NCBI GenBank assembly: GCA_949358305.1
Contig: OX442314.1
Coordinates: 3,782,001 to 3,846,000 of the forward strand
Reading direction: 5' to 3'
Source of the DNA: Strigamia acuminata
Taxonomy: Eukaryota
DNA: 64,000 nucleotides
Part shown: positions 1 to 64,000 of the stretch, piece after piece
Position numbering within the stretch: position 1 is the stretch's first letter
Layout of the letters: each line of letters begins with the position of its first letter
Position numbers and translations under genes: made by a program
The notes under the pieces: generated by a model
Seen by the model: only the letters and a program-made list of their open reading frames with translations
Told to the model about the DNA's origin: nothing
The model's database searches: none

Positions 1-3000
1 TGTCCTTTTCTTTGACGGTTTTCTCACATTTATCTGAGTAGTGGCCGTATTCTCCACAGCTGTAACATTTGATGTTACTTTTATCCCCTGTGGGAGTGAA
101 TCCCGGTTTTTTCGGGACGAAGGGCGTCGGGAATCGTCTTTTTCCTCCCAATGCTCCTCTCGCTTTTGTTGCTTGCACGTGTGCTCTGAATTGTGTGATT
201 GCCAAGGCCCGGTGTGCATGGTGCAAATAGGGACCTTGATCGTCGCATCCCGTCGATAAGTTTTCGAGGTGCTCATTTAGGGCTTCCTCGTCGCTCGATG
301 CTGGCTCCTCTTCTTTAGCCGTGGCGAGAGGTGTTGTCTCTTCGACTTTCTCCATCTGGGTGGAGTCCGTCGAGGTCACCTGCATCGCCGTCGCTGCCGG
401 TGCTTTCTTTGGGGCAGCTATCGGGTTGGCTGGAAGAATACTGCCTGCTTTAGGCGTCAGCATTCGTCCGAAGGATGCTTCGGTGAGACTCATTATGCCG
501 CTCAAATATTCACTTGGCCTCATTAATTTTTCTGAGGTCTTGTGGCGTTCGGCGCTCGTCTGCAACCGCTTCTCGTGCGCGTCAGCTTCTTCCGGGGGCA
601 GAGTGGCGTAATACCGCTGTTCTATTTCTAACGTGTTTGTTAGAAGATAGTTACTGACATCTTGGTAATCGCCAGTGCGGGGTGCACGCATGTCTAGCAG
701 AATTCTTTGCGAGTGGGCCGATAATCCTCCGTAAAAGATCATCGTAAAACCAGCGGGGTTTATTTCGTACGGCGCTCTTGCAAACAGGAGTTTCGCTCGG
801 GCGTCGTAGTCGGCTAATGTTTCTCCTGGGGCTTGTCGTAGACCCCGTAATTTGTTACTGATCTCGTCTGGAGTCTCGCCGTATCGGAGATCGAAACGGA
901 CGAGAAAATCGTCCCAGGTTGGGTTTTTCAGTCCCTGGTACCATTCTCGAGCTGACCCCGTAGTTAGCTCCACTAGCCCGTGGGTTAGCATGTCGGCGAC
1001 GGTGGCTTTTGTCGCTTTCTTGATACGCATTACTTCGTCCAGGAAGCGGTCTCCGGCCTTCCACGAACCGTCAAATCGCGTTTGAATATAGTGTTGCCAG
1101 CGGATGTTACCCGTGGCTTCACTGCTTGGTTCGTTTCGTACGCCATATTTGCGCTTAACCCTCTCTCCAGCGCGATTATGTTCGTCGCCTGGATGGCCTA
1201 GATCGATTCCTTCTCTTCTGAAAGAGTTCAGCAGGGCTCGGCCTAGCTCAGACATCGTGTAATGTCGGCCAGATGAGTCCTGAAAGTTCCCTTCCTCTGA
1301 ACGAGGGTTGGAGCTCCGGGAAGAGCGGTCTGAAGCATTCGGCCGGTTCGACCGGTGCCCATCGCTGCCTTCTTGACTCCTTCCTGTAGACGGTCGACTC
1401 GGATGGTCGTCGTCCGACGAATCGGAGGGCTCGGAGGGATCTCCTTGGGGGTGAAACCTCGGCCCTCTCGGTGGGGTCTCTCCGCCAGCCTTCTTCTGTT
1501 TCGAGCCTTCGGATGGCGGCGGCTCCCCTCCGTCGTTGTTCTCGCAAAAAGAATGCCATCTGTTTTCCTCGCTCTCGGGGCGTTCCCGATTTTTATTTGC
1601 GTTTTTCTTTTCGAGTAACGCGTCGATGGCTGCTCCCGTCTCGGATCTTTTTGAGGGGTGACGGTCCTTTGTTTTTGGGACCGATCCGTCTCTCTTTTGA
1701 GATTTCCCCCTTTTTGCCGTTTTTGCCGGCTTTGCTGCATCTTCTCCTGTGTCGGTATCAGAGCCGCTTGGGGGTTCTGACTTCCGTTTCGGGTTTTCTT
1801 CCCTTTTCTTCCTGCCCGAGACACCTTGTTCGTACTCTTTTTGGAACTTTTCTGTTTCTTTCTCCCAGTTTTCGGCTTCCCATCTTTTTTGCTCATCTAT
1901 TATGGCTTGTTCCTTTGCTTTGTACTCTTCGGTCCATCTGACTCGGTCCCATTCCTCTTTCTCTTTCAGGAACTGTTCCTTTTCTTTTCTGGCTTCCTCT
2001 TCTCTCAACCTCTCGCGATGTTGTTCTTCCCATTTTTGGTGTTGTAAAATGGCTTCTTCTCGCAACATTTGTAGCTTTTCTGCTTTTCTTTGAGCTACGA
2101 GCGCTTGAAATTGGTCCTCGTACTCTTGAGCTTCTCGATGTCGCCCTTCCACCGTGGCGTTCCATTCTTTTCGAATTTTAGCTTCTCGTTCCTCCCTCAT
2201 TTTTTGGACCAGTTTTTCTGTTCTCTCGGTGGTTCTTCTTTCGCGTTGCTCCCTTTCTTCCTCTTCCTTCCAGAGTTCTCGCCGCTCTGCGCTCAGTCTT
2301 CGTTGGCGATTAGTCGCTTCTTGTCTGGCTTCTTCGCGGGCCTTCTCTCTGGATTGGTGAAGTGCCCGGTTGGGGTCTGGCGCGAAACCTCCGGTGTCAC
2401 TGGGCGTTACCTGGGGCATGGGCGTCTCCGCTGCTGGTCTTGCGACCGGCGTCGGGGCTTGTGCCGCGCAGATAGCGTCAGTGAGTAGAGTAATCGATTC
2501 CCAGACTGACGTTCCTACTGGAATGTCTATCATCGCTTTCAGTTGGGCAGCTTGCCGTGTCAACCGAATTAGGTGAGATACCTCGAAGGAAACAACCGCA
2601 GGACTCGCCGTAACTCGGGGGGTTATCGGGGTCCCGCCGTCGTTTTTTCGTGGGGTTTGCTCCACGGACGTCTGAGCCGTGGGTGGCGATGGGTTCGTGC
2701 CGACCGTGACCGTTATTTTCGGAGCTTCATTCGTCTCCTCGGTCATCAATATCGATACTCGTCCTGGCGATACGTCGCGAATTTCTTCTCGATTTTCTAT
2801 GGCTTCCGGATCGGTATCCTCGAAGGGTTGCATATTCAAGGGAACCCGCTCTCGCTCTGGCCCGTCTAGGGCCGCGAGCGATGCAGCTTGCTCCTCTTTC
2901 TGCGCCTTCGCTCTCCTTTTATTCGCTCGGGCTTTCGCCTTTGCGGACATTTCAGGGACGGGACCATCCGATCTCAGGTGGTAGTCGGAGGTCCTTTTTC

Positions 3001-3058
3001 CCTTCTCGGGCATTCTCTGCTCGGTTTCAGACGTGGATTGCTCGTCTTTGTCTGACAT
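1..3058 (-). CDS. gag: Gag of Gypsy A, at least 1019 aa, open off the window edge (hence absent from the ORF track)
   Basis: ATG at 3058 (MSDKDEQ..DYHLRS) is in frame with CCHC knuckle CYSCGEYGHYSDKC near 26-67; capsid-like region aligns with Gypsy C gag (RFDGSWKAGDRFLDEV, RFDLRYGETP). Confidence 0.9.
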   Translation of the reverse strand, partial: MSDKDEQSTSETEQRMPEKGKRTSDYHLRSDGPVPEMSAKAKARANKRRAKAQKEEQAASLAALDGPERERVPLNMQPFEDTDPEAIENREEIRDVSPGRVSILMTEETNEAPKITVTVGTNPSPPTAQTSVEQTPRKNDGGTPITPRVTASPAVVSFEVSHLIRLTRQAAQLKAMIDIPVGTSVWESITLLTDAICAAQAPTPVARPAAETPMPQVTPSDTGGFAPDPNRALHQSREKAREEARQEATNRQRRLSAERRELWKEEEEREQRERRTTERTEKLVQKMREEREAKIRKEWNATVEGRHREAQEYEDQFQALVAQRKAEKLQMLREEAILQHQKWEEQHRERLREEEARKEKEQFLKEKEEWDRVRWTEEYKAKEQAIIDEQKRWEAENWEKETEKFQKEYEQGVSGRKKREENPKRKSEPPSGSDTDTGEDAAKPAKTAKRGKSQKRDGSVPKTKDRHPSKRSETGAAIDALLEKKNANKNRERPESEENRWHSFCENNDGGEPPPSEGSKQKKAGGETPPRGPRFHPQGDPSEPSDSSDDDHPSRPSTGRSQEGSDGHRSNRPNASDRSSRSSNPRSEEGNFQDSSGRHYTMSELGRALLNSFRREGIDLGHPGDEHNRAGERVKRKYGVRNEPSSEATGNIRWQHYIQTRFDGSWKAGDRFLDEVMRIKKATKATVADMLTHGLVELTTGSAREWYQGLKNPTWDDFLVRFDLRYGETPDEISNKLRGLRQAPGETLADYDARAKLLFARAPYEINPAGFTMIFYGGLSAHSQRILLDMRAPRTGDYQDVSNYLLTNTLEIEQRYYATLPPEEADAHEKRLQTSAERHKTSEKLMRPSEYLSGIMSLTEASFGRMLTPKAGSILPANPIAAPKKAPAATAMQVTSTDSTQMEKVEETTPLATAKEEEPASSDEEALNEHLENLSTGCDDQGPYLHHAHRALAITQFRAHVQATKARGALGGKRRFPTPFVPKKPGFTPTGDKSNIKCYSCGEYGHYSDKCEKTVKEKD

Positions 3059-3132
3059 TTTCTTTCGGTAATTCTACGATTTGGGTTATCTTATTGAGAG
3101 ATCACAAGTTCAGATTTGAGATTTATTTCTAA

Positions 3133-3150
3133 ATCCCGGACGGGCCCCCA
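3133..3150 (-). promoter_or_regulatory. Primer-binding site, tRNA-Pro type
   Basis: TGGGGGCCCGTCCGGGAT, 2 nt from the LTR; 1 mismatch to canonical PBS-Pro TGGGGGCTCGTCCGGGAT. Confidence 0.85.
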
Positions 3151-3152
3151 CG

Positions 3153-3972
3153 TGTCGCGTCCTACTTGGTATAGGTTTAAATAGCGCTAACGTGTAATAC
3201 TTTACCTGTGATCAATTATGTAAATACCCAAATGAATACCAAATGTATGTAAATAAACAGGTAATTTATTCACCAGGCTTTATGCCTTTAAAATACACTC
3301 AGTAATAATTCTAGAGTCGACGTGGTCAGCGTCGAACAAAGGATTTCTCAAGATGGCGTCGTCGATTCCGCGTGGTCGGCGGAACAAAGGCGGCGTCTCG
3401 AGTTGTCGTTAATTCGTCACGGATTCGTCTTCACGGACGCGGTGGAATGCTCTTTCGAGTCTTCTATCCGTGCCTGTTGTCTAGGGTTTGTTTAGCGTCG
3501 CAGAGGCCTCGTCTAGGAACTTTGGGGTTCCCTACAAAGCACTCGGACACTTACTTCGGCGAATAATCGTCTGGGCGATTATTCTGGGTGATTTCACAAG
3601 GGCTATTCTCGTGCTTTCGCAGGAATAGCTCGCAAGTGACTTCGTGAGAGTTACAGTTTGCACTTTACTCAGCGATCCTCGATCAATCCTAACTTGTAGT
3701 TGAAGTTGGCCTGACGGTGAGGTAGTTGCTGTGTTCTTGGTGTCGTTTGTGTAAGTTCTGACTTTAGGCGGGAAACACAGCCTTTTATGCAGTGGGGTGA
3801 AGGGCCGGCGATCAACCAATGGGGGCTGACCATCAGCCGCTTCCTCCCCCTCGGGGCACACACCTGCCATGGGGAGGTGGAGCCAACTCGGGGGGGAACG
3901 ACTCTTCAATCACAGTGACTCAGAGGACAAGCATCCGCCCTGGGGGGACACTTATCCAACTGGGTCACCACA
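3153..3972 (-). repeat. 5' LTR of Gypsy A (~820 bp)
   Basis: On + strand starts TGTCGCG and ends GGGTCACCACA, like Gypsy C LTR (TGTCGCG...GGGTCACAACA); partner LTR outside window. Confidence 0.8.
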
Positions 3973-4425
3973 ATTATTAAGACAACTAGTTTAATTAAAT
4001 TAGTCAATTGTACAAAGAATACCAAGTGACTCCGGTCATGACAATTAAGGGGGACATTTTGATTCTTAATTGTCAACTCTTATCATCCGAAAGCTATTAT
4101 TGTATATTTATAGCAATACATCTGACTAGGCATATGAAATAAATATTTTGTGATAACACAAATGATGATTTTATGTATGACGAAAGTTTCTTCAAAAAGA
4201 AGACTTGGAAATAAATTCTGGACTTGAATTTAGGCTATTAGAAAAGATTATTTCGGCAGAAATCCAGAACTTAGATAATTCAAGTTAGTTTATGTAAACT
4301 CAAATTCGAAATTGGAAGTCACAGTATCTCCAAGATACATCAAGTCCGAAAATAGCATTTATGCTAATTAGGAGAATAACGAAAACTCTATAAAATATTA
4401 TATAGTTGTGTTATTAAGGGGGATG

Positions 4426-6326
4426 TGTGACGGTTTTTAATGGCTATAAATGCCTATTTTCTATAGAAAAGCGCTGTTGTGTCATTATGACGGTATTTTT
4501 ACAGTATTCTGTGTAAAACGGATATAATTCCTAAATAAAGCTATTTATGAGGTTTCCATGATAAAAGATGATGTATTAATTAGTATTAATAACATTCCTA
4601 CATGATATCAAGATATCACGACCAAATCACGATGATTCGTCTACTAAAACCGCATTTGTCAATGCGCAATGTTGTCGCCAGATGGCGCGATCACGATTTA
4701 GCGGTAAATTCAAGATATGAATATAAAACATGTAAATAAATATAAAACTATATTTACTAGAACGAAACGAAGCTTTGTGAACATTAATATAAAGATATAT
4801 TAATGTCTTTTGATGTTAAATACATTATAACTTCCATTTTCTGCGGGATAGAACATTTGGTGATCAATCGATCAACCGATCGATCTGATTGGTGGATCCA
4901 TTTCCGGCCCTGGGTATCCAGTTCCGGTTGTGGTGAGAATTAGCATAATGTTCCTCCGTATCCACTTCCGGTGATACGGGATTGGAGGGATTCGTGGAAC
5001 CCATGTTCCAATTGGATGACTGGATTAATCCTTAATCCAGTCAGGTTATATAAACCCAAACAATCGGCCATTCCGGAGCTCTGTTTGATTATTTTCTGTT
5101 TGGTATTGTTACTTAAGAAATATGATTCGTTGTTCACGTAAAAAACCTTTTGGTTCTTTGTTGATTTATTCGCAAAGAACCGTTGCATGATTCTACAGAA
5201 TCATGCCACCGCCGGCAATTGAAGTCGAAGTGCTGGGATTATTATGTTGCATAAATGTTACAGTCTACGGTTGCGACGCCGAAGGAGAACCCGCCGTTGT
5301 GCAATTCAGTATCCTCCGGACAGGACCAAGTTGTCTTTTTCGGTATGAACGTATTCCGTTACCACGAGTAGCATCGGTATTGTTGAGAATTGGTTCCTTC
5401 ACCTGATGGTGCCAAAGCAGTCTGTTTTACAGTAACCACGAGTAGCACCAAGTGTTTGGCAAGCTGATTCTCATGGTATTCGATGCCAAAGTAGTCGGTC
5501 TATTATTAGTACCGCGAGAGATAAAACTGCTGTGCGGAGCCGCGAGCTATCGACCCCTGTGTACGTGGTGCCGTCAATCGCTAGACGAACGACCGTGCTG
5601 CGACGCCGGGGACGCTTGATACCGTTCTGCATGGCAAGGCGTATATTCTAATCGATGGCAATTGTGTGTTGCGACGGGAAGCTTAATCTTCATTTTATTT
5701 ATAACAGCAAAACTTAAACTCGACAACCAGTTGGACCAAAATCAAGTCAGAAGACTTAATCTCATATTGAACTCAATATAACCGATAAGTTGACGACAAC
5801 TTATTCCCGAAATATCTAAATAAGAATTCACAACGATATGAATTAAATATAATTCATAAGTGGAATATTGATAAGTAAATGAATACATTTACTTACACCA
5901 ATATCCTCCCAAAGTTGTGGCGGTGCAGACAAAGTCAACCGCAATGCTCAGATCATTCGATTTATCGACGTGCGATAGTTCACACAGCGAACCAAGGAAA
6001 CCAGCGAAGCCGTATCGGACTCCAGGACACAGCCATCCGGCTTAAGATGACATCTATAATCAGGTCGAGCGATGGGGAAACCGCTCCCATATTCCAGACC
6101 CGTAGTGATATTATTCTAGGGCCAGTTGGCCAATTCTTTGTATAGTTTAATAGCTGATTTAACTTGCCAAATGTCGGCATTAGTCCTATGTATAATTTAG
6201 CCTTGATATTATTGTTTACCAACAATAAACTGTCTTGTATTTATCTCGTATTGTATTCACTGTTTATTTATTGCGATCTCTTCCCGGTACCATTGTTAAA
6301 TGGGAGTTGTGGTCGTCACCGTCACA
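4426..6326 (+). repeat. 3' LTR (~1.9 kb) of LTR element 'X', inserted in gag of Gypsy B
   Basis: Polypurine tract AAGGGGGA(TG) directly before; 9-bp terminal inverted repeat TGTGACGGT...ACCGTCACA; AATAAA near 6224; gag coding sequence resumes right after 6326 with no PBS. Confidence 0.7.
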
Positions 6327-7034
6327 GGGAAATTCTCAGAATTAAATGAATTCATGGAAGTCAATCAACTTCGTATTGAAGAAAAGTATAAAGCATACTT
6401 GACTGACGCTGAAAGGTCAGCTTTCCTACAGCGAGAGAAAAAGCATGCTGAGAAAAATCATGAAACCTGCAATGGTTTGCAATTGATGCTTCCCCCTAGT
6501 TATGAAGACATACTAGATGAAATGGAAGAGAAGAAGTCGAAAAAAGATTCTTCTAAAAAAGAGGTAAACAATCCTCATTCCGTTCCAAAGTTACGTGCAA
6601 ATGTAGCAGGAGCTGAAAGTCAAACCTCTGACGCTGAAAAAGCTGAAGAAGAGGGAGAAGGAGAAGATGAGACATTGGCTTTATTGGCCAAAACAGCTGC
6701 ATTATTAGCTAAAAATAATACAGTTGCTGGCAAATGGAAGCCACGAATGAAGCCCAAAACAGTTTCATTCAATACTGACAAGGTAAATAAAGATAGAAAT
6801 TCAAAATCACCTGCAGCATCACCTGAGCGTCGCTCAGACACCCGTTCTCGTTCTGCCTCACCAGCAGGTACGAAAAAGAAGTCACCTTCTACTGATCCCT
6901 GCAACTTATGTAAAAAGTTGGGACATTGGCAAAGAGATTGCCCCACTGCTACAAAGAAAGACAAACCAGTAACATCAGCTGAGTTTGAAAAAGCAGTAAA
7001 AGTTTTGATGGATTTATTCGCAAAAAACTTATAG
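6327..7034 (+). CDS. gag: C-terminal part of Gypsy B Gag
   Basis: CCHC knuckle CNLCKKLGHWQRDC; ends at slippery site GCA AAA AAC TTA TAG. Confidence 0.88.
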   Translation, partial: GKFSELNEFMEVNQLRIEEKYKAYLTDAERSAFLQREKKHAEKNHETCNGLQLMLPPSYEDILDEMEEKKSKKDSSKKEVNNPHSVPKLRANVAGAESQTSDAEKAEEEGEGEDETLALLAKTAALLAKNNTVAGKWKPRMKPKTVSFNTDKVNKDRNSKSPAASPERRSDTRSRSASPAGTKKKSPSTDPCNLCKKLGHWQRDCPTATKKDKPVTSAEFEKAVKVLMDLFAKNL

Positions 7035-7068
7035 ACGCAGATCCATCAGGTCTAGTGGATCCTGCGTC
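7022..7068 (+). promoter_or_regulatory. -1 ribosomal frameshift signal, gag to pol
   Basis: A AAA AAC (7022-7028) followed by stem GACGCAGATCCA / TGGATCCTGCGTC (7034-7068); pol lies in the -1 frame. Confidence 0.85.
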
Positions 7069-7606
7069 CCCTCCGAAATCGGAATCGGAAAATAAAGTTC
7101 TGAAATTATTGGAAAAAGTTGAAATTATTCTGGATGAAGTAATTCTTCCAGAAGATGTAAAAAATATAGAATCCCAAGAAAACGGGATTGTCAGCGAAAA
7201 TCTGGCAAAAGATAATTCCAATCTTCAGACAGAAGTCGAAAGTAAAGACGATAGACCAAGCTCAGTTCCGGAAACACCTGGAATTGAGGAATGCATTAAG
7301 TTATTTGCAGCTACAACTCTTGAAACCAATGAGTTATTAGATGAATTGCCATTGGAACCTCCAATTGCAATGCCTTCTAAATTGCGCAAGTTTGAGTGCA
7401 AAGTGGCTGGTATTCCCAACAGCCACGATCTCCCAACGTTAAAACTAGAGACGTTGAAAGGAGTTATAACTGGAATGTTAGACTCGGGAGCAAATAAGAG
7501 CTTCCTTGCGACTTCCGTTATCAATCAATTAGGTCTTGAAAAGTACATGCGACCTATCGGACCAGGAGTTCGAGTTACGACAGCAAGTGAAGAAGTCACT
7601 CCAGAT

Positions 7607-8268
7607 TAGACCTGTGCGCCGAGTCGGCTTAGCCGACTCGGCTCGGCGGCTGGTCGGCTGGACCCCAGCCGCCGCCGCCGTGTGGCGAGTCCTGGCGACA
7701 ATTTACAAGCCGCCGCCGCCGCTGATTTTCCGGCGTCGAACGGCTGAAATTTTTTGTAAAGCCTGGTTCACACTTGCGGATACGCCACGGATACGTTGCA
7801 TCCGTGGTTTGCTGCAAATGGGCTGTGATTGGCTGCGGAAATATTTTCTAGTTTTCCGCGCAATTTTTTTTTCGCAGCCAATCACAGCTCATTGTAGCAA
7901 ACCGCGGATGCAACAATTCCGCAGCATATCCGCAAGTGTGAACCAGGCTTAACAAAAAAAACAACATATTTTTGGATTTTCTTTCTTTTTTTTTAATTTC
8001 ACTTCTGTTTTCAATTTTTTTTCTTTTCTTTTTTTGGTTTGGAGGTTTTACAGGTTTATTTCGTATTCGTTTTGTTATTTTCATTATTTTTTATCGAAAA
8101 ATTTCGGCTTAGCCGATCAGCTGGCTGGCCGCCGCCGATACCATACGTCATCGGCTGAGCCGCCAGCCGCCGGCTCCTACGAACGAAGCCGATCCGAGCC
8201 GCCGCCATTTCGTGGCGATCAGCCGCAACAAGCCGCCGCCGACAAATTGGGCTCGGCGCACAGGTCTA
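7607..8268. mobile_element. hAT-type MITE (662 bp)
   Basis: 17-bp TIR TAGACCTGTGCGCCGAG; 8-bp TSD CTCCAGAT at 7599-7606 and 8269-8276; GCC-rich subterminal repeats. Confidence 0.92.
7760..7949. mobile_element. PIF/Harbinger-like palindromic MITE (190 bp) nested in the hAT MITE
   Basis: TIR AGCCTGGTTCACACTTGCGGATA; TAA on both sides; near-complete hairpin. Confidence 0.85.
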
Positions 8269-11200
8269 CTCCAGATGGGACGATCCATCTTTCATTTCGA
8301 TGGACTCATGGCACATTACGTCATCCGTTCATTATCATACCAAACAAGTATCCAATGGTACTTTTGGGTTGTGATTTCATGAATAAATTAGGAATCCAAC
8401 CTAATCCACAGACGATGTCGTGGAATTTCTTGCAACCTGTGGATGCAGATTTACCCTACATTCCGCAAGCGTTGTTAGATCGATACATTGAGAAACTAGA
8501 GGAACCAGATTCCTCATTTGTGACTTTCGCAAAAGCTTATGCTGCAAGCGTAACTCAATCAAAAATTGATGAACAGAATTTCATCCAGAAGTTAGTGGAA
8601 GAAGCTAACTTAAATTTGGAGCAATCTAAATTATTAGAAAAAATGTTGATCAAACATAAAAAGATCATTTCTAAAGAACCAGGCAAAACTCACTTAGTTC
8701 AACACAAGATCGAGTTAGACACGGACAAACCCATCCGCGTCCCCTTTAAGAGCATAAACCCTCAAAAAAGGGAAATTATACGTCAGCTTTGTCAAGATAT
8801 GATTGACAAAGGAATAGTCGTCAAGGCTGAAGGCGATTATGGGATGCGGCCTGTCTTAGTCATGCGACCAGGCAATGATCCGCGTATGTGTATCGATTTT
8901 CGACCAATCAATACACATACTAAGTACAACCCCCCTCAAATGCCAACTATTGAGGAAATCATGCGAGAAATCGGTGAATTCGAGTGGGTTAGTACGATAG
9001 ATCTGACCAAGGGATATTGGCAGATAGAGCTTCGTGAAGAAGACAAAGTCAAAACGGCTTTTTGGAGTCCAATGGGAAGGCTTATGTTTAAAGTAATGCC
9101 TTTCGGACTTGTTAACGCGCCTACTACTTTCCAAGAGTTGATGGAAAAGGTTTTAGGTGACGCTTACCGTAAGTTCGCCTGGGCTTACTTGGACGATATA
9201 ATCGTCGTGTCCAAATCGTTTGAAGAACACGTCAAACATTTAGATATAGTTTTTGCCAAGCTGCAAGAAGCAAATTTGCATGCCCACCCTGGAAAAACTC
9301 ATTTGTGTAGAAAGGAATTAATCTTCCTGGGATACAAAGTAGGAGTCAGTGGACTCAGCGTCGACCCTAAAAAAGTCGCCGCCATCACTGAATTTCCCGC
9401 TCCTACAAATTTGAAGGAGCTGCAGAGATTTCTAGGCATGGTAAATTTCTTCCATCGCCTAATCAAGAATTTGGCCACAGTGGCAGAACCACTACGGCCA
9501 CTCTTGAAAAAGGATGCAAATTTCGAATGGGAATTGCACCATCAGGCAGCGTTCGATGCAATCAAAGATCTGCTTACGAACGCTGAAACAATGAAGATGC
9601 CGGATTTATATTCGCCCTTCATTGTTCACACTGATGCCAGCAGGCAAGGTTTGGGCGCAGCCCTCACACAAAAGAAGATTGTGGATGGCGAAGATACAGA
9701 AATGCCATGCGTGTATGCAAGCCGAAGCTTGCAGCCCGCTGAGAAGAATTACACTGTGACAGAGTTAGAATGTCTCGCAGTAGTATGGGGATTACGCAAA
9801 TTTCGCCCATACTTAGAGTACACAACATTTACTGTACAAACGGATCACCAAGCCTTGAAATGGTTGATGTCGTTAGCCGACCCGTCTGGCAGATTAGCTC
9901 GTTGGCAAATGGAGCTAATGGCGTATTCATTTGAAATCCAGTACGTGAAAGGGCCATTAAATGTTGTCGCAGACGCATTGTCTCGTGCACCAGTCAGTGC
10001 ACCTGACGACCCGGAAGATGATGGTGATAACGATGATTTATTATCGTATTGTCCATCTCCTTGTCGAAGTTGGCAAATGGGAAAACTGAACGAGTTGCCC
10101 AAATCGATCATAGTGAATGAAGAAGACAATAATATTGTCACTTTTTGCCACAAAATTCATGATCCATCAGGGACACCTGATATCGAATTAAGAGCTATAA
10201 TGGCTAAACAATTCGAGTTGCCAACAACTAATGTTTTAATAAAAGCATTTGCAGCCAAAATTGCTAAGCAATTGGACTGCGATCCTCCAACGAGGAACGA
10301 CATTATTGAGGCACAGAAACAAGATAAATTCTGTCAAATAATTCGTAATTTTATTGTAAATAAAATATACCCAGAGTATCTGTACAATGCTCCAAACAAA
10401 AATCATTTCAAAAGAGTAGCAAGTACTTACCTTATTGAAGACGATATGTTACTTCATTATCATCCTACCTCTACAGATGAATTAGGAGAGGATGGTCGGG
10501 CACTCAAAGTTGTAGTACCCAAGAAATTGATTTATAAAATCATTTGGTTGATGCACGGACATCCCTTATCTGGTCACCCAGGTATAGCACGAACTATGTA
10601 CCGAACTCGAAGAGTGTACACGTGGAAAGGCATGAAACGCGACATAACTAGCTTTATTCAGCATTGCCAAGGATGTCAAGCATGCAAGCCTAGATCGAAA
10701 ACAGAAATGGAGGCTGCTCAAATGGGACCTTACGGACCTTTTGACTGCCTCAGCGTTGACTTGTCTGGTCCAAAACCATAAGGACTAGAAAGAATAACAC
10801 GCATATTTGTGTAATACTTGATATAGCTACACATTGGCTGGAATTATTTCCAATGTGTAATCCGACCGCAATTAAAGTCGCTAATTGCATATATCACTTA
10901 TCAATAACTTTTGGTTTTCCAAGACAAATTATAAGCGATAATGGACCACAATTTCGATCACTGGTCTATAAAGAATTTTGCAAAAAATTCGGAATGTCAC
11001 CAAAAACGACATCAATATACCATCCACAGGCAAACCCTGTGGAAAGAACAAATAGGGATATTAAATATATGGTTTCGATTTATTTAGATATTCACGACCA
11101 ATGGGACGAATATCTACGTGAATTCGCATTCAGTTTAAGAACGACTGTAACAAGAGGCAGAGATTATTCTCCTGCTTTCTTGAATTTTTTCCGAGAATTA

Positions 11201-11989
11201 CGTATTCCGTGGGATCCAAGGATTCCCGACGGAATTTTGGTTATTGACCCAAAAAATCCGCACTTGTATGTGCAGAAATTAGAAGCAATTATCGCGGAGA
11301 CTTATCAACATATGATGTCTCATGTTTTGGATTTAAGGCGTCGAGTCGAGGCCGAAAAATCAGACAAAAAATTCGATAATTTCAGACAAAATGATTTAGT
11401 CTGGAGAGAGTCACATATTCTCTCAAATGCCGCAAAAGGAATTTCTGCCGGTATTTCTCCGAAAAGAACAGGGCCATACGTAATTGTAAAAAGATTGCAA
11501 GGTGGCGCCTTTCAACTTCGTCGACTAGCTGATAATAAAAATTATCCAGCAGTCCACGGCACCGAATTACAGCCGTATTTTCCTAAATTCAACCAAGAAA
11601 TTTGGTTGGAAGGGGAAGAAGTAGGTCAAAAAACGAAAAACATCGTAAATACTTTGGATGACTCACAATTGTCCAAAATTCCTATTGACACGGAATCGAA
11701 TTCGATTGAAATATCGAAACCAAAAAATGACGAAGTCGCCCAAATCGATAAACAACTTGAAAATGTTTCTCTCGATGAAAATCTAGAAAAAGAAATATTT
11801 TTAGAAGATGAAACTTCATCAAAAAGTAAAGAAAACTCATCTGACACTCAAGGCGACTCAGATGACAATCTAAACAAACTGGATTGTTCTTCGAAGAAAT
11901 CAAAGTACAATTTGCGACCCCGCGTTCCGCGAGTCGCGAAATAACTTTTCTTTCACCTTTTGAAAGTTCCCAAAAGGTTCACGAGAGCA

Positions 11990-12235
11990 AACTCGTGACG
12001 TCATCAATAGTCCGCTATTCGATGACAACGTCTATAAGGCGTTATAAGGAATGACGTCATACGGCGTCCTCAAAACAAGTTCGTTTCCCCAATCAACGAA
12101 CTTAGCCACTTTTTCAAAGTAACTTGAACTGTAAGTAATTTCGATGATTGAGAAATTAATTTATTAGTATTAATGGTGCTAATTTTCTGTCAAGACGAGA
12201 GAATTCCACGTTTAGACAGAAAGCGTAAGCGTGAA
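11990..12235 (+). promoter_or_regulatory. Putative internal promoter and 5' UTR of Gypsy B accessory gene
   Basis: Two TGACGTCA palindromes (11996-12003, 12052-12059), TATAAGG twice, possible UTR intron GTAAGT 12131 to AG 12194. Confidence 0.45.
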
Positions 12236-15200
12236 ATGGCAGACGAAGAAGTCAATCTTCATCCCGATGATGAAATGCCGATGGACGAGGCAAACGGAGC
12301 CGTCCAGTTAACGCTCCAACAACGGGTAATTTATTAAAAATATTTTTACCAAGTGTTTCAGTCACGAAATTTGAGTGAAGTCAAGTTTTGTGACATCAAA
12401 CACGAGCCGCTCCAAGTTAAAAATGGCGGCTATAAAAGTCACGTGCTTCAAGCATGTGCGAAGGGAGTTGCCATAGCAACCAACATCCCTTAGTGGTTCA
12501 ACGCCACAAGCTTCAAGCTTAAATAATTACAAACAAGAAATTGTTTACTAATTATTAAATAAATTAATCAATTTTATTTATTTTTTCCTCTAGATTGAGA
12601 GAGATCGGGAGACGCCTGACGCGCTCCCGGATCACGTACCAACACAGCATCCGCTGATATTTCGGGCGGCGCTGCCCGAAAAGATCCGAAGACTCAAGAC
12701 GGATCGTAATACGTGGTGGAAGTTGCGCCATGAATTTTCGGGGGCCGCCCTTCAAGGATTCGGAGCCAAGGGCCGGTTCATCGACCGTCTTCGCGTCCCA
12801 GGTGTCGACGAAGTCACCTGGACCATGGAAGACAGCGCGCCAGGACAAGTCGCTTCAGACTTGCTGCACAACCAGTGGCCAGTAACGCCGCGAGAGCGTT
12901 ACGATCGCCGAAAGGTGATCAAGGGAGGCCGTATTAATTACGGCGCCCTTACCCAGTTGAGGAAGAACCTCAAAACGACCCGGAAGGAGGTCGTGCAACG
13001 GTACCGAAAGTCCGTTCGTGACGGGAAGCCGCAATTTCCCGCCACACAAACCGAGCTCCATCAATTGGCGCTCGCCGGGTGCTTTAACGACTTTCCGGGG
13101 TTTTTCCCGTCAAAAGCACTCCGAGCTGCCGCCGCGCTGCTCTTAGTCGATGAAAATCGACAGCTGACTCGACAACTCAAGGCAGATGAGCAAGCGCGTC
13201 TTGCTCTTCCGTTTTACCCGGCGGACGAAATTCCGGCCCCAACGCCGATCGTTTCTGCGCCGCAAGACGAAGATTTGAGGGTGGGACGACTCCCTCCCGC
13301 TGGATCGAGCACTGGACCGCAGCGACGTGAATCCAGCCGCGACCGAGAGGAGCGACAGAGGCGATCGCGCCCATACACCACGGACGCGCCTCCAAATCGT
13401 CCACCGTCGCGAAGAGGTCGAACTCCGGAGTCATTGTTCTCCTCGTCCTCCCAGAGCGTGGAATCCGACACGACTGTCAAGTCCGCGCGCAGTGGCAGAA
13501 CGGCGTCCACTTACAAAGTGGACAACCCCGCCACTCCATACGCAATGCGTCGTGTTATCGGTGATATCTCTCCCGACTTTAGCGTGCCTGTGCCAGGACA
13601 CGCTAGCCGCTTGCCGGAACATGGATATGTTGCCCGCTTGCCTGCCGGAGTTAGTAACTTACAGCTCCGGCTGTTTTTCAACGAGTCTTTCGGACCCCAG
13701 TGGACCTGCTACGAGCAGCAACCCATTAGAGCGCAGCAAGAAGTGCTCAAGAAGCTGGACGCCTACCAAAGCGCCCAGCTAGCCGAATCACAGAAGGATT
13801 GGCAGAGACTAGCCGAAAGGCTAGAACTCTCCGACATCAAAACCATTGATGATCCCCGTCTGATGGACTTTCAGCGTCAGCTGATTCCGGGGATGACCAG
13901 GGTGTTGTACCCTGGTGTTCTTCCTTCGCCAGGACAGGCGTTGGCGGCCATTACCTACCTGTGGACCGCCCCGATGGGCCTGTCGGAGGAAAAAGTCAAG
14001 TTGTGGTACCACATCCGACTTGACCCGCCTACGATTCTAGCCGAATTAATAAAGCAGATCGTAGCAAACGGCGAAACTGAAGAAGAAGCCGCCGTTCGAT
14101 TGAGGACCGAATGGTCATTTGCGAAGGCCACGGCGCAGCAAGCTCGAAGCATTCCGCCTCCCGCTACCTGCGCCACAGCAGCCGCATCGTTAGCTGCTTT
14201 CCAGTCGGCTCAAGAAGCGCCTGGATGTTCGTTTTGGACGGAGAACCGAAGAAGTTCTCAAACTCCATCCGGAGTTCAAGCGGTGACGATGCCCCGCATG
14301 CTCCCAGGTGCTGGTCGAGCCCAAGGACGAGGGAATTTGCCCTCGCCAACCTCCGCACTCGCGTTGGTTTTTGCTGGCTCGCCGAGCCAGTTCGATGACG
14401 TCGGAGATGAGGACTCACGTCCGCCGCCGCCGCCGCCGCCAGTCAAGCCAATGAAGAAGGAATCGGCCTTCAAAACGTTGATGCGGTTGTACCCGCATTT
14501 TTACTTAACGCCGGACACACGGACAATGTTAAGTAACAACAGTAAACTCTCGAGACGAGTGTTTATGTGGCTCGAGGACCACATCCGGGTATTAAGCCCG
14601 CCGTCCATGTTGGACTTTAGAACCACTTTTGAGTTATTTAAATCATTTTTCGATGTGAAATGGCTTTGAAACGTTTATTTTATCATTTATCGGTAATTGT
14701 TTCCATTTTCCTGGGTTATTCAGTGTTTATTTAGTGTTTTCATGCTTGTTTGTCAGGAGAATGCATGATACCGGGTTAAATGTACTCAATACATTAGGTT
14801 TCATGCATCCTCTATCTTGTTCTTATGCTTTTCATTATTATTGTTTATAATATCGGCCACCAGATGTCTCTGGCACATTACAAATGGCCGCTCACACGGG
14901 TAGTGTGTTTCCTTGTGTTTGTCCAGTGATTCTGGACCCATTATGTAAGTTTTCTCTTAATAAATGTTATATTTTTGGTTAACTATTGTATTTAGTTCGG
15001 CACTACACGTTTCTATAAGTGTAGTGCACGCGAATTTGATCGTAAGTCCGCTCAAACTCGCGTACGCGCATCACGCGCATTTGTCCGCACTTAGAAGTGC
15101 GTTTGACTCAGTTTTACGCTTCCTATCGCCTATTTCGGCGATATTTTTGCGCCACACAGCTACAAGTGGTAGCAGAGGCCTGGAAAGCCACCAGTGCCTC

Positions 15201-18200
15201 GTTTTTCCATTAATTTTCCGTGAATTTCGCGATTTTTCGCGATTTTTGCGAAAAAAAATTTTTTTTTCAGATTTTCGACGATTTCCGGCAGTCAACAACG
15301 TCTTTATGACGTTCACAACCCCGGAGTGCGGTCGTAATCGTCGATTTTTGAATTTTTTCAACCTTTTTTCGTGTTTTTCGAGTTAAAAACACTGTTTTTT
15401 TGTGTTTTTCGACTTAACACTGGAAAAAAAAGCAAATTTCCAAACATTTTTAAGTTGAAAATTTATATGGAAAAGTTGAATTTACTACGATGAGGAAATT
15501 TGTTGGAAATATGTTGGAAATGATTACATATTTCCAAACTTCTGGAAATGTGTAGTAAATCTAGAGATGAAAACTAATATTTCCAATAAGTTGTAAATCT
15601 TTTGTTCAAAGTGTTATGTTTCCAATCAGTTTTCTTTAAGTTGGAAATGTGTTGTAAATGTATGAAATGAAAATATGTCATTTCACAGTGATTATAAAAA
15701 TAATGTAAAGGCAAGAAAATGCATGAAATTTAAAGGTAACATTTAAACACATGAAATGTAACAGGCACAAGGTAAAATACAGTCAGGAACATGAAAATTG
15801 TATCAATTTTGAACTCTGAACAGAAAATAATGCCTAAAACGAACCAATTTCGAACGTGTGGGCACAATATGGAAACGACCAATCAGGGCGCAGGGACGAA
15901 AAAATACGTGTTTCGTCGATGAAACGTACCGTCGTTAATGAAACAAACAACCGGCTCGCACACTTAAAATACAATATATCTCAAACAATAAATACCAAAT
16001 TGACTGTTAGAGAATTCAAATCAAAACCATTTAACAAAGATTTAGCTATATAACTTATGGGAAGTTACACATTTAATTATCACAAGTCATGCTAGCCTAG
16101 TGGATAGGGTAGTGGTCTTTAGAACAAAGAGTTCCAGGTTCGATTCCAGCAGAGGTCAAGGTAAGAAAACTATAAGATTAAAATAAATTTAAATAAAACT
16201 GTTAATAAAACATGCAAATTGTGATCTAATCAATGAAAACTAATTGTTGAATGGTGTTTGAAAAAAAAAAATCAAACTGCTTAAAAAAAAAATTGAGTTT
16301 GTGTATTTAAATTTTTCAAAATGGAGGGTAGTAGATTTTTTTATTGGAAATATATTGGAAATATATTGGAAATTTATAGGAAATATATTGTGAAATTTCA
16401 AATTTTCACAATTGAAAATGTTTGTAAAGTTATTGTAAAAAAAGTCACGGAAATGGTCTCTTTCCAGATTGTAAATATGTTTGGAAAAGACTTATTTTCA
16501 ATTGTTTGTAAATCTAATTTACAAACTTGTAAAATCCATCTACCTATATATTTACAATTCTTTACAAGTGAGTAAATCTGATTTTTTTTCCAGTGTAAAA
16601 ACACTGCTTTTTGTGCATTTATTGTGCAAGATAGCGACAATTGACCTAGGAAAGGTCTTGTTCTTTTTTTTTCCCTCTAATTTTTCGTGAATTTCGCGAT
16701 TTTTCGCGATTTTTGCGGAAATTTCATTTATTTTCAGATTTTTTCGCCGATTTTCATCATTTGTCACGTTCCGACAACGTCTGAGCGACGTTTTCATCCA
16801 GAAACGGGCATAACCCGCTGTCTGCACCCCGGAGTGCGACAGTATCGGCGATTTTCGAGAAGTTTTTCCCGGTTTTCAAAATCGGTCGGCGATCTTTTGA
16901 AGAATTCCGCATTTTTTATGCGCGGTGTGCACAGGGACGTCTGTGCATACAGATTCACCAACTTCTCCTTCTTTTTATTTCAGATTTCGAATTTATTTGT
17001 TAATTTTAAGTTTTTGGAGTGGGTCCCGATTAGTATCGGCACAGCCCTTCGGACATTCCGTCCAAGCTGTGCTTGTATTCTTAGACAAGGCTGAGCCCTG
17101 CGCCACCTAACATTCCCGCGGCCCCAGGTGGTCATAAAGGACGTTAGGGGGACACTTGTCTAAGGTTCTTAGCCAATTTTAGCATTGGCTCCCCGTCGAG
17201 GTTTTTCCGCTTCTAACAACGTTTAGTGAAGTGCTTCGAGTGAAAAGTGCTCCGATTACGTCTTTAGTGCCTCGAGTGTTTATGCGTGCTCATTATCGCC
17301 ATTATCTCCGATTTTCCTCCGGAAAAATGCAGACAGCAAGAGCCAACTTGAATTGGAATCGGTACACGAAGGAAACATCGGCTTTTGCTATGGACAATCG
17401 TGGATGCAATCAATCCCGACCTCCTCGTCCGATTTCGATGGTTCGCTGTTTTAATTGCGGCTTTTTCGGCCACTACGCGAATAAGTGCCCCCGCCCTCGC
17501 AAACAGGGCAAGGAACCGCAACCGGTCGCGTCTCAACAAGGCCGACCCCGCAGTAAGAGCAAACGACGGCAGAATAACAGTTCGCAGCAATCCGGTGGTC
17601 AAAACCGTGATGTTTCTCGTCCCCGAAGGGACGCCGCTTACCTGTTGTCGGCTCCACCGGTGATCGAAGCTCCGGTTGTACATTTTCTCCAGTCCCACGA
17701 ATGGATTGTCGATTGTGGGGCCACCGACCACGTTTCGCACGTCAAAGCGTGGTTTACGAACTTTGTTTCCGTTGTCCCGTTCAACATCGAGTTAGGCCAG
17801 GGCAGTTCGAGGGTCACAGGCAAAGGTGACGTTCCGGTCAAGTCGCTCATCGATGGCTGCGAATGCACCGTATTGCTCCGCGACGTCTTATTCGCACCTG
17901 ACTTCGGCGCAAATCTTATCTCGGTTTCTCGGATTGATAAATGCGGACATCACATCCACATTCACAACTCGGAATTGCATACGTATGAAACGGACATCAA
18001 ACTAAGTGTTCTTCGGGCGAAACAGAAGTCTGGACTTTATTTCGTGGATGGGCTCATCTCGCCATTCGCCGCTCCGACTAATGTTTCGAGTTCGTCTGTT
18101 TCATCATCACTTCCGACTCCGACACCGACCACTCTAGTGACGAAGGAAGAGGACTTTCCCGCATTGCCCAAGTCTTCCAACAAGACTAAGAAGAAGTCGG

Positions 18201-21200
18201 CTGACAATATGACCGATTTCCGCTTGCCCGTCTCCTCCAACACCTTGCTTGTCCCTTCACTTTTCCCTACCAGTCCTGCTCCTATTCCCGGATCCCAACC
18301 TCAACAGATCCGGATGTATTCCAATGCCCTCACATCTCCTCCTCCCGTTGCCAAGTCAAACGCAGCATTACCTCCCAAACCAGTTAATCCTTCGGTTGCC
18401 AACGTCGCAGACGCCACGGGATTGTGGCACGGCAGGCTGGGTCACCTGCATACGAAGGCCATGCGGACTTTAGCGGCTAACTCCCAGGTTTATGGGCTTG
18501 ATCCAGCTGCTGTTCGCCAGGAACTTTCCTGCAACACGTGCCGTGTTGCCAAGTCCACGCGTGCTCCACATAAGCCAATTTCCGCGCCTTCAACCACGAA
18601 ACCGCTTGAATTGCTTCACATGGACGTCTGGGGCCCGTCGAGACTGCCTTCCATCGGCGGTGCTAATTTTGCCTTCACCATTATCGATGACGCCACCAGG
18701 TACGCCTGGCTTTTCCCGATCGCCCGTAAATCTGATGTTTTTGCTACGTTTAAAGACTTTGTTTCTCGCGTTGAACGTATTGCTGATTGCCGAATTAAAA
18801 CAATTCGCACCGACCGTGGAGGAGAATTCATTTCGAGGGATTTTGACCGTTTTCTTGCCGACAAGGGTATTGTTGCTCAACGGACCAATCCCGCATCGCC
18901 ACAGATGAACGGTGTCGCCGAACGCCTGAACCGGACAATGGGCGACTATCTCCGCTCCATCAACTCCGAAACCGGATTTTCGCACACGCTTTGGGCTGAA
19001 CTTGCCGTGACGTTCACATATATCAAAAACCGCAGTCCGCATTCGAAGCTCAACGACGAAATCCCATACATTTTGTGGCGCCAGCGTGCTCTTTCCGTCA
19101 GACATTTTCGTAAGATTGGTTCCAAGTGCTGGGTACACTTCACCGCACCTGGACGCAACAAACTGGATCCTCGAGCGTGGGAAGGATTTCTCGTTGGCTA
19201 CGCTTCGGGAACTCGAGGGTATCGAGTGTGGAATCCGGCTACGAACACCGTCACCGAATCTGTTCACGTCCAAATCGATGAACGGCAGAACTTTAAGCGC
19301 TCGCCCTTTTATGTTCCAGATCCGGATGACAATGCTCCACCCATGGAGGAGCCTGCTCGTGGCCACACCCCGTCACGTGTCACTTTTCGTGATAACTTTC
19401 CAACTCAGCCTTGGCCTCGTCGACGTCACGATTCGGATAACGACTCTTCTGCTGACAGCAGTGACGAGGATGGTATTGCCAGTCGTGCTCCCTCCGTCGC
19501 TTCGAGTGCTCCGTCTTTCGCTTCATTCGCACCATCTCTTCCTGCAGCTGATGGTCTCATCGCCGCTGCTGACGGCTTAGCTGCTACGACTGATGGCTCT
19601 GTTACCGACGCTGATGGCTCTGTTACCGTCGCTGATGGCTCCGATAATGTTACGACCATTGCAGGACATGGACAATTTACTCCGACCGTACGTTTCACCC
19701 GCTTGTCTCATCTACGGCGTTCGATGTCCTACCCATCTCTCCCGGGTCTTGACGACACCGCAGCGATGTCTGAACAGGGTTCAGATTTTGACGAAGACCT
19801 TCTCGACGAAGCGGCTGCCTTGCCTGTCCGACTTCCGGGTACGCCTAATTTGGCGCCTTTACGCGCTCTTCATTGCCCTTGGAGTTTTGTTGGCGGCGTT
19901 TCGCCCTTCAGCGGATGGAGGAGAGAAGAGCATCTCCGGAAAGATCAGGTTCCGGGGAGGATTAAAGTGGACGTTTATTATTATCCGGAGCACGGTGTCC
20001 GCTTGCGGTCGCACACAGATATCGCCGCTTATTGTTTCGCACACCGGATACCGTATGATGAGTCCGTTTTCTTCTTCGGCAATTTAGAACACCACATGCC
20101 ATATGCTCCGCCATCGCCTCCTCGTGTCCACATGTGTTTTCGGGAACCGGCCACATACGCCGAAGCTGTGAAATTGCCCGAAGCACCAAAATGGACCGAA
20201 GCAATCGACGAGGAACTTTCGACTTTCAAGCAACGAGACGTTTATAAGGAGGTTCCGAGACCCCCTGACAAGACTGTGCTCGGTTGCAAATGGATTTTTA
20301 AGTTCAAAAGTGACATTACCGGAAAGATTACCCGATATCGTGCTCGACTGGTCGCCCAAGGATTTTGGCAGACAATGGGCGTTGACTACGATGAAGTTTT
20401 TAGTCCCGTAGTCAATTTTGTCCTAATCCGTTTCTTCTTTTGTCTGCTGGTTATTCTCCTCGGATGGAGGAACACGCACCTCGACGTGAAATGTGCCTAC
20501 CTCTACGGCGACCTTGACCACGAGATTTATATGCGGATTCCCGCTGGTGCCACATGTTCCTCGCCCGACAACGTATGGTTGTTGACCAAGTCGCTTTACG
20601 GTCTTCACCAGTCGGGGCGCATGTGGTACCAGAAACTTAATGAAACATTGACAAAACTTGGATTTCAAAAGTTTCCAGCATGTAATTGTGTGTACGCCTA
20701 CGGACATTCGGCCATTATGCTGGTATACGTCGACGATATTGTTTTATTTTATGCTTCGGAAAACATCAGGGATCGAATACTCAAGCTGATCACGGGGCCA
20801 ATCACCAAACTGCTGGGAGTCGAGTTCGAGCGTCGTGACGGGAAAGTCTTTATGACTCAACGCAATTACATTGACAAACTCCTCAAAAAGTTTAATGTTT
20901 CATCTGACGCGCTCATCAAGGTGCCAGTCACACCTGGGACCACGTTAGTCAAGGGACCGCTCACCGACCTTCCGGATTTTCCGTATCGATCACTCGTCGG
21001 ATCTTTATTGTTCCTGGCTTCACGTACTCGCCCCGACATTTTGTACTCGGTGATCGCATTATCGCAGTACAACAACTGCTACACCGAGAGCCATATCAAG
21101 TGTTTGCTGCAGGTCCTTCGTTACGTCGCGAACACGAGCGAGTACGCCATCGAACTTTCGAAATGCGATTCGAGTCAACTGTGGGGTTGCACAGACGCCT

Positions 21201-22513
21201 CTTGGGCCTCCGACATCGCTACATCGAGATCATTCGGCGGATACATTGTTTACATCGGAAGTGTGCCCATTGGCTGGAACTGCAAGAAGCAGACCAGCGT
21301 CGCTTGCTCCACAATGGAAGCCGAATTTGTGGCACTTGTCGAAATCGTCAAAGAACTCTATTGGCTCGACAGTATTTATCAAGTGTTTCCACCTTTACGT
21401 CGATTATCGAAACCGATCATATTTTCCGATGCCCTCGCCTCGATTCAGTTCACGAACAACGACATCGAGAACTCGAAAACGAAACATATTCGAGTGAAGT
21501 TTCACTGGCTTCGTGAGTGGCACATTGCCGGATGTTTCGAACTCCGCAAAATTCCGGGTGAGATAAATGTATCCGACATTTTCACCAAGTGGCTCAGTTC
21601 AGAGCGTCTTTGAAATTTATTATCTCGGATTTTCGTCTCGAAGTAACTTTTTTTCGATTGTTTAGCACCGACATTTTACATCGAAGGAGGGAATTGTTGG
21701 ACTTTAGAATCACTTTTGAGTTATTTAAATCATTTTTCGATGTGAAATGGCTTTGAAACGTTTATTTTATCATTTATCGGTAATTGTTTCCATTTTCCTG
21801 GGTTATTCAGTGTTTATTTAGTGTTTTCATGCTTGTTTGTCAGGAGAATGCATGATACCGGGTTAAATGTACTCAATACATTAGGTTTCATGCATCCTCT
21901 ATCTTGTTCTTATGCTTTTCATTATTATTGTTTATAATATCGGCCACCAGATGTCTCTGGCACATTACAAATGGCCGCTCACACGGGTAGTGTGTTTCCT
22001 TGTGTTTGTCCAGTGATTCTGGACCCATTATGTAAGTTTTCTCTTAATAAATGTTATATTTTTGGTTAACTATTGTATTTAGTTCGGCACTACACGTTTC
22101 TATAAGTGTAGTGCACGCGAATTTGATCGTAAGTCCGCTCAAACTCGCGTACGCGCATCACGCGCATTTGTCCGCACTTAGAAGTGCGTTTGACTCAGTT
22201 TTACGCTTCCTATCGCCTATTTCGGCGATATTTTTGCGCCACACAGCTACAGTCCATTCTCCATGATCGGCTCCTGAGGGCACGATTAGCGCCGACGAAT
22301 CCAATCGAGTTTGCGGCCATGGGATTCTTCAATCCCGCTAATTCTTTGAGAATCCTCCAGGTTTGGCTTCACGTCAACCCTGGAATGGTCTCCGGACCAA
22401 ACGCAGGTCGCGACCTGTGTATCGTCAACGAGCGATCAGATCCGCGAAACAACGCCACGGACATGATGCGCCCGTCGACGCCTGAGAAGAGTCAGGGCAT
22501 GGACGAATCTTAA
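12236..22513 (+). CDS. Spliced accessory protein (ORF3) of Gypsy B, ~786 aa, unknown function; exon 12236-12325 plus 12594-14607 and 22257-22513, interrupted by Copia-1
   Basis: 90-nt acidic first exon, phase-0 intron GTAATT...TTTTTTCCTCTAG; frame restored exactly when Copia-1 plus one TSD is removed; several blocks align with Gypsy C ORF3. Confidence 0.8.
15418..16595. mobile_element. Non-autonomous CACTA/CMC-like DNA transposon in Copia-1 5' UTR
   Basis: TIR CACTGGAAAAAAA / TTTTTTTCCAGTG; TAA on both sides; AT-rich with TTGGAAAT/TTGTAAAT subterminal repeats. Confidence 0.8.
16086..16157 (+). other. tRNA-derived (SINE head-like) Pol III promoter sequence
   Basis: A box TAGCCTAGTGG (16093-16103) and B box GGTTCGATTCC (16137-16147) at tRNA spacing; acceptor stem does not pair properly. 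Confidence 0.6.
17327..21613 (+). pseudogene. Copia-1 gag-pol polyprotein (ZnK, PR, GAG-pre-IN, IN, MBD-like, RT, RH) with capsid region missing
   Basis: CFNCGFFGHYANKC, WIVDCGAT, WHGRLGH, IRTDRGGEF, YVDDI, TDASW; versus Copia-2 it lacks ~190 aa of gag and 8 aa in RT and has a premature TGA near the end. Confidence 0.9.
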
Positions 22514-22565
22514 ATTGGATTCGTTCATTTCTCTCCATGTAAGATTCGTCTTAAATGGGGGGATG

Positions 22566-23523
22566 TGTGGTGATCTCAAATATTTCACCAACTTAGAAGA
22601 TAAATTAATTGTGTCTTCTAATTAATTTGACTGTGGCACACGCCAAGTCAGATCATGTGACGAAGGGGAGGAAACTTCCCTAGGCACATATCACCCCAGG
22701 TTGGCTGGGGTGAAAACGGTAATTAACCGTTATGGTGCAATATTGGGCAATAATCCTTTGTTGCACCAGTTTCAGCTAATTGCGCAGATTATCTGCGCAA
22801 TATTGAAGCGTGCCGGGCTCGCGCCCTAGCTTCAATCGGGACTCTTGACTAAATACACAAACCACAAACATCACTGCTTTTTCCTCCTCTGAATTAGTAT
22901 TGATAGTGGACCGTGTATTCCAAGTTTCACCAGCTTGCTTTGTAAAACGTACGAAGCCAGCTATCCTGCTTGAATTAGCCGTCGCTAATTCCAGCAATCG
23001 AACCGAGAAGTTTCCCGAAGTGACGTGAACCATCGCCGTCGCAGCAGCGCGAACTGTTGCCACCGCCATCGAACGCCAGTCGGACGCCCGTGACCGTGAA
23101 CCACCGCCGCCGAGCCGTCGTACGAGTTACGGAAGGACCCACGAGAACCATCGTCGCCAGGACCATCGTTCGTGAGTCGTATTACGAAGACATTTTGTCT
23201 TCGAAACAACTTCCAGTTGTCAAGCGCCATCGCCGCGCTTTGTAGCTTGCAACAGTCGTTGCAAGCCCTTCCTTTGTTTTCCCGCTCATTATTTCGCGAC
23301 ATTGTCGCTTCGTATTACTTTCTTTCATTACTAGTCATTGTATAAAACCGAATAAAGAATATAAAGTGTGATTTTCATCTAATAAAACTGTCTCTTTATT
23401 TCTTTCTAATTAAATTAACCCTAGATAATTTACGGCCGCCGATTGTAAGTCTTTATAAGCATTCACCTGCGGTTTCCACTTGATTTAATAGAAATTAAGT
23501 GTGAAAAAACCCGGATCGCAGCA
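22566..23523 (+). repeat. 3' LTR of Gypsy B (right boundary inferred)
   Basis: Follows PPT; TGTGGTGATC...GATCGCAGCA imperfect terminal inverted repeat; AATAAA at ~23351 and ~23381. Confidence 0.65.
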
Positions 23524-23623
23524 ATTTTAATGTTTAAATACTGAATTTTGTTTGTAAATTGTTAAATTTTCTCATATCCATATTGGTATCAACTGTACTA
23601 ATTCAATGACTTCACTTTTCAAG

Positions 23624-24235
23624 GAATGCAATCCAACTAAAAGAACAGCCGAAGCGCTGTGCAACTACGGTAACAAGGTTTTCACTGAAGACGATGACAA
23701 AGTAGATTTAAGACAAAATATTACATTGAATTATTTCTAAAACATTCATATTTTTCAGTTTTCCAAGGTTTTCTGTGGCTGTGCATCCGCTTTCTTAGAA
23801 ACAAACGTAATTTGTAGTCAACACAAACATGTTTGTTCGTATAAACGTTTCCGACTTCTTTGTTTCTTTATTTCTAGGCGGAACTTTGCAAGGCAGATGA
23901 CTACGATTTTCCACATTCATCCAAGTGTGGAGCATTATTCAAATCAGTAAGCTAATTAATACTTTCTGCCCTTTTACAAAATGAGCTAAGTGTTTGCATT
24001 TTTCACTTGCTTAGAAATTGTTCAAAGAACAGTGCAGCAAGGCGAACCCTCTCAACGACTTTCTAATAAAGTATCTGTACGTCAATTTGTGGAAGGTTTG
24101 TGATCAAAAAAGCGAAGCCAAGATATTTAAAGACACAAACAAGATTTTTATGCCAGGTCCAGTTTCTCAAAGTGTAGGTAAGAAGTAATATATATTTATT
24201 CCATTTCCTAATAACTAGGAATTTTGGCCTGCTAA
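23624..24235 (+). CDS. Internal/3' exons of a small Cys-rich host gene (23624-23701, 23759-23806, 23878-23946, 24015-24177; end uncertain)
   Basis: Three phase-0 GT-AG introns of 57-71 nt join an open frame ECNPTKRTAEALCNYG..FCGCASAF..AELCKADD..KCGALF..EQCSKANP..LWKVCDQK. Confidence 0.7.
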
Positions 24236-25289
24236 GTATTGTCGCGCTCAACTCTAACCGTCGCTAACTCGTGGGTTGATTACTTAATTCGACTAACTCA
24301 CTACCGCTTTGCTCAAGCGGTTTACCCAAAGAAATGATTACACAGATATAAAAGGTAAAATATAATATAGATTTATTCTGCGGGGCAATGTACAGATATA
24401 TCTTATATATATATAAAGGGTAAGTAAAAGGTAAATCGGAATGGGTGATGGGAAATGGAAAGGTAAAGGTAAGATGAAAGCTGGCTGGAATCGGCGAGGT
24501 CGTCTGTTGTCTCGTGCGTGTCCAAGATGGCGTCCTCGTTGTGGCAACGTGATGTCGTCTTGGGCCGGCGTGGCAATATGGCGTCCTCGGCTCGTCTCTG
24601 GCTGGTCCTTCGGGCTCACGCTGGTCGGGCGCGAGTGAATGCTTAGTTAAAAGACTTACTTCGGGCTGTTGTCTAGGTTTTTGTGTGGTGTCCGGCGATC
24701 ACACAGCGGCGGACTCTTCTGGTTCCCGGCGGTCACACAGCGGCGGGAACGCTCGTCGTGGTTTTACTGCAGTTTAGGCTTGTGCGACCGTTTGTCTGCA
24801 CAACTCGCTAAACTGGAGTGGTTTTTACTATTTCTAGCTGGTGTGCTAAAATAGTGTGGTAATCTTATCTCGCAGGTTACTCTGCGGAGTTTGACACTGA
24901 CCAAACGTACTCACGGTAAATTGTCCTTTGTCCTCGGTCAATCCCAGTATTTTTACTTGGGCCTGATCTTGTAGGACGACGGATTTTACGTGTGTTTCTC
25001 GTTTGATGGTTGTGTTGGTTCTGCCCGCTCAGTGCAAGGCACATTCCTTTGCACAAAGCGGGGTTGACAGGTGACCGGAATCACCCAATGGTGGGGTGGA
25101 CGAGCCATCCCCACTCCCTCAGGGCAGACGCCTGTCCATTGACTAGATGTCAATGCACTGAGGGAAGGGAGACGCGCTTGCGGCTCCCCTTACACCCGAA
25201 ACGAGGTCACGAGAGAAACTCTTCGTTGACCCCGGTCCAGTCGGGTCACAACACTTCCCCCTCCGAGCTCAGACCGTGGGGCTGAGCGA

Positions 25290-28200
25290 TCACTTCTTTC
25301 CTGGGGGACCCGACACTGAGTCCGTCACCTGGGCGTAACTCACTCCAGGGACAGGCGGTTGAGTGCCGGGTGGCGCGGGTAGATCGCCTACTAGCGCCGA
25401 GGACCGATCTCGGGGGTCCTCATGCTCCGTAATGAAGCATAATGCATGGCCGTCAACTGGCTCATGCGGGGCACGCGTCCTCTCGTGCAACCAAACGCTC
25501 GGGATGTAGGCGGAGAAGCCGGTGTTCGTATGCCGGATGGCATTGGCTTCCGTTGGCGTCACTGGCGCACGGTGGGCTCTCAGCAACCTCTGGTGGAAGA
25601 TGAGGTCTTTAGTCTTCCGGATCTGGTTGTGAAGCCAGATGAAGACCGATTTGCCTTTGTCCCGCTGCGCGAGGATAAACCTCCTGGTCGCCGTCGTCAT
25701 CGAAAGATGGGGAAACTCGTCGATGATTCGCCCATAATAGTCTGGTGGAGGCGGTGCCGGCTTCGGCTTCTGGGTGGCCGCGGGAATCACGGCTTGCGTC
25801 GTTGTCGCCGCTCGGGCCGGTGAGGTCCCGGGCGGTGTCGGCTTCGTTTGCTCGACGGACCTGACGGGTGGCGTTCGGCACAGCAAGCGCTTTGGTTTAC
25901 CCGCCACTTCGAACAGGGCGGGTCCTTGCGGGGATATCTCCGCAGGCATTGGTGGCGGAATCGGAACTCCGCTCGTCGGCGAGATCACCATGTCTACATC
26001 CTCTGCCGATTCTTCCGTCTGGATGGTCAGGGCGCGCAGTTGTTGTGTAGGCGCCGCTGTCCAGGTGGCGGAGGTGTAACGAAACGCCGTGCTTCGCAAC
26101 TTGTACCCCTCAAATTCGGGGTTTACCACATCCCTGGTTAGCTCGTACCGAGTCAACACAGGGTCGGGCAGAATGGAGCTCCACTCTGCGAGGAGTGCAC
26201 GGGGAACCTGTACACCCTCTCTGTCCACGACAGACCATGCGGCCATCGCCTGACGCCCTTCTCCGAAGAGTGCTGGGGTTAGCAGCTGCTGTTGGTCCTT
26301 GAAACCACTTCGGACGTTTATTTAACGCTTTTTCGATGCGTAATGACGCTACCTGAACTTTTTCACATCATTGGTTGTTATATTTTCTTTCCCCAAATGA
26401 TTTAGTGTTTATTTCCTACTTAACTGGTTGTTACCAGTTTATTTCCGTATATTTACTTTATATTGTAAGGGAAATGCATGGTGCCTGCATTAACTGTGTC
26501 TTAACACACTGGGCATCATGCATCGCCTATCTGTTTATACCTGTGAGTCGCTCGCTTCTGTCACCAGAGCGCTCTGCCTTTTATTCCAAGATGGCGACGC
26601 ACACTGCTAAGTGTGCTCCTGTGCTTTTCAATCCTGTTTTCGTAAGTTTTAGGTTAATAAATCGTTTATTTTGTTTATAAATAATTCGTTTCTTGTGTCT
26701 GCACGTAGATAAGTGCAGACACCACGCAAATTCGACCAGAACCGGCTCGAATTCGCGTACACGACGCGCCGCACGTCTCGTGCGTGCTATATCGTACGTG
26801 TTGGCTTATTTTTAAGCGTTTCCACTGCCTAGTCTGTGCTGTTTTTGCAGCATACCACCACAATTGGTAGCAGAGGCCTGGAAAGACACCAGGGCCTCGT
26901 TTTTTCCTTAATTTTCCACAATTTTCGCGATTTTTTCGCGAATTTTGCGGAAATTTTCTATATTTTCAGATTTTTCGCCGATTTACACCGATTTTCGACA
27001 TGCGACGACGTCTACACGACGTTATCACCGAGAAACGGGTGTAACCCGCTGTTTAGCACCCCGGAGTGCGACAGTATCGACGATTTTCGTTCGTTTTTCG
27101 CGATTTTTCGTTTAAAATCGCACATATCCGTGTTTTTCACACGAGGATCGCGTGTTGCGACGTGCACCGCGACTGATTCGTCAATTTCGCCTTATTTTGC
27201 CTTTCAGAGTCGAATTACCTTTGTTAATTTTAAGTGGGAATTTTGGTGTGGGACAATTAGAATCCTCGGCGCCCTTCGTCCGAATCCGGGCAAGCGCCGT
27301 TGTATTTTTCGGTTGTGCTTGTCGTGGTACAAGTGAGGTTTCCCGCGGCTCCAGGAAGTCGAACGGACCCTCTCAGACTGGCAACCGAAAGCTATTTAAT
27401 TCCTTCAGAAGGAATTGCCCATTCTTGGTTTCCGCTTTGACAGTGCTACGGAAAGTGCTTCGCATCGTAATTTGTGCTTCGTTTGTGCGTCGATTGTGCG
27501 TCGATTGTGCGTCAATTTCCCATTTCTACGCATTTTTCTCCGTGCAATCATGAAAAAGGCCACCGACCAGTCGTCAGGCCATGTGCCGATTCTCGTGACC
27601 GGCAATTACGAACACTGGCACCGTGCAATTAAAATGCTATTGATGTCCGACGGCGTATGGCACCACGTCACCGAAACGGAGGAACTAGTGAAAGCCAACG
27701 TCGATGAAGACGTTTGGCGAAAATGGCAACGTCGGAAAGCCCGAGCGCTGGGGACCATTTATTGCCACGTCTCGCAGGCCAAACAGTCGGCCCTCGACGG
27801 TTGCACCACTCCGAAACAGGCGTGGGACATTTTAGCGAAAATTTACGCCCCCAGCTCTCTCGCCCGCCAAGCGGCGATGCGCCGTGAGTTCCTGCAGCTC
27901 AAGTTGGAGCCCGGCGAAGAAATGGCCGATTTCCTCAGCCGCGTTGACCTTATGGTCCGCCAACTTAAAGACGTCGGTGAAGACATCCTCCCTCGACATC
28001 ACGCGTACCAGTATTTAGACTTTCTTCCGGACGAATACGACCAGGCGACTTTTGCCATTTATCATTGGCCGCTGGCAGAGTTTACCCCGGCTAAAGTCTC
28101 CGATCAGTTGTTGTCGGAATATCTACGATTAAAGTCGCATTCGAACCGAAACTCCGGTAATTCCTCCGCTTATGCTACTGGGCGACAAGGACGTAACCAG

Positions 28201-31200
28201 TCGCGACCCCCGCGCCCGCTTGCGCAGGTGCGTTGCTTCAATTGCAACGAGCTTGGACACTACGCCAATAAGTGCCAGCATCCTCGCAAGCAAACAACTG
28301 GGCAACAGCCGGTAGCTACGCTTCAGACACGATCTCGCAGCAAGAGTCGACGCCGCAATAAAGGCTCGAATCCGAATGTAAACCCGAATCAACAGCAGCA
28401 GGGACAGTTTCGCGAGTCTTCACGCCCGCGCCGAGATGCAGCATATCTCCTGTCCGCACCACCTGCGATCCAGGTTCCTACCGTTCATTTCGTCCAATCT
28501 CACGAATGGATTGTTGACTGCGGCGCCACCGACCACGTTTCACACGTTAAATCGTGGTTCTTGGACTTTGTTGAGGTCGTCCCTTTTAATATCGAATTGG
28601 GACAAGGAAGCTCCAAAGTTACCGGAAAAGGGAATGTTCCAGTCAAGTCACTCATCGATGGCTGTGAATGCACCGTACTTCTCCGCGATGTTTTGTACGC
28701 ACCTGATTTCGGCGCTAATTTAATTTCGGTTTCGCGAGTCGATAAATGTGGGCATCACATACACATTTACAATTCGGAGTTGCATACATATGGGACGGAT
28801 ATCAAACAAAGTGTTCTTCGGGCGAAGCAAAAGTCAGGACTTTACTTCGTAGATGGACTAATTTCGCCATTTGCGTCGCCGACTGTTGTTTCGAGTACAC
28901 CGCCCATCCCAATGTCACCTCCGACTACTGCGCCGATGACTCTCATCACGAAGGAGGAAGATTTTCCCGCGATGCCCTCAAAGAAGTCGAAGAAAATATC
29001 AAACGTTGAAATGACCGACTTCCGCTTACCTATCTCTCCCAACACCCTACTCGTGCCTTCTCCTTCCCCGATCATCCCCAATCCTGTTGCCGGATCTAAA
29101 CCACAACAGATCCGGATGTATTCCAACGTCCTATCATCTCCTCCTCCTCCCGTTGCCACGACTAAGGCAGTCCCACCTCCTACAAAGGTCGTAACGCCGG
29201 CTGCGAACGTTGCGGATGCCACGGGATTATGGCATGCCAGGTTGGGCCATCTCCACACCAAAGCCATGCGGACTTTGGCGAACAATTCCCAAGTTTATGG
29301 ACTCGATCCGGCTGCGGTTCGACAAGAACTTTCCTGCAACTCATGTCGCATTGCCAAGTCCACGCGCGCCTCGCATAAACCGATTCCCACACCTTCGACG
29401 ACCAAACCGTTGGAGTTGCTGCACATGGACGTCTGGGGCCCGTCAAGACTGACTTCGATTGGCGGTGCTGATTATGCCTTCTCCATTGTTGACGACGCGA
29501 CCCGATATTCGTGGATTTTTCCGATTGCACGCAAATCCGACGTTTTTGCGACTTTCAAAGACTTTGTCTCTCGCGTTGAACGTATTACGGATTCCCGCGT
29601 CAAATCAATTCGCACGGATCGCGGCGGGGAATTTATTTCTAAGACTTTTGACCGTTACCTCGCTGACAAGGGCATTGTCGCACAACGGACCAATCCCGGA
29701 AGCCCGCAAATGAACGGGGTCGCCGAACGCCTAAACCGGACGATGGGCGACTATCTTCGCTCCGTTACCTCCGAAACCGGTTTTCCACACACACTTTGGG
29801 CTGAACTCGCTGTGACATTTTCGTACGTTAAAAATCGCAGCCCGCATTCGAAACTTAACGACGAAGTTCCATATGTTTTATGGCGCCAGCGTGCCCTCTC
29901 TGTCAAACATTTCCGAAAAATTGGTTCTAAATGCTGGGTGCATTTCACCGCACCCGGGCGCAACAAAATGGATCCACGGGCGTGGGAAGGATTCCTCGTA
30001 GGTTACGCCTCCAACACTCGCGGTTATCGGGTTTGGAATCCGGCTACGAACACCGTCACGGAATCCGTTCACGTTCAAATCGATGAACGTCAGAATTTCA
30101 AACGCTCGCCGTTTTACGTTCCGGATCCCTACGAAAATGCTCCATTCATGGAGGAGCCTTCTCGCGTCACTACACCGTCTCGTGTCACTTTTGACGATGG
30201 CGCTTTCCCATCTGTCCCCTGGTCACGTCGACGTCGTGATTCCGACGATGAATCATCTAATGACGATGATGAATTCCGCCATCGGGCTCCATCAAGCGCT
30301 TCATCAGTCGCTTCATATCGCTCCGTCCTCGAGGAGGTCGAAGAGGACATTGCTGATGAATTGCCTCCTCCTATTCTGTTTGCGGACGATGTACCGGAGG
30401 ACATCGATTTGGACGTCACGCCTGACCCACCACTTCCGCTTTACCGTCCTCGGAGGAGATTACGTCCCGATGCTTTGGCTCGTCAACCTCACACCCCTGA
30501 GGCCAGCGATAGTGAACTCGACGTTGATCACGATATCGAACAATTTTTCGAACGCTATCCCGAACGTGATTTCGAGCACGACCCCGAAGATGATCCACTT
30601 GATAATCTCCTCGATGATCTCCTCGATAAGGCAGCCGCCTTACCAGCGGCCGCTGCAACGCCTGCACCGCCCCTCGCTCCGTTACGCGCTCTTCACTGCC
30701 CCTATCGTTTTATTGGTGGAGATACGCCCTTCAGCGGATGGAGGAGGGAAGAGCATCTCCGGAAAGAACAAGCGCCTGGCAAAATCAAGGTCGACGTTTA
30801 TTACTATCCGGAGCACGGTGTCCGCTTAAGGTCGAGAGGGGACATCGAAAGATATTGCGTCGCTCACCAACTTCCGTATGAGGAGGACATTTTCTTTTTC
30901 GGCAACCTCGAACATCAATTGCAGGACGAGCAACCTGTTCATCGCGTCCTTATGTGTTTTCGAGAGCCGTCCACGTACGCCGAAGCTGTTAAGCTACCCG
31001 AGGCACCGAAGTGGACCGAGGCAATCGATGAGGAGCTCACGACTTTCAAGGAACGCGAAGTTTATAAGGAAGTTCCACGACCCCCGGACAAGACAATCCT
31101 CGGGTGTAAATGGATTTTTCGGTTGAAATCGGATGCCACCGGGAAAATTCACCGCTACCGTGCTCGACTTGTCGCACAAGGTTTCCGCCAAACAATGGGC

Positions 31201-34200
31201 GTTGATTTCGATGAAGTTTTTAGTCCGGTGGTTAACTTCGTGCTCATCCGATTCTTTTTCTGCCTCCTAGTCGTTTTACTAGGATGGAGGGATCTCCACC
31301 TCGACGTCAAGTGTGCCTACCTTTACGGCGACCTCGACCACGAAATTTACATGCGGATTCCCGCCGGCGCCACATGCACCTCACCCGACAACGTCTGGTT
31401 GTTAACCAAGTCACTTTACGGTCTTCACCAGTCGGGGCGCATGTGGTACCAGAAGCTCAACGAGACGTTAACCGACCTCGGATTCCAGAAATTTCCCGCT
31501 TGTAATTGCGTTTACGCATTTGGACATTCGGCTGTTATGTTAGTCTACGTGGACGATATCGTCGTGTTTTACGCGTCGGAGAGTATCCGAGACCGTATTT
31601 TGGCGCTGATTTCCAGCAAATTCGACATCGTCAACCTCGGACCAATAACCAAATTACTCGGGGTAGAATTCGTGCGTCGCGATGGGAAAGTTTTCATGTC
31701 CCAACGCTCCTACATCGACAAACTTCTTAAAAAGTTCAACGTTTCGTCAGATGCACTCATTAAAGTGCCTGTCACACCGGGGACCACGCTCGTCAAAGGC
31801 TCGTTGGATAATCTCCCGGACTTTCCGTACCGATCGCTCATCGGATCGTTATTATTCCTCGCCTCTCGCACTCGTCCCGACATATTATACTCGGTCATCG
31901 CTTTATCGCAGTATAATAACTGCTACGACCACCGCCACATCAAGTGTTTGCTCCAAGTTCTCAAATACGTGGCGAACACGAGCGATTTCTCGATCGAACT
32001 CTCGGGGTGTAATTCCAGTCAGCTGTGGGGATACACAGATGCGTCGTGGGCGAGTGACATTGCGACATCGAGAAGCTTCGGAGGATACATCATTTATATC
32101 GGTTGTGTGCCAATTGGCTGGAGCTGCAAAAAGCAGACCAGCGTCGCCTGTTCCACCATGGAAGCCGAATTTGTAGCACTAGTCGAAATCGTTAAAGAGT
32201 TATACTGGTTGGACAGTATCTATCGAGTCTTTCCACCGTTAAACCGATTATCGAAACCGATTATTTTCTCCGATGCCCTCGCCTCGATCCAATTCACGAA
32301 CAACGACATCGAGAACTCGAAAACCAAACATATTCGAGTGAAGTTCCATTGGCTTCGAGAATGGCATATTGCCGGATGCTTCGAACTCCGCAAAATTCCG
32401 GGTGAAATAAATGTTTCGGATATTTTCACGAAATGGCTTAGTTCCGAACGCCTCCGAAATTTGTTGTCCCGGATCTTCATCTCGAAATAATTTCATCGAA
32501 CTGTTAATATCGACATTGCACATCGAAGGAGGGAATTGTTGGTCCTTGAAACCACTTCGGACGTTTATTTAACGCTTTTTCGATGCGTAATGACGCTACC
32601 TGAACTTTTTCACATCATTGGTTGTTATATTTTCTTTCCCCAAATGATTTAGTGTTTATTTCCTACTTAACTGGTTGTTACCAGTTTATTTCCGTATATT
32701 TACTTTATATTGTAAGGGAAATGCATGGTGCCTGCATTAACTGTGTCTTAACACACTGGGCATCATGCATCGCCTATCTGTTTATACCTGTGAGTCGCTC
32801 GCTTCTGTCACCAGAGCGCTCTGCCTTTTATTCCAAGATGGCGACGCACACTGCTAAGTGTGCTCCTGTGCTTTTCAATCCTGTTTTCGTAAGTTTTAGG
32901 TTAATAAATCGTTTATTTTGTTTATAAATAATTCGTTTCTTGTGTCTGCACGTAGATAAGTGCAGACACCACGCAAATTCGACCAGAACCGGCTCGAATT
33001 CGCGTACACGACGCGCCGCACGTCTCGTGCGTGCTATATCGTACGTGTTGGCTTATTTTTAAGCGTTTCCACTGCCTAGTCTGTGCTGTTTTTGCAGCAT
33101 ACCACCACAGCTGCATCATGACCTTGGTCAATGATAGCTGTAGGCTGCGACGATTCACTGGATTCGATCGCTCTGAATCCGCAGTGAAGGCGGACGAGAG
33201 CTTACTCATCATCGCCGTTGCCCATTCGATGAAATATCGCTGGGCCTGATCCACACCTCGCAAGGCGGGCGCGGAGACTCTTGGGTCTTCCATCACGAAG
33301 CGAAACGCTGAGAGCTCGGAGATAGTCGGGTTGGCGGCTTCTCTCGCGAGTCGCGCTTCTTCGTCTCGCCTCTCGAAGAACAGGGCCGAGGAACCGGGTC
33401 GGGGTCGGCTCGGCCTGTAAATGTCGGTCAAATTGGCTCGACATTCCTGCGCAATGCTCTGTCCAACGGGGAGAGGGACTGAGCGGTCGGTGGGTAAATC
33501 CGGCGGATCGCTCGAATTCAACAACGACGGTGGCGGCAGGTCCGGAGGCGGCTGCGTCTTGGTCGGCAGCGTCGGCGTCGGCAGCGGTGGTGGCGGCTGC
33601 GTCGGTGGTGGTGGCGTCTCCGTCGTCTGCACCCCAGTCATTGCGACTTGGGGCGCCGGGAGATGTTGTTCGGAGCTCGAAGGCTGCACGATGGCGGTTG
33701 GCATGCCATCGGGTCGCGGTCGCGAATTTATGTAGTCTGCGAGCCACCTTGCCACCTCGTGTGGGGTCACCTTTCCGTCGGTGACAACACCCATCTTCCT
33801 GGCGTGTTTCATCGCGGGATCGAAACGTGTCAGTTTCGTCCGCTTCATCTGAGTCAGAATCTCGCGAAGGTCCCGCGTATCTGTCGCTGGGACGTTTCGC
33901 TCACCTGACTGGCTACCACTTCGTCGACCCGCTCTCTTGGAGATGTAGGCGGGTTCGGGGATGGGACGGCCCCGAGCTTCGCACCTCGCGAAGTATCGCT
34001 CCTTGCGATCTTTTTTTCGCTGCTCGCGATGAGTCAGCGGACGTCTAGAAGTGCTGGGACGAGAGACTCGCTCTTCATCACCAGACATCCAAACCTCCTT
34101 GCACTCCTTACCGTCTTTAATCTGACGGTTTACGAAAATTCGCGGTCGGGAATACTGCGAAGGGTCACGCACCGTACTAGTGGATGGCCCAGCTTCGTTG

Positions 34201-35815
34201 CTTTCAGTCGTGTTTTGAGCGACACGCTGCTTCTTGGTTGTCACCGGGGAACGCGACTGGCTGTTCCCGGCGCCTTTGGAGCGCTTGCGCTTCCGCGGGT
34301 AGCTGCTCTTGGGCCCCAAAATCCCCAGGTGGTGGAGCTGCCACATCTCGGCTTGGGACGTTAAAATTCCCATCCGAGGTCTCCACTGGGGCGTACTCTC
34401 TCCTAATCGCAGCCTCTCAAACCACAGATGAATATCATCCGCGGTCATCCCCTCGTTTTGGAGGATGCGCTCGGCCACTGCCGCAGCGGTATCCACCAGC
34501 TGTTGTCTATACTGCTGATAGATGGCCTCGCGGGCCTCTTCTGTCTCGGCTGCTCGCCACGCATGCAGCACGTGTTCCTCCGCCGGAGTGCCAGTGTACT
34601 GACTTGACAATCCGGGGTGGAAAATTGGCGATTTCGGGTCCTCGTCACGAGCTAACTCTGTGGCGATGCCTTCGCGCATCCCCTCCGGGAACGTGTCCAG
34701 GAGCGTACAGTCTCGTACCCAACGTCGGGCGATGCATCGGGAATGTAGTATTCGCAGGCGCCAAGGGTCGGCGTCTTCGCCGAAACATCGTCGGTAAAAT
34801 TCGGGCAGCGCGCCTCGAAATATCCCGCCACGAGCGATGCAAGCGGGGTCTAATGGTCCCCATGTTTTACGTAGTGCCATCTGGAAGGATGGAGAAATAA
34901 ACAATTAATAAAAAGTTAATATTTAAATACGTAGATAAATGGTTGGTTTCGAGGGACGTTGCCGATACGTGCAGCCGTCCGTCGAGACCGATTCCTGTCT
35001 ATCGGTGCAAACGTAGGACGAATTGTCCCTCGTCGGATAGAAAAAAAAGAAGTCATCACGTAAAAAATCTGTCTCATGTCCAAAACGCACAGCGAGACGG
35101 AATCGAGCCTTTAATCCGGATTTTTATCATCAGATTTTACTTTAAATTAATTCTAACGTTAATTAGAACATTACTAATAATTAAATTAATAATTATCAGT
35201 CATTCGTAAAAAGAATTCGTCGGGTGTAAATTATTACTAAAATTGCACAATAAATGTGCTTGTCGAAATTTTATTAAATAAATAAATCTAATAAAGAATT
35301 ATTCCGAAGTCGGACTTTGTCTAATTTTTAAAAAAGTTAAAGTCAAATTAAATTTATCCAACACACCGAAAAATTCATCGTACGAATGTTAAGTTGCATC
35401 AATTCGATGCGTCAAATTACTTGTGGAGAAAAATATTCTTTTACAGAATATTCTCCCCTTGTCATAAAATTATTTATGGCTCGAGCCCATTGTCTCGCTC
35501 GTGACTCAAGTCATGAGGAATTTTCGAGACGCGAGGCGACGTGAAGTCTGCGCTCGCACCCCGAAAACAAATTAACAAGGAAAAAATACGATCGTGTGAG
35601 CGATCGCGGTTAATAATTAATTATACGCTATTGTGAGTGCAAAGCACTCATGTCAGGTATTAGTCAACAAAATTTCTTCTTCAGCAGCACGGAACTAGTT
35701 CTCATGTGCCGATGCCGACTTCTACCTGATCGGGATGGACTTGGTTTACATCGCGGTCCCAGTTTTCCTCGTCCTCGTGCTCTATGGCAAGCACGTCGTT
35801 CTCTTCCTCGTCCAT
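25290..35815 (-). CDS. Spliced accessory protein (ORF3) of Gypsy C, ~951 aa, unknown function; exon 35815-35726 plus 34880-33110 and 26284-25290, interrupted by Copia-2
   Basis: Acidic 90-nt first exon (MDEEENDVLA..), strong acceptor TTTCTCCATCCTTCCAG at 34881; frame restored when Copia-2 plus one TSD (6825 nt) is removed; homologous to Gypsy B ORF3; donor GTAGAA is weak. Confidence 0.8.
26290..33109 (+). mobile_element. Copia-2 LTR retrotransposon with MBD-like domain, apparently intact
   Basis: 573-bp LTRs 26290-26862 and 32537-33109; TSD GCTGC; PBS TGGTAGCAGAGG at 26865; PPT GAAGGAGGGAA. Confidence 0.97.
27550..32490 (+). CDS. Copia-2 gag-pol polyprotein (capsid, ZnK, PR, IN, MBD-like, RT, RH)
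   Basis: Uninterrupted ORF from MKKATDQ; NYEHW, CFNCNELGHYANKC, WIVDCGAT, IRTDRGGEF, RARLVAQGF, YVDDI, YTDASW, TKHI. Confidence 0.95.
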   Translation: MKKATDQSSGHVPILVTGNYEHWHRAIKMLLMSDGVWHHVTETEELVKANVDEDVWRKWQRRKARALGTIYCHVSQAKQSALDGCTTPKQAWDILAKIYAPSSLARQAAMRREFLQLKLEPGEEMADFLSRVDLMVRQLKDVGEDILPRHHAYQYLDFLPDEYDQATFAIYHWPLAEFTPAKVSDQLLSEYLRLKSHSNRNSGNSSAYATGRQGRNQSRPPRPLAQVRCFNCNELGHYANKCQHPRKQTTGQQPVATLQTRSRSKSRRRNKGSNPNVNPNQQQQGQFRESSRPRRDAAYLLSAPPAIQVPTVHFVQSHEWIVDCGATDHVSHVKSWFLDFVEVVPFNIELGQGSSKVTGKGNVPVKSLIDGCECTVLLRDVLYAPDFGANLISVSRVDKCGHHIHIYNSELHTYGTDIKQSVLRAKQKSGLYFVDGLISPFASPTVVSSTPPIPMSPPTTAPMTLITKEEDFPAMPSKKSKKISNVEMTDFRLPISPNTLLVPSPSPIIPNPVAGSKPQQIRMYSNVLSSPPPPVATTKAVPPPTKVVTPAANVADATGLWHARLGHLHTKAMRTLANNSQVYGLDPAAVRQELSCNSCRIAKSTRASHKPIPTPSTTKPLELLHMDVWGPSRLTSIGGADYAFSIVDDATRYSWIFPIARKSDVFATFKDFVSRVERITDSRVKSIRTDRGGEFISKTFDRYLADKGIVAQRTNPGSPQMNGVAERLNRTMGDYLRSVTSETGFPHTLWAELAVTFSYVKNRSPHSKLNDEVPYVLWRQRALSVKHFRKIGSKCWVHFTAPGRNKMDPRAWEGFLVGYASNTRGYRVWNPATNTVTESVHVQIDERQNFKRSPFYVPDPYENAPFMEEPSRVTTPSRVTFDDGAFPSVPWSRRRRDSDDESSNDDDEFRHRAPSSASSVASYRSVLEEVEEDIADELPPPILFADDVPEDIDLDVTPDPPLPLYRPRRRLRPDALARQPHTPEASDSELDVDHDIEQFFERYPERDFEHDPEDDPLDNLLDDLLDKAAALPAAAATPAPPLAPLRALHCPYRFIGGDTPFSGWRREEHLRKEQAPGKIKVDVYYYPEHGVRLRSRGDIERYCVAHQLPYEEDIFFFGNLEHQLQDEQPVHRVLMCFREPSTYAEAVKLPEAPKWTEAIDEELTTFKEREVYKEVPRPPDKTILGCKWIFRLKSDATGKIHRYRARLVAQGFRQTMGVDFDEVFSPVVNFVLIRFFFCLLVVLLGWRDLHLDVKCAYLYGDLDHEIYMRIPAGATCTSPDNVWLLTKSLYGLHQSGRMWYQKLNETLTDLGFQKFPACNCVYAFGHSAVMLVYVDDIVVFYASESIRDRILALISSKFDIVNLGPITKLLGVEFVRRDGKVFMSQRSYIDKLLKKFNVSSDALIKVPVTPGTTLVKGSLDNLPDFPYRSLIGSLLFLASRTRPDILYSVIALSQYNNCYDHRHIKCLLQVLKYVANTSDFSIELSGCNSSQLWGYTDASWASDIATSRSFGGYIIYIGCVPIGWSCKKQTSVACSTMEAEFVALVEIVKELYWLDSIYRVFPPLNRLSKPIIFSDALASIQFTNNDIENSKTKHIRVKFHWLREWHIAGCFELRKIPGEINVSDIFTKWLSSERLRNLLSRIFISK

Positions 35816-36334
35816 GGCGAGGAGCGCGCACAAAAAGCTCAATCACGATTGAAAAAAGGATGATAAAACTATCTCAAAAAACTCGATAAAAACGTTAAAA
35901 ACGAGGATCACGCACGAATGCAGCGATCAGCTGTGAAAAGCGGAAGTCCGTGTGAACACGAGGTAATCGCGATGGATTCTGGGTAATATACTCCAGAACC
36001 CGGGTGTTTGAGACTAGTGCGCACCTACCCGTGCGCATGTTACGCTACGGGTCTCCTTTGTCTTCACTCCCGTGCGCGACTGCTGCTACGGGGTCTTTTT
36101 TGTTTTCACTCCCGTGCGCGATTGCTGCTACGGGGTCTTTTGCACGCGGTATCCGACCCGTGCCGATAAATTTGCTACGGGTCCCGCGCTTCCACGCCAT
36201 CTTGTGACGTGAATTCGACCGATATCCGCTTTGTTGGACTTAGCGGAATTTTCTTCGAGTCTCGCAACGTGATGGCTTGCACTATCGGTCGATTAGAATT
36301 TATTTTTAGTGCCGCCATCGACTCGTAATTTATT

Positions 36335-39300
36335 TTACTTCTTTCCTACGACCTTTCCGCCTTTTATAAACGGATTATCTCTTTTTGGTCGCAGGTTACG
36401 GATCGAGGCAGGTACGATATTTTTTGTTGTTTTTTGTGTCTGTACCTCCTCATTATTGTTTTCTTTTTTATCCGTGTTTTTTGTGTTTGTTTCAGGAGTT
36501 TCTCCTGTTTCCCCCCCGACCAAAATTGGATCCGGAACGGATTCAACGATCTCGTTGACCGGAGGTGAAGGGGCGTCGAAATACTCCTCGTTGTCACTTG
36601 GCGGTGCTTTTTCCGACTCGCCAGCGAACATATCGACGATTTGGCCGTCAGTTTTAGACTTGACTTGGCCCTTGGCCCACATTTCTTGCGGGAATTCCGG
36701 AATGTACGGAGTTAACTCTCGTACCTGGATCGATTTTTGCTCGGTGTTGTCCTCGAGCTTGCGTAATTTATACGCGTTACCGCCATGCTTGCCGATGATT
36801 ACATACGGACCATCTCTCTTGTCGGCCAAGCTGGCGGTGATCCCTCTCGCTGCATTTGAGAGGGTGTGTGCATCTTTCCACACCAAATCATTGATCTCGA
36901 AATTCACGAATTTTCCACCGCTTTTATCTTGTAAAATGCGGTCGCGCATGTTAAAAATGTGCGCCATCATATGCTTGTATGTGTTCGAAATTGTTTGCTC
37001 CAATTTATACACATACTCATGTGGTTTCTCTGGGTCCACCACATTTACCGACTCTGCCACTCGTGGGTCCCAAGGCACTCGTAGCTCTCGGGCGAAGTTG
37101 AGGTAGGCCGGAGAAAAATCTCTCGTCCTTGAGACTGTTGTTCGTATGCTGAACGCGATCTCCCTCAAGTATTCATCCCACCTATTGTGGATGTCAGTGA
37201 ATATACTTAATGCATATTTGATATCCCTGTTGAGTCGCTCAACGGGATTTGTTCTAGGATTGTAGGTCGAAGTATGTGACGCCACAATCCCGAATTTTTT
37301 ACAAAACTTACCCCAAATTTTCGAGATAAATTGGGGTCCGTTATCGGATATTATTTTACGTGGAAATCCGTAACGTAACGCCACGTCGTAGATACATTCA
37401 ACGATTTTCTCTGCTGAAGGTCTAGCGACGGCGTACAACTCGGGCCAACGAGTTGCCACGTCCATTATAACGATAATGTACGCATTTTTATTTCCCGTAA
37501 CGGGTTTTGGGCCCATCACATCGACACTTAAACAATCAAAAGGCGCGTAAGGCCCTAAGAAAATAGTTTCGAATGGTGATTTACTCCTCAGCTTGCACGC
37601 TTGACATCGCTGACATTGGTGGACAAACAGAGCAATATCTTTTTTCATCCCTGTCCAGTGAAAAAGCTGTGTAGCACGATAGAGTGTTCTGCTTACTCCC
37701 GCATGGCTCGCAAGCGGGTGCCCATGTAACAACCACAGCACGCGACCGATTAAGGAAGCAGGTATTACTACCTTTACTGCGGTGTCCGATTCACTCAAGT
37801 CATCTTGGTGATTTGGGTGATGTTTCACTAAAAGGCCGTCATCCAATAGGTAATCTATGGATTCGTGTGCATAACGACGCTTCTGCCTTCTGGTTAAGTT
37901 GGGCGGATATCTTCCTGTCAGTACGAATCTAGCTCTGTCCTGACATTTTTTGTCTAATTTTTGTTGCACAATTATTTCCTCCCTTGTTGGGGGATTGCTT
38001 TTCATTTGCTTGCCGACACGAGCGTGGAAGGCGCTTAGAAGCGGGTCATTTATTCTCCGCTCTAGCTTAAATTCCTTCTTTGCGTTTGGGTAATTGTCAG
38101 CAGCTGGTTGGTATAACCGCATCCAGAATCCACAGAATTTTACATCTGCTGGAGACGCGGTGGGAATTTCATTCATCTTCCTTAAATCCCAACGGTGACA
38201 ACTCGTAGGGCAATAAATGATGCGGGAGTCATCCTCGCCATCATCGTCAGCGTCGATTGGATCTGACACTGGTGCCCGTGACAGAGCGTCAGCCACGACG
38301 TTATATTTGCCGGGCTTGTATTGAATGGTCAAGTCGCATGCCATCAGTTCTAACTGCCATCTGGCTAGTCGACCGGCTGGCTCTTTTAATTTCATCAGCC
38401 ATTGTAACGCTTGATGATCTGTGTGGACCACAAATTTGGTATATTCGAGATAATCTCTGAATTTCCTTATGGCCCACACAACGGCCAAACACTCCAACTC
38501 GGTGGCATTGTAATTCTTTTCAGCGCCTTGGAGTTTGCGACTTATAAACATGCACGGCAGGTCTTGTTCGACTCCGTCGCGCACGTGTGTTTGGAGCAAC
38601 GCCGCTCCTAACCCAACTCTGCTGGCGTCCGTGTGTAATATGAACGGCCGGTTTAAGTCGGGTAGAGGCATTACGCCGACTTCCGTCAGCATCCTCTTTA
38701 TTGCATTAAATGCGATGTTGCACTCATTTGACCATACAAATTCGTTTTCATTCTTCAGGAGGTCGGTAACTGGGGCTGCCACTTCAGCTAGGCCCGGTAG
38801 CAACCTGCCGAAGAAGTTTATCATTCCCATAAACCGTTGGACACCTTTAACGTCCTCGGGTGGTGGGAAACGATTAATCGCATCGATTTTTTCGGGGCCA
38901 ATAGCTAAACCATTGACTCCAATGCGATAACCCAGGAAGGCAAGCTCCTTTCGACAGAACTTGCTCTTGCCCGGGTGAACGTGTAACCCAGCTTTCGCCA
39001 GCCGGGTGAGCACTTGGTCGATGTGCTCAATGTGCTCTTCGAATGTTTTGGAGGCAATAACTATGTCATCTAGGTATGCCCACACAAACTGATGCAGGAT
39101 ATCACCCAATACGCTTTCGATTAGTCTCTGAAAGGTACTGGGAGCGTTCACTAAACCAAATGGCATGACGTTGAACATCAACCGTCCAATTGGCGAGTAA
39201 AATGCTGTTTTTAGCTTATCCTCTGGCCTCATCTCAACCTGCCAGTATCCCTTCGACAGATCCATCGTCGTAACCCAAGAAAAGGGGCTAAGCTCTCTCA

Positions 39301-40456
39301 AAATGGATTCGATAGACGGCATCTGTATGGGATCTATCTCTGTCACCGCGTTTAATGGGCGGTAATCAATGCATAGGCGTGGGTCCGAGCCCGGGCGCAT
39401 CACGAGCACAACTCGCGTTGCGTATTCTCCCTGGGCCTCGGAGACAATGCCACTGTCTAGCATTTCTTGGCACATTTTTTGCACTATTTCACGTTTTTGC
39501 GGGTTCATTCCCTTATACGCAACTCGTATAGGTTTATTATCCGTCAATTTAATTTCGTGAATAGCCCTATTCGTTCGGCCCGGTTTTTTCGACAGGATCC
39601 CCTCATATTTAAGTAGGACCCTTCGTAGGGCTGCCGCTTCGTTTAATTCTAAAGCGGCGTCGGCGACAAGCGTTTCCACTACGTTGTCCCGTTGCAATTC
39701 TGTTACGAATGCTTTAAAATCGTAGTCTTGAACGAATTTCTTTAGGCCTTTCTCCCACTGTGTCTTGTCGGCCGCTTCTTTTACAAGAGCTGGTGGCACG
39801 ACAATTGCGGGTCTTTCCTTATCATTTCTGATATAATTCCAAGATTTCGTTATTGGATTTGGTTGTATTTCCATTGACGCCATGAGGTCTAAGCCCAACA
39901 GAAAAATTCTGTCGCATGTGGGCAGGACCAGGAAAGGGTGCTGTTCTACTCCTCCGAGCCACTCCATGGTCAATAATATAACTCCTTTTGGACGCGCCAT
40001 TCCGTTGGCGGTTTTTAGACGTATATTTTTATTAACGCCTTTTATCTTATCGGTGAGACCCAATGATGCTACTATGTCTTCGGAAACGAACGAGCGATCT
40101 GCTCCCGAGTCTAGCAGTCCCATAATTTTTTCACGTTCTATTGTCATGGGCAACATGCATAGGCGGTTGGTGTATTCGACCGCCACGTTGCACATGAAAA
40201 CACGAAATTCTTCTGTGTCTTCGACTACTTGAGGTAATTCTTCAAGCAGTAGGTTCGGTTCTTCCGCCTCAGCCTCAGCGTTTGCGGTAATTACCTGCAA
40301 AGCGTTGTTGGCCCTGTCTTGAATTTGGGCGTTAGCTATGTCACTACCCATTTCTTTGACTGGTGGCGGCTTATCGAACCCTTTGTTAAACCCCTTCTTC
40401 TTCATGAATGGCGCAGACGGTCGAGAAGTTATTTCTTCGCCGCCTGCGCTGACTCG
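36335..40456 (-). CDS. pol: Gypsy C pol (PR, RT, RNase H, IN), intact
   Basis: LDSGA, YLDDIV, HTDAS, ADALSR, HHCC, ISDNG, RDGPY motifs in one 1356-aa-plus ORF. Confidence 0.96.
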   Translation of the reverse strand, partial: RVSAGGEEITSRPSAPFMKKKGFNKGFDKPPPVKEMGSDIANAQIQDRANNALQVITANAEAEAEEPNLLLEELPQVVEDTEEFRVFMCNVAVEYTNRLCMLPMTIEREKIMGLLDSGADRSFVSEDIVASLGLTDKIKGVNKNIRLKTANGMARPKGVILLTMEWLGGVEQHPFLVLPTCDRIFLLGLDLMASMEIQPNPITKSWNYIRNDKERPAIVVPPALVKEAADKTQWEKGLKKFVQDYDFKAFVTELQRDNVVETLVADAALELNEAAALRRVLLKYEGILSKKPGRTNRAIHEIKLTDNKPIRVAYKGMNPQKREIVQKMCQEMLDSGIVSEAQGEYATRVVLVMRPGSDPRLCIDYRPLNAVTEIDPIQMPSIESILRELSPFSWVTTMDLSKGYWQVEMRPEDKLKTAFYSPIGRLMFNVMPFGLVNAPSTFQRLIESVLGDILHQFVWAYLDDIVIASKTFEEHIEHIDQVLTRLAKAGLHVHPGKSKFCRKELAFLGYRIGVNGLAIGPEKIDAINRFPPPEDVKGVQRFMGMINFFGRLLPGLAEVAAPVTDLLKNENEFVWSNECNIAFNAIKRMLTEVGVMPLPDLNRPFILHTDASRVGLGAALLQTHVRDGVEQDLPCMFISRKLQGAEKNYNATELECLAVVWAIRKFRDYLEYTKFVVHTDHQALQWLMKLKEPAGRLARWQLELMACDLTIQYKPGKYNVVADALSRAPVSDPIDADDDGEDDSRIIYCPTSCHRWDLRKMNEIPTASPADVKFCGFWMRLYQPAADNYPNAKKEFKLERRINDPLLSAFHARVGKQMKSNPPTREEIIVQQKLDKKCQDRARFVLTGRYPPNLTRRQKRRYAHESIDYLLDDGLLVKHHPNHQDDLSESDTAVKVVIPASLIGRVLWLLHGHPLASHAGVSRTLYRATQLFHWTGMKKDIALFVHQCQRCQACKLRSKSPFETIFLGPYAPFDCLSVDVMGPKPVTGNKNAYIIVIMDVATRWPELYAVARPSAEKIVECIYDVALRYGFPRKIISDNGPQFISKIWGKFCKKFGIVASHTSTYNPRTNPVERLNRDIKYALSIFTDIHNRWDEYLREIAFSIRTTVSRTRDFSPAYLNFARELRVPWDPRVAESVNVVDPEKPHEYVYKLEQTISNTYKHMMAHIFNMRDRILQDKSGGKFVNFEINDLVWKDAHTLSNAARGITASLADKRDGPYVIIGKHGGNAYKLRKLEDNTEQKSIQVRELTPYIPEFPQEMWAKGQVKSKTDGQIVDMFAGESEKAPPSDNEEYFDAPSPPVNEIVESVPDPILVGGETGETPETNTKNTDKKENNNEEVQTQKTTKNIVPASIRNLRPKRDNPFIKGGKVVGKK

Positions 40457-40474
40457 TTTTTTGACTCGTTTTTT
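40411..40474 (-). promoter_or_regulatory. -1 frameshift signal of Gypsy C with duplicated slippery site
   Basis: A AAA AAC twice (40474-40468, 40462-40456), then stem GCGCAGGCGG / CCGTCTGCGC; pol in -1 frame. Confidence 0.82.
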
Positions 40475-43400
40475 GCCATGGCGAGTTTAATCTCTGCCAT
40501 CTGCTTCATTATTGCGTCAAATTTAGCGTCTTCTTTCGCTGTTCTTGGGCACTCATTGGAATAGTGACCCGGTTGGTTACACTTGAAACAACGAATATTT
40601 GATTTGTCTCTTGGGGCTTCAGTCGATTTTTTCTTTTCAGGGTCTGCTTTCGACGGTGGCGTGTAATTTTTCCGAAAATACTTCGGAATTCGGCCGGCAT
40701 TTGGTTTTAACCTGGCGCGAAATTCTTCTACCGCTCTATCTCGATGGATGAGATGTACTAGCGGTCCTTCCTCATCGCAACCCGTTGATAAGGTATCGCG
40801 ATAGCTTCGTATTTCTTCGTCCGTCGAATAATCGTCTTTTTCTTCTTTTTCGTCTGATTTTCCGGCATCTTGTCCGGCTTCCTCCCCCTCCTTGACCTCC
40901 TCCAGTGTCGCTTGCATGGCTGACGCTGTCGGTGCCTTTTTAGGGGCGGCCAAAGGGTTGGAAGGCAGCGTGGATGTCAGTTTATTTTTTATTTGTAAAC
41001 CAACGCTAGCTTCTGCCAGCTCCATTATACCGCTAAGATATTCAGTAGGGCGCATAATTTTATCTGTCGCCCCATATCTTTCCGCACTCAACTTGAGACG
41101 TTTAGCGGTTGCTGCTTTCTCCGCTTCTGGTAAAGCGGAATACCGTACTGCCTCGATTTAACGCCGGGGCGTTTATTTACTTTTCCAAGTCGACCCCTCC
41201 GGCGATTATTCAAAGCCCGGCGATTATTCGCGCCGGGCGTCTAACGAAAAAAAAAGGTTTTTTTACTGCCGCCACCCAATCATTTACGTTAAATTACCGT
41301 ATATTCGTCTAAAAAACGTTTAAAACCGGCGTTTAAACAAACCCGGCGTTTATTTAAGGCCGGCGTTTATTGCCTTTTCGTTCTGAGTTTGCCCGGCGTT
41401 TAATCAGGAGCCGGCGTTTAGATACGACCGGCGTTAAATCAAGGCAGTACGGTAATATCTTTTCTCGATATCTATCGTGTTCTCAAACAGGAAGGCGCTC
41501 ATCTCCTCGTAGCTGCCTCCTGTCGGTGCCCTTTCTTCAAGTAGCACCCGTTGCGAGTACTCCGACAAACCGCCGAGAAAGAAAAGGTTGAATCCCGTGG
41601 CATGAAATTCCATCGGGGCCTTTTCGAACAACAATCTGGCGCGAATGTCGTAATCCATTATGGTTTCACCAGGCATCTGGCGAAGACCTCGCATCTTTCG
41701 GCTCACCTCTTCGGGTGTCTCGCCGTAGCGTAGGTCGAATCTCATTAAAAAGTCGTCCCAATTGACGCCTTTCAATCCTTGGTACCACTCACGTGCCGAG
41801 CCTGTCATTAGCTCGACAATACCGTGGGTGAGCATGTCTCCTACGGTGGCTTTAGTGGCAGTCTTAATTCGAATTACTTCGTCAAGGAAGCGATCTCCCG
41901 CTTTCCAGGACCCGTCGAAACGGTTCTGAATATAAAATTGCCACCTAATATTCCCGGTAACACTCATGGTGTCACGTCGGGAGACAGCGTATTTTTTCTT
42001 TACGCGGTCGCCAGTGCTACGATTACGATCGTTTCGTTTGCTCAGATCGATTCCTTCGGCCTTCAACGAGCCGAGTAGGGCTCTTCCAAGCTCTCCCATC
42101 GTATACTGCCGACCCGTCAAATCGGTAAACGCGCTTTGTCGGGGAAGGTCCTGAAACTCCTCCCGTCGGTGGTCGCTATTTTCCGATCGACGTCGTTTCT
42201 CTCTATCGCGCGGAGAGTTGGATCTCTTCCGGCGATTACTTGATTTCTCCTTTCGTCTGTCGTCGTTGGATGAGGGGTCGGAGCTGGGGTCGGGAGACGG
42301 TGAGCGGCGTGGCGGGTTGCGCCGTGAAGAGTTTGACTCTTTCCGGCCCCTACGACGGTCGTCACGTTCCCTTTCCCTGCGTTCATCGCGTTCTCTTTCC
42401 CTTCGTTTTTCTCCGGAACCTCTCTCCGAATTGTGATGACTGGGTGCATTTGACTCCAGTCCATCTGACGACGAATCACTATTTCCGTAGCGATAATATT
42501 TCGTTCTTTCATCGCGTTTGCCTTCTTCTCGCGAAGAGGTGCGATCATGCGATTGTCTCCTTGACGACTCGTCGTCTTTAAGGATGGGCACTGGTTGTTG
42601 CCACTCAGTCCCTTGCGGATTATCTTGCTGTTGGCTTGTGAGAGCTTGCTCTTCATTTCGCCTAGCATTATTAGCGTTGATTAACCGCGTTATCGCATTA
42701 TTTGTGGCTGAATCGAGAGCTTGCATGCGGGGCCGAGTTGGTTGTTCTCTGGCCGACGCATCTCTCTTGCGCGGAGTAGCTGGTGTTGCCCTCTCCGGCT
42801 GGGGTTTGGGTTTGGCCTTCGGCGTGCGCTTTGGGTCTCCCTCTAGGCTCTCGTCGGACAGCTCGGATGAACTGACCTCTGGTTTGCGAACGGATTTCGG
42901 GTCATCTCGTCGCAATCTGGCCATAAATGCTCGCTCTGCTTCTTGTTGCGAGTGGAAAGCATATCGATGTGCTCTCAGGGCTCGGTCAACTATTTCTACC
43001 TCCTCGGGAGTAGTCGGATTGGGCTGGGTTCTGCCGTACTCGAGAGCTTGCGCTTCTCTTTCCGCCAGCTTCCTCCGTCTCTCGCGAATGGCTTGTCGAG
43101 CCTCATTCTCTGCATCCGCTTCAAATTGAGCGGAATCAACCAATTGTTGAGCGTGTGCACCTTCAACAATGGTGATTTGTGGGGATACACTGTGCGCTTT
43201 TAAAGCTGCACGTACGATTTGTAACGTTTCGTACACGGTAATCTTCCCCGTCGGAAGGGTGTATCTCACTCCCTCCGCTTGTGCCAATTGCATCGCATCA
43301 ATCAAGGTGCCCGAGACGCTGTAAGGCTGGCTCGAAACACGCTTGACAGAGGACGAGTTGGACTTGTGCCCTTCAGACACTACCGAGGCTGGTCGACTGT

Positions 43401-43824
43401 GCGTAACTGGCGTGTCTAGTGCCGAATTAGCGGTCGTATTTGAGGCCGTCTTTTGTATCGGAGACGCTGCTTTCGGACTGCCCACCTCGGTGTCGTGCGT
43501 TAGACGAGGCGATTGGTTACGGGATAAAACCTCGTTTCCGCTCGTCTCGCCGTCACGGTTAGAACGCGGCAGTTTGGAGTGAGATTGCTCTTCACCCCGC
43601 TCTGTCTCGTCCAATCGCTGCCTCGTCTCGGCGCGAGACGGGTGCGATGCCTCTGATGCGCTTCTACGATCGGGTTTAGGCTTACGCCGTTTTTGCCTCG
43701 CTTCGTGCGCTGAGGCTTTGGGTAAGGGACCTCCAGATCGCAAGTGATAGTCGGCGCCTTTACGACTGCCGGCTCTCTTGTTTGCGTCGGAGTCGGAATC
43801 TGTTACTCGGGTATTATCTGCCAT
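40429..43824 (-). pseudogene. gag: Gypsy C gag (~1027 aa), interrupted by a MITE
   Basis: Removing the MITE gives EKRYY-SALPEAEK.. in frame with CFKCNQPGHYSNEC; homologous to Gypsy A gag. Confidence 0.9.
41143..41452. mobile_element. Tc1/mariner-pogo-type MITE (310 bp)
   Basis: TA-CCGTACTGCCTCGATTTAACGCCG...CGGCGTTAAATCAAGGCAGTACGG-TA; internal CCGGCGTTTA repeats. Confidence 0.9.
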
Positions 43825-43876
43825 TTCTTGCTTTGGGTATGATGTAATCACAGGTTAGAATCAGTTATTCAACTTG

Positions 43877-43894
43877 ATCCCGGACAGGCCCCCA
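43877..43894 (-). promoter_or_regulatory. Primer-binding site, tRNA-Pro type
   Basis: TGGGGGCCTGTCCGGGAT, 2 nt from the 5' LTR. Confidence 0.8.
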
Positions 43895-46712
43895 CGTGTC
43901 GCGCTCAACTCTAACCGTCGCTAACTCGTGGGTTGATTACTTAATTCGACTAACTCACTACCGCTTTGCTCAAGCGGTTTACCCAAAGAAATGATTACAC
44001 AGATATAAAAGGTAAAATATAATATAGATTTATTCTGCGGGGCAATGTACAGATATATCTTATATATATATAAAGGGTAAGTAAAAGGTAAATCGGAATG
44101 GGTGATGGGAAATGGAAAGGTAAAGGTAAGATGAAAGCTGGCTGGAATCGGCGAGGTCGTCTGTTGTCTCGTGCGTGTCCAAGATGGCGTCCTCGTTGTG
44201 GCAACGTGATGTCGTCTTGGGCCGGCGTGGCAATATGGCGTCCTCGGCTCGTCTCTGGCTGGTCCTTCGGGCTCACGCTGGTCGGGCGCGAGTGAATGCT
44301 TAGTTAAAAGACTTACTTCGGGCTGTTGTCTAGGTTTTTGTGTGGTGTCCGGCGATCACACAGCGGCGGACTCTTCTGGTTCCCGGCGGTCACACAGCGG
44401 CGGGAACGCTCGTCGTGGTTTTACTGCAGTTTAGGCTTGTGCGACCGTTTGTCTGCACAACTCGCTAAACTGGAGTGGTTTTTACTATTTCTAGCTGGTG
44501 TGCTAAAATAGTGTGGTAATCTTATCTCGCAGGTTACTCTGCGGAGTTTGACACTGACCAAACGTACTCACGGTAAATTGTCCTTTGTCCTCGGTCAATC
44601 CCAGTATTTTTACTTGGGCCTGATCTTGTAGGACGACGGATTTTACGTGTGTTTCTCGTTTGATGGTTGTGTTGGTTCTGCCCGCTCAGTGCAAGGCACA
44701 TTCCTTTGCACAAAGCGGGGTTGACAGGTGACCGGAATCACCCAATGGTGGGGTGGACGAGCCATCCCCACTCCCTCAGGGCAGACGCCTGTCCATTGAC
44801 TAGATGTCAATGCACTGAGGGAAGGGAGACGCGCTTGCGGCTCCCCTTACACCCGAAACGAGGTCACGAGAGAAACTCTTCGTTGACCCCGGTCCAGTCG
44901 GGTCACAACAGTATGTCTTCTATTTATGTCGCTTCCGGTAGTCCCGAATGATTCCGTATTTCTTTGATTTTAAGACGCTACTAATTGTGTGCGAACACCA
45001 TTACAGTGACATCATTTAAATGTCAATTTGTCACAACGCATCAGTGAGTTTTTGCACCACCTGGTGGATACAGCCAAAAACGCTCATTTTGCAAGTGTGT
45101 GACCGATTCTCGGGCGCTGCAACAATATGCCTGCATGGTTCAGTCCAACCCCACCGGCCAGGTGGCATATGACGGTTGAGGAGTAGTGACCCAGATGACA
45201 TCATATCCGGTCACTAATCCCACAACCAATGGGAGAAGGTGCTCTCGTACCCATGGTGCAAGAGTGGTAAGGCCCAACATCCGGTTTGTGCCCAAAGTTC
45301 CTCAGGAACAGCTCAGACTAACATCTGGCTGTTCTCCACTCTTGTTCACCATAGTGATACTTAAGGACTTGGCTGGTCTGCCAGTCCGAGTACCGTGAGC
45401 GATCACCATGAACCGACTGGACATCTGCATGACCACACTGCACAAACGGTTAACCCTAACTACATGTTGTACCGCGGGTGGTCCCAGGTCTGCTGCGGCA
45501 ATGCAGCGGTAGCATAGGAGAGGCATGAGAAAATGACCCCTAGACTGAATAAAGGCCATAAAACCATTAATACCGTCTCTTGTATCACTTCTATTTAACG
45601 TGTCGTGCGTCCGCGCTGTTTGGGCATTTCCGTGCCCGAATGTCGTCCGTTCACTCTCACAAGTGAGCCCCAAGCTGGATTGGGATGATTTTTATGTCCA
45701 AGGCTGTACTTTTTCTTTATAATTTTAAAACACATAACATAAAAGTTTGTAGCACATTAAACCCTCTACAAACTGAGACTGGTTTCAGAATTGCTGGAGA
45801 CATTTACCGAAGTCACACCGATAACAGCAGTTTTAGAGTTGGGTCGGGCGCTTTGGGATCCATTATAGTTTCAGTCACGTACAGGTGGGGCTAGCAACAC
45901 CGGAAGTTGAAACGAACAAATATTCAAGTCAAGTTAAATAAAAGTGTTTAAAAAGCAGAAATCTTTGTACAGTAATAATGTTTTTTTTTTCTTTTTTATT
46001 TTAAATTTTATTTTAGATTTTGCAATCTCCATTGCATTTGAACATGGAACAATGAAGATGTTTGCCGAATGTTACCATGAACTTCTGGAAAAGAATGCAA
46101 ACAAAGGTGGTAAACATGGTTAAAATGGTGTGTTTCGTTAAAATGCTTGACATTCCATCTGTGAATTTGTAAGCAGAAAGAAAATGAAGAATAAATGTTG
46201 TTCAAACTTAGTTTTTGCTTTTCTCTTACATTAAATCATATTTCATAATTTACAGGTACCAGTATTTAACACATATTTTTAACACGGTTACTCAGTTTCA
46301 AAATAATGGAATATTGGTCAAAACTAATCTCATGACCTCTTTTAAGACAATATCTTAATGAAGAATAATTCATGGTTTTATGACATCATTCTACCATTAT
46401 TTAGCTACAATTTAGTTAAAAGAGAACTGAAAAATGTTGATTCAATTTTGAGTAATCTGGATTTTAAAAAGGCCAAAAAATAAAATATTCAATTGTTTAT
46501 GTCAAAAACAATGATCAATGAGGTATAAAGTGATATAAAAAGTACAGTTATGTTTATACAGCAGATCCTCTATCTCTCCAATTCGTTTCGAAGTTGGCCT
46601 GGATGGGTTGGGAACGTTTGCTGTCTTGGTATGGTGTCTTTTAAGTTCTATCTTAAGACGGGAAATCCCTGAGCACTGTACAAAGGTACAGTGGGGTCAG
46701 ATGACGGCCACA

Positions 46713-46746
46713 ATATATATATATATATATACATATATATATGTAT

Positions 46747-46786
<40 letters not shown>
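46713..46786. repeat. (TA)n microsatellite, continuing at 47541-47556
   Basis: Visible TA run split by the MITE at 46787. Confidence 0.9.
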
Positions 46787-46789
<3 letters not shown>

Positions 46790-47540
46790 GGTGTCCTGCC
46801 GAACACCTACCAGGTGAATTATTTCACAATCACGTTAATTCAAAAATACTTTTGATTGTGAATTAAAGTAAATGACCTGTGACAAATTCAATGAAACATG
46901 TTAAATTGATGGGACATTGTTGCATCACTGTTTTGCAACTCGTAACTTTTAAACCATCAATGCTACGCAAAAAATGTCAATTGCAAAGTTGTAGGGAACC
47001 ATCTAATTAGTCTAGAACTGTCGTTAAAAAAATTATTTCTTACTGAAAAGTTTTGAGAAAAAAAGGTTTGAAATGTTAGTCTACTCAGCTTTGTAACCTA
47101 AAACTATCATGTGGAATGTATTTCCAAAATAAATTATTTCCTTTCTTTTGTGTTTCCTATCTTCTACTTACAAGTATGACACAATAAAGTGTCCTAGGTT
47201 GCCTCAATAGTTTTAGGTTACAAAGCTGAGTTACAAAGCTGAGTAGAATAACATTTCAAACCTTTTTTTCTCAAAACTTTTCAGTAAGAGATAATTTTTT
47301 TAAGAACAGTTCTAGACTAATTAGATGGTCCTCTACAACTTTGCAATTGACATTTTTTGCATAGCATTGTTGGTTTAAAAGTTACAAGTTGCAAAACAGT
47401 GATGCAACAATGTCACATCAATTTAACATGTTTCATTGAATTCGTCACAGGTCATTTACTTTAATTCACAATCAAAAGTATTTTTGAATTAACGTGATTG
47501 TGAAATAATTCACCTGGTAGGTGTTCGGCAGGACACCCTG
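46787..47540. mobile_element. Tc1/mariner-like long-palindrome MITE (754 bp)
   Basis: CAGGGTGTCCTGCCGAACACC termini, TA flanks, inverted arms over 300 bp. Confidence 0.9.
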
Positions 47541-47562
47541 TATATATATATATATAAATAAA

Positions 47563-49600
47563 AAATAGGTGCATTCAAAGTTAAAATCCAAATTTGACTT
47601 ATCATAATCTGAATTATCAATAATTCATGTAAGTCATTTGGTTAAACTCCGTACAAAGTGAACAATTATTTGGCTGATGTGGCTGAAATATCTTACCAGT
47701 CACAGGAAATGATGTAATTTACATCACTGAAAAGATAATTCAATTGCAATAAGTGGCCTATTGATAAGTCACTCCAATCATGACTTATCAATAAGTGGCT
47801 GATGGAAAAATTCCTCCAATCATGGCTGAACACATGAATTATTTGGCCACTGGAATAAGTCATTCAAGATGGATGCCCCCAGTCAGTCTATCATGAAAAG
47901 AGGAATCCAGCAAGAAACTGGTCAAGGACTCAAGAAATGAGCAGTGCTCATTACCTAGCTGAACAGCCATACTTAGGCAAAAGCAAGGTTAGTAATTGCT
48001 GACATTTTTAAACACAAATTTATGTTTTCGAGCGCACGCCGATCGTACGATTGCCAGGGCCGCACATTTCCGACACGTTCGCGGCGTCGACCGCTAATCG
48101 ACGAGGAACGTTGCACGAACGTTCGCGGACAACGAGGAACGTCGCACGGACGTTCGCGAACAACGAGGAACGTCGCCGAAACGTTCGCGAAAGACGTGCC
48201 GTGCAGCACAGAAAGCGCCCAGACGACGATTTGTACCATTTGGACTCGTGCGAGGCATTTTTGAACGTTTTGCACGTTTTTGGACGTTTTTTGGACCCAA
48301 ATTTCGAGAGGAAAACATACGTGAAGTGTGGGAATCGATTTGGACACCATAGACCAGCGAAAATTGCGAATTTCGGACATTTTGACCAGAAAAATACACG
48401 TGAAGTGTGTGGATTGTTTCGGATATTTCAACCAGTAGAATTATGGATATTTTGGACCAGATTTTCAAGGAAAAGCACGTGAAGTGCACCAGATGACTTC
48501 ACAAACCTTTCAACTTCTTGAAAACATCATTTTTGAAGATTTTCTTGATTTATTTGAATTTTTGAATTTTTTTTTGAATTTATTTTTGAATTTATTCATT
48601 GAATATTATTGTAAACTAGCTTAGTGTTGTGTTAACATTTTACTAACCTAATTATAAGAGCGCTACTAACCTGCAAACATTGAACCTCGTTTGCATGTAA
48701 TTTATGTTTTGAGCATTTCCACTGGGCAGTGGATTTTGTTTAGTGAAAATAGTACTTTTTCAACATTAATATTTTTATTTTTATAAAGAGTTAATTTTTT
48801 AGTAAATATATTGGATTAAATTAAATTAAATTAAATAAATTAAATAAAATATGTTAATTTTTTTGTGAATATATTAAAGTAAGTTTATTTTTTGTGAATA
48901 TATTATATGAATACTTTTTAAATAAATGAATGCCTTTCTGTAAATATCAAAAAATAGATGGGTGCTACTTAGTGAATATTTTTTTTTAAAAATGAATGCT
49001 TTTTAACAGATTTTAACAGATTTTTAACAGATGTAAAAATGGATAAAATAAATTATTAAAAATTAGATAAAATTCATGAAAAACTGGGTAAAAATCGTAA
49101 AAAATTCATGAAAAACTGGGTAAAAATCGTAAAAAATTGTGAAAAACAAGATAAAAATCGTGAAAAACTAAATAAAAATCATGAAAATTCGTGAAAAACA
49201 ATAAAAATCGTGGAAAATCGTGGAAACCTGGATAAAAATCGTGGAAAATCGTGAAAAAAAAAATAAAAATCGTGAAAAATCATGAAAAACTGGGTGAAAA
49301 AGGTAAAAATCGTGACAAACTGAGTAAAAATCGTAAAAAACAGTTAAAAATTGTGAAAGCCTCGTTAAAAATCGTCAAAAACTGTGTAAAAATCGTCAAA
49401 AATTGTCAAAAACTGGGTGAAAAGTCTTGAAAAGCTTGTAAAAAATCATGAAAATAAGCAGATTATGATTTTTCAAATTTCGATTATCATCTGATGATGT
49501 AAATTGCATCATTTCCTGTGAATGTTAAGTCAAATCAGTCAAATTGGTCAAATCAGTCATTTCAGTCAAATAATTCATTTGACTTTGAATGCACCTAGTG
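47563..49600. mobile_element. Non-autonomous CACTA-like element (~2 kb) with internal minisatellites
   Basis: TAGGTGCATTCAAAGT...ACTTTGAATGCACCTAGTG-TA; left terminus degenerate; AAAAATCGTG array at ~49060-49450. Confidence 0.7.
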
Positions 49601-50052
49601 TAAATGTTCGTTTGTTCAAAATCTTAAATCTCCGAAAATTTTTCACCGATTTGCTTTGAAATTTGGACAAAACGTTGCATACGAATAGGCGCATGTTTTT
49701 ATGTCTACTAGATGTCACACCTGTGACAGGTAAAAACATTCTTTTTTGGAAAAACAGCGCCGTCTTCTGGTCGTAAAAGCAACACATGGCCACAGGCTAT
49801 GCTAAATATTTTAAAAACAGCGCCATCTGTTAGACGTAAAAGCAACACACGATTCCATTCTCTCTCAGTAATCTCCGGCATAACAGGAGATGGCGCTACT
49901 AGTCGGGTTACGTCTAACGGGTTGCGCGGTCAGGTTCGAATGCTCTGCAAGAAAAATTTGTTAATTTTATCGTTTTCTATCCTTTTTTCCAAAGGATTGC
50001 TTTTAATTCGAACCCTTTTGTAACAATTTATCTTTTTTTAGTAAATTATTGT

Positions 50053-53000
50053 ATGTATTCACACTTTAAAGTTATGAATTACCCAACCATTGATGACCAC
50101 GCGGACCTCACGGACCAAACGGGCCTAACGGGCCAAACGGGCCTAACGGGCCTAACGGGCCAAACGGGCCTAGCGGACCAGACAGACCCCACGATCGTTG
50201 CGACCAGCGGGTCTCCGCCACTTTCACCAAGAAAGATGAATAAACGTATAGATGTGCTGACCAACAGCATAGCGGATTTGCATACTTTGATGCTTTCCTT
50301 GGTACCTACCCAAATTGCGAGAACGGTCGTCGTTCCAACGCAAATTACCAATATCCCCGCGGGCGGACCAGGTGTCGTACCTGTCCCAATTACCGCTAAC
50401 GGGTCGGCGACGTCGCCGAGCCCTGGAATCACCTTGGTAAACGGAGCCGGGGGAATTAACGGAGTTCCGTACCCCCCTGCCCCCCCGGTCCCACCAAATC
50501 CCACGAGTGGATTTGCCGACGTTTCCATCCTTTTGGGCGCGGAGTCGACCTTCGGCGAAGCTTGGCCAGCCGAATTGGAAGCATTGGTAAATAAGTCGCT
50601 TTTTAACACGACTACCGAGCATAGGGACAAACTCGTCGAGAAGTTGGTAATCCCGGAAAATGCCAAGTATCTGGATCCCCCTAAAATGGACCCAAGTTTC
50701 TTTTTTGACTTACAACCTTGGATAAAGGCCAGGGATACTACCACGCAAAAGCTGCAACAATCCATCTTGAAGACGTATATTCCCTTGGCCTCGGCCTTGA
50801 AGGACATTGTGTCCGGGAAAATGGACCCCAGCACCTTGAAGGCGCAAATTGCCGAGGCAATGACTCTTTTAGGGTCTATGAACGCTGCGGCTACGATACG
50901 TCGACGCACCGATTTCGCCGAGTCGCTAACCCCGAGATATAAACAATTCGCGAAAGGGAAAATCGTTTTCCCTTTCGATCTCTTTGGCCCCGATTTACCA
51001 AAACAGCTAAAAGAGTACGACGAAATAAAGAAGATGACGAACAAGGCGACCATCGACAAGACGGTGTCCAGAAAGGATAAAGAGAGATCGAATCGTCGTT
51101 ACCAGCCTTACCGGTACGACCAATATAAGCGCTCGGATAATTCAAGAAACTTTGAATTTAAGAAGTCAAGTTGTACGAACGCTGTATGTTCCAAAAATGA
51201 AATTCTTTTCACTAAAACCGATTCTTGTTGCAGATCGGGGGAAGAACCAGCGCGGACGATCGCAGAAGAAGTGACGAGTTCCAAATTTCCTGTTGAAATT
51301 GTAAGAAATAAAGGTTTAATTTCGGAAAAAATGCATCTATCTTTTGAACCTGGTATTTTAAAGAGATTCGTGCCAGCTTGGCGCAAAATTACTAAGAATC
51401 CCTTCATATTATCTTCCCTGTCGGGAATTAAATTTGATTTGGTCTGTGACCAACCCATTCAAGCCAAAAGGACAGAGTATAAAATGTCCGCCCCTGAAAC
51501 TCTTGCTATTTCTCAAGCGGTCGAGAAACTCTGCCACCAAGGCATAATTAAGCCAGTCCAACATATCGAGGGCGAATATTTAAGCCCCATTTTCGCTGTG
51601 CCAAAACCAGACGGGACCGTAAGAATTATATTGAATTTAAAGAAATTTAATGAGAGCTTAGAGTATCTCCATTTTAAGATGGCTTCTCTGAAAGACGCCA
51701 TCAACCTCTTAAAGCAGGATCAATACATGTTTAAAATTGACCTTACTAATGCCTTTTACCTTCTACCAATAAAGGCAGAATTCAAGAAGTTTGTTCGATT
51801 TCTATGGCAAGGACAACTCTTTGAGTACCAGGCCATGCCAATGGGGTTAGCAAGTGCTCCCCGAACCTTTACCAAAATCATGTGCCCAGTATTCGCCGAA
51901 TTGCGAACTTGGGGAATTTGCGGGATCCCTTATCTAGATGATGGGATATTTTTATGCGACACTTTTAACGAAGCAGAAGTCGCCTGCAGCGACGTTATCG
52001 ATTTGTTTCAAAGTTTAGGACTCTGTATCAATTGGGAAAAATCCGAATTTACTCCCAAAACCAGAATGGAATTTCTGGGCCTAACGTTGGATTCCAGAAA
52101 GATGGAGGTTTCTCTCCCGGATAGAAAGATTAAAAAGATCATAAAATTAGCTTCACACCTACTTCCACTAGAAAAGTTTGCTATCCAAGATTTGGCCGTT
52201 TTTATCGGTAATTTGGTCTCCGCCGAACCGGCGCTTTACCATGGGTTCTGGAACATTAAGCCTTTAGAATCTTTTAAAACCGGCCAATTATTTTTACATA
52301 ACCATAACTATAACACCTTGGTGAATAATTACCCCGATATTACTGCTGAATTATCTAGATGGATTAATCCCAAAAAATTTTTGCCTAAGAAATTGATCCG
52401 CAGTGACATAGATACTGAAGTTTTCACTGACGCTTCTAATTTGGGTTGGGGAGCCAGTTGGGATTCCCAAAAAGCAAATGGTCAATGGACTCTTGACGAG
52501 TCCTCGTTACATATCAATGTTAAAGAACTTTTAGCCCTGTGGTTTGCATGGAAGGTTTTCGCGCCCTTCAACGGTAAAAAACATATTATTTCATTCCGAC
52601 AGCTCCACAGTCGTAAGTGTTTTTCGCAACCAAGGAAGTAAGGTTCAATTACTTCACCATTATGGTCGACTAGTATGGGAAGATGCCCAAAGACTTAATA
52701 TTGAATTCTCTGTTGTTCATATTCCTGGCAAGGATAACATCGTGGCTGATTATCTGTCGCGTAATTTCATCACGACTGACGGTGAATGGAGCTTATCTAA
52801 CCTCATGTTTAAATCAATTAGTAATCACTTTGGCTTACCTGAAATTGACCTTTTCGCGACTAGACTTAATAACAAATTACCAAAATTTATGTCTTGGGGC
52901 CCCGACCCCTCCGCCTTCAAAATTGATGCATTTTGTCACTCTTGGGAAAGTTTTTATGCTTATGCTTTTCCCCCCTTCTGTCTAATTTCCAGAATCATAC

Positions 53001-53320
53001 AGAAAGTTCGCCGCGACCAATCGACGCTCCTGCTCATCGTCCCCAAGTGGACAACGCAAGCGTGGTTCCCTTCCTTGATGGAATGTTTGATAGCTGTCCC
53101 AGTATCATTCCCAGCCAAAGATCACTTGTCGTTGGAGCACCAACCGAATGCACCGTTCCCCCTGCAGGCCCTGCAGCTCCTTGGCTGCAAAATCTCTGGA
53201 GAGATCGCCAAGCAGAGGGCTTTTCGCGAGACGCTGCCGAATTGTTCACGGCCGGGTGGCGACCGACCACTGTCACAACGCATTCGGCAGGAGTTAAGAG
53301 GTGGACTGAATTTTGTGTGA
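50053..53320 (+). pseudogene. DIRS gag-RT-RNase H-methyltransferase-like ORF with +1 frameshift at the A run 52576-52581
   Basis: YLSPIFAVPK, MPMGLASAP, YLDDG, FTDASNLGWG, HINVKEL, then second frame HSDS..HIPGKDNIVADYLSR, IDLFAT, YAFPPF. Confidence 0.9.
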
Positions 53321-54194
53321 AGGGACACCTCATCCCGATCCGCTCCCTCTCAACCTCGAACCGCCCCCTAGTTTAGCGGTCGCAAAAACCGCCAACTTTA
53401 TCGCCGCAAGGTTCCAAGAAGGCCTAGCCGCTTCTACGATCACTGGGAATTTGGCTGCAGTTACTGCCGCCGGATTCATCTCTCCCATGGTCAGGGAAGA
53501 CGACAGAATCGTGCGCATTCTAAAAGGAGTCTCGAATTTGCGACCCAATCTACCACGGTACGCGGCAACGTGGGATGTGGGATTAGCTCTTAACGAACTA
53601 CGCAAGCTTTGGCCACACGACAACTTAGATTGGAGATGTCTACAAGAAAAGACACTTATTTTGCTTGCTTTGACAACTGCAGCTAGAGTAAGCTCGCTGC
53701 AACAATTGAAAACTTCGGAAATGACAGTGTCAACTGACGCCGTAATTTTCAACTCTAAGACTATGCACAAAGACTCTCGTGCCGGCCACCATACGGTTTA
53801 TCGAGTTGCCCCTTTTTTACAAGAACGGGCAATTTGCCCTTTTAGGGCGTTGTACGATTTTTTGCAAAAGACAACTGATTTGCGCAAAGGAAATTACCTT
53901 TTCCTAAAGCTCCAACCTCCTCATGCTGCGCCTACTAAGGACACCTTAAGGCGTTGGATAAAGAATTTTCTTAAGAAAATTGGTGTTGGACAAGAATTCG
54001 GAGCGCACTCGACGCGCGCCGCAGCCACCAGTGCTGCTGCTAATACGATTCACGTGCAAGAAATTTTATCTGTTGCGGGCTGGACGTCCGAACAGACATT
54101 TGCCAGGTTTTATAACAAAACCATTGTAAACCAAGATGCCTTTCAAAACTCGGTCTTAAATAGACCAGTTCCAAAGAATTTGTCTAGTAATTAA
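52933..54194 (+). pseudogene. DIRS tyrosine recombinase with 2-nt frameshift at ~53315 (true start uncertain)
   Basis: GWRPTT..KRWTEFC in one frame, then LLALTTAARVS, ICP, HSTR, AGW, TFARFY in another. Confidence 0.9.
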
Positions 54195-55152
54195 ATATTA
54201 ATTATTTAAATAAAAAACTGTAAAATATCTTATTCGTTTCAAAATATTTTACCTTGTTATCCTGAGAAAAGACTATCTCTCAATTCTCCTGTTATGCCGG
54301 AGATTACTGAGAGAGAATGTAATCTCGGCAGAACGAGTGAAGCGAAGCGAAGCGGAGCGAGCGAGTGAATGCCGAGAGCATTCTCTCGATGTAATCGCAG
54401 GTTTCACAGGACCCACCATCCTCCCTGAACACCACAACTCCGAACTTCACTAAATAATTACATTTTAGAAAGAGTTATAACTTAAACTCGCCTACCGTCA
54501 TCACTGTCGATCCAGATCCAGATGACTCCATTTTTGTTTTTTCCTTCACTTCCCTTTTCTACAGGATATGCTTTTAAGACTGACGTAACCCGACTAGTAG
54601 CGCCATCTCCTGTGAAACCTGCGATTACATCGAGAGAATGCTCTCGGCATTCACTCGCTCGCTCCGCTTCGCTTCGCTTCACTCGTTCTGCCGAGATTAC
54701 ATTTCAATGTATCTGATTTACGATCCATTTACGATCCATTTACGATTTCCACATTTCCAATTTCAACCGGATTTATTTCCACAGGATTGATTTCCACGGG
54801 ATTTATTTCCACGGGATTTATTTCCTCGAGACTTATTTCCACAGGATTTATTTCCAGGCGATTTTTTTCCCCGGGATTTAAAAGATGAGCCACATCAACA
54901 CGTGGCCGGGTACAGCTAGTTACTCACAAAAATACCTGAGTATTTGGCTGCCACATAAAGGTTTTCGGAAGAAGAATCGGAAATATGAAATTAAAATTGG
55001 CGCCCGCCGTTCGTTTTTTCAAAAACAAAACAAAATAACCATGTTTTTATTTTCAATTAGGGTTTATTTCATTTGTAATAAACAGCAGTTACCGGTATAG
55101 TGAAATTATCTTCCTAACCATTTTTTAAAAAAAAAGATATTTTGCATGGTTA

Positions 55153-56179
55153 AATGTACTCAACGGATAATTTAGAAAATCCCAAAGTGACTTAATCCTG
55201 TTTCGTGATTTTCGACATATTCTCTTGCTACAATGCACACTTGTAACAGATTTGTTGTTTAATTGTCAACGTAAATTGTTACACTCAAAAACTGTTTGGT
55301 TGTTTTAACTATAGGTAGGGTTGGCTGACAAGGAGACCGCAGGAGTGTGTAATCCACAGTTGTATAATTTAAAAAAAAAATAAAGTATTGTTATTATCTA
55401 AACAGTCAAAACCCTCTTTATTTAAATGCACCTCTCTTTCACATTGTTACAAACAGTTACTTTACTGTGTGATGTAACACTACTTTTTTAATTTTGGAGT
55501 AAAAAGGCCAATTTTATCATTACACTTGGTGAATAGGCTGCTCGACATGTGACATGTGACATCATAACTACCGTAGTCATAATTAATAATTCACTATTCA
55601 TGATGCAAGCTACGGAAAATGCAAGATGGAGTCGCTGGGGGGGGGGGTGGAGAAATGTTGGAGTTGGATCGCCAGGAAACTTGCAAATTAAATTGCATAT
55701 GTTGTTGTCAAGAAGAAATAAACACAGAACGAATGTTTGTAATTGAGGCTTTAAACCAAATCTAAATCATGCATCAACAAAGGTTATGGGCCCAGCAAAT
55801 ACTGAATTTTGTTATTTTGGATATCGTTGGATGTAGTTTGGAAGCGAGCAGTCAGCAGTGTAGAATAAGTGTTTATTACAGATTGTTGGAAAACTTAAGT
55901 AGGCTTAAGAGAGGACTTAAAATTTAGTTGAATTAATTATTATTAAATTTAGTTTAGCCAACAAAATCCTAAAGTTGTCTTTAACTAAATGTTTAGTTGC
56001 CTCTCAGCCAACCATACATTTAGTTAAAACAACCAAACCGTTTTTGAGTGTAACAATTGATGTTGACAATTAAACGACAAATGTGTTACAAGTGTCCATT
56101 GTAGCGAGAGAACAGGTCGGAAATCACGAAACACGATCAAGTCACGTTGGGATTTTCAAAATTATCCGTTGAGTACATT
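55153..56179. mobile_element. Palindromic MITE (approximately TTAA-flanked) with an insertion at its centre
   Basis: AATGTACTCAACGGATAATTT...AAATTATCCGTTGAGTACATT, ~125-bp imperfect arms. Confidence 0.7.
55282..56050. mobile_element. CACT-ended non-autonomous DNA transposon
   Basis: TA-CACTCAAAAACTGTTTGGTTGTTTTAACTA...TAGTTAAAACAACCAAACCGTTTTTGAGTG-TA. Confidence 0.7.
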
Positions 56180-56304
56180 TTAAAAATTGTATTATAATGC
56201 GTGAAAGATATTTTAAATTATCTTTTCTTCTCTAGAGTTTAAAAATGAACAAATTGAGGTGATATTCAGTTTGAAATACTTAAACTACATCCAAATTGCA
56301 CGCC

Positions 56305-58356
56305 ATGAAGACCGTTTTGGATTTGCCGACTCTAAAACACATTTCGCTCGTGAAAACTTCGCTTTTATTGTGGAAATTCAAGGATAACGATATTTCTCTT
56401 ATTCTGACCACTTGCAATAAATTTACGACGGAGATTCACAAGAAGCAATGGTTGGAATTGCAAGAAACACTTTGTAATTGAGTGCACGCTTTCGCCATTC
56501 CGGTCAAATTAAAACCAATGCTGGATTCGTGTGTTAGGCACGTTGGAAAGCAATTGTGGGATTTGCTTCGATTCTTAGTCAGAGAGGTTTTCAACGGCGT
56601 CAACTCCGTCGACGTGAAATGTGCGAAAAGCATCATTCAATGCTCGCAATGGACAGTCCACGGTCAATTAGACGTCAATAAAACAGCACGAGTTATTTCA
56701 CACTTGCAATGCTTGAAAATGATGTCGAGATTCGCCGTCGCCGTCGTGTGTGGCGTCGCAGACGTCGTGCGAGATATTTGGAACGAACACGCCGACAGTT
56801 TGCGAATACGTTTCGACAAGCAAAAGGAGTTGAACTTGAGAAGTACGATGTATGAATTCTGGAAAAGGACGATGATTAATAATAATAATCCCACACGAGA
56901 CGAGAAATGGAAAATGTTTTTCCTGTGCGTAGACAAGTCCAACCAATGCGGCGTGGAGTACGTGTGGTCGCTCATGAGTCCGCTCGAAAGAAACGAGATC
57001 GTCGAGCGACTCATTCAAAGCGAAAGTGCCATGGAAGACTTGATCGATCACTTCAATTACAAAACAAACGTCGATGACCGCAACAAACACAGCGATGATT
57101 GTTTCTGCACTTTCGAGATGGGCATCACCAACTTCCTGCTCGCCGAAATGGACGAACGACAACTTGCAGCCCTTTTGTACTCGGACTACGGATTGAGATG
57201 TGTGTCGCCTTTGCTCATGCATTTGTCGGACGTGAGCGACTCGTTCGCACCCACGTTGAGCCGCGTCCTCAACGTAATCGCGTCCAGTTACGACTTCAAT
57301 GACATGATCTGTAAAACCACGCAAATTACTTGGAAACAATCGTGCGACATGGAAGAGTGTATGTTTCGTTTTTGGTTAAATGCTCCGCCCGAAATCAAGC
57401 GCAATCATTACGGCATTAAACATTGGTTCATTTTTCTCAGCTTGTGTAAGACGAGGGATTTCGACAACCTGCACTTGCTGTTCAACGACGCCAGTGTCGA
57501 ACTGAGGAGGCGCATTTTGTCCAAATGCATCGCCGAGTTCCATTATAACGGTCTAAGCAAATTCTATTGGGATTTTTACGAGTTGGCGGCTAAAAAGTAC
57601 ATACACACGAGCGAACAAATGGCCATTTTCAAAACGCAGTGTTCCCACTTTGCGTACGACGTAGGACGCGCCGTTCTTCGCGAAGAAACGGACGAGAGCC
57701 GGTGGGCGAGACTCGACAGGTTTTTCACCTTCACTTTTGCAAATGATACAATGAGCAATCAGCTGAAAAAAGCTATTCTCATCGACCACTTCACCGATTG
57801 GGAGCCGGTGGAAGAAATGATTGAAAGATTTCGAAATTGGCTTCCCGAAACTGTGTCCGAAGAACTGAGCGAGTGCGAGCTCAAAGAAAGTTTGCCGCCA
57901 CTGTCCATTCATTTTCAGCAAGACTTCAAAACGACTGCGTTGTTGTTGAGCGAGAATACAGAGCGCGAACGAGAATTCAGAAGAAACGTGTCCACTTGTT
58001 TTGATAAAATCTCGAGGATTATTGATGCTTGTCAAGCTGGAAAACTGGATAAAGATGCTTTGCGAATAAATTCGGACGACGAAATGGCGGTTTTCAAGCA
58101 ATTTTGCCGTTGCCTCGCTCACAAAGCAAGCGCATACTTGGCCGAGCGCTGTCAAAAGTCGATGCTAGAAGGGTTTGTGAAGTCTTGCTTCGACAATTGC
58201 CCCGACATTGCGAGTTATTGCATGAGGTGCTTGCCGTTTCAACGCGCCTTCATTTTGCAAGACCATAAGGCCAGAATCCAAATCGATGCGATAAGTGCAG
58301 AATTTGGTTTTAGTCCAAAAGAAATGAAAGAGATAAGAGCAACTTACATCCATTAA
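56305..58356 (+). pseudogene. Intronless host gene (~683 codons), uncharacterised protein with N-terminal BC-box-like motif and one in-frame TGA at 56479-56481
   Basis: ORFs 56296-56481 and 56482-58356 are in the same frame; GCCATGA start; LPTLKHISLVKTSLLLW motif; AATAAA near 58434. Confidence 0.7.
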
Positions 58357-59200
58357 ATTAATTTATTTTTATTGTATTGTATTATTGTGTCAAATTTATA
58401 ACATGTCATTTCTAAATGTTTTATTCTTAATTAAATAAACACTACAAATTTTTTTAAAAAAATTGGTTGGGAAGGTAATTTCAGTGTAGTTACAGAAGGA
58501 AGCTCAAATTGCTGTTTATTTCCACCGGATGACAAAAAAGTAAAGCCTGCAGCATCTTTCTGATACAATATACTTGTATGAATTTAGCATTAAATTCTGC
58601 CTTGGAAACTGCTAAAACATTTAAACAAATCATACATTGTAATGACAACCCCTGGCAAAAATTATTTGATCGGCCACCACTTGAGCTGATTCGAGTTGAA
58701 AATGTTTTATTTTGCAGTCTTTAGAAATAATTAATAATAACATTTTATCCAGTGAATAAATCAACTCAAATGGAACAATTTAGTCATTATTTGAAAAATA
58801 TTAAACAAAATAAAAAATAGTTATAGAAATCTTTGTTATCCCACATGGAGAAAAAAGTATTCGATCACAGAAAACTTGGGAAAAAAGTATTCGATCAGGC
58901 CAAAAATAATCTATTATTAGTACTTTGTGGATCCTCCTCTTGCTCGAATGACAGCCTTTACACGTTGTGGCATTGAACAAACAAGTACTTGACAATATCC
59001 TAGTGGGAAATTTCTTTCCAACTTGCAGTTAAGGCTACCGCAAGTTCAGTTTTATTGGTTGGCTTTTTCTCCTGAATCTAAAGTTTCAACTTCCACCAGG
59101 CAGTGCTGTTTATTACAAATGAAATAAACCCTAATTTCAAATAAAAATATGATGAAATCCAAGGGCAGATCTAGCTTTAAGGGGGCCCTTTATCAATATA

Positions 59201-59958
59201 CAGGGTGTTCCAAAAGTCTGAACCACCCTAAATATTTTGTGAGCAATTGCATCTAAGCCAACTTTGATGAAGCGATCGTATAGGAAGTTGGATGAGAGCA
59301 ATCCAATGATGTCATTAAATTTGACCTTGAAGGCCATTTTCAAGGTCATTCATTTGCTAACTTCTAAACCAATCAGGTTAGAGCAAAATTTCCAATTAGA
59401 AAGTTGTAGAGCATCATCTAATTAGTCTAGAACTGTTCTTAAAAAAATTATCCCTCTCTGAAAAGTTTTGAGAAAAATAGGTTTGAAATGTTAGTCTACT
59501 CAGCTTTGTAACCTAAAACTATCATGTGGAATGTATTTCCAAAATAATTTATTTCCTTTCCTTTGGGTCTCCTCTCTTCTACTTACAAGTATGACCCAAT
59601 AAAGTGTCCTAATTGAGGATTAGCTTGGTTGCCTCAATAGTTTTAGGTTACAAAGCTGAGTAGACTAACGTTTCAAACATTTTTTTCTCAAAACTTTTCA
59701 GTAAGAGATAACTTTTTTAAGAACAGTTCTAGACTAATTAGGCCCTACTCTACAACTTTCTAATTGGAAATTTTGCTCTAACCTGATTGGTTTAGAAGTT
59801 AGGAAGTGAATGACCTTGAAAATGACCTTTGAGGTCAAATTTGAGGATGCCATCAGATTCGCAATGAATGAGATCCCATATGAGTTTTTTTTCAGTTTTC
59901 TGATATCTCAAGTATTTTGGAAATTACTTAGGAAGGTTCAGACTTTTGGCACACCCTG
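59201..59958. mobile_element. Tc1/mariner-like palindromic MITE (758 bp), core shared with 46787-47540
   Basis: TA-CAGGGTGTTCCAAAAGTCTGAACC...GGTTCAGACTTTTGGCACACCCTG-TA. Confidence 0.88.
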
Positions 59959-60180
59959 TATATGTTAGTGGCTCTTTAAAAAGTGGAAAATTATGTAAAT
60001 TTTAACTTTTGGCTCTTCCGTCTCAAAAGGTTGTCGACCCCTGGTATAGCCTTATGCCTCCAATGGTTAAGCTAACCGAACTCAAAAAGCACAATCAGTT
60101 TCATTGGTCGAGCCAGTTTACTACTAACTCCAGACTCCAGAAGTAGTTTTGATTTTTATTTATTTTTGTAATTGTTATTA

Positions 60181-61304
60181 CAGTCGAAACTCTCTATAAC
60201 GAATCGCAAGGGACCGGAAAATCGATTCGTTATAACGACAGTTCGTTGAAACGAATTAGGTTAAAAAAATTAAATTTTATCATAAACAATATTATTTAAT
60301 CATAGACATGCAAGTTTCATGTCAATTTTTTCCAAATTCTTTAAAATTGTTAAAAATTGTAGAACGGGGCAAATTAAACTCATCTGCTACAATTAGTGGC
60401 TTCTTGCCATTGTCAATGGCATTAAAAATATTCAACTTGTTCTCAATAAAAACTGCCTTTTGTTTGGCAGTCATTTTAAAACAGGAAAATTTTGATTTTC
60501 CTGTGCTTATGGGCATCGGATGTTGTGAGTCATGTGATCAGTTTTGAAAATTCGTTATAACGAGAGCTTATGGGTATTACAGTAGGCGCATTCAATAACT
60601 TCTCGTCTAAATATTTGTCTCGCACGAATTTTTAGACGAGAAGCCTCGTTTCTGAATGCAATCGTTTATTTCCCAAATAAACGATTGTTTAACTGCCAAA
60701 CTGGATCTGGGATTCCAGATCAAGTTCTAGGTTATATCCCGCTGCAAGTCGCATACGGGTATTTATTTCAAGTCGCATACGGTATTTATTTCGAAATTTT
60801 TCTTACCTCGGATTTTTCTATTGTTTCAATCCCTAATTATTATTATTACTATGGTGATGATTATTATCGTCATTCACTTCAAAAAAATTTAAAACAGCTG
60901 CAAAATTGTACTAATATCTCCGATCGTTGCGATCGATCTAACGAAGAATCAAGATGGCTGCCAACAATACCCGATTTGCACGAGTTTTCTCGTGGCACGA
61001 AGATTTAAACGACCTAAAAAGGTCGTGTATTTTCAGCCCGTTTAAACCCGTTTGCACGAGCTTTTAAACGAGAATCTCGTTTAAAAGTTCGTGGAAACGG
61101 GTTTAAACGACCGTTTTAGAGTTTTTGAATGCGCCTAGTGTACCTGAAAACTTCTTTGTTATAACGGATAATTCGTTATATCGAAATTCGTTATAACGAA
61201 AATATTTAACATGGTGTTCTATGGCTGGCCAACCAAGTCATTTTCAACAATTCGTGAAAGCGATAATTCGTTATATCGCGATTCGTTATAAAGAGTTTCG
61301 ACTG
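60181..61304 (-). mobile_element. Tigger/pogo deletion derivative retaining the transposase N-terminal HTH
   Basis: TA-CAGTCGAAACTCT...AGAGTTTCGACTG-TA; TTCGTTATA subterminal repeats; 60322-60516 minus encodes a CENP-B/psq-like HTH (KLNIFNAIDNGKKPLIVADEFNLPRSTI). Confidence 0.88.
60580..61140. mobile_element. CACTA-like MITE nested in the Tigger element
   Basis: TA-CAGTAGGCGCATTCAA...TTGAATGCGCCTAGTG-TA; termini related to 47563-49600. Confidence 0.78.
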
Positions 61305-62395
61305 TACTACTTTTAGTAATGTAATTTTGATTTTTCTCATTATAAAATGTTATTTCCATCATTGAAATTAAGTTTAACAATATCAAACTCATGTTTGTTA
61401 TGTTTATTGGTTACTACGTCTGGAAAGTAAACAAGTTTGAATTTTTGGCTGTTGCCTAGGCAATCGATTACAATGTCTGTACATTGCTTGCAATTCTGGT
61501 GTTTGGCTCTGCTTTTACGGATCACTACACCAGTAAACTGTAAAAACTGGGTGTTTTAGAAGCCTCGAGGTCGCACAGAATCGAAGGAATTGGAAGACGC
61601 GCCGTGCAGAGAAGTCGACATCGAGGAGGTGTTTTCCATTTGAGAAGCGATGACGCGGATTCGTGGAACCGGAAATACGTTTTGGTGTCATAATTTGTCA
61701 TAATCTTTCTTTGTCCTTGTTTTGTATTTTGTGAACCCCGAATAAATCAGTGTAATTTCCAATTTACCACGTGCAGCATGTCTTGGATTTTTGGTCAGAT
61801 TTTCAATCCATTTCAATCGTAAGTTTGATGCAGTTTTTGTCGAATATCAACGTGTGGATCTCTTTTGAACTTTCAAATAAACTGGCTCGACCAATAAGAC
61901 CGAGTGTCCTTTTTGAGTCCTGTTAGAGTATACTTAAGTTTTCCAACAATCTGTAATCAATGTAAATTCAATAGTATTGTAGTGTGTATGGACACTTATC
62001 GTTTACTAAATGAATATTCCCTTTATTTCTATCTCGCAGATCCAAAAATTAAATAAAATGCAATCCCTCAACAATTTTTTTGTGTAAAACCTACAAAAAA
62101 TTGCGTAAAGAATTAAATTTTGCAGATGGGAATAGCCAGGCCTGGGACAAAACCACAATGAAAATAACAAACAAGGTGTTCAAATATAAGTATCATTTTT
62201 AATGATCACGTCATAAATAAATATCGTATAGCGGTAACAGTTTTATAAATGCTCTGATAAAACAATGACATTAAATAGAAATTTTAAAAATTATACACAT
62301 TAATGTGCGTTTGTTCACATAATCAGTGATGACCAGACTCGACAAAAAAAATCGAAAAATAAAATTCGAAAAAATAAAATGAAATGAAATTTAAG

Positions 62396-63671
62396 TTATG
62401 TGACCGATTCTTCGACGACTCGCTGCTTGCGAGCAAAAGAGAGAAAAACTTGTTCCAGAGTTGCCTGACTCACGGAATAGTCTTCGAGATTAAACAGCGC
62501 TTTTGCCTTCTCCATCGACTCGAAGAGGTACGCCCATTTGGTCTCCACGTCCTTAATTTGGTAATGCACGAGTCCCTAAAACAAATAAATATAACTTAAT
62601 ACACAGTTTGCGGCAGCTACTTTTCTCTTGTAAAAACGCGCCACATTCATTTATCTTACTTGGTGTATGTCCTGAAGAACGGCACTCGGAAATGTCTGCT
62701 CAATGTATGTCTGTAATTCCGTCTGCTTATTTGTCATTAGATTTATGGTCGAACTAGCACCGGGCTTGAGTTTGGCTAAAATTGTAAACCCCTGACTGAA
62801 TTTGTTCTTCAGATGCTGGATCGGACCGAAACACTGAAACTGACCGTTCACCATAATGCCCACTCTGTTGCAGAGCACTTCACATTCCTCCATACTAGAA
62901 AATTTGTCCAAAATTAGTCAAAAATTTCATCACTATCATTCACTACATTCATTTACCTATGCGAAGTCAAAACAACCGATATTCCCCGCCCGTTAGCGCT
63001 TCTTAGAATGTCCCATATTTTTCTCCTGGCGACCGGGTCCACTCCGGTCGTGGGCTCATCCAAAAATACGACCGGCGGATCTCCGATGAATCCCATGGCT
63101 GCACTCAGTTTTCTTTTATTTCCACCGCTAAATAAATAATTTTTTTTTAAAATAACTTTGTTCTAATCAGTTAAGTCTCTTTATTTCGAATACCTGTAGA
63201 AAAGCGTGATTTTATCGGCATGCTCGGTGAGGTCAAAGTCCACGATGTACTGATCGACAACCGCCTTTATTTGGGAACTGCAAATTCCACGAAGGTGAGC
63301 AAAAACGGTGAGGATTTCTCGTCCGGTCAAGTAATCGATGAGCGCATCAAATTGCGGGCAATAGCCAACTTGCTTTAAAAACTAAACCAAATATAGTTAG
63401 GTTAATGCACTTGGATGGATGAAAAACCTATCGGGGCTTACTTGTCCTCGCTTGTGCCGTACACTAGACCTGTTAATGTAAGCATCGCCGTGAGTGATGA
63501 CCAAGTCGCCGGTAAGCATTTGAAATGTGGTCGTTTTGCCAGCGCCGTTAATTCCCAGCAGGCCAAAACATTCGGCGAAATGAACACCAAAACTCAAATC
63601 GTCAACGGCTGCAAAGTTGGAGAATACTTTCCTCAAGTCCTGCACCACCATAACATCGGTGTCGATGATGT
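62396..63671 (-). CDS. ABC transporter subfamily A (ABCA3-like), last five exons encoding NBD2: 63671-63442, 63381-63194, 63127-62957, 62894-62660, 62575-62396
   Basis: [59 protein letters not shown]; all introns GT-AG and in frame. Confidence 0.95.
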
Positions 63672-64000
63672 CTGTATGGAAACAAAAAATGCTCTACAAC
63701 TTTTCAATTGACATTGTTTCCTTTTAACGTTTGGAACAAACACCTTTCATTTACTTGTTAGTACAAGACAACCCTTGCTATTGCCATCAAACAGTTGGTG
63801 ATAACCAGAATTCATTGAAGTGAAATAATTTGTAATGGGAGAAATAAGAACAGGCAAACAACTACCGTATTTTATCGATTAAGAGCCACGGCTCTTATTC
63901 AAAACTGCCATTTTTGTCAGCAATTACAATTTCGGTTTTTCGTTCGTTACATTTGTTTAATGTAACACACAACCCAGTCTAAAGGTGGAAACACAAGGAA

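Follow-up and report, generated by a model that had tools for sequence, protein, structure and literature searches.

A conserved gene in the env position of two Strigamia acuminata Gypsy elements is predicted to encode a soluble protein distinct from env

Two Gypsy elements in a 64,000-nucleotide stretch of Strigamia acuminata DNA (GCA_949358305.1, contig OX442314.1, forward-strand positions 3,782,001 to 3,846,000; hereafter the window) carry a long reading frame between pol and the polypurine tract (PPT), the place of env. Is this frame an env gene, and if not, what might it do for the element? The original prediction described a spliced accessory gene, conserved between both elements and different from env, and suggested a trans-activator, an RNA-export factor or an anti-silencing protein. 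Judged from its sequence, the gene, which we call ORF3, is supported as a real and conserved part of the elements that occupies the place of env without being env. It is likely a lineage-specific accessory gene of env-less Gypsy elements, read from a predicted spliced subgenomic RNA.

The two elements lie in opposite orientation. In Gypsy B (forward strand) pol occupies 7953..11944 in two frames with a break near 10760-10781. A PPT and 3' LTR follow at 22556..23400, the LTR starting at 22566 with its end not fixed, and the 5' LTR partner is absent from the window. Gypsy C (reverse strand) is bounded by identical 1014-bp LTRs (3' LTR at 24240..25253, 5' LTR at 43897..44910) with a 4-bp target-site duplication and has a PPT, a gag at 40429..43854 that is split by an insert at about 41157-41434, and a pol in one frame at 36335..40486. 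The Ty3/Gypsy order of pol is complete in C (protease-RT-RNase H-integrase), and in B it runs RT-RNase H-integrase with the protease part split off by a MITE-like insert at about 7607-8268. Both copies in the window are disabled in gag or pol too. The 5' LTR of C holds a strong splice donor at 44316, and the 11-mer of this donor recurs at 3554 in the LTR of a further element, A.

Between pol and PPT both elements fit the same predicted arrangement, namely a 90-nt exon with its own ATG, a phase-0 GT-AG intron that ends at the best acceptor of the region, and a long frame. The splice scores come from a rough frequency matrix, and splicing is a prediction throughout. In B the first coding exon of 30 acidic codons is placed at 12236..12325 (+), with the ATG at 12236 and a GT donor at 12326; in-frame ATGs at 12173, 12275 and 12281 would use the same donor. 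The predicted intron (12326..12593, 33% GC) combines the best donor with the best acceptor of the region, the latter equalled by 17 of 6568 sites. It leads into an open frame of 671 codons (12594..14607) that encodes, in order, an N-terminal block, an R/S/P-rich linker, a middle block, a P-rich linker and the first half of the C-terminal domain. The second half of this conserved domain and the stop codon follow at 22257..22513 (+). Splice scores also point to a short intron in the 5' untranslated part at 12131..12194 (+), with a donor matched by 160 of 7192 sites and a weak acceptor matched by 639 of 6568, and this acceptor could receive the LTR donor as well.

The corresponding parts of C are found on the reverse strand. 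Its first exon (35726..35815, ATG at 35815 in a strong start context) is likewise predicted to comprise 30 acidic codons, and the predicted intron (34881..35725, 36% GC) has an acceptor that 24 of 6568 sites score as high as, together with an exon-1 donor that is only the fourth best of the region. The long exon begins with 590 codons (33110..34880), which include a basic NLS-like run at residue 196, and continues in a tail of 330 codons (25290..26284) with the end of the middle block, a P-rich linker and the whole C-terminal domain. The tail ends at 25290, 36 nt before the LTR. A further short intron is predicted upstream of exon 1 at 35931..36028 (donor 88 of 7192, acceptor 143 of 6568), and its acceptor at 35930 could also be a recipient of the LTR donor. 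In run X6, exon 2 of C and its intron were each covered in part, at low depth, and no splice joint was seen; this run was given no evidential weight.

The predicted proteins measure about 786 aa in B and about 951 aa in C when the Copia inserts are left out. These lengths and the exon coordinates confirmed the layout first described for both elements, with splicing as a predicted step. The interval 12236..22513 originally assigned to the gene does contain ORF3 of B, but it covers B only and includes 7.6 kb of Copia. The long frames are not a product of chance, because composition-matched simulations remained without a stop in 0 of 2000 cases for B exon 2, 0 of 2000 for C exon 2 and 1 of 2000 for the C tail. 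The two elements fit the predicted arrangement although their post-pol gaps have almost no DNA similarity. The first in-frame ATG of B exon 2 is codon 78 and falls after a block shared with C at codons 22-45, so splicing would be needed in B.

In each element the long frame is split by one young MBD-bearing Copia that is not part of the gene. Copia-1 (14608..22251, +) sits within the C-terminal domain of B ORF3 and has a 5-bp target duplication and 557-bp LTRs that are 99.8% alike. Copia-2 (26290..33109, +) interrupts the middle block of C ORF3 in antisense orientation, with a 5-bp duplication and identical 573-bp LTRs. A CpG-directed targeting of these Copias was considered and dropped, as their flanks are ordinary for the window: 99 and 114 of 325 windows reached as high a value. 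A joint across the site of Copia-1 was found in three of four public runs from two studies and represents B copies without this insert; at the edge of Copia-2, loose ends continue beyond the insertion in three of four runs, which represents C copies without it. Since public contigs bridge or continue past either Copia, ORF3 is uninterrupted in other copies, and the earlier view that the long exon was intact before the insertions holds.

How much do the two proteins have in common? The C-terminal domain aligned between B and C with a score of 158 that none of 3000 shuffles reached, and blastp gave 37% identity over 70 aa (E 2e-11). For the N-terminal block, 17 of 2000 shuffles scored as high within the N-terminal 200 aa, and over the whole 5' parts the match was not significant (151 of 300). 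Three shared blocks had been proposed; the C-terminal one proved strong and the first weaker, but sharing of the second is marginal at the sequence level, with no blastp match and 5 of 2000 shuffles in a post-hoc window and in a different register. A middle block missed earlier was reached by 30 of 3000 shuffles. By alignment, then, the C-terminal domain is strongly shared between B and C ORF3, and the N-terminal and middle blocks less so. The C-terminal domain keeps His, Cys, Glu, Asp and Arg residues between both proteins. It holds the only Cys that they share, and the alignments contain no shared Cys cluster.

ORF3 of C is under purifying selection. Among the variants listed for its exon 2, 17 of 24 were synonymous against 7.4 expected, a value reached in 13 of 200000 simulations, and the two other frames gave 2 of 24. 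None of the 12 listed indels fell in coding sequence. The rough omega of 0.19 resembles that of B pol (0.21). For B alone the excess was not significant (4 of 6 variants synonymous, 16707 of 200000 simulations), and the single variant in its tail was non-synonymous. Purifying selection is thereby shown in at least one of the two Gypsy families. These data bear directly on the idea that ORF3 is a non-functional passenger, a piece of captured GC-rich DNA whose frames happen to be open. The lack of a homologue elsewhere would suit a passenger, but the synonymous excess with its frame-specific control in C, the avoidance of indels, frames open far beyond chance and a colinear homology of ORF3 across two families that are 61% identical in their RT-RNase H cores make this scarcely credible.

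A very divergent env or fusogen appears almost as improbable. The env position, the env-like length and the predicted splicing are what one would expect of it, but the protein offers little else of the kind. The acidic 30-aa N-terminus lies below zero in the hydropathy scan, and no hydrophobic segment was found, the best 19-residue Kyte-Doolittle mean being 1.26 in B and 0.64 in C. The long exons contain 5 and 9 Cys residues, and a furin-type site is missing in C, while B has a single R-x-R-R, which lies in a charged linker. According to PMC13524379, the ectodomain of errantivirus Env is flanked by a signal peptide and a transmembrane segment. Errantivirus Env of the F and gB types resembles ORF3 in position, length and predicted subgenomic splicing, but ORF3 differs from the proteins as outlined there by the lack of a signal peptide, a transmembrane segment, a shared furin site and a Cys scaffold (PMC13524379; PMC8096092). 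The initial argument that a protein without signal peptide and transmembrane segment is not env is in line with the hydropathy values and the absence of a family match. The NLS-like run noted at the outset is present in C, but the same regular expression finds none in B, which has no lysine-type NLS; basic and R/S-rich linkers occur in both proteins.

No relative of ORF3 was found in Pfam, PDB, protein sets of 1.84 billion and 5.8 billion sequences, the ESM Atlas or contig scans, where the queries against the large sets were pieces other than the 590-aa 5' part of C. No ORF3 piece gave a Pfam or NCBIfam match above the cut-off, and a single PDB sequence match (E 0.26) was attributed to chance. 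The last 162 aa of C matched one of the 1.84 billion representatives in HMMER, a six-fold tandem repeat that was rejected; a relative as far away as B is from C (35 bits) would fall at about the limit of E 0.001 in this search. The B 5' part found none among 7995 candidates and the B-C alignment none among 1073 longer proteins. The C-terminal domain had no usable match in the ESM Atlas, and none of 446 metagenome and 21 viral stretches contained it; the best Atlas value for the B middle block was 0.87, to unnamed clusters, which we treat as a lead only. With pol as the query, the contig scans found nothing in viral sets of 1 and 127 stretches and two short 29% loci among 397, and no ORF3-like stretch occurred among the 120 pol relatives listed. 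The pol lineage of B and C is also unsampled, the nearest relative being at 46%. The sequence words searched for were nearly absent from two runs of different organisms. AlphaFold models were of low confidence (pLDDT 34 for the C tail alone, 39 for the C-terminal domain with three rows); with these, Foldseek found nothing in the viral set at E 0.001, and the best VIA-align hit (Z 3.2, rmsd 4.1, 64 aligned) was uninformative on the fold. A 2H-phosphodiesterase as C-terminal domain was dropped, as the His-x-Ser/Thr motif of that family has a single fit in C and none in B. The databases searched thus gave no strong match to a described ORF3 or env family, and no description of the gene was found in the openly accessible literature searched, which lies outside Repbase.

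Non-env ORF3s are a known kind of gene, and it is the B/C protein family that looks new. Family-specific frames in the env position have been described for bdelloid rotifers, with GDSL, DEDDy, coiled-coil and TM types, and the account in PMC5408684 presents them as typically expressed from spliced messages. In the sections concerned these are recognisable enzymes or membrane proteins, whereas ORF3 matches none of them and has its predicted intron within the coding sequence (PMC5408684). Plant elements can carry additional ORFs between pol and the 3' LTR that are conserved, present in most copies of a family and open in function, like ORF3; as summarised in that source, however, those in sense orientation mostly encode transmembrane segments, and many others run antisense (PMC7264820). 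The sORF2/FAST-like fusogens of the MDG1 group are accessory genes of env-less arthropod Gypsy elements as well, but are reported in the relevant portion of the preprint as 60-210 aa long with one transmembrane segment and a myristoylation motif, whereas ORF3 is four to fifteen times longer and soluble (bioRxiv 10.1101/2025.03.14.642691). An identity of ORF3 with sORF2 was rejected on length and the absent transmembrane segment.

One of the closest likenesses is CERV of the Caenorhabditis elegans element Cer1. In the passages on CERV, this is a large, lineage-restricted non-env protein of an LTR retrotransposon made from spliced RNA, which for ORF3 is predicted, and the two can be likened by description in their several folded domains, flexible linkers and basic NLS candidate (PMC10309623). 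By the same passages, CERV exons 1-3 use the gag frame, whereas a separate ATG exon after pol is predicted to fit both B and C, and CERV has 517 aa, a Cys-rich (C4-type) loop and a G-protein-like domain (PMC10309623); no such loop shows in the B-C alignments, and no such domain is evident from the low-confidence model. Similar to the ORF3 prediction, HTLV-1 tax/rex (pX) is described as a regulatory ORF by the 3' LTR whose message is spliced twice and includes a short exon in the middle; HTLV-1 has env and small overlapping proteins, in contrast to one long protein in an env-less Gypsy, and the analogy is one of layout only (PMC3434621).

The anatomy tends to favour RNA export, one of the three functions originally suggested, or a control of splicing. 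We consider it possible, though short of probable, that ORF3 is a nuclear regulator of genomic-RNA export or splicing that works like CERV or Rex. The donor shared among LTRs, taken with a second acceptor, suggests a tax/rex-like message that is spliced twice and would run from the LTR donor to the short ATG exon after pol and on to the long exon. Its product would consist of three folded blocks with R/S/P-rich linkers between them and an acidic N-terminus, and may bind the RNA or chromatin of the element in the nucleus. It would turn the output away from the spliced message and towards the full-length RNA that serves Gag, Pol and packaging, and unspliced genomic RNA would thereby escape splicing and reach the cytoplasm. 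The C intron was covered like the exons and none of five listed joints skipped it, so integrated copies appear to derive from RNA that keeps the strong acceptor. This would be the same problem that CERV solves in Cer1, as far as the excerpted account goes (PMC10309623). A donor upstream of the PBS, a middle ATG exon and a last exon by the 3' LTR would likewise parallel the doubly spliced pX messages in the HTLV-1 extract (PMC3434621). Against an export role, no homologue or fold indicated RNA binding or export, a lysine-type NLS is lacking in B, there is no conserved Cys finger of the CERV type, and at 790-950 aa the protein is larger than CERV (517 aa). Rev and Rex are far smaller than this. 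Besides, env-bearing gypsy elements keep splice acceptors without a known export protein, and a retained intron therefore needs none.

Other functions have to be weighed on the same features. A nuclear trans-activator or anti-silencing factor that binds element DNA (the LTR or the post-pol region) to raise transcription, or to block either methylation or silencing by piRNAs, like Tax, foamy-virus Tas or plant VANC, seems somewhat unlikely to us. An acidic N-terminal exon in both elements and basic stretches would suit it, as would two perfect CRE-like palindromes in the 291-nt gap after pol of B and YY1-like motifs in the B intron and the C gap, which hint at an internal promoter. But CRE counts across the window were not above chance (27 of 100 shuffles), no DNA-binding family was matched, and CpG is not depleted in the ORF3 regions. 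VANC is a protein of plant DNA transposons, which weakens it as a precedent. It is cited as such in the portion consulted of PMC12859917, and the MBD-bearing Copias of the same genome suggest methylated transposable elements in the light of an extract of PMC6673714. We regard as less likely still a cytoplasmic helper that suppresses small-RNA or innate defence or serves as a scaffold placing particles or genomic RNA in the oocyte. A soluble, modular protein of low complexity would fit, given its poly-proline linkers and, in C, one PPxY-like motif, and the NLS-like run of C is absent in B; the PPxY-like motif is missing in B too, however, and the searches run gave no similarity to known suppressors.

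A captured enzyme is the least expected of these functions and in our view improbable: the C-terminal domain would be a nuclease or hydrolase that depends on metal, comparable to the DEDDy and GDSL types of ORF3 in bdelloid rotifers. It is the best-conserved part that keeps polar residues of the catalytic kind, and enzymatic ORF3s do exist, as exemplified in PMC5408684. Yet this domain had no Pfam, NCBIfam or PDB sequence match, and the GDSL trace (E 0.084) was below the cut-off and confined to the N-terminal part of C.

To return to ORF3 as a nuclear regulator of genomic RNA, an env-less Gypsy lineage may have independently evolved the layout of complex retroviruses, with a doubly spliced pX-like message and a large multi-domain switch between spliced and full-length RNA that belongs to a new protein family. 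It would then be the second solution of this kind after CERV of nematodes, and unrelated to it, a scenario by analogy that we hold to be doubtful. Little is settled on how simple LTR retrotransposons export intron-containing genomic RNA and avoid silencing in the germ lines of animals, and CERV is the one worked-out retrotransposon protein that we found in the published literature. For the annotation of such elements, the position of a long ORF in the place of env is by itself no ground to call it env. As a large and soluble product, under selection in at least one family and retained in two deeply split, high-copy Gypsy families, ORF3 offers a new candidate open to test and what looks like a new protein family.

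Gypsy B (+ strand) and Gypsy C (- strand) are Ty3/Gypsy elements among the nested eukaryotic LTR elements of the window, and both carry an accessory gene, ORF3, between pol and the PPT. As the original prediction held, each element has here an acidic ATG exon of 90 nt; a predicted phase-0 GT-AG intron, rich in AT, follows, and then comes a long GC-rich frame that ends 52 nt before the LTR in B and 36 nt before it in C. A young Copia splits this frame in either element, each with a 5-bp target duplication (Copia-1, 14608-22251, in B; Copia-2, 26290-33109, in C). Summed over both sides of the Copia, ORF3 comes to about 786 codons in B and 951 in C, matching the protein sizes proposed before, and the frames are much too long for their composition: simulations matched them in 0 (B exon 2), 0 (C exon 2) and 1 (C tail) of 2000 trials. 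The long exon had also been proposed to be intact before Copia insertion. Among the listed public sequencing runs, three of six contain part of the stretch and none is on record as RNA; four runs were compared with B and the same four with 33000-36400 of C. Copia-1 is skipped by a joint from 14602 to 22252 in three of the four, from two studies (among the best 15 of 111 joints). At the Copia-2 edge three of the four have a loose end (among the best 21 of 101 rows), whose letters match the far side of the insertion. Therefore, both families include Copia-free copies in public contigs, as that proposal implied.

The best 40 of 141 variants of C comprised 24 in exon 2 (the long exon), 14 in the intron and one each in exon 1 and the gap after pol. 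Seventeen of the 24 in exon 2 were synonymous compared to 7.4 expected (13 of 200000 simulations), and 2 of 24 when exon 2 was read in the two other frames; these counts, like those for B below, take best-supported rows with each site classed singly and do not amount to a codon-model dN/dS. The sole listed exon-1 variant was synonymous. Coding sequence, 58% of the stretch, held none of the best 12 of 20 C indels (about seven separate events, p 0.002). Counter-evidence is a one-letter gap within C exon 2 in one low-depth contig and 18 gap letters in another. For B the best 40 of 1142 rows were used, minus those that fell in the MITE, the protease part or the second frame of pol. In exon 2, 4 of 6 variants were synonymous, which is not significant; the one variant in the ORF3 tail beyond the Copia was non-synonymous, and the first frame of pol had 11 synonymous variants of 17. 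The only listed ORF3 indel of B measured 3 nt (among the best 12 of 88 rows).

The two proteins were predicted to share conserved blocks, which held in part. Both clearly have a C-terminal domain of some 110 aa in common (score 158, 0 of 3000 shuffles). Similarity is modest in the first block, where 17 of 2000 shuffles score as high if the comparison is limited to the N-terminal 200 aa and 151 of 300 if it takes in the complete 5' parts. The second block is marginal, and a middle block was reached by 30 of 3000 shuffles. The blocks are colinear, and the R/S/P-rich linkers between them were confirmed. B and C share 61% identity in their RT-RNase H cores, which group in a single clade (FastTree support 1.0), and the closest of 120 listed database relatives reaches 46%, so that the lineage is unsampled. 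Searches of Pfam, NCBIfam, PDB sequences, large protein sets, the ESM Atlas and metagenome and viral contigs found no ORF3 relatives; the unsampled lineage is sufficient reason for this. Two AlphaFold models of C-terminal parts had pLDDT values of 34 and 39, and fold searches on them were uninformative.

Splicing of ORF3 is predicted from splice signals in the DNA. Scored with a rough frequency matrix, the acceptors ahead of the long exons were the best of their regions, with 17 (B) and 24 (C) of 6568 AG sites equal or better. In B the first in-frame ATG of the long exon falls downstream of the first shared block, and B therefore requires an upstream coding exon. Alternative ATG-donor pairs number 6 in B and 11 in C, the 90-nt choice being present in both. 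Directly upstream of the ATG exon each element has a predicted donor-acceptor pair, and a strong LTR donor upstream of the PBS is common to C and A (same 11-mer); together they would suit either double splicing of the message or transcription that starts after pol. Coverage of the C intron resembles that of the exons and 0 of 5 listed joints skip it, in contigs that lose rare forms and could miss intron-less copies. Two palindromes after B pol (11996-12059; 27 of 100 shuffles reach two window-wide) are CRE-like. YY1-like motifs number 10 in the window versus 2.9 expected (0 of 100 shuffles); the LTRs hold most, and one each lies in the B intron (12420) and the C gap (36195). Both kinds may mark an internal promoter.

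Of Gypsy B there remain part of gag, a pol that is split and ends at 11944, and the 3' LTR, which starts at 22566; the 5' LTR is absent. At the expected place of this LTR and most of gag, 4417 to about 6290, lie a PPT and then LTR-like DNA, in which summed contig depth is at its highest for the B stretch examined. A MITE-like insert in B pol (about 7607-8268; 14-bp terminal inverted repeats, 8-bp duplication) contains a further inverted repeat and is absent from other copies in public contigs. Gypsy C (24240-44910, - strand) has identical LTRs of 1014 bp, pol in one frame and gag split by an insert. Gypsy A (2-3976, - strand) has a gag that matches the C-terminal part of C gag at 43% identity; the pol and any ORF3 of A lie beyond the window edge. 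On the - strand, the primer-binding sites of A (3130-3150) and C (43875-43895) are nearly identical and presumably resemble a tRNA-Pro site. Further features are a DIRS-like element (49918-54194) with RT, an RNase H trace, a tyrosine recombinase and a Dam-like methyltransferase (E 7e-5, below cut-off), an intronless 624-aa ORF (56482-58356) with no Pfam or NCBIfam match above cut-off, and MITE-like inverted repeats plus two short tandem arrays (46767-47560, 59300-59859, 55152-56180, 54316-54703, 49034-49455, 54730-54894). Both Copias, each inside a Gypsy ORF3, have an MBD that lies between integrase and RT and scores above cut-off in Pfam (E 6e-5 and 3e-5); in this they resemble CopiaMBD of Strigamia and Stegodyphus as described in PMC6673714. 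These MBD-bearing Copias are the chief clue to the host, which is probably an arthropod. CpG observed/expected is 1.23 for the whole window; the B gag remnant (0.55) is the sole measured region that is not close to 1 or higher, and the CpG richness of the Copia flanks is not unusual against the rest of the window.

That ORF3 is not env is borne out by its acidic N-terminus, scarce Cys and a top hydrophobic window of 1.26 in a hydropathy scan by hand; a motif scan found no furin-type site in C ORF3. Errantivirus Env, in contrast, has an ectodomain flanked by signal and transmembrane segments (PMC13524379). Likewise, sORF2 is described as short and membrane-bound (bioRxiv 10.1101/2025.03.14.642691), whereas ORF3 is long and soluble by hydropathy. 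Non-env extra ORFs after pol are already known in rotifers (PMC5408684) and in plants (PMC7264820). By the features compared, ORF3 is not CERV, Env, sORF2 or a rotifer enzyme ORF3. Neither its protein family nor its intron-containing layout was found in the literature searched, which lay outside Repbase, subscription journals and supplements.

According to PMC10309623, Cer1 exports unspliced RNA through CERV, a lineage-restricted, three-domain nuclear protein from a spliced message, and HTLV-1 relies for this on Rex, from the doubly spliced pX message (PMC3434621). A role like that of CERV or Rex is tentatively the likeliest single reading of ORF3, favoured because of the predicted layout, the soluble, basic, R/S-rich protein and the NLS-like run of C, which was foreseen and is present. 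A trans-activator or anti-silencing factor is a somewhat doubtful alternative, a cytoplasmic helper appears unlikely and a captured enzyme rather improbable. We conclude that ORF3 is a real, selected and new accessory gene family with RNA export as a candidate role: an element retaining strong splice sites would still have to export unspliced RNA, and the ORF3 protein would serve this export in the manner of CERV and Rex.
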